Assembly (NCBI RefSeq): GCF_964204865.1
Contig: NC_135259.1
Location: 5,394,001-5,458,000 of the forward strand
DNA from: Styela clava
Lineage: Eukaryota
DNA length: 64,000 nucleotides
Direction of reading: 5' to 3'
Part shown: positions 1-64,000 of the stretch, one piece after another
Numbering within the stretch: the first letter of the stretch is position 1
Layout: each line of letters opens with the position of its first letter
Program-made: the position numbers and the translations under genes
The notes under the pieces: model-generated
Seen by the model: the letters and a program-made list of their open reading frames with translations, nothing else
The model's database searches: none
What the model was told of the DNA's origin: nothing

Positions 1-3000
1 TATAATTTCTCTTATATACGTCATCGAGCAGGTTGGAGATTTGAATAAATCATCGTTGCACTCAGCACGAGAAAGAAGTATAATGAACAGCTTTCAAATT
101 AGTTAAAATTAAATTAAATTACTTTCAAATTAGAAAACACTCCGTCCGGAAAAATTCGGGTTTTGTTTAGAGTGATTGAATTTATGCATTACTTGTAATG
201 GAATAAGAAAATGACTATTCTTCGTTAAATTTTAAACTATTTTTCTGTCCTTTATCTCTCTTTGAACTAAGAAGTGATATGCTTCGCATCATTACTCTCT
301 CGTTATGATGAATTGGGTCTATTAAGTATATGGTGAATATTATTACAATAAAGTTCCTATTTTTACACATTCATCACCCATGTGGTTTAAAATTGATGGG
401 TATTGCAAGCTAAGATGAAATGAAAGTTTTCGGAGAGTTTAGATAGCACCAACAATTGCAATGAATAATTAACGAACATATTCATTCGCCTATAGCCAAA
501 TTTGACTTTTATTGTTTTTCAAACTAAATTGCTATGTTAATTTCAAATCTACTATGTATTATAGTATATCGTACCTAATACATAATCGCCAGCAAGCCAC
601 TTCTAATTGACTACGATTTACCACATTTGACTTCGTTCAACACAGTGGCTTCCAACCGCTAGTTCTTTTTAATTGTAAATGGCTCAGCACACATATACCT
701 TAACGCAGAACTAAAGCGATTAACAAACAGTAAACCATCCAGCATATTGTGAACACACCATACATTTACATTGTCAGGTGTTCCGTGCAAAATAAGTGGC
801 CATAAAAACCGCGAAATAAATATTGAACTATTGTGTCACGATGGCACATTCCGCGCCTAGTCATACTCGTTCAAAGATTAGAAGTTTGTCAAATCAACTT
901 CGGTCTTCAATGTGACGTTACAAAATAAATGGCAAACGGGGTGGAATCAACATGAATTTTAGAGGACATATGGTAACATTTCAGAATTGGATTATATTTC
1001 AATCACCAATAAAGCAACGCTTTTGAATATCAAGATTAAAGTCAGCGCAGTGCGATTACCTTGCAGTGAATTCTGATTTAGTGTGAGCTATTGGCAGATA
1101 CGCCCCAATGTCACACTCAGTTCAAAAGTCGCAGAAATTCTGTTAAACCTGGCCTAGTTACGCAAGTCCTAACATTGTTTTACGCTACTAGTTTGTCCCG
1201 TTGGGCAGGAATATTGGAGACTGAACAATTAATATTTATGACATACTATCGGATATCTTTTATGTGGTTATTGCCATCCCATAAAATGATATTTCAAGGT
1301 TGAACATAGCGTGACCATTATTTGTCACCGTGTCATTTATTTTTAAATAAGTTTTATGTTCTCTATTTATGACTTTTGAGGTTGAACATATTAAATATCC
1401 GGATATGAATATGTTGACTGGTTTACAATATTGATATGCGCGTACCATATTATGGTCCAGCAGCAATATGCATCACTATGTAACGCTTCTACGAGTAACT
1501 TTCTTGCTTATTATAGATCCTACTGATGAAATATGCGACAAAATATGAAAATCAACACCTTTTTATTCCTCCATATAGCAATAGAATAACAAATATAATA
1601 CGAACATTGCAATTATGTCACCCCCCTTTCAGCTGATCTTCATTGGGTATGAACTTACGGTATATAGGTTTTTGCAATCTGCTAAAAATACCAATTGAAT
1701 CTCTACGATATGCTATATTAAAGGGTTAAGCCAAGGATTTCAAATAAGCTCGAGTTTAGTTCAAACTAAGTGTACATGATCCACTGCTACATAACTTTGA
1801 CAGGCAGATGGATAAAAGATTTACCTCGGCTAGATGCGGTTAAGATTGAATTTGTAATTGAGATTGATCTTTGACCCGTGACTTATCATCTTGACCTGGT
1901 TACTTTTTAACATGCCGAGATAAGTTATCTTCAAAATTTTTCTTGAAAAGTGTTATAAATAAGCGATAGTATTTCAAACATACTTTCAATTTGAAACCAA
2001 ATGCTTTCGAAACGTCTGTCCATCATGAAAAAAGTGTAAATTTTTAAATACAATGACTTTCTCATACTGTTAAGTTTACGTATTACGCTGAAATATGCAA
2101 CGTACCTTACACTTCCTTCCATTTTAATTTTACCATAAATTTCAATTTTACCATCTAAAAAGTTTTTATAACTATTGTGCAAGATTTATTATTGTAAATA
2201 ATTACTGTATTTTAGTATCTTTTTCTATAAAAAAAAAATTTCTGAAAATATGCACTCTCACCGTTCCTCACTGTTACAATACCTCAATTTATTTAAATCC
2301 TATCGACCATCAGCTGAATACAGTTGTTATTTGATCAGTACAATCGCCCACCTAAATCCGTCAACTGACAACTATTATTCAAGGCTTACCCCTTTTATCC
2401 GAAAAATAACACTTAGTTTTTGACAGGTCGCGAACAAAAGTGGGGCCATTCTTCATTATATCCAATTATCACGACGTTTTGTCCCAATTCTACGCTAAAA
2501 ATAATATTGCAAAATAAGTTGAATTTTCAGGTAATTGATGCATTTTCATACCAAAAATTAGATCAATTTCCCAACAAGCCTTGTAGTTAATAGCTATACT
2601 GTATTTACACTCAATTTTTAAATGAAATAGATATCAAAAATATTTGAAAGTTGCTATCACTTTTACTGATTCCGCATATCATGGATACGACAAATAAATT
2701 TTGGAAAAAGAACGGATACCTGTCTATTTGCTTACCATGCAATCAAACCCTGTTCTATTGTTACAAGAAGTCGATTCACTACAATACTAGGTGCATATTA
2801 TATGTTAAGAGATTATCCAATATTACAGTTTCAGAATATTATAATACATATTTTTTTTATGAGAATATGATCTACCTATAAGATTTTATTAAAAGTTGGA
2901 GCAATTGAATTTGCTGAGATAAACCATTATATCATAATACTAATTGTCCTCCGCCAATCTTATGCCATTAGATATCACTGTTTAAAAAAATCTCAAAACC

Positions 3001-3539
3001 TTTTTTCGATTAGTCAAGTTTGGCGTTTCTTTCCTGCATATGTATTTCTTATTTGCCGACGACAAAGCATGATGGGTGGTCTATATATATATCTATCAAA
3101 AGATTCAAAGCAATCACTTTCATTTCAACATTACATCATGCATGCATAATAGGTATCAGAACTGACTATAACACTTCATGCCTAATTTTCTCGTTTTTGT
3201 TTACACAACATCGACCTTTAAAAATTTTTTATTACCGGTATTTCTGTTCTGTGTATAATTGTGCAGTTTTAAACTAATAATCACATTGGAAAAATTTTAT
3301 AAATTGATTTGAAACTTACTCTTTGTAATAGACTTTATCTGTTTAGAGTCAGACAATTATATCGTTATAATGACTCCAATTGTTGCATTAGGCTGTTTAT
3401 TATAAAAACGTTTGCCAAGCTGTTAAGCCTCTTTTTTACAACTTCCTCTCTATAATCTGTTTTCTCAGCTACCGTTATTTGGCATCCCCTGTAATAAATC
3501 CATCAGTATGAATAAAAAACTCCGAGTGGATTCCGAATG

Positions 3540-5247
3540 TCGTGTTTTATCAATTCTATCAAGGAATGGACACAGAAGTATTTTTTATAGACACTGGTCA
3601 ATCAAAAGCTGCCTGCTCAATTTGTAATGAAACGTGTGCGGTGTTCAAAGAATATAATATGAAGAGACATTTTGTGGAGAAAATTTGACTTTGGCCAACA
3701 ATATCCGTCACAAAAACTGAAAATCGAGAAAGCAGATATGGTTGAAGAGCCGAAACGCAAACAGCGTTTTCATCTACCCATGCACAATCTGTGAAAGACT
3801 GCTCAGTTGACGCTATCAGCATTTTGTGTCCAGAAGTGAAGTCAAGAATCGAGCAATTCCCATGTCAAGGACAACTACCGTTTGTAGAATAGAAGCCATT
3901 GCTATCAACTTGCGAGAAAATCCGTTTATTACTGCAAATACATTCAAATGTTCCTCAATCTCTCCCTACGAAAGTACAGATGTATTTGACACAGCGCAGT
4001 CGCTGATTTTTATCGGGAATTGACGAACATTTTGCATAACAGAAGAATCGCTGTCCACGGAGAGTCGAAAAGGCACCGACTACCACAGAGTAAGATATAT
4101 TCGACAGTGTTATGCACGCTTTAGAAAAGTTCCAGTTATGCCTTGGTAAGGTCGTGAGTATAACAACAGATGGTGCGCCTTCATTGCGGGAGTTATCTGA
4201 ACTTATCAAAAGAATAAATGACAAGATTCAAGCTGATTACTCACTTCATAAAAGTCTATCATTTCACTGTATAATACATCAGGGAGGTCTTGCCAAGTCC
4301 TGGTTAGATTTCAAACATGTTATGACTCAAGTAGTACAAGCTTACGATTTCTCCGACCGTGTTAAAAAGAGTTTGGGAACTCAATAAAGAGATTGTCGTG
4401 TTTTTTTAATAAAAGATGTAGTCTCTGACTACTCTATCAAAGCACAGAATACAGAATGGATGTTTGATTTTCCATTTGCTACGGGTATTATGCAAAATAT
4501 GAATGAACTCAATAAAAAACTCCGAGGAAAAGGAGTGTTTGCTCAGGTTTTACATTTGGAGGTTAAATCATTTTAAGCAAAGTTAAAACTTCTTGCAAAA
4601 CAAATATCCAATGAAAGGTTTGCGCACTTTCCTCTCTTGAAAAGTCTGTTGACGTTATATCTGCAATAAAGTACATTGAACTTATCACAGGTCTGAGAGA
4701 AGAATTTTCCAGAAGATTTTCTGTTTTTAATGCTATGGAGCATGAATTTGATTTACGGAAGTTTTTATTATCATATGATGTTGAAACAGTTGCTGATGAG
4801 TTACCGGTGAAAGTCGTAGATCTCCAAACTGGCAATGCTTCGAAGAGCAATTTTGAAGCGGAATCTTTGATTGAGTTTTATGAATCGTTTCATCCAGGAA
4901 AATTTAAAAATGTGGAAGATTTTGCAAGAAAAATGTTTGTGATGTTTGCATCAACATAAATATGTTTCAAACTTTCACAAATATGGAATAAACGAAAGCA
5001 AAAACAGACTTCTTTTAACGAATTCAAACCCACAAGCTGTCTTAAGAATCAGCACAAGCAGCTTTGTGACTGAATCAAACAAGATTTTGGACGCATGTAG
5101 TAGACTACATCAGTCCCATTAATCATTGTGTCTGGGTATTTGCAAATTAACAGTTTTTTTATTCATATTGAGTATTGAGTCTTCGATCCAGTAACCAAGT
5201 CTGTCTGTTATTCGTACCTGGCCCACTCAGGAAATTGCCCACCCCTG
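3540..5247 (+). mobile_element. Decayed hAT DNA transposon (Buster/SPIN/GTF2IRD2-like transposase pseudogene)
   Basis: Frameshifted fragments read EWTQKYF..KAACSICNETCAVFKEYNMKRHF (zf-BED-like, ~3563-3672), SITTDGAPS and FHCIIHQ (ORF 4112-4387; catalytic D region and CxxH), and FARKMFVMFAST (ORF 4735-4959; dimerisation region). The element ends in a hAT-type terminus TTGCCCACCCCTG at 5235-5247. There are many stops and frameshifts, and no left TIR was found. Confidence 0.88.
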
Positions 5248-6125
5248 GTCTCGTGCAATAAATAAATACAAGGCGACAATATCACACAAATGCGGGGGTC
5301 ACACGGTCAAACATTGTTGTATCTCTGTCATAGGGTGAACTGAAATTATTTTCAGTTGTACGACATCTTGCGGTCATGACGGTTGCGACTTTGTTGCAGA
5401 ACATCACTCATGTAGTGTAGCGAGTATTGCAGCTCTTGGTGAATATTGCAAGCCGTGAGATCATGACATTTTGTAAATGAATTGCAAAAGACAAATCGAA
5501 ATCGAAATTCACACAAATTGGTTTCCCGAAGTTAAACAATTCTTCAATATTATCTTAGAAAGGCTATTACACTATTTAAATAAGAATATTTTGTGTGAAT
5601 CGAACATTAAAATGAGTTAAATAAATCTATAAATCTAGTCGTATTGAGATCTCTAAATGTTTCAATTCGACTATGACAATTCTCTCTGATCTGGCACTGA
5701 CACATTAAGCTTAATCGAATCGATTAAAAAATGATTACATAAACATATTATGTGATACAAGAAGACCACTTTTTCATATACACTTTATTACATTTACATA
5801 CATGAGAAATGAAATTGCGTGGGGTATATTAGTATACTAAGCCAATTTATGTAAGAAAATTTGTCAAACAGTAGCAAAAATAGTTTTCTGTTGGTGTTAT
5901 CACGATTACAGAAAACAAGAACTAGTAAAGTTTATCACATATTCATATATATATATATTGATAGATAAGGTCTTAGAATTGCATTAAAATGCTCATCTGA
6001 TTTAATACAACGCATGTTTTATTTTTTGAAAAAGGGAAACACTAAGTACTTTTTATCATTAATTTGTACAAGGAAAACAGGTTACAGTTCGTTTTATTCA
6101 TATTGGTTGGCAACGATCAATTGTG

Positions 6126-9100
6126 TTACTGATTTTTCTTCATAGGAAGCAAAGTTTCAACTTCCTTCATCAAGCGAAGACAAACTTCCTCTTTGAATGG
6201 ATAACTTGCGCATTGCACTCCAATGGGCATGTTGATGCTCTGTAGTGTTGCCTGTTAAACATACATTTAGTTGACTGACAAAACAGAAAATACGCGCTAG
6301 AATTCATATTATACGAAGTCGTCCTCATTATGCTGAAAGGCAGAGGTAGGACGCTGGTTAATTGATTAAATCCTGGCAAAACAATTTGGGGCTTTTTTGG
6401 CGTATATATTGACAAATAAAAGTTTAGGCATTATTATCTCTATGGCCTACCTAGAAGTTGTTTGTAAACCCTAACGTTTGGAGCGATTGTGTGAAACCTA
6501 ATGCTTTTAAAACCCTACACGAATATTTGAAACGAACCAATACCTTTAATTGGGTATTATTTTGACAAAACCTACATATTTGCTACAGGTGCACAAAAAT
6601 ATCACAGAATTGACGTAAATTTGATTTGCATCATATCTAAATTTATATATATATTGCAGTTTGAGCGTCTATGACCAGAATTGTACATGACGACTGATTA
6701 AACAACCGTTTTCGTAAAAAAAAACTGACAAGCACGGGAATAAATATTTGAACGTTCCAGATGCATAAACATTTTTCATGGAGGAGGCGTAATACTCATT
6801 CGGCACTCTTTCATACACTTATTCGAACTAGATTTCTAACATTGAACCCACGCGGGTTTATTAACGTTACATCGGAAAAAGTCTTTTTTTTTGTTATTAA
6901 CTTCGATCGTCAACCGTTAAGCCTATAAAATAATTAGAACTATGTTCAATCAAATGAATTAAATTTACTAAAATTATAAATCAAAACCTTTTTATTATGT
7001 TCATCCCAATCGTCTCCATAATGACCTTGAAAGTCCTTGAGGTCGTCAATATCTTTCTGCGTAACTTTTGATACAGGAACTGTTCCTGCCGGTCCGTTTA
7101 CAGTGTTGAACAAAACGGTGTAAGTCATCAATCCTACGATTGAGTGAAAAAAAAATACAAGTATACCCTAACAGCCTAACAACCTACCTCAGGCTGGTTT
7201 TATACGTATGCATATAATGCAAGGATGTTGTGGTTAGAATACAGAAAACTATTCTATGTGATTCAAGAGTTGAGTTGCACAATAATACTGATGTATTTCT
7301 GTAAGGTTTTTTCATGATAAATAGTATCTTCTATAGCTATATATAGTTGAAATATGCTCATCTGAAAAAGTCTGACCTTAGTCAGATAAAACTTTATAGT
7401 AATACATTTGTGTTAATGTGCAGCAAGTCTCACGTGGATTTATTTTATGTCAGGGTATTTTGACTAAAAGTATAAATAGGTTCTAATTCAAAAGGCTTTT
7501 TTGTCGTTGTTTTTGTTGTTGAAAAAAATATTTAATTTAAAAATAAACTTCAATTTTAAATAATGCTTCAATATAGTTTCTTTAAATGTATACATAGTTT
7601 ACAAACATCTCTACGTTTGACATTGTGGCAAATAATTTATTTTATAAAATGTTGCCTGTCATTTTGAATTGACTGCTTTGTTATCTAACATACCTGTTGT
7701 GTTTACGAGGTTTCCTTTTTTGCAGGCAACCAGGGGATAAGTGGGGCATATCACAGCATCGATTTTGTATTTTTCTCTCCATTCGGACCAAAACTTAGCT
7801 TTGTACATTTCTATTTTCATGCGAACTTGCCATAAATTGTATGTGCTTGTGTCTCCTCCTCCACCGTAAGCCATGAGATCTTTAGCCATTCTTGGGGACT
7901 GAAGAAAATTTTGTGATTACTGCTTAAATCAGTAGTTCCCAAAGTTGATTTACCGGGCCAAAATTAAAAGCGGTTGAATATTCGCGGGTCAGGAGTGGGG
8001 AGCGACCACAAGGACCAATCGTTATACGAATATGCACGTGCTTTAACTGTGATAATGACGTAACAGAGTAAAACATAGTGTAGAACTATTTTAGTCAAGT
8101 TTTGCGGGCCATATTGAATCGTTACGCGGGCCGTAAGGGGCCCGCGGTTTGGAAACCACGGGCTTAAATGGACGTTTTTGGTCATTACATAACGTTTTTC
8201 ATCCTTTAGAACGTTACTTTGATAAGTTTATCATTATGACAGTCGCCTATATACGTTTTCCGTAGTTTGCGGTTAACTGAATTTACTTGGTGGTACCTTG
8301 CGACATTTCACTTCTCCGTGAAATCGGCACGGATATAAGAAATAATCAAGTTCGACTATAATCGTTTGTCCTTTTTCCAATGAATTGTCAAACAGTAACA
8401 TTAAAGAGCAAAGAGCTGTCTTTTCAAAAAAAGGGATAAAATCAGTTTGGGGTCAGAACATCCATACAGAAAAAGTGTCGTTATAATTAGGAAATTTTAC
8501 ATTGATTTTTATTCTATATATTCTAATAATATTTATTAATAGTTTATTTTCACAAACTTTCAGGCTCAGAAGGAAAGCATAGATTTTTCTGACTATCCAT
8601 GGCATTGTCCATCTGGTATACAAATGCATCAAACAATCATCAACAATATCATCTTTGAGCAATCTAACGCATGTTTCCCCGCTATCAGCAAATACAGCTA
8701 CGAAAAATTAAAATGTAAATGAGTCTGGCCCGGTGGGAAAATAGTTTATATTTTAGTTCAATGGTAATCAGAGACATTTTGTGATTTACTTTCACACATT
8801 TTGAGAAATAGTCGAAATCAGGATGTCGTGATGCATGTTATTTTGTAGGTCACAATGTGAATACATCTTGTCATTTTTCTAAAATTTCAAGACTTAACTT
8901 AACACTACAGCTTTTACTGCATGTTAATAAGAAATGAATATTACATTTGCAATGGTTACAAATGCATTTAAAGCGGTAGTATATATTGCAAACCCGTTGA
9001 AGCAGCATCCATAATGTCTTCAATATCTGGTACCGTATATGAAACCAAGGTGTGCCCGGCTTTCTCCAGTGCCTCTTTAGCCATTTTCACGACTCTTTGA

Positions 9101-12100
9101 CAAGCAGGCACTGGTTTTACATAACCATTGTCATAGAAATATCCAATCCTCAAAGGTTTTTTATTGTTGTACATCTTCAAATAGAAAGTAAATTTATCTG
9201 TTTAGTTGTACAAGAGGTACAAGAATGTTGTATTTCAGATTGGATTAGAAAATTAATATACAAAGTAGGATTCAAATTAAAATTTAATCACCTCGTCTCG
9301 AAATTTTACAGGGATAACATGGGGGTCCAACTCAAACATTTTATCGCAGCACAGTGCTCGCATCGCCATCACAATTGTGTCAACATCACGTGCCATTGGT
9401 CCCACGGTGGCAGTGACTGATGTCATGCAATAAGGAGCTGAACGAACACAAGGGAATAGTAACAAGCTTAGATGGTAAATTCCAAAATAGAAATGTCTCA
9501 TCTTTCCAGGAATTTTGTGTGTTTACCGAGGAATTGTCTTGGGACGTCAGTAAGACACTATATTGTGTGAAGTTGTAAATAACTGTCGTTTATACTTTAT
9601 ACGACACAGTTGAGCATTGAATTCGCCTACCTCAGAAGATACGCGAATTTGTGTGTACTGCTGGGGGAAACAATACATGCATGAACCTTTTATAAGAAAA
9701 TTTGTCAAATACAACGCAGCATGCATTCACTAAAAATATAAGAGATTGATCTCTGAGCTAAGTTACCGGCGGCCACCAAAATGTCAATAGCTACAAAGAC
9801 TATAAATTGATTATAATTGATTGATTGAGTTTAGAATTGCTCGTCAGTAAATACCGATTGACGCTAGAAGTCTGGTTGGTAGACTGGCAGTAATGGAGTG
9901 ACAACTCCCAACCAACAAAGTTTGACGACATAAAACTTTTTTCGAAGACGTTCCGAAAGTTCAGAAGAAAACGGTACATATTAATATCTCTGGAATAAGC
10001 ACAGCGGCGCAACATTTCTTCATTAGGATAACCTCGCCTAACAAAATCACTTACGAACAAGTCCCGAATGACTTAAACGATTCAATGTAGGCTTGAATCC
10101 ACATATTCCACACAAATGAGATGGTCCTCGAATACTTCCACCAGTATCAGTACCAAAGCCAAGTACTGAAGCTCCGGAACCAACTATGCTTCCTTCTCCC
10201 GATGACGAACCACCTGGACCAAAATCTGGGTTTCGAGGATTGGACGTTTCCCCAAAAATTGGGTTACTGCTTTCGAAACTGTGAAATTACTAATTTATAA
10301 TTATTAAAGTTACACTTCTAGTGTATTTCACATGTTACAAAACGGCTATTTGTGGCAACGTCAGATTTTAAAAATGTGACATGTTACAAAAGACGGAAAC
10401 CATGAGAAATTAATGGAAAATTTTGTTACTTTCACGTAGAGCTTAGTATAAAATTGTTTGTGTGTATTTGTTAGCATAGCATTCAAATGTAACGTTTAGT
10501 AGTTGAATTACCGAAATCCTCTTGGACAAAAAATAAATTTCTATGATATTGGATTAAATTTTATTAGAGGAATTTATTTTGAAGATTTAGTCATATGTCT
10601 GTTTTTTTTTTATTGCGACACGATAATAAGTTTTGTATGGGTACTTATTGCCTGTTAAAGTGAGGAAAAATGTGGTATCTCAACTAATTATAAGTTTTTT
10701 AGATAATTGTAGTGTTTTTACTTTCAAGATTATTTAATGTTATATAATTATCGCACTATACCTCAAAATCATCTGTGAAAAATTTGTTTTTGCGAATGGT
10801 ACAGCTCCACAATGTTTCAACACTTGCGCCAATACACAATCACTTGTGGCAATATTGTCTAAGTATGATGCAATTCCAACAGTACTTGGAGCTCCCTGTA
10901 ATTTAAATAAGTAACGTAAATTACGCACACTTCTTACCCAAACAATTCTTTCCCATTGAAATGTTACTTGTTTTTATTTATGCTTTGAAGTACTTCTTGC
11001 CTGTAACATTTGTTGATTCGCTTTGTCCTATTGCTCATGGACACCACTTCAGCTAAGTATGGACAATTAGGGCAGCTCTTGAATGTGCAAAAAGTACAAA
11101 TCGAATGTCTTCATATTAGGGCAAAACACACCAATCAATTTTTTTATACAAACGAATCCGTCGTTTCTCTAGTCATGCTAAACGTTCACGCACGAATGAA
11201 GATGTAGAGTGGATATGTGACAGCCTTCGAAGTTATTGTATTGAAACTTGGCTTGTACACTCTAATATGATAGTTTAACATTTGTGAATGGATCAAAACG
11301 TGTTGAGTACATATAGCAGTAATATTTTTGTACCTTCGTTTCAAGGCATTCCTTAATGCTCACAGGAAGTCCATACAAAGGCAAATCAGTTGCATTTTTT
11401 GCTTCCTGTTTCTCTGCAGTTTCAGCATAATCTTTTATTATTTCAGTGATGCAATTCAGTTTTTTGGTAACTTTACATGCCTGCAAAATATTACAAAACG
11501 AAAAATCATTCATATTTTCGAAAATTTTAGGTAATAGAACTAAAATGAAATGTTGTCAAATCACTTTGAAAGTATTTATCATGAAAAAAATATAATTACT
11601 TACATTGTAAACATAAATTTTTGTTGCCAGACTAGGACTCAATTGCTTTCCTTTAATTTCGTCTACAAGTTGGGGTCCATTCAAACTGAGCACAGATTTA
11701 ACTTTTTCTTCGCTCTGGAAAATTGGCAAACAATAGTAAATGTGTGTCAATTACCGATATTATACTCAATGGTTATGTAGAGCCAACCTTATCTATATAT
11801 CCTAAATTTGCCTTAGTGTTTATTGTTTAATTTCAAAAACAATGTAGAATATTTGTACAATTCATCGCCAGATCACGCCGTCGGCAGTGAATAAGAGGCT
11901 TCATTTGCGATTATGCGGGAAACATCAATTTTATTTTTTCGCACAATATCGCATTGACTTGAACAAAAGTCCTGGTGTAATCATTATTCTTAATTTTACT
12001 ACATATAGGAAAACTGTAATTGTTCAGAGAATGATATAAGTTTTTAGCTAAGCCAACTCAAATAGCACGCAACTTATGAGACAGGGTGAACGTGTTGCAA

Positions 12101-12596
12101 ATGGTGATATCATTATTGATTATTTCATTCACATTTTAGTTTAGAGTCTAAACTTTTATAGATTAATGGGACTAGATATTTTCTCGTATGCGGTGCGTTA
12201 CAAAGATGCCATAATGCATTGGGATAATCGTGGCTGTTCAAAACAAGTACCCATGCACGCTTTTCATATGGAATCGAATCTCGTTTTGAAATATATCTGT
12301 CAGCTATCATGCAATATTACAGTGTATCGTGACATAGTAAAGTTGGTGCAAATAGTTGAATGAATGCGACGAACGACGAAAGCGGCACAGAGGTCAAAAC
12401 TCACCAGCTCTTTACAAAGCGTGCCCAGTTGTCGCTGAATAAATTCTTGCTCTTTCTCTCGTTTTTTGTTTGCTTTATCTCGAAGAGTTTTTGATCTTCC
12501 AATATGAGCAACGTACTGAAGTAGCTTGGCGCATATTAGCACTACTAATGCCAGCAACATACAAGGCACACATTGAGATGGTATTTCAAAAATCAT
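6126..12596 (-). CDS. FAAH: Fatty-acid amide hydrolase-like amidase, copy A (11 exons, 583 aa)
   Basis: Exons: 12596-12405, 11714-11604, 11480-11334, 10895-10762, 10278-10055, 9437-9292, 9174-8994, 8697-8558, 7898-7694, 7133-6988, 6251-6126. All introns are GT-AG and the exons sum to 1752 nt in frame. The protein has an N-terminal hydrophobic anchor, the amidase-signature motifs PVSIKEC (Lys), GPGGSSSGEG (cis-Ser), GTDTGGSIR (nucleophile Ser) and GPMARDVD, and C-terminal MPIGVQC..EEVCLRLMKEVE. Confidence 0.93.
7930..8161. mobile_element. Non-autonomous hAT MITE in a FAAH-A intron
   Basis: Imperfect TIRs CAGTAGTTCCCAAA / TTTGGAAACCACGG, flanked by an exact 8-bp duplication GCTTAAAT (7922-7929 and 8162-8169). 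Confidence 0.85.
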
Positions 12597-13183
12597 TTTC
12601 GTATTATTCCTATTAAAATAGAAGACGGTTCAATAAAAAGTTATATTGAATTGTAAACGGCAGACATTGCTGCACCGGAGCACGCTCCAAATTGAAATCC
12701 CTACCCCCATATATATATTTATTTATAAGTAATTGTGAATAAAGTACCTGAGAGTTTTAGTTTTAGGTCAAAACTTGGATCTCAGAGATGTGTAGATCAA
12801 GCCTTTACTTGATTGAATATAAGCTCAAGCGCAACGTTGGATTTGAGGTATTACTCTCACTGTTTTTAGATTTCGCTTTTGCTGCAGTAACGCACAACTG
12901 GGCTTACCGATTAGGATTAAAACTCAGCATTCAACAAAACTTGGCTAATCTCTTCGTAAAAATAGGTAATTTTGCCGCTTAGAATTGAAAAATTCTTTAT
13001 AGTGCATCGTACTTAGTAATTATTCAACCAACTTCAACGGGAACGCGTGAGAAACAGAAAGCTGCCCTAACGAACCGTATCCGTTTTTTTGTTGTTGCAG
13101 TCCAATACACAATTTCCTGGTACTCTTTTTATTGTTACTTGTCAATAAAGAAGGTGAGTGTGCAATTCAAAGATCTACAGCCA

Positions 13184-13520
13184 AACAACGCCCCGAGCTA
13201 CGACAATTTTTGATTTTTAGGATTTCTGATGCAACAGTTGAACATCAAGACTAAGATTGTATCGTTAAAACCGCGGTGTTGTATTTCCGTTTGTCTACAA
13301 CAAAATTCCAATGAAGACTAAAATTGTATTGTTAAAAGCGCGGTGTTGTATTTCCATTTGTCTACAACAAAATTCTTCCGTCTTTGCATTTTGCATAATT
13401 AAACGAAGAAGTATTTTTTCAGAATCACAAAAGAACAGACAAAAGTATTCAACAACGCCCCGAGCTACGGCAATTTTTGATTTTTAGGATTTCTGATGCA
13501 ACAGTTGATCATGAAGACTA
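13184..13520. repeat. Local direct/tandem duplication upstream of FAAH-A
   Basis: AACAACGCCCCGAGCTAC..GATTTCTGATGCAACAGTTGA occurs at ~13184 and ~13451. AAGACTAA..GCGGTGTTGTATTTCC..GTCTACAACAAAATTC occurs twice in tandem (~13247-13308, ~13314-13375). Confidence 0.85.
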
Positions 13521-15248
13521 TTGCGCCAGTAAATTGATGTAATTATTCGAGTTTGTTGTAATTAAATTTTGTTTGAACTGTCTGAAGGAAGTTCAAGTCA
13601 GAACTGAAATGTATATTACTGGAGCTTAACAATGAAAAAGACAATAAAATATATGTTTTATTTTCTAACTGTCGGTAACAGTAGAACTTCACTTGATTAT
13701 CCTACAGCTGTTATTAAAAAACCTGGTTATTCCTTACAGAATGCTATGCAGCAATAACCCGCGGCTCTTCATAATCGGCGAACATGCCAGGAAAATGACT
13801 TTGCTAGTTCGATCAGAGACGACTTTCCAATGAATAAACAACTGACGTAACGTCGTTGGCTGTCTTGTCGAATCATTAGCGCGGAACAAGTCATACTTTT
13901 ACAAACATTTTCCATACTTCACTTGGTTTATGTCCATTTCAACAGCAAAAAATGTATAAACTACTCTGGTGGCATACTGATTTTTTCTCGTGCAGAATCT
14001 GAATTTAGAACTAACAATATAGAATTCATATTTATTCTTATTTTCATATTTCGATATATCTGCAGCAGAAATCTTAATTTTAACATTGCCGATGAGATTA
14101 GAATCGGACGATGTCGGAATACCACTACTGAATAATGAGCTAAATAGCATTACCGATAAATAATTTTTTATGCAAAAATCCTTGCGCATTGCGTCAAAGA
14201 TTATTCCATGTATAAAAGATATATGTTTTCAAATACAACACAAGCGCTGTTTCTATGAGTTTGAATATATATGTGTTAAATAAGCATATATCCTCATGTA
14301 CATGTCTCATCTGATAAACGAACCATTTGAACCAGTCAACTTTATGACGAGCCTAACTCTATTCTATTTATTTACTCTAATCAATTGCTTGAAATGTCAC
14401 ATCTTTTATGACGCTAAGCATACAATCAGGTAAAAATGTTAGCTGTTTTCAAGTTAGTTGGTTATCCACGAGCGCGGAAACGCTATCATGCAATTACATC
14501 GAATAAATTGTTCTGCAGTTGTTACAATTGAAACAATTTGACATTTTATTAACTCAACTAAACCATCAGGAAAGTATAAAAAATATTCTGTAACCATGAC
14601 GATGTTAAAATCTTCAAACGTGAAAGTACATAAGATATGCAAATGCAATCGTCAAATAAGTATTTCCCGACTCGAGAAAAAACAATATTTACGGAACGTA
14701 GTCATTTATGTTACTTCCGTATTGTGTGTACCAGGTTATTACCCATAGGTTCCAGTCTCTTTAAACGATTAATGTAAAATAGGCGAACAAAATTAGTTAC
14801 CTTCATAATGGTACACATACTTCTGGGCGCCCATTTTATAATGCAGATCAAATATGAGTGAATAGTGAAGCCAAATTCGGCGAGAGTTACCCGGTGAAAT
14901 GTGTGATCAATATGCTGTTCTGGATATGGACCACAAAAATATTTCTGAAATTTATGGAAGCGCACTCTCGAAAATAAGCCAACATGATGTTTATTCCATT
15001 TTTGCAGCAACAATTACAAGCAATTGAATGGGACACGAGTTGTATTGTGTAATTTCTTTCCACATCTTTTATTAGTACGTTAAAATTTAGTCGTCCACAT
15101 ATTCGTAACAGAACAAAACTACAGAATTCCACTTTATTCTGATATTTATAAATCCCCAATAACGAATTTCAAGTAACAGGTCATGTCTATGGCAAACATG
15201 AATCTATTTTTCCAAAAAAGATTTTCCAATCACTTCATTGCCAAGTAA

Positions 15249-18200
15249 TCACGAATCGTTTTTCATAGGAAGCAAGCTTTCAACTTCTTTCATCAAACGA
15301 AGACAAACTTCTTCTCTGAATGGATAACTTGCGCATTGAACACTAACCGGCATATTAATGCTCCCCAAACACGCCTGGAATGAAAACATTTTTGTTGAAA
15401 AGGAACATAAATTTATCAAATACACTATGCAGTAAGCGTTATTCAGTTTAGCTTTTTAATTTAATATCTAAGACTCAATGATCCCGCTTATAAACGCGCA
15501 TGTGTTTGTGTGATGAATAAAAGCGTCATACATTTTTAACAAGCTCCGATAATGAATCTTCATAATGGTCTTTGTACGTTTGTAAATCATCAACATCTTC
15601 CTGTGTAACGCGAGTTACTGGAACAGTTCCTGCAGGACCGTTCACAAGATTGAAAACAGCAGTGTATGATCCCATTGCTGCGGAGAACATTCAGTTATTC
15701 ATGAAAGCAAATATTGATTCATACGTTTCTTCATATGTTTTGTAATTGTGAATAAACTTAGATATAGGGGCACAAAGTTGGAATTGAAAACGGACCCGTG
15801 GTAGAAAGATACTGAAGTTTTAGAGCTTATTGCTAATTCAGGGTAGAATTTAATCTAGTAAATTTATGTATGATGCATGCAGAACAAATTAAAAAGAGAA
15901 CTTTAAAATGCGATTTGAGAGACAATTTAAGCTCATCCCAAAGCTATTATTCAGAAATAAGAAGCGGAAAATAATAACACGTTTGTGAACGATTTCCTTA
16001 CCAGTCAAATTTGACAGATTTCCTTTAGGACTGGCAACAATTGGAGAAACTGGACAAATCAAAGCATCGATTTTATATTTTTCTCTCCATTCCTTCCAAA
16101 ATTCCGATTTGTATTGTTCTATCTTTCCTCGCATCTTCCATAATTTATTAACAGTCGTATCGCCTTTGCCATAGTAAGCTTCGTAATTTTTAGCAATTCT
16201 CGGGTACTAGTCAGTAAAAATAAAAGTTTGAAAAAATTTAGCGCATTCAAGATTATTGTTGCACTGTCCAAAAGATCATCACGGCCAATGAGGCATTTTA
16301 AACTATACTATTGAAATAGCAGTTCTGCCGTCGGCACCACTAAACGTAATTTTTTCATTGAAAAGTGCAGATATCCTAGTAGCTAACGGAAAAAGTGTAT
16401 ATTATATTAGTTATTCGTAAGATAACCATAAACTGATTTGAAAGAAATATAACACCTTGAAACTAAGGAAGAATGCATATATCTTTCTGAAGATCCATGG
16501 AGTGGTCCAAATCGAATGATATAACTTTATTGATACGTCTACAGCATCATTTTCTAGTAGTTCCATGAATGATTCGCCTCCATCTGCGAATCCAGCTAAA
16601 TATACAAGACAAAGTTTTATCATAAGAGTGTGAACAACGATACAAGTTTGAAACGAAACATACGCCTTTTCTGATTGAACTGAAATATATGCATCGGTTC
16701 GAGAATATGTATTAACGTTGAAAATTGAAACCGAAGTTCTGATATTTTGATAATATATTAAGAAACTGAAATTCGCAATATTCCACTGACCACAATTTAA
16801 ATCTTCCATGATTAATTTATCATATGGCTTATATGGAACCAATGTGTGACCAGCCTCTTCTAATGTTTCCTTTGTAATTTTGATAGCTCTCTGACAAGCT
16901 GGTATTGGTTTCATGTATCCGTCATCATCGAAATATCCGATTCTTAGAGGCTTTTTATTTGTATACATCTAAAACAGATTACAAATTTTTTGGAGGAATT
17001 GATGGATGTGGCATTGCTCGAGAATTTTTTATCATCTCCTTATGATATAGCCACCACAAGAAATTGTTCACAAGTTACCGTGACATGCGTAGACGCAAGA
17101 TGTTAGGTTATATAACAGGGGTGGGCAAGGTTTTTGGACCAAATTTTTCCACCTAGATCGGAGAGCCATGTAAGTGTGACGTAAAAAGTTACACGTGACC
17201 GCACACAACAAGCGCACGAGACGAAAGAAAGATGTGTGAAAAGCACGTCGTCGAACCGAGTGAGCGAGAAAACCTAAAGTTTTGTTATCAAGATCATATT
17301 TTAAAGTCTGACCTTCTCCCGAAATTTTATCGGTACAACATGTGGATCCAGCTCAAACATTTTTTCGCAGCAAAGTGCACGCATCGCCATTACAATAGTG
17401 TCTATATCACGTGCCATTGGCCCAGCAGAGGTGGCAAGCGCTGCCATAGCATTAGGTCCTGGATGTGAAAATTATACTCTACTAAATATATTAAAAAAAA
17501 TTAAACACATAATTTTTCAATAAAGTAAAGTACCGATAACAAAGCAATTCAACGGACTACTTAACTATACGTGCATTTATTTATTAATACGTGCATTTAT
17601 TTATTATGGGTTTGTATAAGTTACTGCGGTATTAACTTTTTAGTTATTTTTTCATAGGACAATTATTCGCGCTTTTCACCTCAAACAAGACCCTATACCA
17701 GCGGCCACTGGTATTTAATGATATGATAATTGTTAGAAATAATATACAAAATATTAAATTGAAATCCCAAAAGATTGCAGTGGACAGGATTTACCTTGTT
17801 AAAGGCTCCGAAATGACCTTCCTCAAACAGATGGATCCCATTGCGTAATTTTATTATCATTTATTCACCTTGCACAAAAATGTCAAAAAATGGTAGTCCC
17901 GAAGTATGTGAACCGAGATGGTGGACACCGGAACGTAGTATGTGTACCAGGTTGGGGTTAGGCTATAATTTCAAGTACAAAAACTACGGAAGTCGCTTGG
18001 CTAGTTTCCGAACTCGCAATAGAACAAAAATAAGGGAAAATTGGTATAAAACTATGGTCTAATTTTAACCCGGTACACATACTACGTTCCGGTGTCCGCC
18101 ATCTTGGTTCACATACTTCAAAGCACCAAAAAAATTACCTATAATCCCTGACTGACTCAGTCTATTCATAGTCGGTTTGAAACTACAAATTCCGCAAATA

Positions 18201-20527
18201 TGTCCAGGAATTCTTATACTGCCTCCAGTGTCAGTTCCAAATCCTAGTACAGAACCTCCAGCAGCGATAATACATCCTTCGCCCGAAGATGACCAACCTG
18301 GCCCGAATTTCGGATTAAGGGGATGCGATGTCTCTCCATATATGGGATTGCTGGCTTCAAAACTTATAAATGAAAACAAAAATTAAGTTAATGAAAACAC
18401 TATAGATACTTAAATACATTTAGTAACTGCAGAATCATATGAAATGACAACAACGCGTGGCAACGCTCAATTTCAGTCGCATAAATCCTAGCGGTTCCCC
18501 CAACTTTTTGTTCGTGCGGCGCCAAATTAACAGGGAAGAATTTCACCGGCGCACTTACATGAAAAAATCTGCTTTTAAATAAAACTCAATTTTGTGATCG
18601 ATAATGTGTATTTTATGATTTTTAAAGTTTGTAAACACGTAGGCCTATGGAATTAAGAGAAAAGGTCAACACTTCTTCAAAAAGTTGAACAACTGATCTC
18701 TCTCTATTCATTATTCTCCAATTTAACCGTGGGTAACAAAAAAGGCACTTTCTCTCATTGAAGATAGGAGGAATTTACCTCAGCATCATTTGAGGAAGAT
18801 TAGTTTTTGCAAACGGAACCGCTCCACAATGTTTCAAAACTTTCACAAGCACGCAATCTTCTGTAGCGATGTTGTCTAGAAATTTTGATATACCAACAGT
18901 ACTCGCAGAACCCTATTTGAAAAATATCATACCGAAAACTTAAATTGATATCTCGAAATCCACTGTCATTGTGGGTAGTTCGAACAAACGCTGGTTTTTA
19001 CCTGACGCAAGGAAATCTCAAATGTTGAACTATAACCTATTTAATTGAATAAACTATCATCCGTGATGATCTATATCTATATGACTAACTAAAAAAATAT
19101 ATCGAATTTTTTTCTTTATATTATTTAAAATAATATTCCAACTTAAACTCAAATCGTTCCGGATAGGTTTAGTCATTAGTATAATCTAATTACATTCTTT
19201 TTGTATATTTAGAACCTCCCGCTAGAGATGTCACAAACTTGACTGTTCAAAGAATATTATCAATTCTTTTTTCAAATTTTCGTTGAGCAGTTAGACTTGG
19301 CCTTTTTACATTTGTTGGACTAAATTTTAGATTTCATAAAGTTAAAAATTCTGACATTGGAAAAAACCTGAAACATCCAAGCTCTTTACTCGAGAACTCT
19401 TAGAAGGAATGAAATCCAGGTAGAAAAGATATATACTGGGCAATCAAAAATTTAAACAATGATAAAATTGTAACCTTTGTTTGGAAGCATTCTTTTAAAG
19501 TGACCGGAACATTGTGCAACGGCAAATCAAATGCGTTTTTTGAATCTAAATTTTCAGCAGTCGTCAAACAATCTTTCACAACTTCAGTGATGCAGTTCAA
19601 TTTTTTTGTAATTTTCAATGCCTGCAAATTAGTTCATTAAAGAATGTATTATTTATGTTGTTTATGTGCAAATGGTTGAATAATCGAATGCTAGAAAAAC
19701 AAGCCGGTAGGCGCCCACGATCTCCACTGATACATAAGGGGCCGGGCTGCAGTTAACCGTCCCGTCTGCGCAAAATTGCATCTCTAACGACAGCGTGCTA
19801 CAGTGTGCAGACGCTACAGCCAAACACACAGATAGACAGACAGACAGAACGACTGAGAATAAGGGTCTACTAGAGCGGAGATCCAATATATACTGTGAAA
19901 GCATGAAGCAAAAGCAAGGAGAAATTAGTGCATTCCAAATTAGAAGCATATAATGGGATACGCATCGTGGTCTACGTACATAGATGTATATATATCAACG
20001 TATTCCTTGTACAATATCTATAAATATTATTGACTTTTTAACAATTTTCAAAGCGCAGAAGACATGCATAGTAACCCTACTTGACTTCTTGACAATATAT
20101 ATGAATTTACAGACGGCATCAACATTGTTAAATAAACTAACTAATTGAATAAAAAATTCTCCTCACTTTAAATAAAAAGGTTTTGGTTACAAGACTTGGG
20201 TTTGTTTTGTGCAATCTTCCACTTTCGATTAGTTGAGGTCCATTTAGATTTGTAATTGATTTCACAATTTTGTCATTCTGAAATATACAAAAAAATAAGA
20301 CAAAAATGGATTTTAGAGCGTTATTTTAAATTAAAAAAAATTACCAAGTCTTTTGATAAAGTTTCCAATTGATTTTCGTTGTACTGATGTTCTTTTTCGC
20401 GTTTCCTCTTTGCTTTGTTTGAAAGTTTCTTTGATTTACTACCCCTTTCTACAACACGTTGAAGAGATTTCACCAATAAAACAAGCAGTATTGTTAACGA
20501 TATGTATGACAATATCAAAGTCAGCAT
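15249..20527 (-). CDS. FAAH: Fatty-acid amide hydrolase-like amidase, copy B (11 exons, 579 aa)
   Basis: Exons: 20527-20345, 20277-20167, 19621-19475, 18912-18779, 18362-18139, 17458-17313, 16968-16791, 16595-16456, 16206-16002, 15677-15532, 15374-15249. They sum to 1740 nt in frame, with the same intron positions and phases as copy A. Motifs: PVTLKEC, GPGWSSSGEG, GTDTGGSIR, GPMARD. Confidence 0.92.
17892..18127. mobile_element. Long-TIR (foldback-like) MITE, family C
   Basis: GAAGTATGTGAACCGAGATGGTGGACACCGGAACGTAGTATGTGTACCAGGTT is mirrored by AACCCGGTACACATACTACGTTCCGGTGTCCGCCATCTTGGTTCACATACTTC. A related full copy is at 31137-31364, and more diverged or partial copies at ~14715-14832, ~35148-35248 and ~39980-40522. 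Confidence 0.85.
19699..19950. mobile_element. Probable HINE/DINE-like non-autonomous element in a FAAH-B intron
   Basis: GC-richer island starting AACAAGCCGG.., with an internal (GACA)n microsatellite and short subterminal inverted match GATCTCC / GGAGATC. Single copy in the window. Confidence 0.5.
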
Positions 20528-20614
20528 GCTTATTGATTTGAGTATTAATTATAGGCTATGCAACTAGACAGAAGAGATAGGTTGTATTATATCTTAATTC
20601 ACAATATTTTATAG

Positions 20615-21000
20615 CAGGGGTGGCCAACCTGCTTTCGACCGCGATCAACTAAAATCTTCAAAATAGCTCGCGATCGACTGATCGGTAATAAGGTCCTACA
20701 CAAAAACGAATGGGTACTGAATATGCACATAATCGCACACACGCATACAAAAAAACGCATACAAAAATCCCTATTGTTGGGCATTTTGATGCCACTGCTG
20801 TACTTCGGGCTTGCCCAGACTAAAATACTGTATGCGTATATTGTATTTTGCGCATGGACAGTACTGTATTCTACCTGTTTTAAAACACAAAACCGGTTTA
20901 AGGCAATTTTGGGGGTATTTTATCAAAATTCACTCAACATTATACGCGATTGACTGCTCGAGATGTGGCGATCGACCGGTCGACGCGTTGGCCACCCCTA
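20615..21000. mobile_element. Non-autonomous hAT MITE just upstream of FAAH-B
   Basis: TIRs CAGGGGTGGCCAAC / GTTGGCCACCCCTA and subterminal GCGATCGAC-like motifs. The TSD is degenerate. Confidence 0.8.
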
Positions 21001-22498
21001 TTTTTTCATAGCAACAATTGAAATTGGGTAATAACTAATAAGTAATAACTTAATATCAACTTGAGGTGTGTCATAATTTTTTAGCATAACGTGACATGAA
21101 AAGTACATATGTCATATGACATAATTGTGATAACGCATATACCCTCTTTTCAATACATTGCATAAGTTAATCGAGTCGTAACTTTCGTCTTGCTGGGAGT
21201 ATTGCATTTTAGTTTGTTTTCCTAAACGCTTTCTAAATTATCTTCTTAGAAGTCTTTAAAACGACACCTGTTTGACTCACAGACATTTCCTTATCTTATG
21301 AAATCTTAAATCTGTGACTGTGATGTCAGCGTACAATTTTCACCCATGTCCACGCCCCTGCATCCAAAAAATATAAAAAAAATCAAATAACTGCAATATT
21401 ATAAAGTCAATGCAACGGAACAATGCTAAATACTCGCTATACGTATACCCCACTATACTAGTTAATGATATGTATACCAACGCCTCTACCTTATGTGAAT
21501 GAATTCATATGGTAGTTGTACATGGCGAAAATATACAAAAAGTATGGTCGATTGTTTCATTAACCTGATGCATATATAATAACACCACAAGAGCTACGAC
21601 TTCCATTAACTTACTAATTGCAATGCCATTGCCAGAGCTATGACTTCCATTCTACTGCGTTCGGCTCTAAAAATAATTTGATTACTTATTCCATAGTACG
21701 ATTAAAGCTCGCTTGTTACTGCATCGACCTACAAAACCGTTCATTTCGAAAGCAGAGCTGAAATCAACAATGTAACACTTCCTGTGCAAGTTATTTAAGT
21801 TGGCATCGAACGAAAATTATTACTTCATACATTCAATTGAGGCGATAACCCATTCACTTGAAACGAACATGTAATTGTTGGTTGCATTCAGAAAAAAGAA
21901 TGATTAGATCAACGACCTATTATTCTTTATTAAGAGAAATCAGATTATTTGGAGAAAATCTGCAACAGCGTGACGCCCTGAGCCACATGTATGGCATTTG
22001 TAGGTTGTGTTTGATACAAACTTCCGATCGCATTCATTCTAAGCTAATGTTCCGCTCCGATAGGCAGATTTCAGGGTTAAAATTCTACATTTCATGAAAG
22101 TATTTTACAAAAGAGAAGTGTGGAGATCTATATGCAAGTTTTTGTCATGTGAAAATGTCCAATTTGGGCAACTTTTGACTATGAATGTAAATGATCACAG
22201 GCAAGGCGTTTAGTGGAATGGTTGCTAAAAGTGCCGACCCACTCTATTTGAGTGGATTTTAAAACGTCGTTTACAAGGGAAGACAATAAATATCAAGTTA
22301 TTGACGCCTCGGGCAATTTTTAAAATAAGACTCACAATAACCGTGTTTATCCGCGGTTCATATGATATATTCAAAGTCATATTCTTTACTATTTTTCATT
22401 TCGTAGTATCCGAGAATAATAATTCGACAGACATTTGTGAGATTCAAATCTTTCTTTTTACGACTAACCTATCTAAGTTAAAAATGCTTCAATCCTGC

Positions 22499-23360
22499 TA
22501 TTGGACACAAAATGGACCTATTGATCGTTAACACTACTATGTTGTAGTTAGTATTTTTTTCTCGTTGTTAAAAATCATCCTTTTCTTCACCTAATGGGTC
22601 AATTGCTGTCACATTTTCAGTGGTTAAAGATTGCTGTTTCCGCTAGAAAGCTTTTGCTTTTCAATCGTTCCTAAATGTTATATACTATTGTGATATACAT
22701 GATGTAATACCGCTAGGTGGCGCATAATCACCCATATTGTTTTGACCTTATCTCTGCGAGGCTGACGTTCTAACTCTGCACGTGTTTTGTGTTACTTGCT
22801 GCTTGGTCTTCTACTGCTATGGTGTCTTAATTTTAAAATCTTTGGCTCTTACAATAAGGTAGTGTTGTAATGGAAACTTGATTCTTGTTGAAAAAGAACT
22901 AATGGCAGATGCACTACACTAAATTTCCTATGGTATCTAATAGTTCATCCTAACTTTTATACATATGACAACCGTTTTTATTCTGCCAAGCGTGACGGTC
23001 GTCTTCCATTTTGACTCTGCAAACTCCTGCTACGCGACGGTTGTAAGTTTTATGATATTGTGGGCTACTGTACATTAGGTACTGCAAAAGGTACAGTGCG
23101 GCAAAAGATTACATACTAAAGTTATAAGCCGAATCATTTAGTATTTTAATTCACGGTGGCATTAGACGCATGGATAATCATCGTCACAAGACCTGATTAC
23201 GCTAGGACAATGCAGGTACTGGTACTAATGAGGTATGGTACCGTACGGTGGCTGTTACCCAGTTCCAGCCAGATTCGTTCAGGATAAGATGTTTGGGAGA
23301 AATTGTGGGTAAAGTATTTCGTTTCTGAAGTGTCCATATATTTGAGCATTGTTCTCTTGC
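22499..23360 (-). mobile_element. Interspersed element family B (HINE-like)
   Basis: Ends ATTGGACACAAAATGGACCTA and GTGTCCATATATTTGAGCATTGTTCTCTTG match the termini shared with copies at 28786, 31964, 33920, 37918, 51900 and 58742. Confidence 0.7.
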
Positions 23361-23648
23361 TATTTTCGCATTCACAGACATTAAATAGGCAACTGTCGTT
23401 TTTCGACTAGGCCACCTTAAAATTTGCATTACACGTACATTTCTTGTCATTGTTGCCCATACTAAACCCGACCCACCTTTTGCACCCAACGCTATCTTTC
23501 ACCCTTTACAAACTAATTTTGTGGAACTTGAACCAATACTCCAGACTAAGTTGAAAAGAATATTCATTTCCTTCTTTGCGTGTTTTATTTACAAATGACA
23601 AATAAAATCAAAATTATACTGAGCAGTACAGAAGTCACGTTTGCCTTC

Positions 23649-26600
23649 TCAAGGTTCGTCTTCAACTGTGAAAATAAAACAAATATTTTTTATGCAACAG
23701 ACGGACTACACAATGTAACATGCTCCGATGATCCAACATAAGACAAACGGTTAGCTAAAATGACTATTTTAACTTTAAAATTCAAGTTCAATGAAATGTT
23801 TACACATTTGTCATGGATAGGACTTCATACAAGCAACCGGCTTAAATACGACTCGTTTTCTACAAAAACCTACACCCTTTCAACGAGGCATGGCATATAT
23901 AGTATTTAAAAATTAGTCAAGAAGTAAACATAGTATGACTAAGCTTTTGAGCTTCAATGGCAGAGGCACTGTACAAACACATGCAGTCTAATCAATAATC
24001 CGGTTATGCTTCTTTCTAATACAGTATTTTAGTACATAACACTATTGTTTATTAAATAAAAAATACATATTACCAATGGTATCTTGTTTGTTATCTAAAG
24101 AGAGAAAATAATATCACATTAGGAACCTGCAAGATGACTGCATCAACAAATCATTAAATTGAAAAAAACATTGATAGCATGTTTAGGATAAATGAAAGGC
24201 ACCATGTAATAATGCCCGAATAACGATTTAAGATAGATTTCCAGTAAAGGTTCTTTGATATGTGTTATTTAGTTGCTTTTGTGATGTCAAACTATTTAGT
24301 TAGAAAGTTAAAATGGTATTGAAATAGTCATTATTATTCGCTTTACCTTTCATCTGTACCAAAGCCGGGTCTAAAATAGATTAGAAATATAGTTATTCTC
24401 ACGGTATAAATGAAAATAATTGAACCTTGGAAGCATTCGCGAAATGCCCGGACAATACTAAATGCCGCAAATCTTGCCAATCTCGGCAAATTTGAGTAGA
24501 AAATAGATAAACCATTTTATCCAAATTCATAATCTTATTTTATTTGACGCGATGTAAGCATCTGATCAACTCAGTACAAGATTTTGTGAATAATATATTG
24601 TTTGCTCATTCCATCCACACGGCCAAAATGAAATGATTGAGCACTCACAACTTCAAAGGCAGATGTCTGGAAAAGTTGTGGTTTGATATAATAAAATAAC
24701 TGTCGCTCGTAATATATTTTTGCATAGTGCATAAACTAAAAATCAAGTCAGATTTATGTCACATGTTCATTGCCATAACATCGATCATTGCAAATGTGAT
24801 CTTTTGGGCGAACTTTGAACTTTAGGTAATGAACTCCACATTTTATCAGTTTATAGCTCAATTTGACAGTCTGAATTGTTTAGAATTTAGACCATATTGA
24901 GACAAATAGAAAATAGCCATACTCTTATGTTTTAGTATTCAGATACATCATCAATTTCTTTATATTGTGCTACATATATGATAAATGTTTTGTTCACAAT
25001 TAATCATAAGTTTCGAGGCAGAAACTGCCATGACAGAGATAAAAGTGGAAAATCAAAAAATCATGAAATACCTTCAAACATAAATGACCCTGACCATTCT
25101 CCATAGTTTTGAGACGTAATTCCATGTTGTGTGCTACCAACATATCTTGACATTCCATCTATCTTCCAAACTTGGCTATGGCCAGCTTCACCAGCTATTA
25201 AAAATAATAACGAGAATATCGGTCAGAGACCGAAGACTTATCGATCGAAGTTAGGGGATCCAAAACAGCGCTCTTACTCCATAGTGACACCTTGTGTCCC
25301 ATCACTAATTAATTAATAACTCGCTAATTATACATAATTCGCCCAAAATCAATAGGCTTCTGGTCCGAGATATGATGAATGCACATGCAAAATCTGGAGC
25401 AGATTCATTTGCGCTTTCGTGAGATATCGCGTGCATCTAACATACATACAGACAGACAAATACCTATCAACATACTTACCGATTAAAATCGATAAGTAAC
25501 AATTTTGTAGTTCAAAACATGAAAATAAATTTAACTTCAAATAATATTTAAATTTTAATAAATATCATAGTATTCTAAAATAACAAATCATTTCTTTTTA
25601 TCTGAATGGAGCTAAAATGAGAGTATCGGACAGAGACCGAAGACTTATCGATCGAAAGTTGGGGGATCCCCAAAACAGCTCTTTTACTCCATAGTGAGAT
25701 CTTGTGTTCCATCACTAATTAATTAATAACTCGCTAATTATACGACATAATTTGCCCAAAATCGATAGGCTTCTGGTCCGAGATGAGATGAATGCACATG
25801 CAAAATCTGGAGCAGATCCCGCTTTTGTGAGATATCGCGTGCATCTAACAGACAAACGAACAGACATACAGACAGACAAATCAACATACTTACCGATTAA
25901 AGTCGATAAGTAATTACCGATTAAAATCGATAGGTAACAAACGCTTACTCTTTCAATATGACTAGTAATGTATCTTTGTGAGTTTTCACTGACCTGTTAA
26001 CACGCCTTCGTGTATTGCTGCGGCACATATACTGGAATCATCAGTATAGGTTCCTGTTCCCCATAAACTGTACGATTTCGTAGCGCAATCAGAAGGACAT
26101 ACCACAGTAAAAGTTGGGATTGAAAACGATCTTGCTTTGGTTTCACAAGTAATATTACCAACATTTTCTTCGTTGTTCTGAGGTTCTGAAGTATAAAATT
26201 AGCTCGAAGGTCTAATATAAAGGCTTTTCGCCTAAAAATTTTAACAGATGGGTTGTTTTATTTATATCGTAATGTGGTTAACAAGTATATATTTAATTTA
26301 TTTACTACTGAATTGAAAAGATCCACTCCATTTTCCGTAACTTTTCGACCTAATGCCAAATCTTGTTGCACCAGAATAACTATTTCTACCAGAAGATTTC
26401 CAAACAACAATTTCGCCTCCTGTGTCAGCTGAAAAAATGTGATAGCGTTTAGTAATTTCATAACCATATAGCTAAAGATAGTGGTTTTGACAGTTAGTTA
26501 CAATTATTTATATTTTATAGTCAAGTTGGGCTTACAAGGTAATTCAGTGATGCTGTTTAAATACGTTTACATATCAATCTGTACTGAAAAAAGTTACTGT

Positions 26601-29600
26601 TGGACCTGGACGAGCCATCGTGTTACCTTCAATAATTCCATCATGAATGGCAGCTGCACAAATATAGGAGTCGTCAGTATAAATTACGTTCCCCCATAAT
26701 CTGTCGGTATTTGAATTACATCCAATCGGGCAAACCACAGTGAAATGATTTTCATCGTAGGTATTTGCTTGTACCAAACAAGATATCGTTTCTAAAAAGA
26801 ATCATGTAAATATATATGAAGAATTAGGGATTTTTCAAAACAATCTTGTATTTTTAATGTGAATGTTGTACTTACTCCGAGTTTCATTTTCTGTAGACTT
26901 TGAATCTAGAATAAAAAGCAGAAATAGTTGTACAATGTCCAACATGACATAAGAGACCTATTGAAGATTTACTTAATAGTGTTTTAGTATAGTTTTGATA
27001 TATTATTTTGTACGAATATCCTACCATTAAATTTAAAAGAACCGCTCCAAGCTCCATAACTTTTTGAAGTTACTCCATTTCGTGTTGTCCCTAGGTAGCT
27101 GCTTCTTCCGTCCATTTTCCAAACTTGAACTTTACCGCCTTCATCAGCTGAAATAAATCGTCCAGAATCACCATTTTCACATGAAAGTGAACAACACATT
27201 TATAACGACGATATTGAGATGATAAAAAAGACTGAATTAGATCACTGGATGTAGATTGATACCTACAAATTTTATAAATGGTTATTGTTATGTAGGCTAT
27301 ACCTGTATACATCTCAAAGCTGCATAGTAGTAAATGCGAATACGATGGCAATGAATCTGTTACGGTTCAATCACAGCTACTAACAATTTTCATCACAAAT
27401 TCATGTTATTATCCAACCATATTACATTACCTTCAATCACACCATTATGAATAGCAGCTGCGCAGATGTAAGAATCATCTGTGTAAATCTCATTCCCCCA
27501 TAATCTGAAAGTGTTTGACTCACATCCACCCGGGCAGATGACAGTAAAATGATTTTTGTTATAAGTATTCGCTTGTGTGGTGCATTGGACGGTATCTGAA
27601 ATTTGATTGCGAATTGCGCTTTCATTATGCTAAGCTCAAATTTAGAAAACAAATCCACCCACTAATAAAACTGTATACCATACTTACCCTGAACAACTTT
27701 GGGTTCTGAAAAATTAGAAAAAATACAATAGTTACTATTTTTTACAAAAATTGAAAAATCAATTTGTCCAATTAACAAGCCGTTGTTTGTTTTAGAATAC
27801 ATATATACCACGAGATGCCTTACCAGTAAACTGAAAAGAACCGCTCCAACTTCCATAACTTTTTGAAGTAATACCATTTGTTGATGTTCCAGAGTAATTG
27901 CTTCTTCCGTCGGATTTCCAGACATTAACTTGGCCTCCAGAATTAGCTATAAATTACATATTGCTACATGTTTTCCATATTAACCCATGAAAATAAAAGA
28001 CAACTACCACAATATATTTCTGGCGAACGAAAAGCAAATATAATATATAAATGCAATCGATAATATCATTTTCACCTTTAATCCGCACCCTTAGAGTAGT
28101 CTATTCGGACCTCATCTGAGTATTGGCGCCATTAACTTTGGATATGTGAAAGTTTCGTTTGATTAATTAAACAATTTTTATTTAGGGTTTTGGAGTTTTT
28201 TTCATTTTTATTATCAAATAATCATTAGCCAAAAACTACAATGCGCGTTAAAAAATAGAATTATTTTGCGGTTTCTTAGTTTTCCACGAATCGCTTTTCT
28301 TTTAAATTTTTGAAAGAAACAATGAAATATATTTCGGTGCACCATTAAATATAGTTTTGGAAACAGACGACTTTAGTAAATTTGAAGTGGAAACGATATA
28401 TATGTTGTTTTGCTTGTGGTTGATCAGAGACTGTTACACGTATGGAGTATCTATTTCCATTCGTTCCAATATTGCTTATCAAATAGATTCGAATTTGATC
28501 AAATGCATTTAAATGTAATTACTCTTAAGGATAGGATTTTTGAATAATCGTAACTGATGGTGTGTTAAAAACGATCTTATAGTATTTTTACAACAATAAT
28601 GCTGTTGCGTTACCTTCTATTACACCGTCATGAATAGCAGCAGCACAAATGTAAGAATCATCTGTGTAGATTGCGCTTCCCCATAATCTGGAAACATGTG
28701 AATCACATCCACTGGGGCAAACAACAGTGAAACGATCATCATCATAGTTATTTGCTTGTGTGGTACATGATATGGTTTCTAAAATTAATAAGAGAGCAAT
28801 GCGAAATTGTATGGACACAAATAACAAAATGAAATATTTTACCCACAAGTTAGCAAAATCACATCTTGAACGAAGCTGGAACTGTGGAACAGCTACTGTA
28901 TCTTACCAATAATGGTACCCTATTCATGCGTCCCATCTCAACAGGGAATCAAATAACAAATCATTCAAGTCACAACTGCAGTATCAAATCTCTTTCAGTA
29001 TATATCGGCAGCCTACAGTATCTTATCAAATTACGTCCTACTTTCGCTGAGCACGAGTTCCGCTGATTGCGATCACGGAGCCGCATCACATTGCGCAATT
29101 TTCAATTTTGCTGATGCCATACAAAACTTTGTAGTGCAAATCGAATCTCATTCAGCTCACAGAAAATTTTGAAATAATTAAAAGTAATAGCCTTCAAGCG
29201 ATATCAAAATTCTTCTTAACCACTAAAATTTCCAAAGCAATTGGTCTAGTAGGTAAAGAGAAAAGCATTTTTTACAGCAACAACAAGAAAACAATACCAA
29301 CAACTTTATAACATATGTCCACTTCTTTCCCAATAATTACAAAAAGGGGTTTAAATCAGTTGTATCATACTTACGTTGGACATTTTCGGAATCTGGGAAT
29401 TTAGTAAAATAACATACTGGTCAAATATGTGTAATGCCCAAATTATAATTTAACATACAAAACAGTTATCATTGACCTATGTGTTTTATTGAAGTTTTGT
29501 TTCTTTATCTATGGTAAAAATAGTTGAGTAAGGATGCCTTAGTTGATGCAATTTGTTATTTTATCTGTGGTTGGTCGGAAACTGTTACCGATATGAAGCG

Positions 29601-32600
29601 ATGTTATTCAATTTATGAAAATATTGTTTGTCAAATTAAATCTAATCTTATCAAAGTATTTGTTTGTGATTACTCTTAAAATTAAGTCAGATATTTTCAA
29701 ATGATCGCAATTCATGATGTATTGAGAACGATGTTATAGTAGTTTGAAAATAATAATAATAATAATCATAGACCTGTGAATTGAAAAGAACCGGTCCAAC
29801 TTCCATAACTTTTCGATGTGATTGCATTTTTTGATGTTCCAATGTAATTACTTCTTCCGTCGGATTTCCAAACATTAACTTTACCTCCTTCATTAGCTGA
29901 AAATTAATTAAATGGTTGGGGAACAAAAAGTGAAGATTATATAAAGGTGGATTGACAACATCATCTGAATCTTTGCTTAAGTGCAGGATATTCAACTGGC
30001 GTACCCCGCTCCAAATCCGTCCCTTTTGGTATTTCATTCGGACCGCTCTGATTCTGTATTTTGGAGTAGTAGTTCTCGAACTTTTTAAGCCGCGCCTCTT
30101 TTTTAGAAATTGTCAAGTCTCGTGCCCCACTTTCAAAAATTACTAGCTAACAATAACCTAAGAATAACAGAGGGTAAGGCGAAATTAAGTTTTATTCAAA
30201 GAAAACGTCGAAATACTTGGATGGAACGTAAATAAGGAAATAAATGAAACGTTTTGAAATGTAAATATCCAAAATAAGTCGGGAAAGATCAAATCTAACT
30301 ACTAATTTAAAGAGCTTCACGCCCCCTCAAAAAGCCCCCCCCCCCCCTCTAGTGGGGCGCGCTCCATCGTTCGAGAACCACTGTTTTGGAGCAGAATCCA
30401 TCTATTAAAGACTCTTATTTATTGTTTCAGAAGATTTATTCAACTATATACGCGAAGAACCGTAACGTTATAATGAAGTATGCTAATAGTACTGTCTTGA
30501 TTAGCAAATAATCATCAGCCGTAAATTGCAACGCGTGTTAAGGAGGTAGAATTTTATTTGCTTACTCGGTTTTCCAAGAATCGCCTTCCTGTTAACTTTC
30601 CAACCTCAAAGTTAGAGGCACAGAAATGTTTTTAGGCGTGCTGTGAAATATATTTTCTATCAAGACAGGACCCCAGTAATTTTGAAGTTTTGATTTATTA
30701 TCTATGGTGAGAATAGTTGAGTAGAGATGCCTTAGTGGATGCAATTTGTTATTTTATCTGTGGTTGGTCGGAAACTGTTACAGATATGAAGCGATGTTAT
30801 TCAATTTATGAAAATATTGTTTGTCAAATAAAATCTAATTTTATCAAAGTATTTGTATGTGATTACTCTTAAATTAAGTCACATATTGGAATCGATAACA
30901 TCATTTTCATATTCAATCCGGACCTTTAGACTTAGAGTATTCGATTCGGACCTCATCATATTTTTTATTTCAGAGTATTGGCCCCATTAACTTTGGATAT
31001 GGAATTTATTTTTTGATTAAATAAATACCTTTTATATAGTGTTCAAGAGTTTTTTCATCATTCACTCATATTTGCACCTACTTACGTACGAAAATTACTG
31101 TGACGTCATGACAAATGCGAATAGCGCTATTTTGATGGTACTCCCGAAGTATGTGAATCAAAATGCGGGACACCGGAACGTAGTATGTGTACCAGGTTAG
31201 GGTTAGGCCATAATTTATTCCAATTCGCCTTATTTTTGTTTTATTACGAGTTCGGAGACCAGCCAAGTGACGCCCGTAGTATTTGTACCTGAAATCATAG
31301 CCTAACCTTAACCTGGTACACGTACTACGTTCCGGTGTCTTGGTTCACATACGTCGGGAGTACCATTTTAATTATCAAATAATTATCAGCCAAAAACTAC
31401 AATGCGCTTTAAGAATGTAGAATTTTTATTTTTTTTTTGCGGTTTTCAGTTTTCCACAAATTGTTTTTTTTTTTCAACTTTTTAACCTCAAAACTGATGC
31501 ACTGAAATATATTTAGGTGCACTGTGAAGTGTATTTTTGGAAAGAGATGACCCCTGTTATTTTGAAATGGATACGATATGTTCTTTGTGATTAATCAGAA
31601 TATGTTACACGTATGAAATAAAATATTTTAATTTGTACGAATATTGATCATCAAATAAAATCGAATTTGATCAAAAATATGAAAACGTAATTACTCTTAA
31701 AATTAAGGATAAGCTTTTGGAATATTCGTAATTGATGATGTGATAAAATCGTGTTATAGTATTTTGACAATAATGATGATGTTGCGTTACCTTCTATCAC
31801 ACCGTCATGAATAGCAGCAGCACAAATGTAAGAATCGTCTGTGTAGATTGCGCTTCCCCATAATCTAGAAACATGTGAATCACATCCACTGGGACAAACA
31901 ACAGTGAAATGATCTTCATCATAGTTATTTGCTTGTGTAGTACATGATATGGTTTCTAAAATTAGCAAGAGAGCAATGCGAAGTTGTATGGACACAAATA
32001 ACAAAATGAAATATTTTACCCACAATTTTGCAAAATCACATATTGAACGAAACTGGAACTGTGGAACAACACTGTTGGTATCTTACCAAGGACGGTACTC
32101 GGACTGTTCGAACATTCGCAGGTTTATTGAGGATAATAATTCATGCGTCCAGTCTCCACATGGATCGAATTAACGATTGATTCGAGTCGCAACTGTAGTA
32201 TCAAATCTCCTACAGTCCCGACAATCTACCGTACCTCATCAAAAAACTTCTTATTTTCGCTGAGCACGAGTTCCTCTGATTGCGATCACGGGGCCGCATC
32301 ACGGTGCGAAATATTCAATTTGTCACACAAAAATTTAATTAAAGTCAAAAACGAATCTTATACAGCCCAGAGCACATTTTGAAATAAATATAAGTAATTA
32401 ATAGTCTCCTAGCGATATCAAACATTTTTTTACCCACTAATATTTTCAAAAGCAACCGTTCTAGTAGTTAAGGAAAAAGGCATTTTTTTCACAGCAACAA
32501 CAAGAAAAATAAAATTAACAACAACTTTATAACAAAGTGGCCCATGGGTCTACTTCTTTTCCAATATTTACAAAAGTAGTTCTTTTAAAACATTTCAAGT

Positions 32601-35600
32601 AGTTTCAAATCAGATATATTATACTTACGTTGGACAATTTCGGAATCTGGAAATTAAAAAAAAAATACAAGTCAAATATGTATAATGCCTAATTTATAAT
32701 TCAACATGCAAAACAATTATCATTGATCTATGTATTTATTGCAGTTTAAAAATTAAAGACCTGTGAATTGAAAAGAACTGCTCCAACTTCCATAACTTTT
32801 TGATGTGATTCCATTTCTTGATGTTCCATAGTAATTGCTTCTTCCGTCGGATTTCCAAACATTAACTTTGCCTCCTGCATTGCCTCCTGTAAAATTAAAT
32901 ATAGCTCCATGCTTTTTTAAAAATTTATTTAAACAAAGGGCAAATAATATCATCTTAATCCTTGCCTTAGTGAAAATAATTACTCTTCGAATTAAGGCTT
33001 AGATTTCAAATGATCGTAATTAATGATTTGTTTAAAACGATGTTTGGTAGTTTGATAATAAGAATGATCTTGCGTTACCTTCTATCACACCGTCATGAAT
33101 AGCCGCAGCACAAATGTAAGAATCATCTGTGTAGATTACGCTTCCCCATAATCTGGAAACATGTGAATCACATCCACTGGGACAAACAACAGTGAAATGA
33201 TTTTCATCATAGTTATTTGCTTGTGTGGTGCAAGATGTTGCTTCTGGAAAATGAATCTTTACATTGATTATCTTTGTCTTGTGTTAGAAAAACTTAAACT
33301 CGTTCCAAATGTGTGTTTCACTTACGCTGATTGTTTCTGGAATCTATAGAATAAAATAATAGGTATGAATATGTATCGTCACGTCATCGCTTTCTTTAGA
33401 GTAGAATTATTTAATATATAACTCACCAGTAAATTGAAACGAGCCACCCCAACTTCCATAACTTTTTGAAGTGATTCCATTTCTAGATGTTCCAGAGTAA
33501 CTGCTTCTTCCATTAGATTTCCAAACTGTAACGTCACCCCCATTAGTAGCTAAAAATAAAATATGTTAAGCAGGGGATAACATTGGTGAATAAGGCATCG
33601 GTTCCTTAACTTAATTACATTACAACAGTATGTGTTTTCTGTCTTGTGCTTTTAATTTTATGCTTAATATAATGTGTAACTAAATATATGTCTATATATT
33701 TAATTAGAAAAAATTTTTTGATATAGCATGGCGTTACCTTCAATCACTCCGGCGTGAATTGCTGCTGCACAAATGTAAGAATCATCTGTGTAAACTATAG
33801 TTCCCCACAATCTGGAGGTGTGTGAGTCGCATCCGCTCGGACAAGTTGCAACGAAATGATTTTGATTGTTGCTATTTGCCTGTTTTGTGCACAGAACTGT
33901 TTCTGCAAAAAACAAAAAAACATAGAGAGCAATGCTCAAATATGTGGACACGAAATCCATTTTTTTCAAAACAGCAATAACAACAAGTGGGCAATTTTCA
34001 AATATAAGAACACGTCGGCCGAACATAATATTTTACCCGCAAGAAGCTTGTCAAAGTGTGGCGGCGATCGCCCATAATAGCGTCTGCGACAACGAACTCA
34101 CTAAAGACTGGAAAAATCTATGTTTCAACTATTGGCGTGATTGTGTCGTCGCAGAGACCTTAATTTTGGATGTACAAGTTTGGGATCAGGTATGACATAT
34201 GCAATTATTTTTACGCAACGGCCACTGATATTACACTACACTAGCCCCCGATTTCCTACTGTCCCAATAACCCATAGGTCCACTTCCTATTGAACAATGC
34301 TCAAATATATGAACACGAAAGCGATAACGAAGTAGTGTGGGTATGTAATTTTCCACAGTACCAGTACCGTAGGTTTCCCGACTTCCACTGACCACCAAAT
34401 TGCTAAGATTGGAATTGTGGATCGGAACCACAAAGTGCACAATTTTTATTATTGATGGCGTTATCACGCATAAAAAAAACGAATTCCCTAAAGGCCGCAG
34501 AAATTTTAAAATAAATAATAGCTTTCTAGCGACAAACACAATCTTTAACCACCTAAAATTGTAAACAATTGGCACAGCAGAAGAGAGAAGGAAGCAATTT
34601 TGTCATAACAACAGCAAAAGGAATTCTAATAACAACAACAAAATATTACTAAAATTATCTATAAGTTCATTTCGTGTTCAACAAGAAAAAATACCGTCAA
34701 CAACAGCAACAATATATTAACAAACCGATACATAGGTTCACTTCATGTCTAAAAACATGAAATTTTAACGCAAATATTGATAAAATATTAACAGCAGAAA
34801 TAAAAACATGGACAAAAATACTCGTACAACCCACGAGAATGATATCAGTACGAGTTTGCTGTTTTGTTCGAAAAGCTGATTGACTTGGGATTTCGGGCAT
34901 TTTTCCTGCCAACATATTGAACAATGGTCCCGACGGACCAAACTCACCTAAATTGATTGCTCCACAAAATTTCCAAAAATACTCATTATCATTTATATAT
35001 ACTGTGGTTTACCATTGTAACAATATTTTCCTATTTCTCAACAACTTTAATTGCCAATTCTAATTCATATGTCAATTTTGATCGCTATATTGATAGGCAA
35101 TTTGATTTCACTGATTGAAAAACAAATAGTTCAAAATTGGTATTCCACGAGTATGCGCACCAAGATGTCTCACAACCTGAACTCTGACTTTGTACACAAC
35201 CTGAGTTCAGGTTGTGCGCCATCTTGGTGCGCATACTTCAGGAGGTCCTAAAAATTAGTCTTAAAATTGCCCCCATTGTCCGCACTTGCGATTGAATTTT
35301 CAAGAGTTGTTTGCTATTTAACCGGATTTATTTTGAATTTGCCCACAGAAAATAAAAATAATACCTTCAAGTTCAACCTTTGGTGAGTCTAAATAGAGAA
35401 TAAAATTTAAAGTAAGAATTAATAAATGTAAAAAAATTCATTCATGCATTACATATATATTACAAATGTCAGCAACAGGTAGAATAATATTTCCATATAA
35501 TTTTATAGTTATCTACTCACCAGTAAAATGAAAAGATCCTCTCCAATACCCATAGCTTTTTGAGGTGATTCCATTTTTTGTGGTACTAGAGTAAGCGCTC

Positions 35601-36396
35601 CTTGAGCCAGATTTCCATACTTTTACATAGCCTCCATCAACTGGGTGAAGTTTACATAAAAAGACGTTTCAGGTGATTTCGAAAAGGATAACATTGTTAA
35701 TTATTGTTTTACCATTTCCGTGCTAGTTTTAGTTTAAATTGGTATTGAATAAAATAGTAATATAAATACACATCTTCATCTTTACATTATCTTTATAATG
35801 ATTTTCACCTGTCAACTTTCCTTCATGGATTGCTGCTGCGCAGATGTATGAGTCGTCTGTGTATACTGTTGTTCCCCAGAGCCTGTTCGTGAACGCATCG
35901 CAACCCGCCGGGCAGTGGATTCCGAATGATTGACCCTGATGATCCCTTGCCATGTGTTTGCATGTTGTAATGCCATCATTTGCAACTGAAAGTTGAAATG
36001 AATTAATAATCAAAGGTATGCATTTCATTAAATTAGACAGAGCATAATTTGTAGCAAATAAAATTTTAGTTTTATCAAATTGTAAGCTCGATATCTGGAC
36101 CATTCGACAAATGAAAAACTGACTATTTTTCAAACAGCAGCATCATTGTCGATTCCAAAAATCACGGCATACCTTGTTTGTATACAATTTATAGGAAGTT
36201 TTTGAACAATTGAAAGTTTTTTGAGCATGCCATATAGCAACGACACGATAAATCAAAATCCAACTCCTCAACTCGCATGTAAACTAGTATATAAATTTAT
36301 TTATATAAAGTATTTGTACTCACTTGTAAAACAATTTACAACATTGGCTGTCGTCAGTATACCAAATAAAAATATAACCTTTGTCTTCATCTCCAT
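23649..36396 (-). CDS. Secreted protein of 8 tandem LCCL domains (26 exons, ~867 aa)
   Basis: Signal-peptide exon 36396-36324 (MEMKTKVIFLFGILTTANVVNC). Each LCCL domain is split into exon A (C..CPxGC..LWG..YTDDSYICAAAIHxG) and exon B (GGxVxVWKxxGRSxYxGxxxNGITSKSYGxWxGSF): 35985-35809/35640-35521; 33902-33738/33549-33427; 33243-33079/32886-32761; 31955-31791/29896-29774; 28778-28614/27946-27824; 27595-27431/27147-27025; 26791-26627/26428-26306; 26185-25994/25194-25072. Linker microexons: 35388-35365, 33343-33326, 32646-32629, 29392-29375, 27705-27688, 26905-26876. Tail exons: 24370-24347, 24094-24074, 23665-23649 (VEDEP*), with AATAAA about 60 nt downstream. All introns are phase 1 and the total is 2604 nt. 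The tail exons are the least certain part. Confidence 0.9.
25225..25938 (-). mobile_element. Two tandem HINE/DINE-1-like elements (25225-25500 and 25632-25938)
   Basis: Two highly similar copies of ~280-300 bp. Each has subterminal inverted repeats ACTTATCGAT/ATCGATAAGT, a terminal hairpin ACTTACCGATTAAAATCGATAAGT and a (GTCT/GTAT)n microsatellite, which is the architecture of Helentron-associated interspersed elements. Confidence 0.75.
28786..29335 (+). mobile_element. Family B element in LCCL intron; co-duplicated copy at 31964-32565
   Basis: Starts AAGAGAGCAATGCGAAATTGTATGGACAC and ends ATGTCCACTTCTTTCCCAATA. It is colinear with 31964-32565. Confidence 0.75.
30067..30383. mobile_element. 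Non-autonomous hAT MITE in LCCL intron
   Basis: TIRs TAGTAGTTCTCGAAC / GTTCGAGAACCACTG with an exact 8-bp TSD TTTTGGAG (30059-30066 and 30384-30391). Confidence 0.88.
31137..31364. mobile_element. Family C long-TIR MITE
   Basis: GGTACTCCCGAAGTATGTGAA ... TTCACATACGTCGGGAGTACC. It is absent from the paralogous intron segment near 28200. Confidence 0.85.
33920..34685 (+). mobile_element. Two head-to-tail family B elements
   Basis: GAGAGCAATGCTCAAATATGTGGACACG at ~33925, then ATAGGTCCACTTCC directly followed by a second CAATGCTCAAATATATGAACACG at ~34295. The pair ends AAGTTCATTTCGTGTTCAAC at ~34680. Confidence 0.65.
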
Positions 36397-37917
36397 GTAA
36401 CAAGATAGCAATGCAGTAAACTTAATTTGTTGATGCAGTTTTAACCACATTCCAAACATCTGCAGCTTAAAATTGCAGCACAAATGTAGTTACAGCAATA
36501 TAGGTGAGTACGTTATGTCAGAGTTGGACCAAATATCACAGGTTCGTTTTGGATTTAGATTCAGGCTTGAACGTGAATATTTCATAGCTTGGCGGGGAAA
36601 GTTTTTGCTCAAGGCGTTTCAGTAATGCGCACTATACCTTGTTCACGTCCTGTCAATAAGCCTTAGTTGCCATTTAATTGGCTTGGATACGATCTACATG
36701 AAGATAAAAAGTTAGTGTTGTTACCCCGCTTACGAGCGTCAATCCCATCGGGTATTTCTGTAATATATATTTTAATATTATACACTCAATTGTTTCAACC
36801 CTATCCCTATCAAACATTCTATGCCCCAAAACAGAAAACTATCAAAAAAGTCTGCAGTGAAATTGTTATTACAATGCACGACACTTGTCTTTCCAGTTCG
36901 ATTCAGCCTCAGAACTTCAGTTTTCATTCAAGCGCGTGACCTAATTTTTCTAAATATTCATCAAATTACTTACTTGATGAGGTTTCGATAAATGTTCTTC
37001 TGTTTACTGACCACGAAAACAGCGTCAAGTTGAACGGCAAATGTTTTACATCTTTGTGAATATATTCAGAATTATTAAACAATTTCTTTGGCGACGATAA
37101 TTTGAAAATATTAGCCTATATTTCTTTGTGGCCAAATTTAATGCCCAGTCGTACATATCATGTATGAAAGAGCAACTATTTAATTACCATTGCATAAATT
37201 TTTTTGTGTTCAGAAATCGAGTCTTATTAGTAAATAACATCTTCTCATTTTTGAGACTTTGATACATATTTGTCTCACTTCTACTGGTCCAACATTTTAC
37301 AACATTTCATAATCAAAAAATTAATATTCTGATTGCAATATTTTTCAAATGTGCAAATGCCAATGACAAAGTCCCATTGAGTCTTCTTATCTTTCATTTT
37401 AAACATAGATTCAACCATTTTAATTCCAACGTCACATCAATGACCTTTATTAAATTAACAACCCCATTATTATTTTTTTACTAAAAAAAATCCTGGTGCA
37501 TTTATTCATTTACATATGTAACCATGCAAAATTTTTGAACATTATTTATAGAGTTCCAGTCGCCGATAGTTTTTGAATTTGAAAGAGCTTTTATACTTTT
37601 TTTTTTAGTATTGCCTTACAGAAATTTTGGTAAAATCATAAGTTTTATTGTAGAATCCCTCCAGTTGTTTAACAGCCTACTTTATATTATGTTTGATCTT
37701 TGAAATTTGTACTTCTTGCATAATGTCGTTTCAACCTGTTTGCTATTTTATTTTTTTGATTAGTAACAATTACATCTCCATTTTTTCTGTAAAACATTCG
37801 TCCAAATCTATTTTCATTTTATCTTTGAAAATTATTCTCTGAGTATCTTTTTGCTCGCGAAGGGGACATATGGATGGTTTTGTTAAGCTGTTGTTATTGT
37901 CAGTATTATTCTTGGTA

Positions 37918-38930
37918 GTTTTGGACACGGAGTGGACCTATGGTTTTGTTATTATGTTGTTGTTGTTCTTGTTGTTGGTATTTTCTTCTTGTTGTTGTAA
38001 AAAATCGCTTTTCAATGGACCAATTGTTTTGAAATTTTCATTGGTGAAAAATTATTGTTGTCGCTATTACTTTTATTTATTTTAAAAAAAATTGTGGGTT
38101 TTATGGAATTCGGTTTTCTTTTGGACGTTTTGTGTGGTGATGTCAACAAAATTGAAATTAATTGTAGAGGTTCCGCGCCCGCATGTCAGGGGATCTCGTT
38201 TTTAGCGGAAGTCGGAAGTTTTTTACAGTGTTCGGTAGACTACGGTACGCCGATGTAAAAAAAAATCAAAAAACAGTTGTGGCACGTATCCATTGGCATT
38301 TCAATATACGGGTGAAACTGGAAGCATGAATCACCATAGCCACAGGACCTAATACAGTCTAATACAGTCCGGGTATCGTTTCCGGTACCCTGAAACAGTT
38401 ACTGGTAATGTGTTCCACAGTTCCAGTTCAGGATATAATTTTCGGGGAATTGTTGGTTAATAATGTTTTTTTTTGCCTTTCGTTGTCATATATTGCAGGA
38501 TGGCATTCTTGTTCTTCTTGTTGTGGAAATATCGTTTTTCTTTTTAACTTTTTGGTCAATTACTTTGAAATCATCAAAATTAAGAAATTGCGCACCGTGT
38601 GGGGGTTCCGCGACCGCATTTCCGCGATCTGATGCGCAGCAAAGTCGAAGGTTTTATGATAAGTTTGACAAACTACTGCTACTGTGAAAGATTGGATACT
38701 ATACAGTTGTGATCGAATCATTTGGTATTTCGATTCATGTTGAATCGTCATGAATGAATCATCATGACATGCGAAAGCTGGGACAGTCCGGGTACCGGTA
38801 CTGCTGGTAAGTTACGGTACCTAGCTGTTTCGCAGTCCCAACTTCGTTCATGGTATGGTTTGGCGGGAATTGTGGTTAAACAATTTCGTTTTGGTCTTTG
38901 TATCCCTATATTCGAACATTGCTCTCTTGT
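37918..38930 (-). mobile_element. Family B element (long, probably composite)
   Basis: Starts TTGGACACGGAGTGGACCTA, continues with a (TTG)n tract and GGACCAATTGTTTTGAAATTTTCA, and ends TATATTCGAACATTGCTCTCTTGTT. Confidence 0.7.
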
Positions 38931-40050
38931 TGAAGAAAACAAAGACCTAATTTAAACAACTTTTCTGTCTTGTACACATTATCATGGTCTTTACTGCGAA
39001 GTTTCGTTTTATTTCAAGGTTGTTTCATTATATTTTATTAATTATCTTTAGGATCGGCCTATCCATAAATGGCTAATCTGTGTCATAATTTGGGATTATG
39101 GCTAAATTAAATGTATTTTGGGGGTCAATAGTATTTCATAGTGGTCTGCATGTGAACAAAACCAATTTCAAAACTCAAAATGTTTTAGTTTAAATTATCC
39201 ATGCTTGATCCGAGTGTTCTTAACCACGGTGACGTCATCATATTTTTTTATGTATCATTTTTATTTTACTACAAGGTCAAATTTTATTTGTATGAATCTG
39301 TTGGTATTTGAAAACGAAGTAGGCTATTCTGAACGCGCGAGCAACCTTTTCTGGCTCATAATAAACAAACAAAGATACCAGACAGCACGCGATCAAATAC
39401 TCTTCGATAAAACGAATATAACTTCACTTCAAAAGCCCACTCTTGTTTTGTTTTAAAGGTGACGTAAAGCTCATCCAAAAGAGAACTCTTTTGCTCGCAT
39501 ATCGATCGTGTGTTGATCACAGCGTTAAAAGTGAGAAACTTTTTCTCAAAATTTTCTAAAATTTCTCTTTTCTTACCGGCGTATGGTCGGACTACTGAAC
39601 TGAAAATATATGGAACGATCTTCTCTCTCGTTTTGCGTTGTCTCGCCGCGGGATCATTTGATCGCCGCCATCTTGGCATTCATGCTTCCAAGGTTTCTTC
39701 GTGTTGCATATGGTTTTGGCCAGTTTTCGTCTATTTTACTACCCATTGCGCCGCATATGGATGTATATGCGACACTTTGTGAGTATTCAAATACAATTGT
39801 ATTCGAGTTGCATTTTTAGAGCCTGATGTGGATCTCGTTATTGAAAAAAATTGGTCGTTCAGACGATTGCACAATAGATATATAAGTGGAAACAATTGTT
39901 TTTGCCTGGTGACATAAAATGCAATAACCTCCACCGGGAAAATTTCACTAGTAGTATGGGACGAAGAGAAATTTAGTTGATACTGCCGTAGTCTGTGTAC
40001 CAGGTTGGGGTTAGGCCATCCCTTTATTCTGACTTTTCTTATTTTAGTTC

Positions 40051-40383
40051 GGCGGTGTGGTGTATCGTGCTAAGCGTTAGGAATACGCTCGCCACCGCAT
40101 CTCTCATCACCCTCTGTGGTATCACAGGTTCGCATCCCATGCGGGGATGATCATGTGCGAGATGATTACTGGACTCCTCGCCGCCGTAGGGTGGTTCACG
40201 TAACCGCTGGTCGGTTACGGCTTCCTCCACCATCAAGTCCATGCTTCCGAAAACAAATATCTGGCTAAATAATCCCATACCCGACCTGTACTGGTAACCG
40301 GACGAGAGGTCGTGGTTCGCCATATGATTGAGCCGTCCTAACAGCTTTCCTCTCCCTCGGGATAAATATGTAAATCCTAATCC
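40051..40383 (+). mobile_element. tRNA-derived SINE inserted into a family C-like MITE
   Basis: GC-rich 333 bp with a 5' A-box-like GTGGTGTATCGTG, B box GGTTCGCATCC (40127-40137) and an (ATCCTA)n-like tail. It is flanked by a 6-bp duplication TAGTTC (40045-40050, 40384-40389). The flanks rejoin into sequence matching the MITE at ~31230. Confidence 0.82.
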
Positions 40384-41523
40384 TAGTTCTATTACGAGTT
40401 CGGGTACTGCGTGTGTTACCCAAGTGAATAATATACCTTTCAGTCTCTTTACACAACTTGATGTAAAGTAGGCGAACAACATTAGTTACCTCCATATAGG
40501 TACACACACTTCTGGAGCGCCCTTTAGTACTAGGTATATGTATATCTCCAGTAGGCCACTACGGCGCCAGGCCACACAAAATACCTACTTACGGCAATAA
40601 AATATGGCCAAATATAGGCAAATAGGGAATCGATTCCCATAAGCCATCTTGGCTGATGTTCTGTGGTCGTTTTTATTCGCTTTTGACTGATTCGTTGGCC
40701 ATATTATTAACAGCGACTTACGCATATCCATATACCTGCCAAAATTAGACTGTATGGTAAGCTGGGGTAGGATTAGCGTTTGATATATAATGAGAAACGA
40801 ATCAAGAACATGCGAATATCCAAAAAAAATCGACGCAAATAATTAATTCCTGTCAAATCCCATAAGAAATGCATTGCGCACATAGGAAAAGTTGGAAGCA
40901 TATCGTCAAAACGAGAGAGGCTTCAAATGGTCCCGCGAAAACGAAAGAGAAGCACACTCTATATTTATATATCTCTGTGGTTCGGACGCGTTCGCGCTAC
41001 GTAATTTGGGCGCGTTTTAGTGGGAAGCGGCGAAAATAAGCTTCTTAAACAGATATTGGGAAATGTACTAGCGTGTTTGGTTAACTATTTATGTCATATA
41101 TAAAAGGGGTATAAAAAGTCAATTTGAACCAGCGTATATTAAGGTTTTCTTTTCCATTTACCACATACCCATTTTTATCTTACTCTATTTATTAAATTAA
41201 AATGTTTCCAATTTCGTTCCCATATTTTCCATTTATTTCAATTTTACAAAATACATATCACCATCTGTACTTTTTTATTCCGCTAGGTGGAGTAAAATCA
41301 AATCTAAATGTCTTGTTGGGTTAGCGAACTGAGTTTATACATTATGCATATATGTTCTACACATAAACAAATATTTACATTATATGAAACCTTTTAAGAC
41401 AGTATTCTAGAGAAACCAACGTTAAAACAAGGATATACTTTGTTTCTCAAATATACCGAAAGAATTAAAGACTATGAGAGTCTTAGGCGGTTACGTATAA
41501 ACCAAATTTATCTCTATAATTGT

Positions 41524-42353
41524 ATATCGTCACGCTAATAACCGAATTGCGTAAGTCATTTTTAGCAGTTTTGAGAAAAATGTAAAAAACTTCATAATGA
41601 TATTGTTATGCAATTGAGGGTCAATAGTTTGCCATGGTTCAATTTTTTGATCGTAGTCGGATTTAAGTTAATTTGTATGACGCAGTTAATTGACGTCATA
41701 ATGGCGCACTGTGACTTAGGCAGAAATGTGTCTATGACTTGGGGACATACGCAATTTTGCAACTTTACTGTAAGCGCCAGTCCTGAAAACTAAACATTCC
41801 AAAAACGAATGTAATTCTCACTATCTACAATGTCTAATCCCCAAAATAGCTAATCAGTTTCAATTGCATTATTTTTTATGTTTAAAAATATATGTTTCAT
41901 CAATATAACATGTTCTGCACACCCACCGAAATGAGAATGAGAATAAATATAAAGTATAAAACAGCAATGCACCCAATATAAAAGCCAACCAAGGTGAATT
42001 GGACTAGGACAGTGAATAACACAAGTGCACGTCTCCCTATACTGTAGTATAAATTCAAATTAATACGCGCTAAGCTAGAATCCGAGATGCAAAAACTGAA
42101 AAATACTTAGCCGAGATTATTTTGCCTTTGTGACGTCACAATAGTCCTGCGGTAAGAATGATAATTCATTATGACGAAACAATTGCACAAATGTGCATGT
42201 CATACTAAATCTCCATTTTTATGGGTTTCGGAATTCTTAAAATACAATCTGAGTTAACAGACAGGTGCGCAGCCTTACATAAATACCTATTTAAAAAAAA
42301 ACTCGAAATCGTCAAAAATGACTTACGCAATTCGGTTATTAGCGTGACGATAT
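41524..42353. mobile_element. 830-bp non-autonomous DNA transposon with perfect 40-bp inverted ends (Tc1/mariner-like)
   Basis: ATATCGTCACGCTAATAACCGAATTGCGTAAGTCATTTTT (41524-41563) is exactly inverted at 42314-42353, with TA at both ends. No transposase ORF inside. Confidence 0.88.
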
Positions 42354-45300
42354 TTCTTTATAGTATTTGCTAGTATTTTATTAGTTATCTTGCATTTTAA
42401 ATTGAGATAAGTTGAATAAATATTTGAGTTAACAATTGCGCATTACGAGGTCTCAATTCCCATAAACCATCTATATATGATGTTAAGGAAAACGAAATTT
42501 ATAGCAGTTCAAGACACCAAGGTCAAACAATTAGCTTAATCGAACTGAAATCAATATTAGGCTGTTTGAAAAAGCGTGCCGGAATATCTACTTCGAACAT
42601 TAGCAATGCTAGATTAGACCTGGGCGATGTTAAAATTTAATTGAACATTGTGGATTTAGAAAAATTGAATCGGGAATAGATTTAACTATCGAAAATAATT
42701 TTATAAAATAATATTTAATTCTGTCGTCTAAAATTAGTCTTGCACGAATATTATTGTTTAGGCTTCATAATTGATTAGTACTGTTTGGTTTTAAATATCT
42801 GGCAACACCAAGCTGCAGAATTATTGCGTTGGGCGGGCGTGAACGTACAAAGAGAGGCTTGATAAAGTGAGTTTTACTTTTCTGACCTCATTTGGCAGTG
42901 TCGTTAGGCAATAATTTGAGCTACACTTGTTCTTATTCTTATCATGATACTAACAAATGTAAACATTCAGCTGCAGTGCTGCGTTTGTTTTTTAATGGTA
43001 TAAACGGCGAGCTGCCTAAAGGGTTTTCGATATAATCACAAATGGCGAGGAAAAAAAACTTACATAGTCATCTTATTCGACAAATAATATCAATATTTAA
43101 AATTAACTATTTAACATTTTTTCTCATGCACACAAAGCTTGTACAGGCTGAGTAAAACGCCCATAACCTTTCCTATGCAAGTTCACTTGTAGGGTAGTAG
43201 GTAGTCACGAACCTTGGCTAGGAGTTGTTTTAAAACACCACAAAATTTGACTATTCAGATTTTAGACAGATTTCCTACCCGATTAAGCTTGGAAACAAAG
43301 CTGGAAAGTTCTTCAAAATTAACAATATTGTACCAAAATAATGCGCAGAAAAAATGCTGGTTACCATTTTCTGCTGAGTTAATGATGATGATTCAATAAC
43401 CATAAGATTAGATATTAATTAGATTATATTTGCGCTTCACATAGTCTAACTTAGACTCTTTGTCACAACTTGTGGTGATTTGGGATCTGATAATCTAAAT
43501 TTGGGAATCACTGACTCGTACATGAATGGGGTTTAGTGATGACAATGTCCAAAGTGTTAATTTTCTAAAATATGTTGAACTAAAAATTAAATTTTGTTTA
43601 AATATAAGTTTTAAATATAGCATTTCCACCTATTTTATACTGATTTTTGAAAATATACAAAAACAAATGTTTTATTCAACGACATTTCTCCACATTTTCA
43701 AATCGACACGACTGTATACGTGGTGGCTCAGTGGTTAAAACATTGGACCTAACTGTGCCTCATCTTCGATGTAGCAAACAGATTAGGCAATGCAGACCCG
43801 CGAATATTCAGTGTTTCCAAAAATAATAGCTTCATATACATACCGGTTTGACTAAGGAAGTAGCAATAGGAACGCTTGCTTAATGCAAAGCAGGTGGATT
43901 TACAGCGTTTCAGTTGGTTCCATATGAATTTCTGATGAAATAAAAGAATGCTTTCGATGCGTTAGGTGTGAAACCTATTGTAGCCGCGTGCTTGGGCTCT
44001 CAAAACCGCCTCTAAAATCCATTCCAGAATTTTATTTGACGCCTTTTTTCTGCTATTTTTATTTACTAAACGACGGGTGTGATTCAGAAATAGATATGCA
44101 TCAAACCTGTTAAATTTGGTATTACCGTATACAACGAGTGAAAATGCAAGTCATTGTTGGTATATACTGAAAAAAGCAAATAGCAGATTAATAATTTATT
44201 AACATTTGGATTTTGATAATTTAACGTTTACTGTTTAGAGTATTTATTCACTTGTGGGCTAAAATATCACTCAATAAAAAATAATTAAGAAATTAAGTTA
44301 TCTGGTTTCTTTAGGGATATAACCTTACAGTTGCTTACTGATTATATGCAGTTTTCGGCATTAAATTAGCTTATATTAACTTAATTTTACTCTAGCCCAA
44401 TATGCATTTCAACACTGAATGTATGCAATTTTCTATCGATTTCGATTTAAATGTATCATATCAAGTTTGCATTGTTCACTGCAGCTCATGTTATACATTG
44501 CAATTGCATTTTTCACAAGAACTCTTAGAATAACCAAATCGAAAATCAGCAGTGTGTAATCACGTTAAGGATTAATTCTTCTTAATTATAATCATATATT
44601 CATGCCATTCTTATCAGAGCGATGAAACGTGAAAACCTTTTTGTGATTTAAAAAAATCTTGTTTAAATCTGATAATTATACCTGCCCGTAGGCCCTACGA
44701 TGTTGTGACAGGCTGACAGATTAAAATGGCTTTGCTAATTTCCAATCACGAATTGCTACGAAGTGATGCACGTGATACGAACATAATGACTTGACAATCC
44801 ATGTTAGATTTACAGTAGCAGATACAGACCGTTTGTAAATATACCCAAAGGTTAACTGATTAACCGCAGAGTTGCAACAGCCTATAATTTCTACTCCGAA
44901 ATATATTATCTGATTATTCAGTTGCTTTAATTAAAAATTTTAAATCAAATCGACAATCATGGCATGTCAGTACGGGTCAGTCAGTACTCTAGCCAAATAT
45001 GCAGTTGCTGTGTACCAGGTTTCTCGGAAAGATGGCGAACAACTCAGATGGATTACGTCATGATGGTGCGTCTCACATTAGCAAAATTGGGGTAAAATAT
45101 CGATTCCCATACATTACCTTTTTTGAAAATATAAGTAATAACCTTCTAGCGACATTTTACACATCTAAGTGCTAAAAATTTGAAACTTATCGGTCCAATA
45201 TTTGAAAGGTAAACTTCAACGACAGCAGTTTGCAAGTTCTGCCAATTAGCTCTGCACTTGTAAAAAACAATGATACGACATAAAGCTATTAACATGCACA

Positions 45301-45402
45301 TTGATAACATGCAACAATCGAAATTGTATCTTGGATTCAGTCAAATATATTTGTTAAAAATAATTTATAAGTTACTCTTATTATACGAAACACAGTTTTC
45401 AG

Positions 45403-45455
45403 AAGAATGCGAAGATGGATATAAGTTACATTAGCTAGTTGAATTCGATTCTGAA
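45403..45455 (+). pseudogene. Relic of a CCP-module exon
   Basis: TGCGAAGATGGATATAAGTTACAT (CEDGYKLH) + TAGCTAGTTGAATTC aligns with 50758-50805 (CEDGYKLHYDLDWFEF) in the downstream gene. Confidence 0.5.
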
Positions 45456-47636
45456 AGCAATGTAAAATGTAATGACTGCACATTTTAAAAATGATATCAA
45501 ATCTACATGCACTCTATTATGAATCATAAACGTCAGTTACCTAAATCAAACAATGCCTTCGAATATATTTTTTTTTTTTTTATGGCCTTTTTTTTTGTTC
45601 TACTCGGGGATGTAAGCGGTCGGTATATTTTTAGCCGCATCGAAATTACGATACTGAACCACAAGCCGCGTGTATATTGTATATAAACACATAAAACCAG
45701 TGCAGCAACGTTTTAATTCTTACTCATGTACATGGAATGTATGAGAGTAACATAATAGAACACCCATAGGTCATAACTTGGTACACAGAATCACATTGTA
45801 TCTATCGAACTCACGTATAAGATAACATTTTGCAATACAATAGAACGGCCAACATATATTAGAATTCGTTAGAAAGAATCGATTAAAATTGATGTTAAAT
45901 ATTCAAAGACTCGTGCAGATTGCCGCAATAGAAACAAATGGGGATGGAAAAAGATTAACTCTCTATATTGGTTTGATTTGGTTTTGCAAGCCCGCAACGG
46001 AGAGAACTATACAATTCCGCATTTTCAAACGACTTATCTATTAGAAATCCGTACAACGGAACGATAAGTTTTGGCGATAGGAAACAAGTCTGTCAATAAA
46101 TTTATTGCCCATTAATTTAGCTCCCCATTACCGAAGATTTTTGTATTGTAGACAACCTCATTCCAGCGATGCCGAGCGGAAGGTAGGTTGTAGCACTGTG
46201 AAAAGATGCATTGTAAGATACTTTCCCGTTTGTATTTCATATTTAGATTTGTACAAATTTGGTTCCGCATTTATTTATTGTTAAGAAATTTATGATATTA
46301 CCTAAGATATTACCAAAACTGATCAATATCAGTCATAACATATTGAAACGAAAAAGAAAACGATACTTCTCTATACCCAATAACAATTCACTACAATGTG
46401 TATCACGTGAGTAGCAAGAAGTTTGCCTATCGCACTATCTGAGCCTTGTGAATAATTTGTAATTCGATAGTTTTCTCGGCGATCTGATTTATATGAGTGA
46501 TAGACTAGTTTTCACCTTTTTATTACCATTAGTATGTGCACAAATATCGGATTTGTTGAGCATATGGACAAGAGATTTGTTTGAACTCAATATAATTGGT
46601 CGTTTATGACAATAATCCTATTCACAAACTTGATCTTTAAAACGTGAAAATTGTCTCAATGACTTTGCACAATTATAATTATGTACTCCTCCCCTTAGGC
46701 ACCGATGTGTAGTAGCAGAAAACCAGATAAAAATAACTTCGTTAATTTTCTATCACGACCTTCCACGAAGTATTATAGCACGTATTTGCAGATAAAAGTA
46801 TGAAATTCGTCGTTGGTTTGAACTCTTCAATTGTGTTTTAGGTTGGATAATTTGGACACGATTTTTGTTTTTGTGAAAAACTTGCATAACTTGTATTTTT
46901 ATAGAAAATGCACGATAGAAAAATGTAAAATGCATATTTTGGTTTGAAAACGCAATGAAAAACGAGAGTAGTGAACTCTCAGTGATGACTGTAAAGATTA
47001 GACTGGATATGGAAAATTCAAAGAACTAGTTGATTTCCAACTGGTTTCTAGACTGATGGTTAGAACTTCGAAGTTCACGTCAAAAATGGCACATTCTTTA
47101 TTCAAAAAAAGAAAACAGTTTGATAACACTCATGGCAGACAAATACCCCTTTCAACAACTTATTATTTTTGATAGGTAAATTAAAAATTGATTAATATTT
47201 CCAAACTAAGAAATAGTATAGGGATATCGAAATCTTTGCCACGTTGTATTAACAGGCAAATACAATGTTCAAACTGTACTATTATTTGAATTATTTTACA
47301 AATTTAAAGGGTTTTGCACATTTTCACGCGTTTACCGAATTAGTTTTAGTTCAGTCGACATGCATTTAACCAAACGCAAATTTATTGAACTAAAATTTGG
47401 AATAAAAATACAATTTCACGATGACTCATGTAGATTTTTTTGTTTCTTATTAGTCAAAATACTAACTACAAACAGGATTATGTGCAAATAACTAATTTGT
47501 TTAAAAATGAATTCCTAAACGATGCATCGCGTGACGTTCAAAAGAATTAAAACTGAATTTTGAAAAGAAAAAATTCAATTATCGTTACTCGTTTAATAAT
47601 ATAATTCGCTGTCACGTTTAACGTGCTCCGCTTAAA

Positions 47637-47664
47637 TCACGTGATCGGTGTATAACATATAAAA
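47637..47664 (+). promoter_or_regulatory. Candidate core promoter of the CCP gene: palindromic E-box plus TATA box
   Basis: TCACGTGA at 47637-47644 and TATAAAA at 47658-47664, about 135 nt upstream of the ATG at 47798. Confidence 0.55.
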
Positions 47665-47797
47665 GTCGAAACGGTTTGAATCAAAATCACATCGTCTTGA
47701 TTCATCAAGAAGATTGAACAAGGCAATAACAAACTATTGTTTGAACGTCTCCAAACTAAACTGATTGAATTTGAGGAAGCTCAGAAAGAAGAAGAAA

Positions 47798-50700
47798 ATG
47801 CGAAGATTTGATTCATTGCTGCTATTGTCAGTGGCAATGACTTGTTTTCTGCAAGTCATCCGTGCTGATAGTAAGATTTTTTTATTTCAAAGTGATCTGA
47901 AATTTTGAGTGCATATATTTCCAGAATAATTCATTTCATTTTATACATTTTGTAAATGATGTACATACAGTTAAAAAATGCATTTACAAGAATACAAGTT
48001 TATGGAAATAATCAAATTTAAATATAATTCTTATTGTCATATAAAATAACCAATATAAGTTGCAATAAAATACTTTATAATTTTCAGGCTGCTATCCGCC
48101 TAAATTTGAGCACGGTTACGTCTCATCGTCCGAGTTTCCAATGTATGGTCGATACAGAATTGGAGCGGTTCTCTATTTCCAATGCAAAAGAGGCTACGAA
48201 ATGAAAGGAGACTATACTATTAGATGCAGATATGGAAATTCATGGGACAGAGAAATTCCAAGATGTTACGCTAAAATATCTGAAAGTAAGTTTGGATTTT
48301 GATCACTGGAACGTAAATATTGAAAATAATTTATATTCCCTGTGTCGTGACAAATTTATTTCGAAATATATCTTATTTTTTAGAATATTGTGAAAGCCCG
48401 AGTCGATTTTTCGGCGGTGAATATCATCCGGTTAAGCCTCAGTATCATTACAACGACAAGGTCTATTATCGATGTCCTGGGTATTCCTCAAGATACGTCT
48501 ACTCAACATGTAGTATGGAGGGTAATTGGAAAAAAGCTTCCAAATGCTACGGTGAGTTGCCAAATCAGATATACCTAATAGCAATAGTTATGAACGACCA
48601 TAAACTCAAATATTCTTATTGCCTATACTTCCATACAGATTTGAATGAAAAATTACCTAGTTTCTGAATTTAACACTCACAAACCCCCTTTAATTTCAAA
48701 TATAACAGATTATTGCAAGAAACCGGAAATGAACTACGGATACTACGAACCAATGAAACAGCACTATTACCATGGCGATAGTATTAAATATTATTGCAAT
48801 GATAAATATTATAAGTATCACGAAGGAGAAAAATATGAAATGTCAACTTGTGGTGAAGATGGATATTGGGATAAAAAGAAACCGATGTGTAAAAGTATGT
48901 TCGTTTTCAAACTTTTCAAAACCTAATAAATCTGATACTTGTATAATTTTATTTTGTTTTAAATATCCTGTTTGTATTCGTAGAATATTGTGAAGTTCCC
49001 GATTATAAAATGTTTCATCATCAACCGTACGGACGATCACGTTATGAACATGGCGAGAAGATGCAATATTACTGCGAAGAAGATTATTACAAACCTTCTA
49101 AATATAATTACCATGAATCAGAATGCATGTCCGATGGAAAATGGAATCGATCTCCATACAAATGTGAAAGTAAGAATATTGATTATTATTAAAAACTTAA
49201 CAAGCTGATAAACTATGCAACACCTTCTGATTGTTAACCCAAATACTCTTTTTCTGCCGCCGGCTATTAATTTAAATCAAACCTCTTGTTTGCTTATAAA
49301 TATTCAGAAGTTTTCAGCAATTTTACAGTAATTTTGAAAAATTGTATGATTTTGCGAAAACACCAATTTCCTATATGTTATTGTAATGTTACAACAACAT
49401 GCATTTAGATATTTATGATATCCATATTACGAACTGTGAATTTGATGCAATTATGGAATCTTTCGACCAGTTGCTATTAAACGCTATCCTATTTGTATAA
49501 CAGAGCGATGCACAGCTCCAGATTACAATGACTATTACCATATGGCCTATTCTAAAGAAGTTTATGGGTATGGAGAAAAAATGATGTATTCATGCAAGGA
49601 CGGATACTACAAACCCTCCGATTATGATTATTCATATGCGATGTGTAAATCCGATGGGAATTGGGACAAGAAGCCTTACAAATGCATGAGTAAGTTCACT
49701 GATAATAACTAGTTAGGATTAAAATAATTGTGAAAGAAACATATTGTGTATACGTTGAAGAAAATTTAAAATGTATATGATTTTAGTTTTGACATATTCG
49801 CATTCTAAATAACCAGATTCTCAAGTGAAAAAATATATCCGTTTAATTTTAGAATACTGCAGGGCACATAAAATGCAACACGGTAAATATCAGCCATTGA
49901 AAGATACGTACAAACATGGAGATAAAATGTATTACGAATGTGATTCCGGATATGAAATTTATTACAAAGAAGAAAAATACGAATATAATACTTGTAATAA
50001 ACATGGAATGTGGGATCGCATGACTCCGATGTGTAAAAGTGAGTAGTTCGAATTTTGTAAAATACCAACATACTAAGTATGTTTGAAATGTAACAAACTA
50101 ACTGATCTTTTTAGAATATTGCAAGGCACCACAAATAAGCTACGGATCATACAGTCCAAAGTCGAAATCCGGAAAATACAATGTTGGTGACCGTATGTAC
50201 TACAGTTGTAACGACGGGTATAAACTGTTTTATGGAGAAGATTGGTACGAGTACAATACATGCCAAAAAGGAGGACAATGGCGTTACAAAGAACCATCAT
50301 GCAAAAGTGCTGAAAGTATGGTTTGATTTTTATATCTGATATCATCAAAAAATTATACACTTTGTCGTATTCAACAATCCATTATTAAAATTAAATTTCG
50401 ACCTAATATCCAAAGCAGAAAGGACGATATTATAACTCAGAACTTCGAAAGTGGCGTGAATTATACGAATCATAAGAGATCTATGAGAGACAATTCGTTA
50501 TGAAAATGTTTGCGATACATTTTTTTTATTTTTGTCTCGTTATGTGTTCTCAGATGTGCAAATGTACGTTTCTCGAATTTTGTCTGCCAAAATCGGAGAA
50601 AGGAATAAGTATGCTATTCTAACACAGTATTACAAAATCACGGTAATAACGATTTCTTGTTTATTATTAAGAACATTGTGATCCACCTCATATGCCACAT

Positions 50701-53700
50701 GGAACTTATACTCCATCAAAGAGCAGATATTCAAACAATGACAAAGTATCTTACCAATGCGAAGATGGATACAAGCTTCACTATGATTTAGACTGGTTTG
50801 AATTCAGCACTTGCATGGAAACTGGGAAATGGGATTTTAAAGCCCCAAGTTGTATGGATAAGAAAATGCGTAAGTAGCATTTCATCGACTATGCAAAGTG
50901 GCGGGGTTAAAGAATATTGCTCTGGGAATTGGTGTAAAATCGCGTATAGAATACTAATAAGATTTGATCAATATAGATTATATTCACCTTATTGAGTGAA
51001 AAATTGAGATGGAGGTCCGAAATCATTGATATACTATTTTTAATTAAAATTCCAACATAAGCTAAATAAAACAAATTACAAGTTTATTTTAAAGTTCCGA
51101 GTCCATGGGAAAATTGTTAGTTATTTCTCTGAATTGGTTTTATTTAGATCAAGTATATTAGCCTTTATGTTAAAATTTGTAGACTACTGCAAGCAGCCGT
51201 ACATCGACCATGGATCTTATTCACCTATGAAGAAAATGTATAGCAAAGGAGATCGCATTTACTACAATTGTAAAGATGGGTACAAAATGTATTACGATGA
51301 AGACTGGTTTGAATTCAGCACATGTAATGATGATGGGAACTGGGATTATGAACCACCCAAATGCAAAGCAGTAATTGAGAGTAAGAATTGTTTTAATAAA
51401 ATGAATATTTTATGAAAAAAAACATTGGGTACAATCAAATTATTGCAATTATTGAAATCTAAGAATTTTGTTTTTGAAACCCTGTATTTTGTCGATACTC
51501 GCCTTGTGTCGCCTTGTGAATTATCTTTCTAGAATTGCTCTTACAAACTCCTGTAATGAAAAATCGTTCGAGCTAATGTTTCACGTAAAAAAATCTTTTT
51601 AAGAATATTGTTATCACGAGGAATACATGCATGGAGAATATAATCCAAAGATGAAACAATATAGTGCTGGAGATCGTATTTATTACGACTGTCACAAAGG
51701 ATACAGAATGAAATATGACGAAGACTGGTATGAATTCAGAACTTGTGGAAAAGATGGACTTTGGGATTTCAAACCACCTAAGTGCATGAAAGTACACAGT
51801 TACACAAGTAAGTAAACGATATTTATTGATAGGATATTATACACCACCGCAAATTCGTTCTTGGAAACGTAGACGCACACATACTTATTCCCAAGAAGAA
51901 ACAAGAGAGCTATGCTCAAATATATGGACACGTAGCGCCACATAATTTTGATGACGTCATAGATGAAAATTAAAGCCTTCTGGAGAATAATTCCATCTTC
52001 AACCACTGAAAATTTCAAAGCAATTGGTCCAGTAATCAAAGAGAAAAGTGTTTTCTCCAAAACGATACAAAGAACAAGACAACACAACAACAAAACGATC
52101 GTTATGTCCACTACGTATCCAATAAGAATGCACAAAAGCCTATTTCTCTCATTAAATATTACGCACTGACACATTTATTACAGGATAAGATGTATTTTCA
52201 ACATTTTCTTTTTTAGAATACTGCCACGCACCATATTTCATGAATGGAAATCTGCGTCCAATGAAGAATGCTTACAGTCACGGAGAGAAAGTCTATTACT
52301 ATTGTAAAGAAGGATACATTACATATTACAAAAACAACGAAGAATACAAATACAGCACTTGTAATCATGATGGAACCTGGGACAACCCAGCACCAATGTG
52401 CAAATCTATGTATAAAAGTGAGGCTATAAAATTTTGACTATATTTATTTTTGGTTGTTTTTCTGTGGAGACACGCACTTCTTGTTTTTATTTTCATTTAA
52501 TATTCTTATGTTTTCTGTTTAGACTACTGTTACGCCCCTGAAATGAAACATGGATCTTATAATCCCACAATGAAAATGTACAATACTGGAGACAGGTTGA
52601 GATATAAATGTGATTATGGATACAACATGTATTATGAAAACGAGAGATATGAATATACCACTTGTATGCGAGATGGGAATTGGGACAGAAAACACCCAAT
52701 GTGTAAAAGCAATAAAATGTGTAAGATGATTATCTATAATAAAGTCTAGTGGATACTAAAGTTAATTTCATTTGCGTTAGAATAAAGTTTACATTTAGAT
52801 ATTGAATAAATATAATATAAATATGACTGAGTTTATTGGCAAACATAAAATCTTTCTTTTTAAATTTCCCTAGTAACATTTTTCTCTAAACGAAGAACTT
52901 TTGTTTTTTTTTTCTTCGTTATGTCAAGAATTATTTCTAAAATATCCAGATTATTGCGACAAACCAATGATACAATACGGTATGTATAAACCAATGAAAA
53001 CAATGTACAATCCCGGTGATAGAATGTATTATTCATGTAAACAAGGATATCAACTTAAATATGGTAAAGATTGGTTTGAATACAACACATGTAATGATGA
53101 TGGAAAATGGAGATTTGAGGCACCAAAATGCATGAAGGCACATAAAAGTAAGACTTATTTGTTATGGATCAATTCAACATGAAATATATTTATTATCAAT
53201 GTAAATCTATCATTACAAACATATTTATACCATGACTTATGATGACGGTTTCTTTCTTTGATACTTTAATTAAATTGATGATGTGATAATTTTGGTCATA
53301 TTGATGTAGAATCAAATAAGAATGTAAGAAGCGATGTATTATTCTGTTCACAGGATATTGTGAATCCCCCATGATCAAACATGGGGATTACAGTCCCAAC
53401 AAAAAATATTATTCATACGGAGACAAAGTTTATTATAAATGTCACGGTGGATTCAAACTTTATTATGAAAATGATTGGTTTGAATACAGCACTTGTAAGG
53501 AAGGAGGATATTGGTATCCAAAAGAACCAGTCTGTAAAGAAGAAAAGATGAGTGAGTATTGAAAATAAGCAGTTGATCACCAATTATTCAAAATTTGAAA
53601 TATCATTTATATGACGTTGACAATAACGCATTCCTGTATTCTATCATTTTGTGTAATATATTAAAAGTGATTATTTCAAGTATAGAAATTTGGGTTAATA

Positions 53701-56061
53701 AATATTAACCGTACAAATACCAAAACACTAAATATTTACACTATTTAACCATTTTTTCGACTTCAGAATATTGCTACCCACCTGAGTATCACCACGGTTC
53801 TTTTAATCCAAAAATGCGAATGTATAGTCACGGTGAAAGAATGTATTACGAATGTGACTACGGATATAAAATGTATTATCATGACGAAGAATACGAATTT
53901 AACACTTGTATGGATGGGAAATGGAAAAAACAGGCACCAAAGTGCATGGACATGAAAAAAAGTATGTGAGATATTGTAGTATTTGTTAGGGGACAAATAT
54001 AATGAAAGTCGCTTACAATCCAGGATTTTCTGCAAACACCTCGACTTATTTGATTATTTTTTTTATTTGTGAAATGTTGAAATATATATTCCTCATATTT
54101 CAGCATAATAAATTACAATATCCTTTGGTTTACCAGAATATTGCAAGATGCCATCTATTATGTACGGTTCCTACCAACCAATGAGAAAAATGTACAGTTA
54201 TGGAGATAGAGTCTGGTACTCATGCAAAAGTGGTTACGTCATGCAATATCATGGTGATACATTTGAATATAGTTCATGCATGTCGGATGGAAATTGGGAT
54301 AAAAAAGCTCCAAAGTGCATGAAACGTGATATGAGTAAGTTTTTAACATAAACTGATTTTGGTTTAAAAAAATCTATTAGAATTAGACTCATCCTATTAT
54401 TCTTTGTTTACTACAGAATACTGCATGGCTCCTCATATGAAGCACGGTGAATATTATCCCATGAAATCACGATACAACGTTGGTGATAAGTTGTATTACA
54501 ACTGCAAGTCTGGTTATGATATGAGATATCATGAAACTAAATATCACTATTCAACCTGCAAATCTGATGGAAATTGGGATAACAAACATCCGATGTGTAT
54601 GGATATGAAGAAAAGTATGTTGTATTATAATGCAAAATCCTCAGATTTCAAATTTAAAACATTGTATATACAGAGGGGATAGAACTAAAAATCATAAAAG
54701 ATAATGATATGCCAATTTCTGTATCATTGATTATAATTTATGCCACAGTAGCTGAGTGTCTATTCTATCAAAAATTAAATATTGATGTACATAATTTGTG
54801 TCGATTTGAAAAAATTATTGAAAAAATTAATTTTTTTTTTATTTCAAATTTTGTATTTGCAGAATACTGTTCTGCACCGAAGGTCGATCACGCTGGCTAT
54901 TCTCCAATTAAAAATTATTACAAGTACGCTGATCGGATTTATATATCGTGTCACTATGGATATTACAAATCCTATTCAGGTTATCAAATGGAATATAGCT
55001 CATGTAAAGAAAATGGGAAATGGGATGTTATTCCAACCTGCAAAACTATGGCAAAAAGTAAGTTTTTCAGAAAATTAAATTGGACCAGATTAATACAAAT
55101 TATTAAAGCAAGCAATCTTCTGGCGCAATATTTCAAGTTTTACAAGAATTGCGTATTTTAATCATACATGTTGCTCAATCTTTTTCAGAAATTTTTACGC
55201 GTTTTTCTGATTTTCTCACTTTTAAACTAAAAAACCTCGGCAAGATTGATTAATGGATGATAAAACTCATATATATTTTCTGTGTATTCAGAATATTGCA
55301 AAGCCCCCGAACGTTCACACTATCATCATAAATCATATGCAAAAAAACAATATATGGAAGGAGAATGGATCAAATATGAATGTGATCACGGATATTATCG
55401 ACCTTCCAATATGAAATACAATTATGCCATATGTAAGAAAGACGGAACATGGACTGCTTTACCTTACAAGTGCAATAGTAAGTATTATTTAACAAAAAAT
55501 ATTAAACTTTAGTCTTCAGTATATAATAAATATTTCTGAAATTAAACTGTTGTATTGCTTTTGTATTCTAGGATATTGTATGTCGAATGATATGCGGTAC
55601 GGATCTTATAAGCCCATGAAGAAATACTATGCACATGGAGAAAGAGTTTCATATAAATGTTATGACGGCTATAACATGAAATATCAGAAGCAGAAATACC
55701 AGTACAGAACATGTCAGAATGATGGGGAATGGGATAACTATGCCCCGATTTGCATGAGTGAGTAAACTTTTCTTAAACTTGACTTTGTATAAATTGATAC
55801 CTCATAATAAAAATATAGACTTGTTCTTAATTATTACTTAAATAATAATATTTCCTAGTTGTTATTTATAATAATAAAGTAATTTTAAATGCTCAAATCA
55901 AAATAAACGATTGCCGTTTTTCAGAACCTACCCCATTATTTTGTTGCAGATTAAAAATAAAATTCAATAATTCCTCCATGATTCAACTTGTTTCAATTAA
56001 TAATTAATTTGAATACATCCTGCATGTACGTTTTATTTTCATTTCAGAAAGCCGGTACTAG
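47798..56061 (+). CDS. Secreted Tyr/Lys/Met/His-rich protein of 20 tandem sushi (CCP/SCR) modules, copy 1 (22 exons, ~1316 aa)
   Basis: Signal exon 47798-47870 (MRRFDSLLLLSVAMTCFLQVIRA). Then 20 phase-1/1 exons, each one module with C-x2-P..G..Y.C..GY..C...G.W....P.C: 48088-48285, 48384-48551, 48709-48894, 48984-49169, 49504-49689, 49853-50038, 50115-50315, 50672-50869, 51183-51380, 51604-51807, 52217-52417, 52523-52720, 52950-53147, 53354-53551, 53767-53961, 54137-54334, 54417-54614, 54863-55057, 55292-55477, 55572-55757. Terminal exon 56048-56061 (KSRY*). Total 3951 nt. No TM segment or protease domain. Confidence 0.93.
51900..52123 (+). mobile_element. Short family B element in a CCP gene intron
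   Basis: AACAAGAGAGCTATGCTCAAATATATGGACACG ... ATGTCCACTACGTATCCAATAA. Confidence 0.75.
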
Positions 56062-56616
56062 CTACGCCCAAAGCTGATGGGCGACGACATTGGAACATCA
56101 TAAAGCTTTATAATCAATTTGGTGACTTTATTATATTGTATAATTTGATATTATGTGATAATAATTGAGAGTAATAAAAAAAATGAATCATATTTTTTGT
56201 TCGTTTGAGTTTGTATTGAACAAAGTTTGTGTCAGATTTTGACGTATAGTAACCAGTAATTTCCAAGTTTTGTAACTTTTGCAAAATGACTTCCGCGTGG
56301 TATTGTTGGAATGAGATCGTTCCTGATAGCAAATTCCTCCCGCTACTTTAATACTAGATTAATTTTCAATTATCCGATTCAAGGTTTCCAAAACGTAATG
56401 GAGATTTTAGAGCAATATACCAAAATCGGTTTTTGATGATATTAAAACCATTTGCACACTTGTCTGGATTCCTAACAAATAGGACAACTCAAATAGGTAC
56501 AGTATTCCAAAATTTCTAAGCGCTACAAAAACAAAAGCTTTCACACTCCTAAAGCAAAATTGCACGTATTGAGATATTTTGAACTCAAAATCGGGACTAA
56601 TATTCTCGAGTTAGAC

Positions 56617-56989
56617 CAGTGTTTCCAAACCATTTTTCGAGCGACCCGATTTTTTAAAAAAAATAAATTTTGTAAAATCTCGCGACCTGAGGATATTCTC
56701 ATATATATATACTAAACGGCATATCATGCTTTAATGGTCGTAAAATTCAATTTTAATATAAAACAATCATTTTTACCTATAACATTTAGTTTACCAGAAA
56801 TTACTTAAAAGTGAGAAAACTGCACTTATTTGCCATTAGGTGCTGTCAAGTTTTGACGCTGTGATACTTTCCACATATACAATGCCATTTTCAATAGAAA
56901 ATTCACTAAAAAATACTGTAAATATAATTTTAAGTTTTTGTTAAAAAGCAAAAGATCCAAAAGGGTCGCGACCCACTTGGGAAACACTG
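56617..56989. mobile_element. hAT-type MITE between the convergent CCP genes
   Basis: TIRs CAGTGTTTCCAAA / TTGGGAAACACTG and subterminal GCGACC motifs. The TSD is degenerate. Confidence 0.75.
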
Positions 56990-58741
56990 AGTCTATAGAA
57001 TACTCTACGAGCCTCGTGCCTGGTGGCTGTAAATTTATAACGAAAACTTTGTCACTGGCACTTAAACACCAACCGCTTTTTAGAAAACAACAATTGATTT
57101 AAGCGTTGTTATATCAACGATTGGGTTGAAATATCTTTTATAGCCTGTAATGTGTAATGCAAAAAAATGAGATCCGCCGTTAAATGGCTCAATATTCTGA
57201 ATATGACATGTTTCAAAAAATGAGGACGTATAGCCTATTGCTTGGGTATTATTTAACATCCAACGCATCGTCTGCTCATTCGCAAACAACATTTTCAAAA
57301 CCGCGTTTTGCAAGAGACGATTGTTTGAAATTATAAATATAATAACAAGAGAACAAGTTATTTTCAAATATGGAGAAACTGAGGGCAAACTAATATTTTA
57401 TCATCAATTTACCTAAAATAATATGCGGTAACTTACCAATATCCGTATCGGAAGGCGGAAAACTCGACTACATGGACAACTCATCAGTGACAACTCCACT
57501 ACCCAGGGTACCGGTGACGGTACAGTCAGTGACTGTCATAGCTTTTCCAGGTCCTGTTACGATAGACCTTTCTTCGGGAATGCAGTTTCAACTTAAATTG
57601 AAACTTCAACTGATACGCGTCACTTCTGTATTGCCAGACTGGGTCTGTATTGCCAGTCTACCATTCCCAATATAAAAAAAAACACTTGCGATAAGCAACG
57701 AGATCCGCCGACGTTCGCTGGGCTCGAGTTCCGCTGATGTGCTTTCGCGGAACTGCCACAAGATGCGCAAATATTGATGACGTCATAGCACACCAATAGA
57801 CTTTAGTCTTCCAAAACCCATCCTACGCGCAAAAAATAAAAGAGGCATAAACAAAACGATTCTAGCTCTTCTGAAGAATGTAGTCACCAGAACAGAAATT
57901 TGCACTTTTCGTAATTTTCTAGTTATCTTTTATTTTGGACGTGTGCAGTTTTAAGGATAGAATATTTTTTATATATTTTTGATATTTTCATCATGAAAAA
58001 CGTGGTCAATATTTTTGATAATCGTTCATTGAAATTTTAATGGGTATTTAAGTAAAAAATAATATTGTAATCTCTAAGAAAACAATTTCCGATCGAATCA
58101 AGCAAAACGATGTGCTATGCGAATGAAAAAGAAACTGGACTTTATATTGCAATTTGGGATTCCGTCCTTCGCGATTCGCGAATAAAAGAACATAAATTTT
58201 CATGTATTTGTGGAAACTCTAAGCAAACTTCTGTTTGAATTTTTACGTTCAGTAATGTATTAGTATCCAACTAGTGGTAACATGGATTCCAAACCACGGT
58301 CGAAAAATAGGATTATAGCTCGTTTTTGTGCGTGTTTAAATAATTTATTTATACAAAAGACATCGACATATGTTGATCTGAAGCCGGAAAGACTTTATGA
58401 ATTTGCTGAAATTTTATGCCAAGAGACAGATAGCTGATGCAACGCGAGCATTTCTTATATTCACGACAATTTGTTTTACACATACATTATGTCGGGCTTT
58501 GATAAATGTTTTCTAGTACAATTTGGATTGATTCAGTTGAAAGCATTAAATACATATTTCTGAAAATTTCGAACACACAAGGAAAACGAATTTGCATTCA
58601 GATTAAAATAATTCAGTTAAATCCATGCTTGTATTGTCCGGTTCAGTCAACAATTCGTTCCTTCCTTCGGAATTGAGCGGAATTACATTGCTATTTATAT
58701 TATAGTAATCACTTGGGCTTTAATTGAGATTGCTATGTTAT

Positions 58742-59224
58742 TATTGGACACAAAATGGACCTACAAATCGTTTTGTTGAATTCTTGATGTTGCTGTCAGT
58801 CTTGTTGTTGTTGTCGTTAGGTAAAAATAACTTTGCTACGCAACTAATGAAATGATCAATTTTCATATTTTCTATATTCAAAGAAGATTAAAAACGCAGC
58901 AAATCTATTATTTGTAATTTTTCTATTATTTCCTCTAAATCATATGATAAACAATATTTCACCAAATGCAAAAGCTGATGTATCATAATTGGAGAAGAAC
59001 AAATTTTATTCTAACGTATACCGTACCGATACCGATGTCCTACCTTCATGGTGTTACCGATACCGACGTGAATTGCTTCGGAAATGGGACTTGATATACA
59101 ATTGGAATTTGGAACTTTTCAATACCAAATAATAGACTTCAGTTTAAGTTGCATACGCGACCGGTACTACTGCGATTAGTAACTGTGACTTCGTGTTCAT
59201 ATATTTAAGCATTGCTCTCTTGTT
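58742..59224 (-). mobile_element. Family B element
   Basis: ATTGGACACAAAATGGACCTA ... GTGTTCATATATTTAAGCATTGCTCTCTTGTT. Confidence 0.72.
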
Positions 59225-60165
59225 GTTATTTTTCTGTTTGATACAACCTCTCAATGTTGTTGTTTTATTTAAATCACAATGGTTTGGTGTTTTTAAATAA
59301 TCGTCAGATTCGCATATACTCTCATATTTTTTTTATATCAAGATATCCCTGTGTACCGTTGCGCCATGCTTTCGTGCTTGTGTAAATTGTCCTCCATTTT
59401 CATAATATATATTCAAGAATGTTCAGGATGCAATTTCAATTAGTTATCAAATTGTGTTGCACTTCGTGTCGTGTCATTCTTAAATACAAGTGCATCGGGT
59501 GTCCTGTCAACGCATTGCAAAGTGTGTCTGTATATTGAAGTCAATATTGGCTTCAAGTGGCTCAGAATATGATTCCCTATATGAAAGTCGAGGCAAAACA
59601 AAATGCCCAATATAACGTTAACGCTCATATGAAATGATGTAATTTTGTTCGAATACGTGCATCAATTCATAGTGATTCTATTTTAGTTATTCAAGTTATT
59701 TTCCTCTGTCAGCCTGCCGCCATATTCCGCGTCCCGAGTGCGAGTGCATTCACCTGATTTGAACAATATTTGTGCAAAATCATTGGAACGTTTTCCCTTT
59801 TTAGCGCCGTTTCAAACATACTCGCTAAATAACATCAAATGGCAGATACTATGCTATATGACAGTCAGAGAAACCGGGCAACTGAGTGTACAATATTTCT
59901 AACAAAACTTGGCCTCCGCAACAAAATACCATTAAAAATATCGTTTTCGGCAATATCTGTTATGAGATTTTCCCGGAATAATGCTGAACTTAAACATTAA
60001 AATCTGAAGCACATATCGTCAAAATCAAACAATGGGATGCTGAAAATTTGTTTATTGCTTACAATTAACATTACTACGTTATATTATACATTGCAATAAT
60101 GTTATCAAATTAATTACAAGCATTGTAAAGTTGTAAATGTCCAATCTTGAGTGACTTTAACGTAT

Positions 60166-63100
60166 CTAGTAGCGATTACCTGAAATAAAAATCGAACATG
60201 TAAGCAGAATGTATGCAAAGTTACTATGTATCTAATGCTTTATGAAAAAATGATTTGAAGTATTATTTTTAATAAGCAACGATGTGCGTACGACAACTGC
60301 GAACATTTATTTAGTTGCTTAAACTTAAATATCTACAGTACGGCCTCCGTTCTAAATTATAAAGAAGAAAATACACCATGAAGTGAATTGAGTATCAAAA
60401 ATAATTTAGCTTCTTCAAACATAGTCTGAGTAAAGTTTACTCACTCATGCACATCGGGGCAGAATAATCCCACTCTCCGTCATTCTGACATGTTCTGTAC
60501 TGATATCTTTGCTTCTGATATCTCATGTAATATCCAGTATAACATTTATATGAAACTCTTTCTCCATGTTCGTAGTATTTCTTCATGGGCTCATAAGATC
60601 CATACCGCATACCATTCGACATGCAATATCCTAAAATTTAACAATTATGCAACAGTTTTATTTGAGAAAACTTATAAGATATTCTCAAAGACATATGATT
60701 AATATTTTGTTAAATAATACTTACTATTGCACTTGTAAGGTGAAGCAGTCCATGTTCCATCTTTCTTACATATGGCATAATTGTATTTCATATTGGAAGG
60801 TCGATAATATCCGTGATCACATTCATATTTGATCCATTCTCCTTCCATATATTGTTTCTTTGCATAGGATTTATGATGATAGTGTGAACGTTCGGGGGCT
60901 TTGCAATATTCTAAATACACAGAAGTTATATGAGTTTTATCATTCTTCAATTAATCATAATATTGTATATTAGTTAATGAAGTTTAATAAGTAAGAAAAA
61001 TAGAACATGTTAAAAAATCTGAAACTAGTGTGCAACAAGTATGGCTAAAATAAGCAATTCTGATAAATATGAAAAAATTGCACCATAAGACTGCTTGCTT
61101 TTATAGTTTGCATCAACTCGGGTAATTTAATCTTACTGGACTTACTTTTTGCCATAGATTTGCAGTTCGGAATAACATCCCATTTTCCGTTTTCTTTACA
61201 TGAGCTATATTCCATTTGATAACCTGAATATGATCTGTAATATCCATAGTGACAAGATATATAGACCCGATCATTGTACTTGTAATAATTTTTCATTGGA
61301 GAATAGTCAGCGTGATCGACCTTCGGTGCAGAACAGTATTCTGCAAATGTAAAAATAAGTTGGAATAAAGAATATTTTTTGATATTTTTTTAAATCTCCA
61401 AAAATAATGTGTTTGAACATAAAATGTTAGAATGAACAAGCACTCAACTTCAGTAACATAATTTAAGTTATAAAATTTGATAATGATGTTTTGAATTTTT
61501 AGTTCAAAGATTTTGTATCATAAAACAACATACTTTTCTTCATATCCATACACATCGGATGTTTGTTATCCCAATTTCCATCAGATTTGCAGGTGGAATA
61601 TTGATAATTATTTTCATGATATCTCATACCATAACCAGACTTGCAGTTGTAATACAACTTGTCACCAACGTTGTATCGTGATTTCATGGGATAATATTCA
61701 CCGTGCTTCATATAAGGTGCCATGCAGTATTCTATAGTAAAAGAAATAAATTATTAGGATGAGTTTAATCGATAATTTATACCAAAATCAATTTATGTTG
61801 AAAACTTACTCATATCACGTTTCATGCATTTTGGAGCTTTTTTATCCCAATTTCCATTCGACATGCATGAACTATATTCATATCTATCTCCATCATATTT
61901 CATGTAGTAACCACTTTTGCATGAATACCAGACTCTATCTCCATAGCTGTACATTTTTCTCATTGGTTGGTATGAACCATGCATGATATATGGCATCTGG
62001 CAATATTCTGTTAAAACCAGAAGATATTGCAAATTAGAACAGACGGAAGATTTTGACTCGTGTTTATAAATGAGTAAAATACAAACAAATGATTCGGTAT
62101 GTACAGTAAATTCCCGATCGTCAACAACTTTCTCATTATTTGCCTTAAAAGATTGATAACAAGTTGTTGTACGTACTTTTTTTCATGTCCATGCACTTTG
62201 GTGCCTTCTTCTTCCATTTTCCATCCATACAAGTGTTATATTCGTATTCTTCGTCATGATAATACATTTTATATCCGTAGTCACATTTGTAATACATTCT
62301 TTCACCGTGACTATACATTCGCATTTTTGGATAATACGAACCGTGGTGATAATCGGGTGGGTAGCAATATTCTGAAGTCGAAAAAAACTGGTTGAATTGT
62401 GTGAATATTTAGTGTTGTGGTATTTGTACGGTTAATGTTTATGAACCCAAATTTCTATACTTGAAATATTCACTTTTAATAAATTACACAAAATCGAAAG
62501 TCGAAAAAAAAGTTGGTTAAATTTGGGTGAATATTTAGGGTTTTGGCCTTCTTATTAAGCATAGAAGAAGTTTTATTATTATTGAAATCTCCAATTCTAA
62601 TTTAGTTAATCAAAACTAATAGAAATTCGTTATTGTCAACACCGGATGAATGGTATCTTAGTTTGATTTTGATCGATTTATGATCAACTACCAATATTTT
62701 CAATACTCACTCATCTTTTCTTCTTTACATACTGGTTCTTTGGGATACCAATATCCTCCTTCATTACAAGTGCTGTATTCAAACCAATCATTGTCATAAT
62801 AAAGTTTGTACCCTCTGTGACATTTGTAATAAACTTTTTCTCCGTATGAATAATATTGTTGGTTGGGATTGTAATTACCATGTTTGATCTTAGGAGAGTC
62901 ACAATATTCTGTGAAAAGATTATTGATTTTACTAGAAATTAAGGAAAACAATCTAAACGCTAAATAAAACATGTTTTTTTTATATTACAGGTTTCTAATT
63001 GATTTTGCATAGATTTGACTAAAATAATCACTTTATCAATTTGTCAAAAAATGTCTTGATGTTTCACGATTTTAAATATCTTGATAACTAGAAATCTCTA

Positions 63101-64000
63101 TAGATAATCAATGTAATTTATGTTTATCAATCCATGACAATTAAGTCTCACTTTTTTGTGCCTTCATGCATACTGGTGCTTTGTATCTCCATTTTCCATC
63201 ATCATTACATGTGTTGTATTCAAACCAATCTTTACCATATTTAAGTTGATATCCTTGTTTACATGAATAATACATTCTATCACCAGGATTGTACATTCTT
63301 TTCATTGGTTTATACATACCGTATTGTATCATTGGTTTGTCGCAATAATCTGAAAAATTTGAGATAGAATGCTTCACATATTATAAGAAAATGTAAAGCT
63401 TTTCATCTTGTAGAAAATGTTATATTGGAAATTTGATGAAAAAAAGGGTGAGTAAAAAATTATCTCTGCTAATAAAATTAGTAATCTATATGTTTGATTA
63501 TTTATCATTTTAATTTAAACTTTTTTAAATTGAATATATTCCAATAGTTTTTAGAAATGTATTGGATATCTTACACATTTTGTTGCTTTTACACATTGGG
63601 TGTTTTCTGTCCCAATTTCCATCTTGCATACAAGTAGTATATTCATATCTCTCGTTTTCATAATACATGTTGTATCCATAATCACATTTATATCTCAACC
63701 TGTCTCCAGAGTTGTACATTTTCATTGTGGGATAATAAGATCCATGTTTCATTTGAGGAGCGTGACAGTAGTCTAAACACAAAATATCAGAACAAAAATA
63801 CGAGAATGAAAAACGAATCAACTAGTACAGTTCAATTTCAATTAAAAATTATATAATCAATGTATAGTCTTACTTTTATACATAGATTTGCACATTGGTG
63901 CAGGATTATCCCAGGTTCCATCATAATTACAAGTGCTGTATTTGTATTCTTTGTTTTTGTAATATGTCATGTATCCATCTTTGCAATAGTAGTAGACTTT
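60166..64000 (-). CDS. Tyr-rich tandem sushi/CCP protein, copy 2 (3' part; 5' end lies beyond the window)
   Basis: Exons colinear with modules 11-20 of copy 1: >64000-63874, 63772-63575, 63349-63152, 62908-62711, 62371-62177, 62007-61810, 61731-61534, 61340-61146, 60910-60725, 60630-60445, and terminal 60179-60166 (SNRY*). Complete exons have identical lengths to copy 1, with intact frames and splice sites. Confidence 0.92.

What the first reader, a model, noticed from the sequence alone, without database searches (positions are those of the whole stretch)
23649..36396. Secreted protein made only of eight tandem LCCL domains
Seen: signal peptide, 8 complete LCCL domains and a short acidic tail. 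Known: animal LCCL domains usually occur singly within mosaic proteins (cochlin, vitrin, CRISPLD1/2, DCBLD1/2, Limulus factor C) and are linked to innate defence and matrix binding. Inference: an LCCL-only octamer would be a multivalent binder or agglutinin, an architecture I do not recognise from characterised proteins.
Basis: partly seen in the sequence, partly recalled or inferred. Interest (0 to 1): 0.8.

Follow-up and report, generated by a model that had tools for sequence, protein, structure and literature searches.

The report
Secreted eight-LCCL-domain protein, sea squirt
This is a real, expressed sea-squirt gene for a secreted chain of eight LCCL domains and nothing else; similar unstudied chains occur in many other animals, so the design is unexplored rather than unique.

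Summary
On the minus strand, 26 coding exons (36459/36396 to 23649) encode a leader, eight complete LCCL domains and a 20-residue tail. Each domain is split into two phase-1 exons, and most are joined by 18-30 nt linker micro-exons.

All 888 residues of RefSeq [quoted passage not shown] map exactly onto these exons. Spliced contigs from 4 runs (3 studies) confirm the 3' half.

The modelled domains match the cochlin LCCL structure (TM 0.86). No other Pfam domain is present.

The architecture is not unique. Leader-plus-LCCL-only arrays of 5-13 domains occur in other ascidians, amphioxus, frogs, newt, caecilian, lungfish and a brachiopod; rotifer hits have several LCCL stretches, one with a chitinase domain on record. 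All carry uninformative or automatic names. Eight literature searches found no study of such arrays.

New points:
- A recent 3.18 kb internal duplication.
- An 8- versus 9-domain difference between this assembly and older RefSeq isoforms. The 9-domain junction is seen in RNA contigs.
- Purifying selection on the repeats.
- An alternative, non-acidic 3' end.

The function (multivalent binder or agglutinin) is inferred from cochlin and akhirin LCCL, not shown. The scan noted this same stretch once more (s1-816039), not on other DNA.

The parts
36324..36459 (-). Exon 1: leader/signal peptide.
   Evidence: Residues 1-45 of P0159 match exactly. Sequence read. Hydrophobic core VIFLFGILTTA.
35809..35985 (-). 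LCCL domain 1, N-half exon
   Evidence: PF03815 E 9.1e-14; exact match to P0159 47-104
35521..35640 (-). LCCL domain 1, C-half exon
   Evidence: PF03815 positions 62-96
35365..35388 (-). Linker micro-exon L1 (24 nt, SPKVELE)
   Evidence: Found from P0159; AG/GT borders and exact match. No RNA was laid here.
33738..33902 (-). LCCL domain 2, N-half exon
33427..33549 (-). LCCL domain 2, C-half exon
33326..33343 (-). Linker micro-exon L2 (18 nt)
   Evidence: Predicted; exact match to P0159
33079..33243 (-). LCCL domain 3, N-half exon
32761..32886 (-). LCCL domain 3, C-half exon (donor GTC)
32629..32646 (-). Linker micro-exon L3 (18 nt)
31791..31955 (-). LCCL domain 4, N-half exon
29774..29896 (-). 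LCCL domain 4, C-half exon
   Evidence: An RNA contig covers 29778-29880.
29375..29392 (-). Linker micro-exon L4 (18 nt)
   Evidence: Joint 29375>28778 seen in run X5.
28614..28778 (-). LCCL domain 5, N-half exon
   Evidence: Joint to 5C seen in 4 of 4 runs.
27824..27946 (-). LCCL domain 5, C-half exon
27688..27705 (-). Linker micro-exon L5 (18 nt)
   Evidence: Its joints were not listed.
27431..27595 (-). LCCL domain 6, N-half exon
   Evidence: Joint 27431>27147 seen in 4 of 4 runs.
27025..27147 (-). LCCL domain 6, C-half exon
26876..26905 (-). Linker micro-exon L6 (30 nt, SKSTENETR)
   Evidence: Present in spliced contigs of 4 of 4 runs; read.
26627..26791 (-). LCCL domain 7, N-half exon
26306..26428 (-). 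LCCL domain 7, C-half exon
25994..26185 (-). LCCL domain 8, N-half exon, including its own 11-residue linker
25072..25194 (-). LCCL domain 8, C-half exon
24347..24370 (-). Tail micro-exon T1 (24 nt, PALVQMK)
   Evidence: 22 letters lie between joint 25072>24096 in X1, X2 and X7. They were located at 24349-24370 with 1 mismatch..
24074..24094 (-). Tail exon T2 (21 nt). In the RNA contigs the exon runs on past the donor to at least 23900, giving stop TAG at 24044-24042.
23649..23665 (-). Last coding exon T3 of the RefSeq model (VEDEP, stop TGA at 23651-23649)
   Evidence: Exact match to P0159 885-888. It lies outside the stretch laid with reads. AATAAA at 23589.
28320..32900 (-). Two copies of a roughly 3.18 kb tandem duplication unit (C-half + linker + N-half): 3C-L3-4N and 4C-L4-5N
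   Evidence: Direct repeats with spacing 3177-3213 and 83-93% identity, plus the C-half pair at 2987 and 90% identity. dS 0.13-0.16 between the paired exons; introns 86-88% identical.

Best explanation
What is shown: this is one expressed Styela clava gene, RefSeq LOC120338417. Its product is a leader peptide followed by eight LCCL modules joined by 8-12-residue linkers, with a 20-residue tail and no other domain.

What is inferred: the protein is secreted as a flexible beads-on-a-string chain. It acts as a multivalent extracellular binder in which each LCCL module binds a microbial-surface or sulfated-glycan ligand, as single LCCL modules of cochlin and akhirin do. Eight modules in cis would turn weak single-site binding into high-avidity cross-linking, such as agglutination or entrapment of microbes, or tethering them to mucus or tunic matrix.

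Valency appears to change quickly, through unequal crossing-over of a [C-half, linker, N-half] unit (8- versus 9-domain forms). It may also change through skipping of phase-1 exons (RefSeq isoforms with 7-9 domains).
For: Gene and architecture (shown):
- 8 of 8 N-halves and 8 of 8 C-halves hit PF03815.
- 888 of 888 residues of RefSeq isoform X1 map onto 26 AG/GT exons, all internal junctions in phase 1.
- Spliced contigs in 4 of 4 laid runs from 3 studies join 5N>5C, 6N>6C>L6>7N>7C>8N>8C. Three of 4 join 8C>T1>T2.
- Pfam finds only LCCL and the overlapping, related Rxt3 model; every other listed family has 0 significant stretches.
- The AlphaFold model has eight folded modules (block pLDDT mostly 70-90), linkers with pLDDT under 50 and pTM 0.29. 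The best PDB match is the cochlin LCCL structure 1JBI (TM 0.86, rmsd 1.8 A, 37% identity). 1JBI is also the only PDB hit by sequence.

Modules kept functional:
- Four Cys and the YTDDSxICAAAIHxG motif are invariant in all 8 domains.
- dN/dS between repeats is 0.05-0.58.

Secretion:
- Hydrophobic leader.
- In the relatives' sequences read, a hydrophobic leader directly precedes the first LCCL.
- No hydrophobic C-terminus.

Ligand binding by LCCL (literature):
- Cochlin LCCL aggregates and entraps Gram-negative and Gram-positive bacteria (PMC7526977, passages).
- Akhirin LCCL directly binds bacteria (PMC12839204, abstract and one passage).
- Cochlin binds sulfated heparan sulfate, probably through its LCCL domain (PMC9333281, passages).

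Changing valency:
- The 3.18 kb duplication.
- 9-domain RefSeq isoforms.
- The 9-domain-specific junction FQFP|ETISC appears in contigs of X5 and X7. Its C-half is absent from this window and from this genome, where the best match is 90%.
Against: - No binding, localisation or induction data exist for this protein or for any LCCL-only array that I could find.
- The tissues of the RNA runs are hidden behind coded names.
- The mature protein is acidic overall (pI 5.3; domains 3-8 pI 4.6-6.9). That does not favour polyanion (GAG or LPS) binding by charge, although domains 1-2 are basic (pI 9.0 and 7.9).
- The signal peptide is judged only by hydropathy, and with the RefSeq start the hydrophobic core begins at residue 28.
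- The 5' half of the gene (exon 1 to 4N) has no RNA evidence of my own, only the exact match to the RefSeq model.
- The 8- versus 9-domain difference could partly reflect assembly differences, because I could not see the older assembly.
Confidence: 0.5

Rival explanations
1. Structural role. The chain is a building block or cross-linker of an extracellular material (tunic, pharyngeal or endostyle mucus, or an adhesive). It binds the animal's own glycans rather than microbes.
For: - The distribution favours mucus-coated or filter-feeding aquatic animals: ascidians, amphioxus, amphibians, lungfish, a brachiopod and rotifers.
- Amphibian relatives carry Pro/Thr/Ser-rich linkers, and one is auto-named 'mucin-2-like'.
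- An LCCL protein is expressed in a flatworm adhesive organ (PMC6745481, passage).
- Cochlin itself is a matrix protein that binds GAGs (PMC9333281).
Against: - The linkers here are short (8-12 residues) and not mucin-like, and there are only 4 N-glycosylation sequons.
- There are no cross-linking motifs and no unpaired Cys within the domains (4 Cys per domain).
- Nothing localises the protein.
Confidence: 0.3
2. Polyprotein precursor. The chain is cut in its linkers to release single LCCL modules, the way aggrecanase frees the LCCL of cochlin. The monomers would be the active species.
For: - Cochlin and akhirin LCCL act after proteolytic release (PMC7526977, PMC12839204).
- The linkers are modelled as disordered and exposed (pLDDT under 50).
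- Four of the seven inter-domain linkers share a motif, DSxxxQQ (DSRNNQQ, DSEIVQQ, DSENVQQ) or the similar EPKVVQD.
Against: - No dibasic or furin-type site occurs in 6 of 7 linkers; only L6 has ...TRK.
- Alternative isoforms drop linkers altogether (X4 and X3 versus X2). That fits spacers better than obligatory cleavage sites.
Confidence: 0.08
3. Artefact. The model fuses several genes, or the locus is a decaying tandem array that makes no such protein.
For: - The array is repetitive.
- The 5' half was not checked with reads by me.
- Some unspliced contigs exist, for example 24067-25101 in X1 and 28610-29251 in X2.
Against: - There is no stop or frameshift in any of the 26 exons, and all junctions are phase-compatible.
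- Single contigs of 1123-1167 nt span six exons.
- dN/dS is well below 1.
- The next gene downstream is an unrelated amidase that starts near 20548.
Confidence: 0.02

Closest known systems
Cochlin (COCH) and vitrin/akhirin LCCL domain
   Same: Same fold and family: PF03815, 37% identity to 1JBI, TM 0.86. Both are extracellular. The LCCL of these proteins binds bacteria and sulfated glycans (PMC7526977, PMC12839204, PMC9333281). This is the basis of the functional inference.
   Different: Cochlin and vitrin have one LCCL plus vWA domains, and the LCCL acts after proteolytic release. This protein has eight LCCL domains, no vWA and no evident cleavage sites.
CRISPLD1/2 (Lgl1)
   Same: Secreted proteins with more than one LCCL; two C-terminal LCCL domains are described in a passage of PMC3927609. 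Some amphioxus LCCL arrays are auto-named 'CRISPLD1'.
   Different: Pfam finds no CAP/SCP domain here, and there are eight LCCL domains rather than two.
Uncharacterised LCCL-only arrays in other animals, such as Ciona LOC100175297, Clavelina, Phallusia, S. clava LOC120347949, Branchiostoma, Rana, Ranitomeya, Lissotriton, Rhinatrema, Protopterus and Lingula
   Same: Same design: leader, then 5-13 LCCL domains separated by short linkers, and little or nothing else.
   Different: In the quick domain tree, d1-d7 of this gene form their own clade (SH-aLRT 93). That marks it as a lineage-specific internal expansion. The Ciona/Phallusia/Clavelina gene instead shows position-by-position orthology of its domains, partly shared with S. 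clava LOC120347949 (quick tree, many forks unresolved). Amphibian arrays have longer Pro/Thr/Ser linkers. Amphioxus proteins carry a non-LCCL C-terminal stretch of about 175 residues.
Apicomplexan LCCL proteins (CCp/LAP)
   Same: Extracellular, putatively adhesive proteins named after LCCL (PMC11285972, PMC2211786 listing).
   Different: Those are mosaics that combine LCCL with many other domains (SRCR, PLAT and others are on record for coccidian hits). This protein has LCCL only.

Membership tests
LCCL domain family (Pfam PF03815) | Match to the family profile above the curated cut-off | tested here: met
   P0159 scores 604.9 bits with 8 stretches. Exon by exon, 8 of 8 N-halves and 7 of 8 C-halves exceed 22.6 bits; 8C scores 20.5.
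LCCL domain family (Pfam PF03815) | Four conserved cysteines and the YTxDSxICxAAxHxG core motif (named from recall; conservation tested here) | tested here: met
   Invariant columns C8, C24, C28, C48 and Y-T-D-D-S-x-I-C-A-A-A-I-H-x-G are present in all 8 N-half exons.
LCCL domain family (Pfam PF03815) | LCCL fold as in the solved cochlin domain | tested here: met
   The AlphaFold model (mean pLDDT 73.6) matches 1JBI with TM 0.86, rmsd 1.8 A over 99 columns, E 3.3e-8.
LCCL domain family (Pfam PF03815) | Extracellular or secreted context | tested here: inconclusive
   There is a hydrophobic leader, and the relatives read have leaders. No signal-peptide predictor was available and the start codon is uncertain (36459, 36396 or 36390).
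Cochlin/vitrin family | vWA domains after the LCCL | tested here: not met
   No vWA hit in Pfam.
CRISPLD family | N-terminal CAP/SCP domain | tested here: not met
   No CAP hit in Pfam.
DCBLD family | CUB and discoidin domains plus a transmembrane segment | tested here: not met
   Neither domain is found. Gaps between LCCL stretches are 8-12 residues, which leaves no room for such domains. The tail is hydrophilic.
Gel-forming or secreted mucins | Long Pro/Thr/Ser-rich O-glycosylated regions | tested here: not met
   Linkers are 8-12 residues and proline is 1.7% of the mature protein.
LCCL-only tandem arrays (unnamed group seen in databases) | Leader followed by 5 or more LCCL domains with short linkers and no other domain | tested here: met
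   8 domains cover 85% of P0159, with gaps of 51, 10, 8, 8, 8, 8, 12, 11 and 20 residues. In the same analysis, 15 of the 18 other proteins show 5-13 domains with no non-leading gap over 45 residues. The 3 exceptions have a C-terminal stretch of 157-175 residues.

The most novel reading that the evidence does not exclude
LCCL-only chains may be an old, overlooked class of secreted pattern-recognition agglutinins in mucus-coated aquatic animals (ascidians, amphioxus, amphibians, lungfish, brachiopods, rotifers). No amniote or teleost array appeared among the roughly 30 named hits. Their valency would be tuned individually by copy-number-variable repeats and exon skipping, and the antibacterial single LCCL of cochlin and akhirin would be a remnant of them. 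In Styela, the 8- versus 9-domain alleles would then be standing variation in immune avidity.
Probability: 0.25. Interest if true: 0.65.

Novelty: new variant of a known kind. Interest (0 to 1): 0.42.

Why it matters
LCCL is a small module whose ligand and mechanism remain unclear, even in cochlin (deafness DFNA9, antibacterial entrapment). A natural protein made only of LCCL modules, in graded numbers (7, 8 or 9 here; 5-13 elsewhere), is a clean system for asking what LCCL binds and how valency matters.

It also shows that a whole group of LCCL-only proteins across invertebrate chordates and amphibians sits in databases as 'uncharacterized', 'mucin-2-like' or 'CRISPLD1'.

The locus is also a tidy example of domain-number evolution. 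Symmetric phase-1 exons allow a 3.18 kb unit to duplicate in frame.

Tried and rejected
1. My first guess for the tail was an exon at acceptor 24969 (QYKEIDDVSEY*). I rejected it because no joint uses it. Contigs go 25072 > 24370-24347 > 24094, and the RefSeq model agrees.

2. My micro-exon scan found L2-L6 but missed L1 and proposed a false 60-nt exon at 34096-34037. L1 was located only from the database protein.

3. I first took the 'goes back 953' joint (28780>27828) for a repeat artefact. It spells exactly the FQFP|ETISC junction of the 9-domain isoforms, and that C-half is absent from the window and from the genome.

4. The 4C>L4 joint was not listed, because the tool masks the ATT repeat at 29740-29777. 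The 5C>L5>6N joints were also not listed, so L5 rests on the RefSeq match only.

5. High read depth at 25100-25900 does not come from this gene. It is a roughly 275-nt interspersed repeat.

6. Rfam found nothing in 23000-37000.

7. The careful tree did not finish in 300 s, so only the quick tree is reported, with 62 of 126 forks open.

8. Literature: 8 searches found nothing on LCCL-only arrays. One search was badly framed (1,682 papers held any two of the terms); of the 25 listed, only one held 'LCCL'.

9. The tissue or stage of the RNA runs could not be learned because their names are coded.

Exons were searched piece by piece, and whole-protein analyses used the database protein P0159.
Full report
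**What is there**

The window is AT-rich (GC 0.29-0.38) and has no N. A motif scan and stop-to-stop reading of the minus strand between 37000 and 23000 show eight copies of the LCCL N-half (CPxGC...RLWG...YTDDSxICAAAIH) and eight of the C-half (GG.V.VWK...NGITSKSYG.W.GSF.F).

Each half sits in its own exon. Every acceptor and donor leaves phase 1.

Translated exon by exon:
- 8 of 8 N-halves hit Pfam LCCL (PF03815) at E 1.8e-15 to 2.6e-13, over profile positions about 4-58 of 96.
- 8 of 8 C-halves hit positions 60-96 at E 1.3e-6 to 5.4e-4. Seven of 8 exceed the 22.6-bit cut-off alone; 8C scores 20.5 bits.
- The four cysteines and the YTDDSxICAAAIHxG core are invariant in all eight domains.

So the eight domains are real and complete.

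**Identity of the gene**

I never joined the exons. A profile of the eight N-half exons was searched against 1.84 billion representative proteins. It gave 2948 hits at E<=1e-3, of which 68 were at E<=1e-30.

The best hit (927.7 bits, 9 stretches, 980 aa) is XP_039262352.1, 'uncharacterized protein LOC120338417 isoform X4 [Styela clava]'. This independently confirms the species named in an earlier scan note.

A word search with that protein returned further isoforms:
- X1: 888 aa
- X2: 984 aa
- X3: 980 aa
- X7: 787 aa

Isoform X1 (P0159) maps onto the window residue for residue, 888 of 888. It uses 26 coding exons, all with AG/GT borders:
- exon 1;
- 16 half-domain exons;
- six linker micro-exons (L1 of 24 nt; L2-L5 of 18 nt each; L6 of 30 nt);
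- three tail exons.

RefSeq starts at 36459, and a third ATG lies at 36390.

Pfam on the whole protein finds 8 LCCL stretches (E 2.7e-186) plus the overlapping, related Rxt3 model. Every other listed family has 0 significant stretches, which are summed noise on a repeat.

**Transcription**

13 public runs hold parts of 23649-29900. Nine guessed-RNA runs hold 0.17-0.38 of the words, and four runs hold 0.91-0.94.

I laid Logan contigs of X1, X2, X5 and X7 (3 studies) on 23900-29899. The intron-less joints with CT..AC ends (GT..AG on the minus strand) were as follows:

| Joint | Runs |
|---|---|
| 5N>5C | 4 of 4 |
| 6N>6C | 4 of 4 |
| 6C>L6>7N | 4 of 4 |
| 7N>7C | 4 of 4 |
| 7C>8N | 4 of 4 |
| 8N>8C | 4 of 4 |
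| 8C>T1>T2 | 3 of 4 |
| L4>5N | 1 of 4 |

- Single contigs of 1123 and 1167 nt span six exons.
- The runs are labelled RNA only by guess. The spliced form is what shows they carry cDNA.
- Not seen: the 4C>L4 joint (the tool masks the ATT repeat at 29740-29777) and the 5C>L5>6N joints.
- Unspliced contigs also exist, for example 24067-25101 in X1.
It rests on the exact RefSeq match.

**The 3' end**

My first tail guess (acceptor 24969) is wrong. The RefSeq tail is DPALVQMKDNKQDTIVEDEP, with 6 acidic and 3 basic residues.

In X1 and X5, however, the contigs spliced to T1 continue past the T2 donor (24074) to at least 23900-23933. That gives ...DTIGNMYFLFNKQ with stop TAG at 24044-24042 and an AATAAA at 24053.

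Whether T2>T3 is also used could not be seen, because T3 lies outside the laid stretch. Both ends leave a hydrophilic tail without a membrane anchor.

**Shape**

An AlphaFold2 model of P0159 (18-sequence alignment A3) has mean pLDDT 73.6 and pTM 0.29. It shows eight folded modules; the seven inter-domain linkers, the leader and the tail are under pLDDT 50. This is beads on a string with no fixed inter-domain packing.

- Foldseek's best PDB match is the NMR structure of the cochlin LCCL domain, 1JBI (E 3.3e-8, TM 0.86 on the target, rmsd 1.8 A, 37% identity).
- It is followed by Rxt3 subunits of the SIN3/Rpd3L complexes.
- By sequence, 1JBI is the only PDB hit (E 7.8e-18).

The mature protein (from residue 44) is about 92 kDa with pI 5.3. 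It has 4 N-x-S/T sequons and 34 Cys in the full 888 residues: 32 in the domains and 2 in the leader. Domains 1-2 are basic (pI 9.0 and 7.9) and domains 3-8 are acidic to neutral (4.6-6.9).

**How the array evolved**

- Domains 3, 4 and 5 are 87-91% identical to each other. Domains 1 and 8 are the most divergent, at 49-60%.
- A tandem duplication with about 3.18 kb spacing copies the unit [C-half, linker, N-half]: 3C-L3-4N corresponds to 4C-L4-5N. The repeats are 83-93% identical in DNA.
- The paired exons differ at dS 0.13-0.16, and the paired introns are 86-88% identical.
- Across all repeat pairs with a usable estimate, dN/dS is 0.05-0.25 for N-halves and 0.13-0.58 for C-halves. One pair, 6C-7C, gave no valid dS. 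The modules are therefore under purifying selection and not decaying.

**An 8- versus 9-domain difference**

- The older RefSeq isoforms X2-X4 carry a ninth domain, inserted between 4N and 4C, with a C-half ending ...FQFP.
- Contigs of X5 and X7 contain a joint that spells the junction specific to that form, FQFP|ETISC. In one search it is listed as 'goes back 953' with two letters between.
- That C-half end is absent from the window (0 matches with up to 1 mismatch). The 40-residue C-half has no match better than 90% anywhere in this 377 Mb assembly.

I read this as an allelic copy-number difference between individuals. I could not inspect the older assembly, so an assembly effect is not excluded.

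RefSeq also lists a 7-domain isoform and isoforms lacking single linkers. Skipping of phase-1 exons makes these possible. I did not verify them with reads.

**How common is the architecture?**

- Of the 150 best hits, 29 have 5 or more LCCL stretches.
- The 20 representatives whose names I looked up include: Lissotriton (11 domains), Rhinatrema (8), Clavelina (6 and 7 stretches), Branchiostoma belcheri, Phallusia, three Ciona genes, Protopterus (5), Engystomops, Ranitomeya, Lingula (12) and Rotaria. Four come from unnamed metagenome or Logan sources.
- adds B. lanceolatum (1627 aa, 13 domains), Rana temporaria (10), Pelobates, Adineta (a chitinase domain is also on record) and a second S. clava gene, LOC120347949 (7 domains).

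With an HMM built from this gene's eight domains, I examined 19 proteins. In 16 of them the domains plus gaps of at most 45 residues (apart from the leader) account for the whole protein. The exceptions are the two amphioxus proteins, with a C-terminal stretch of about 175 residues, and the Pelobates protein, with 157.

The source names are 'uncharacterized', 'LCCL domain-containing', 'mucin-2-like', 'CRISPLD1' or 'dendrite reproteinration'.

In this genome, PF03815 gives 49 matches. Eight belong to this gene, and several other clusters of 2-7 hits lie on C14, C9, C16 and C13.

A quick domain tree (131 domains, 93 columns, 62 of 126 forks open; the careful search did not finish) shows the following:
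- d1-d7 of this gene form one clade (SH-aLRT 93), with d8 beside it.
- The Ciona LOC100175297, Phallusia and Clavelina-b gene shows position-wise orthology, partly shared with S. clava LOC120347949.
- Each amphibian array is mostly species-specific.

This gene therefore looks like a Styela-lineage expansion beside an older, conserved ascidian 7-LCCL gene.

**Literature**

Eight full-text searches found no paper on LCCL-only or tandem-LCCL animal proteins, and none that names these loci:
- LCCL with ascidian
- LCCL domains with tandem
- LCCL with Ciona
- LCCL with amphioxus
- tunicate names
- four locus or accession ids
- cochlin, LCCL, bacteria and innate immunity
- LCCL with mucus

What I read:
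- PMC7526977 (passages): free cochlin LCCL aggregates and entraps Pseudomonas and Staphylococcus.
- PMC12839204 (abstract and one passage): akhirin LCCL directly binds bacteria.
- PMC9333281 (passages): cochlin binds sulfated heparan sulfate, probably through its LCCL domain; the authors call LCCL possibly lectin-like.
- PMC6745481 (passages): an LCCL protein is expressed in a flatworm adhesive organ.
- PMC3927609 (passages): CRISPLD2 has two LCCL domains.
- PMC11285972 (passages) and PMC3269628 (one passage): nothing relevant to arrays.

**Mechanism**

Shown: one spliced gene; eight intact LCCL folds kept under constraint; flexible short linkers; no other domain; a hydrophobic leader; changing domain number.

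Inferred: the protein is secreted and works through multivalency. Eight weak LCCL sites in cis would give high-avidity cross-linking of a repetitive ligand.
- Ligand on microbes (agglutinin or entrapment, as for cochlin and akhirin LCCL): I put this at about 0.45-0.5.
- Ligand in the animal's own mucus, tunic or adhesive matrix: about 0.3.
- A polyprotein cut into monomers: about 0.08. Six of 7 linkers lack basic cleavage motifs, and isoforms drop linkers.
- An annotation artefact: about 0.02.

Against a simple charge-based binding of polyanions, the protein is acidic overall.

**Verdict**

The architecture is unstudied but widespread and already annotated, so this is a new variant of a known kind rather than something categorically new.

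Its value lies in three things:
- a natural LCCL-only system;
- an overlooked family across non-amniote chordates and some other invertebrates;
- a clear case of in-frame domain-number evolution with an apparent 8/9-domain polymorphism.

Noticed in passing
window 25230-25910 (intron between 8N and 8C): Two copies of a roughly 275-nt interspersed repeat. The genome has at least 2694 first-look candidates, and the 40 scored copies elsewhere are 92-96% identical. Read depth there is in the thousands in all 4 runs, so the element is abundantly transcribed somewhere. There is no Rfam match.
   Followed up: partly
window 7600-12630 and 15890-20550, minus strand: Two tandem amidase-family genes (PF01425; E 3.4e-30 and 1.8e-27 on single exons) lie downstream of the LCCL gene. 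Each starts with a hydrophobic N-terminal segment. They resemble fatty-acid amide hydrolase, a name I give from recall.
   Followed up: partly
window 28847-29401 (intron between L4/4C and 5N): Contigs cover 28847-29251 at raised depth (81-181 in bin 29100-29299). One contig in X1 splices 28847 to the 5N acceptor at 28778. This may be an intronic repeat or an alternative upstream exon or promoter. It remains unexplained.
   Followed up: no
window 29489-29680 and 30682-30873: A 192-nt direct repeat (94% identical, spacing 1193) lies inside and beside the long 4N>4C intron, the place where the 9-domain form carries its extra unit. It may be a scar of gain or loss of that unit.
   Followed up: no
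G000 C14:9745674-9758513; C9:2080312-2092918; C9:17171207-17175188; C16:19015515-19019328; C16:20235516-20242967; C16:20366023-20369872; C16:20939419-20942829; C13:2637603-2641983: Other clusters of 2-7 LCCL exon hits in the same genome. At least one further LCCL-only gene exists (LOC120347949, 7 domains).
   Followed up: partly
window 36460-47800: About 11 kb with no recognised gene separates the LCCL gene (minus strand) from the CCP x20 gene (plus strand). The two secreted single-domain polymers are arranged head to head, as noted in s1-816039. One open stretch there (40042-40485) gave no Pfam hit.
   Followed up: no

What the first reader, a model, noticed from the sequence alone, without database searches (positions are those of the whole stretch)
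47798..56061. A 20-module sushi polymer loaded with Tyr, Lys, Met and His: candidate DOPA-type matrix, adhesive or metal-binding protein on a complement-regulator scaffold
Seen: signal peptide + 20 CCP modules + 4-aa tail, with no TM or catalytic domain. The modules keep the 4 Cys/Trp/Pro core but are flooded with Tyr: by hand count 12/66 residues in exon 53354-53551, and 10 Tyr + 7 Met of 66 in 54417-54614. YY, KY and YK pairs recur. Module 1 looks like an ordinary CCP, while modules 2-20 are the biased type. Known: ordinary CCP modules have only a few Tyr; complement factor H also has 20 CCPs; Tyr/Lys-paired precursors are typical of DOPA/TOPA-modified marine adhesive, tanning and blood-cell proteins; aromatic- and Met-rich composition is also typical of amino-acid storage proteins. 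Inference: a folded beads-on-a-string scaffold repurposed to display oxidisable Tyr for cross-linking or metal binding, or for storage. Automated pipelines would probably mislabel it factor H-like or SVEP1-like.
Basis: partly seen in the sequence, partly recalled or inferred. Interest (0 to 1): 0.88.

Follow-up and report, generated by a model that had tools for sequence, protein, structure and literature searches.

The report
Tyrosine-loaded sushi-repeat protein, sea squirt
A sea-squirt (Styela clava) gene encodes a secreted chain of 20 sushi/CCP domains in which one residue in six is tyrosine and the usual Leu/Ile/Val are almost gone; it is expressed, conserved and triplicated, looks like a cross-linkable matrix protein rather than a complement regulator, but its chemistry and tissue are still untested.

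Summary
Window 47798-56061 (+) is a 22-exon gene: a signal-peptide exon, 20 phase-1 exons that each encode one Pfam Sushi module, and a 14-nt tail exon. Eight introns are confirmed by spliced contigs in four RNA-like runs.

The mature protein (1292 aa, about 158 kDa, pI 8.8) is 16.5% Tyr, 13.1% Lys, 6.3% Met and 4.2% Leu+Ile+Val. The 150 best multi-CCP proteins of a 1.84-billion library average 4.1±1.2, 3.4, 1.2 and 16.9%. Other CCP arrays in the same genome are ordinary.

The gene is one of five in Styela clava:
- Three are intact 20-module copies (A here, B convergent and partly in the window, C 32 kb on). Pairwise dN/dS is 0.12-0.26 and 96% of Tyr are retained.
- One is a 10-CCP paralog that NCBI names "C4b-binding protein alpha-like / factor H-like".
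- One is an older colinear copy on another chromosome.

A module is predicted to fold as a canonical CCP. About 6 of 9.4 Tyr per module sit at columns that are variable or polar in ordinary CCPs.

My best reading (0.45) is an oxidatively cross-linkable secreted matrix or adhesive protein. No modification, tissue or partner was shown. YY/KY/YK pairs are no commoner than composition predicts.

The parts
47798..47870 (+). Exon 1: start codon and 24-residue signal peptide (hydrophobic core LLLLSVAMTCFLQV), phase-1 donor
   Evidence: Conserved with the same donor in paralogs B and C (93-97% nt). Signal peptide judged by inspection, not by a predictor.
48088..48285 (+). Exon 2 = CCP1, the most ordinary module (9 Tyr, Leu/Ile/Val retained)
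   Evidence: Pfam Sushi 52.4 bits. AG/GT phase 1.
48384..48551 (+). Exon 3 = CCP2 (short, 55 aa)
   Evidence: Pfam Sushi 25.3 bits.
48709..48894 (+). Exon 4 = CCP3 (13 Tyr, 11 Lys of 61)
48984..49169 (+). Exon 5 = CCP4
49504..49689 (+). Exon 6 = CCP5
49853..50038 (+). Exon 7 = CCP6
50115..50315 (+). Exon 8 = CCP7 (an alternative in-frame donor lies at 50306)
   Evidence: The 201-nt form keeps GT in B and C. Not covered by laid reads.
50672..50869 (+). Exon 9 = CCP8
   Evidence: Joint 50869>51183 in three runs.
51183..51380 (+). Exon 10 = CCP9
51604..51807 (+). Exon 11 = CCP10
   Evidence: Joint 51807>52217.
52217..52417 (+). Exon 12 = CCP11
   Evidence: Joints 51807>52217 and 52417>52523.
52523..52720 (+). 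Exon 13 = CCP12
52950..53147 (+). Exon 14 = CCP13
   Evidence: Joint 52720>52950.
53354..53551 (+). Exon 15 = CCP14 (12 Tyr); the module that was modelled
   Evidence: AlphaFold2 pLDDT 89.4. Foldseek matches to FH, CD46 and CR2 CCPs, TM 0.72-0.80.
53767..53961 (+). Exon 16 = CCP15
   Evidence: Joints 53551>53767 and 53961>54137.
54137..54334 (+). Exon 17 = CCP16
54417..54614 (+). Exon 18 = CCP17 (10 Tyr, 7 Met)
   Evidence: Joint 54334>54417.
54863..55057 (+). Exon 19 = CCP18
   Evidence: Contigs.
55292..55477 (+). Exon 20 = CCP19
   Evidence: Joint 55477>55572.
55572..55757 (+). Exon 21 = CCP20
   Evidence: A 338-nt contig of run X5 spans exons 20-21 with 0 differences.
56048..56061 (+). Exon 22: tail (K)SRY plus TAG stop
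   Evidence: Equivalent mini-exons end SNRY and NNRY in B and C, with Arg codons CGG, CGC and CGT. Contig depth in bin 56000-56199 in runs X2 and X3.
56173..56178 (+). Candidate polyadenylation signal AATAAA
   Evidence: Sequence only; inferred.
60166..64000 (-). 3' half of convergent paralog B (CCP12-CCP20 plus tail mini-exon 60166-60179); it runs off the window
   Evidence: The full gene, read from L013, is intact at 1315 aa and 18.1% Tyr. 31 of 37 variant letters in the laid RNA contigs equal B's base, so B and/or C are transcribed too.

Best explanation
The gene encodes a secreted, basic, roughly 158-kDa rod of 20 disulfide-locked CCP modules. It has been compositionally remodelled, and amplified to three near-identical copies, to carry a very high density of oxidisable and nucleophilic side chains: 213 Tyr, 169 Lys, 82 Met and 50 His.

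The most likely role is an extracellular structural or adhesive matrix precursor, in the tunic or its cuticle, the holdfast, or a haemocyte-released wound or tanning material. Tyrosinase, phenoloxidase or haem peroxidase would cure it into an insoluble network. Tyr would be converted to DOPA, dityrosine or halotyrosine, and Lys and His would act as cross-link partners. The CCP fold would serve only as a protease-resistant beads-on-a-string carrier, as the EGF repeats do in mussel foot protein 2.

Shown: gene structure, transcription and splicing, CCP identity and predicted fold, the extreme and selected composition, and the gene family.

Inferred: secretion (signal peptide by inspection), surface exposure of the extra Tyr (from column mapping, not from coordinates), every chemical modification, and the tissue.
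For: - Composition: Tyr 16.5, Lys 13.1, Met 6.3 and Leu+Ile+Val 4.2% in A; Tyr is 18.1% in B and C. The 150 best multi-CCP proteins give 4.1±1.2, 3.4±2.1, 1.2±0.5 and 16.9±1.9%. Same-genome CCP arrays on C10 and C16 have 4.2-4.7% Tyr.
- Position of the Tyr: 9.4 per module against 2.9 in background. Of these, 6.05 lie at columns that are neither canonical-aromatic nor aliphatic-core. One such column is the near-invariant Gly of GYxLxG, which is Tyr in 79% of modules.
- Fold: predicted to be kept (pLDDT 89.4; TM 0.72-0.80 to solved CCPs).
- Physical properties: pI 8.8-8.9, GRAVY -1.3, a single N-glycosylation sequon, no anchor.
- Selection: dN/dS 0.12-0.26. Tyr is 96% and Met 94% conserved across A, B and C. 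Changes run towards Tyr (F>Y 9, H>Y 8, N>Y 5 columns). Exons are 89-99% identical while introns are 48-92%.
- Dosage: three intact copies plus two older paralogs with intermediate composition.
- Transcription: A, and B and/or C, are transcribed and spliced.
- Enzymes in the genome: several tyrosinase-domain loci, and at least 11 full-length single-ORF animal haem peroxidase genes.
- Precedent in this species: Styela clava haemocytes make styelin D, a peptide with multiple DOPA residues (PMC3039461).
Against: - No modified residue, tissue, cell type or partner was observed. The sequencing runs are coded, so stage and tissue are unknown.
- Contig depths on the exons are low (1-25). Three further runs of the species hold almost none of the gene.
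- Tyr-Lys adjacency, often stressed for DOPA adhesives, is at chance level.
- The Met enrichment is not explained by DOPA chemistry.
- No tyrosinase or peroxidase gene lies near the cluster. The window's neighbours are an amidase-like gene and an LCCL-repeat gene.
- Some of the Tyr excess replaces core hydrophobics (column 12) or sits at canonical aromatic columns, so not all Tyr can be reactive.
Confidence: 0.45

Rival explanations
1. It is a complement-type or other immune recognition or regulatory protein, such as a soluble RCA-like regulator or a pattern-binding opsonin. It would work through CCP-mediated protein or glycan binding. The odd composition would tune binding and would not be a substrate for chemistry.
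For: The architecture is CCP-only, and 20 modules is the number in factor H. The best structural and sequence matches are RCA proteins. NCBI names the adjacent paralog C4BP-alpha-like and factor H-like. The S. clava genome paper reports expanded complement-type genes, found by BLAST, that are up-regulated at metamorphosis (PMC7540406).
Against: Similarity to FH, CR1 and FXIII-B is generic: 12-14.5 bits per module, against 65-101 within the family. No such composition appears among the 150 best multi-CCP proteins. The paralogs are under purifying, composition-preserving selection, not diversifying selection. Apart from the neighbouring S. clava paralog (P0062), no relative showed up in the listed best 150 of 1.84 billion representatives, or among word-sharing candidates in 5.8 billion clusters.
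Confidence: 0.18
2. It is a non-covalent organiser of the cellulose tunic. Exposed Tyr faces on 20 tandem modules would stack on glucose rings, as type-A carbohydrate-binding modules do, and would bundle or coat cellulose microfibrils. The Lys residues would bind sulfated glycans.
For: There is a high density of Tyr at non-core columns on a rigid repeated scaffold. The protein is basic. The host makes a leathery cellulose tunic (PMC7540406). Earlier first-reader notes in this genome list sushi modules joined to CBM2-like and GH9 modules (s1-817627; unchecked).
Against: There is no similarity to any CBM family. Met and His enrichment are unexplained.
Confidence: 0.12
3. It is a metal-binding or redox-buffer protein of blood cells or plasma. 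It would bind Fe, V or Cu through Tyr/DOPA, His and Met, or act as a sacrificial sink for peroxidase-derived oxidants. Tyr, Met, His, Trp and Lys are the side chains such oxidants attack first.
For: Exactly the oxidisable residues are enriched, and inert aliphatics are depleted. Met is 94% conserved. The genome holds a large haem-peroxidase repertoire. DOPA-containing, highly aromatic blood-cell proteins such as ferreascidin are known in stolidobranch ascidians (PMC3039461).
Against: MxM and MxxM motifs are not enriched (5 and 4 observed against 5.1 and 5.2 expected). There are no His clusters. There is no evidence of blood-cell expression.
Confidence: 0.1
4. It is an amino-acid storage or yolk-type protein.
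For: The composition is strongly skewed towards Tyr, Lys, Met and His, and there are several gene copies.
Against: It almost lacks Leu, Ile and Val, which are also essential. It holds 80 Cys in a protease-resistant fold. Individual positions are conserved (96% of Tyr columns), not only the overall composition.
Confidence: 0.03

Closest known systems
Mussel foot protein 2 (mfp-2): tandem EGF-like repeats bearing DOPA, the cohesive matrix protein of byssal plaques (from general knowledge; not retrieved here)
   Same: Both are secreted and basic, and both are a tandem array of small disulfide-locked modules. In both, the fold acts as a carrier for Tyr that can be oxidised. Both belong to multi-gene families.
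   Different: The scaffold differs (CCP, not EGF) and the phylum differs (chordate). The Tyr load is far higher here (16-18%). Met is strongly enriched and aliphatics are almost eliminated. DOPA is not demonstrated here.
RCA-family complement regulators (factor H, C4BP alpha, CR1, CD46)
   Same: The architecture is CCP-only, with one module per phase-1 exon and 20 modules as in factor H. The predicted module superposes on FH, CD46 and CR2 CCPs (TM 0.72-0.80).
   Different: Similarity at sequence level is only generic (about 12 bits per module). Composition is about 10 SD away for Tyr. No orthology was detected. There is no TM or GPI signal and no oligomerisation tail.
Styela clava XP_039261768.1 / XP_077973294.1 ('C4b-binding protein alpha chain-like', 'complement factor H-like'); P0062 and P0151
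   Same: It lies in the same gene cluster, 20 kb downstream on the same chromosome, and has the same module types. It is Tyr/Lys/His-rich (12.0% Tyr, 9.8% Lys) and is the only compositional look-alike in the library.
   Different: It has 10 CCPs, not 20. It keeps normal Leu/Ile/Val (14.6%) and has almost no Met. It is 30-53% identical per module.
DOPA/TOPA peptides and aromatic proteins of ascidian blood cells (styelin D of S. clava, plicatamide, ferreascidin, tunichromes)
   Same: The animal group is the same, and for styelin D the species is too. These are Tyr-rich, basic molecules whose Tyr are enzymatically hydroxylated (PMC3039461).
   Different: Those are small peptides or a roughly 10-kDa protein without CCP folds. 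No sequence relationship was tested or is expected.
Coagulation factor XIII B chain (10 sushi domains), beta2-glycoprotein I
   Same: These are soluble, sushi-only carrier proteins. FXIII-B has the highest per-module profile score among solved chains (145 bits for 10 modules).
   Different: Their composition is ordinary. They are vertebrate plasma proteins with known partners.

Membership tests
Sushi/CCP/SCR domain (Pfam PF00084) | Profile match above the curated gathering score | tested here: met
   All 20 modules score 25.3-52.4 bits against a cut-off of 20.7.
Sushi/CCP/SCR domain (Pfam PF00084) | Four invariant Cys, the conserved Trp before Cys4, and Pro after Cys1 | tested here: met
   C2, C29, C47, C60 and W53 are invariant in 20 of 20 modules. 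The Pro after Cys1 (profile column 5) is present in 84% of the 19 biased modules (CCP2-20).
Sushi/CCP/SCR domain (Pfam PF00084) | Beta-sandwich CCP fold | tested here: met
   AlphaFold2 model of CCP14: pLDDT 89.4, six strands. Foldseek top hits are all CCPs, rmsd 1.7-2.1 A. This is a prediction only.
Sushi/CCP/SCR domain (Pfam PF00084) | One module per exon with phase 1-1 boundaries, typical of animal CCP genes | tested here: met
   Eight junctions confirmed by spliced contigs.
RCA complement regulators (factor H / C4BP / CR1) | Closer sequence relationship to RCA members than to CCPs in general (orthology) | tested here: not met
   11.8-14.5 bits per module to CR1, FH and FXIII-B, with no preference for FH. 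The library's best hits are giant generic CCP proteins at 11-26 bits per module.
RCA complement regulators (factor H / C4BP / CR1) | Ordinary CCP surface composition | tested here: not met
   per module, Tyr 9.4 vs 2.9, Lys 6.7 vs 2.1, Leu+Ile+Val 2.3 vs 8.3.
RCA complement regulators (factor H / C4BP / CR1) | C3b/C4b binding with decay-accelerating or cofactor activity | not testable with these tools
   Needs biochemical assays with S. clava C3.
DOPA-type adhesive / quinone-tanning precursor proteins | Secreted, basic, with Tyr at 10-20 mol% or more | tested here: met
   Signal peptide by inspection. pI 8.8-8.9 and Tyr 16.5-18.1%.
DOPA-type adhesive / quinone-tanning precursor proteins | Tyr flanked by Lys/Arg more often than chance | tested here: not met
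   KY 30 vs 27.8, YK 24 vs 27.8, [KR]Y z=1.7, Y[KR] z=-1.3. This is a frequent feature of such proteins, not a strictly defining one.
DOPA-type adhesive / quinone-tanning precursor proteins | Post-translational Tyr hydroxylation or cross-linking in the native protein | not testable with these tools
   Needs mass spectrometry or redox-cycling (NBT) staining.
DOPA-type adhesive / quinone-tanning precursor proteins | Expression in a gland, epidermis or blood cell together with tyrosinase or peroxidase | tested here: inconclusive
   The gene is transcribed in 5 RNA-like runs of 2 studies and nearly absent from 3 runs of another, but run identities are coded. The enzymes exist in the genome, unlinked to the cluster.
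Type-A cellulose-binding modules | Planar strip of about 3 exposed aromatic residues matching the glucose spacing | not tested

The most novel reading that the evidence does not exclude
This is a chordate-invented material protein. A complement-type CCP rod would be converted into a curing polymer that binds tunic cellulose through its Tyr faces. The animal's expanded haem-peroxidase and tyrosinase set would then lock it in place through DOPA, dityrosine or halotyrosine, and possibly Met-Lys sulfilimine bonds. It would be the first folded-domain, oxidatively cured structural protein described in the vertebrate sister group, and a molecular basis for the leathery tunic or holdfast of an invasive fouling species.
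Probability: 0.25. Interest if true: 0.8.

Novelty: new variant of a known kind. Interest (0 to 1): 0.6.

Why it matters
If these proteins are cured matrix or adhesive components, three things follow:
- They would give a sequence-defined handle on how ascidians build and harden the tunic or holdfast. That question has been tied to DOPA/TOPA chemistry for decades without a structural protein precursor in hand.
- They would be a second, independent case, after mussel mfp-2, of a small disulfide module recruited as a carrier for reactive Tyr.
- They would offer a recombinant-friendly modular scaffold for bio-inspired adhesives.

There is also a practical annotation point. CCP-only genes of this kind are named factor H, C4BP or CR1-like by homology pipelines. 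That may inflate reported "complement expansions" in tunicate genomes.

Tried and rejected
- **AT-bias as the cause of the composition: rejected.** Phe, Ile and Asn, which are also AT-rich codons, are low (1.7, 1.7 and 4.3%). Other CCP arrays of the same genome are ordinary.
- **Enriched Tyr-Lys pairing: rejected.** The pairs occur at shuffle expectation.
- **Cu(I) "Mets motif" reading of the Met excess: rejected.** MxM and MxxM are at expectation.
- **Thyroid-hormone precursor (proto-thyroglobulin) idea: set aside.** The S. clava precursor has been identified experimentally as a Tg1-domain protein (PMC12992692). Three runs of the species hold almost none of this gene. Iodination as a tunic scleroprotein remains possible.
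- **Orthologue search.**
  - A profile of the 20 modules against 1.84 billion representatives gave only generic giant CCP proteins plus the S. clava paralog P0062.
  - P0062 against 5.8 billion clusters found only itself.
  - A single module found no word-sharing candidate of 36-114 aa.
  - Full-length models of A, B, C and E were not among the best 150, although they should score above 1000 bits. They are therefore apparently not in that library. I could not establish why.
- **Literature search.** Six searches, using combinations of sushi, tyrosine-rich, DOPA, ascidian/Styela, tunic/proteome and adhesive, found no description of such a protein.
- **Linked enzymes: none found.** Window ORFs near the gene give amidase and LCCL hits only. 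The spacers between the paralogs give nothing.
  - Run names, tissues and stages are coded.
  - Model coordinates are not exposed, so solvent accessibility of Tyr was inferred from column mapping only.
  - The joined full-length protein was never sent to a search, fold or look-up tool. Exons were searched one by one by reference. The joined CDS was used only inside scripts, for composition and dN/dS.

Full report
**Gene structure**

The window is AT-rich animal DNA, 30-38% G+C in 2-kb windows. Between 48090 and 55753 the + strand holds 20 open frames with the C..C..C..W..C pattern of CCP modules. Each frame is bounded by AG and GT in phase 1.

With a 73-nt first exon (ATG at 47798) and a 14-nt last exon (56048-56061), they join into one uninterrupted 3951-nt reading frame of 1316 codons. 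The joining was done only inside a script. The first exon encodes a typical hydrophobic signal peptide (by inspection). The last gives the tail K-S-R-Y-stop. There is no transmembrane stretch and no other domain.

Every one of the 20 modules passes Pfam's curated threshold for Sushi/PF00084, with 25-52 bits against 20.7.

**Transcription**

Contigs of four public RNA-like runs of the same organism were laid on 50400-56399. They skip exactly eight of the predicted introns with GT..AG ends. Several contigs match gene A without a single difference; one is 338 nt long and spans exons 20-21. The model is therefore transcribed and spliced as predicted.

Of the variant letters in the other contigs, 31 of 37 equal the base of paralog B and 28 of 37 that of C. 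At least one of those copies is expressed as well.

Run identities are coded, so stage and tissue are unknown. Five RNA-like runs from two studies hold 10-21% of the stretch's sampled words; four of them were laid. Three runs of another study hold next to none.

**Organism and gene family**

The only compositional look-alike in the protein library, P0062, is NCBI XP_039261768.1, "C4b-binding protein alpha chain-like [Styela clava]". Its cluster mate XP_077973294.1 is named "complement factor H-like". That protein sits on a contig of 22,500,630 bases, which is exactly the length of the window's contig C13. Its modules are encoded 20 kb downstream of the window gene. Earlier follow-up notes of this scan also name the genome Styela clava.

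A search of the whole assembly with the module profile shows a family:
- Gene A is the window gene (+ strand).
- Gene B is convergent, and its last ten exons lie at window 60166-64000 (- strand).
- Gene D is the 10-CCP protein above.
- Gene C lies 32 kb further on (+ strand).
- Gene E is an older paralog on contig C6. It is broadly colinear with A at 37-66% identity per module.

A, B and C are all intact at 1315-1316 aa. All 42 splice sites are kept, and the tail mini-exons end KSRY, SNRY and NNRY.

**Is the composition really unusual?**

Yes. The mature protein A is 16.5% Tyr, 13.1% Lys, 6.3% Met and 3.9% His, with only 0.9% Leu, 1.7% Ile and 1.5% Val. B and C reach 18.1% Tyr.

The 150 highest-scoring multi-CCP proteins among 1.84 billion representatives average Tyr 4.1±1.2, Lys 3.4±2.1, Met 1.2±0.5 and Leu+Ile+Val 16.9±1.9%. 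Apart from paralog D (12.0% Tyr), the richest has 6.4% Tyr.

Other CCP arrays of the same genome are ordinary. On C10 and C16, Tyr is 4.2-4.7% and Leu+Ile+Val 15-18%. Two small loci are intermediate. Genome AT-bias is therefore not the cause. Phe, Ile and Asn, which are equally AT-rich in codons, are in fact low.

**Where the extra residues sit**

I aligned 3197 background CCP modules and the 19 biased modules (CCP2-20) to one profile. Between Cys1 and Cys4 the counts per module are:

| Residue(s) | This protein | Background |
|---|---|---|
| Tyr | 9.4 | 2.9 |
| Met | 3.4 | 0.64 |
| Lys | 6.7 | 2.1 |
| Leu+Ile+Val | 2.3 | 8.3 |

About 3.2 Tyr occupy the canonical aromatic columns. About 6 lie at columns that are variable or polar in ordinary CCPs. 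One of these is the near-invariant Gly of the GYxLxG motif, which is Tyr in 79% of modules.

Met takes over part of the aliphatic core columns (1.0 per module). It is also added at non-core columns (2.4 per module).

A module modelled with AlphaFold2 on the 20-module alignment is confident (pLDDT 89.4) and all-beta. It superposes on solved CCPs of factor H, CD46, CR2 and others at TM 0.72-0.80. The fold is thus predicted to survive the remodelling.

**Selection**

By Nei-Gojobori, dN/dS is 0.26 (A-B), 0.21 (A-C) and 0.12 (B-C), with dS of 0.13-0.22.

Of A's 213 Tyr, 204 (96%) are Tyr in all three genes. That is as conserved as Gly and Pro, and close to Cys and Trp. Met is 94% conserved. The differences run towards Tyr in B and C: F>Y in 9 columns, H>Y in 8, N>Y in 5.

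Exons of A and B/C are 89-99% identical, while the introns between them are only 48-92% identical. This fits purifying selection.

The family shows a gradient. E has Tyr 10.9, Met 7.2 and Leu+Ile+Val 7.9%. D has Tyr 12.2, Met 0.6 and Leu+Ile+Val 12.6%. A has 16.2% Tyr within modules.

**Other sequence properties**

The mature protein is about 158 kDa, with pI 8.8-8.9, GRAVY -1.3 and one N-glycosylation sequon. YY, KY and YK pairs occur at the frequency expected from composition, so their recurrence carries no extra information. MxM and MxxM motifs are not enriched. YM is strongly avoided, at 2 against 13.5 expected.

**Interpretation**

The protein is a bona fide CCP polymer, but nothing ties it to complement regulators beyond the domain type. 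Its profile scores 12 bits per module on human factor H and CR1, and 14.5 on factor XIII B, against 65-101 bits on family members. No orthologue appeared in the two large protein libraries. The 20-module count is shared with its own paralogs, not inherited from factor H.

Several features are what one expects of a structural or adhesive precursor made to be oxidatively cured:
- secretion;
- a basic, highly hydrophilic chain;
- extreme and position-conserved Tyr with abundant Lys and His;
- near-loss of inert aliphatics;
- lack of glycosylation sites;
- maintenance of three near-identical copies.

The closest functional analogue is mussel mfp-2, which has tandem EGF modules bearing DOPA (from general knowledge).

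The species demonstrably hydroxylates Tyr in haemocyte peptides; styelin D has multiple DOPA residues (PMC3039461). Its genome carries several tyrosinase-domain loci and at least eleven full-length, apparently intronless animal haem peroxidase genes. None of these is linked to the cluster.

I put this reading at 0.45. The rivals are an immune or complement-type binder (0.18), a non-covalent cellulose organiser of the tunic (0.12), a metal or redox buffer (0.10) and storage (0.03).

The Met enrichment is unexplained by DOPA chemistry. Peroxidase-driven Met-Lys sulfilimine bonds, or an oxidant-sink role, are ideas only.

A thyroid-hormone-precursor role is unlikely. The S. clava precursor has been identified experimentally as a Tg1-domain protein (PMC12992692).

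**Literature**

Six full-text searches found no description of a Tyr-rich sushi polymer in ascidians or in marine adhesives. Sushi domains turn up only incidentally in limpet and green-mussel adhesive gene lists. The known Ciona adhesive proteins have vWA, EGF-like and VWC-like domains (PMC12817120). The S. clava genome paper counts expanded "complement" genes by BLAST, including 16 "CR1" genes (PMC7540406). CCP-only genes such as these could be among them, but I could not check that.

**Limits**

- The joined full-length protein was not sent to any search, fold or look-up tool. Exons were searched one at a time by reference.
- Tissue and stage of the RNA runs are hidden.
- No chemistry can be tested in silico.

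**Verdict**

This is a new, strongly derived variant of a known kind: CCP-repeat secreted proteins, and folded-module Tyr-rich matrix precursors. It is lineage-restricted as far as the searched libraries show. Interest 0.6.

Noticed in passing
window 51900-52130 (intron 11 of gene A): A high-copy, transcribed repeat. Contig depth is 2000-4500 in all four RNA-like runs, against 1-25 on the exons, with many rearranged joints and loose ends. The overlapping ORF 51800-52174(-) has no Pfam hit.
   Followed up: partly
window 60166-64000 (-), continuing to G000:C13:5462341 (L013): Convergent paralog B, tail to tail with gene A and 4.1 kb from it. It is intact, with 18.1% Tyr.
   Followed up: yes
G000:C13:5470500-5477000 (L015) and 5481000-5490800 (L014): The cluster continues with D, a 10-CCP gene that NCBI names C4BP-alpha-like / factor H-like (12% Tyr), and with C, a third intact 20-CCP copy. 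C is 96.7% identical in protein to B.
   Followed up: yes
G000:C6:2596349-2608885 (-) (L016, L017): Older, broadly colinear paralog E with about 19 modules. It is the most Met-rich of the family (7.2% Met, 10.9% Tyr, 10.9% Lys).
   Followed up: partly
G000:C1:22.52-22.54 Mb and 20.55 Mb; C17:10.57-10.60 and 13.16-13.18 Mb; C4:15.61 Mb: At least eleven full-length animal haem peroxidase matches (about 550-563 bits, profile positions 2-526) lie in single open frames of 853-1029 aa. They appear to be intronless genes in tandem clusters, which suggests an expanded peroxidase family.
   Followed up: no
G000:C2:18468000-18477900 (L022) and C8:16298000-16307900 (L024): Small CCP loci with intermediate composition (Tyr 8.7-11%, Lys about 10%). 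They may be more distant members of the same Tyr/Lys-rich lineage.
   Followed up: no
   Followed up: partly
window 56048-56061; B at window 60166-60179; C at L014:8946-8959: A conserved 14-nt terminal mini-exon encodes x-[S/N]-R-Y-stop. The Arg codon differs in all three genes (CGG, CGC, CGT), so the C-terminal Arg-Tyr appears to be selected. Its purpose is unknown.
   Followed up: partly
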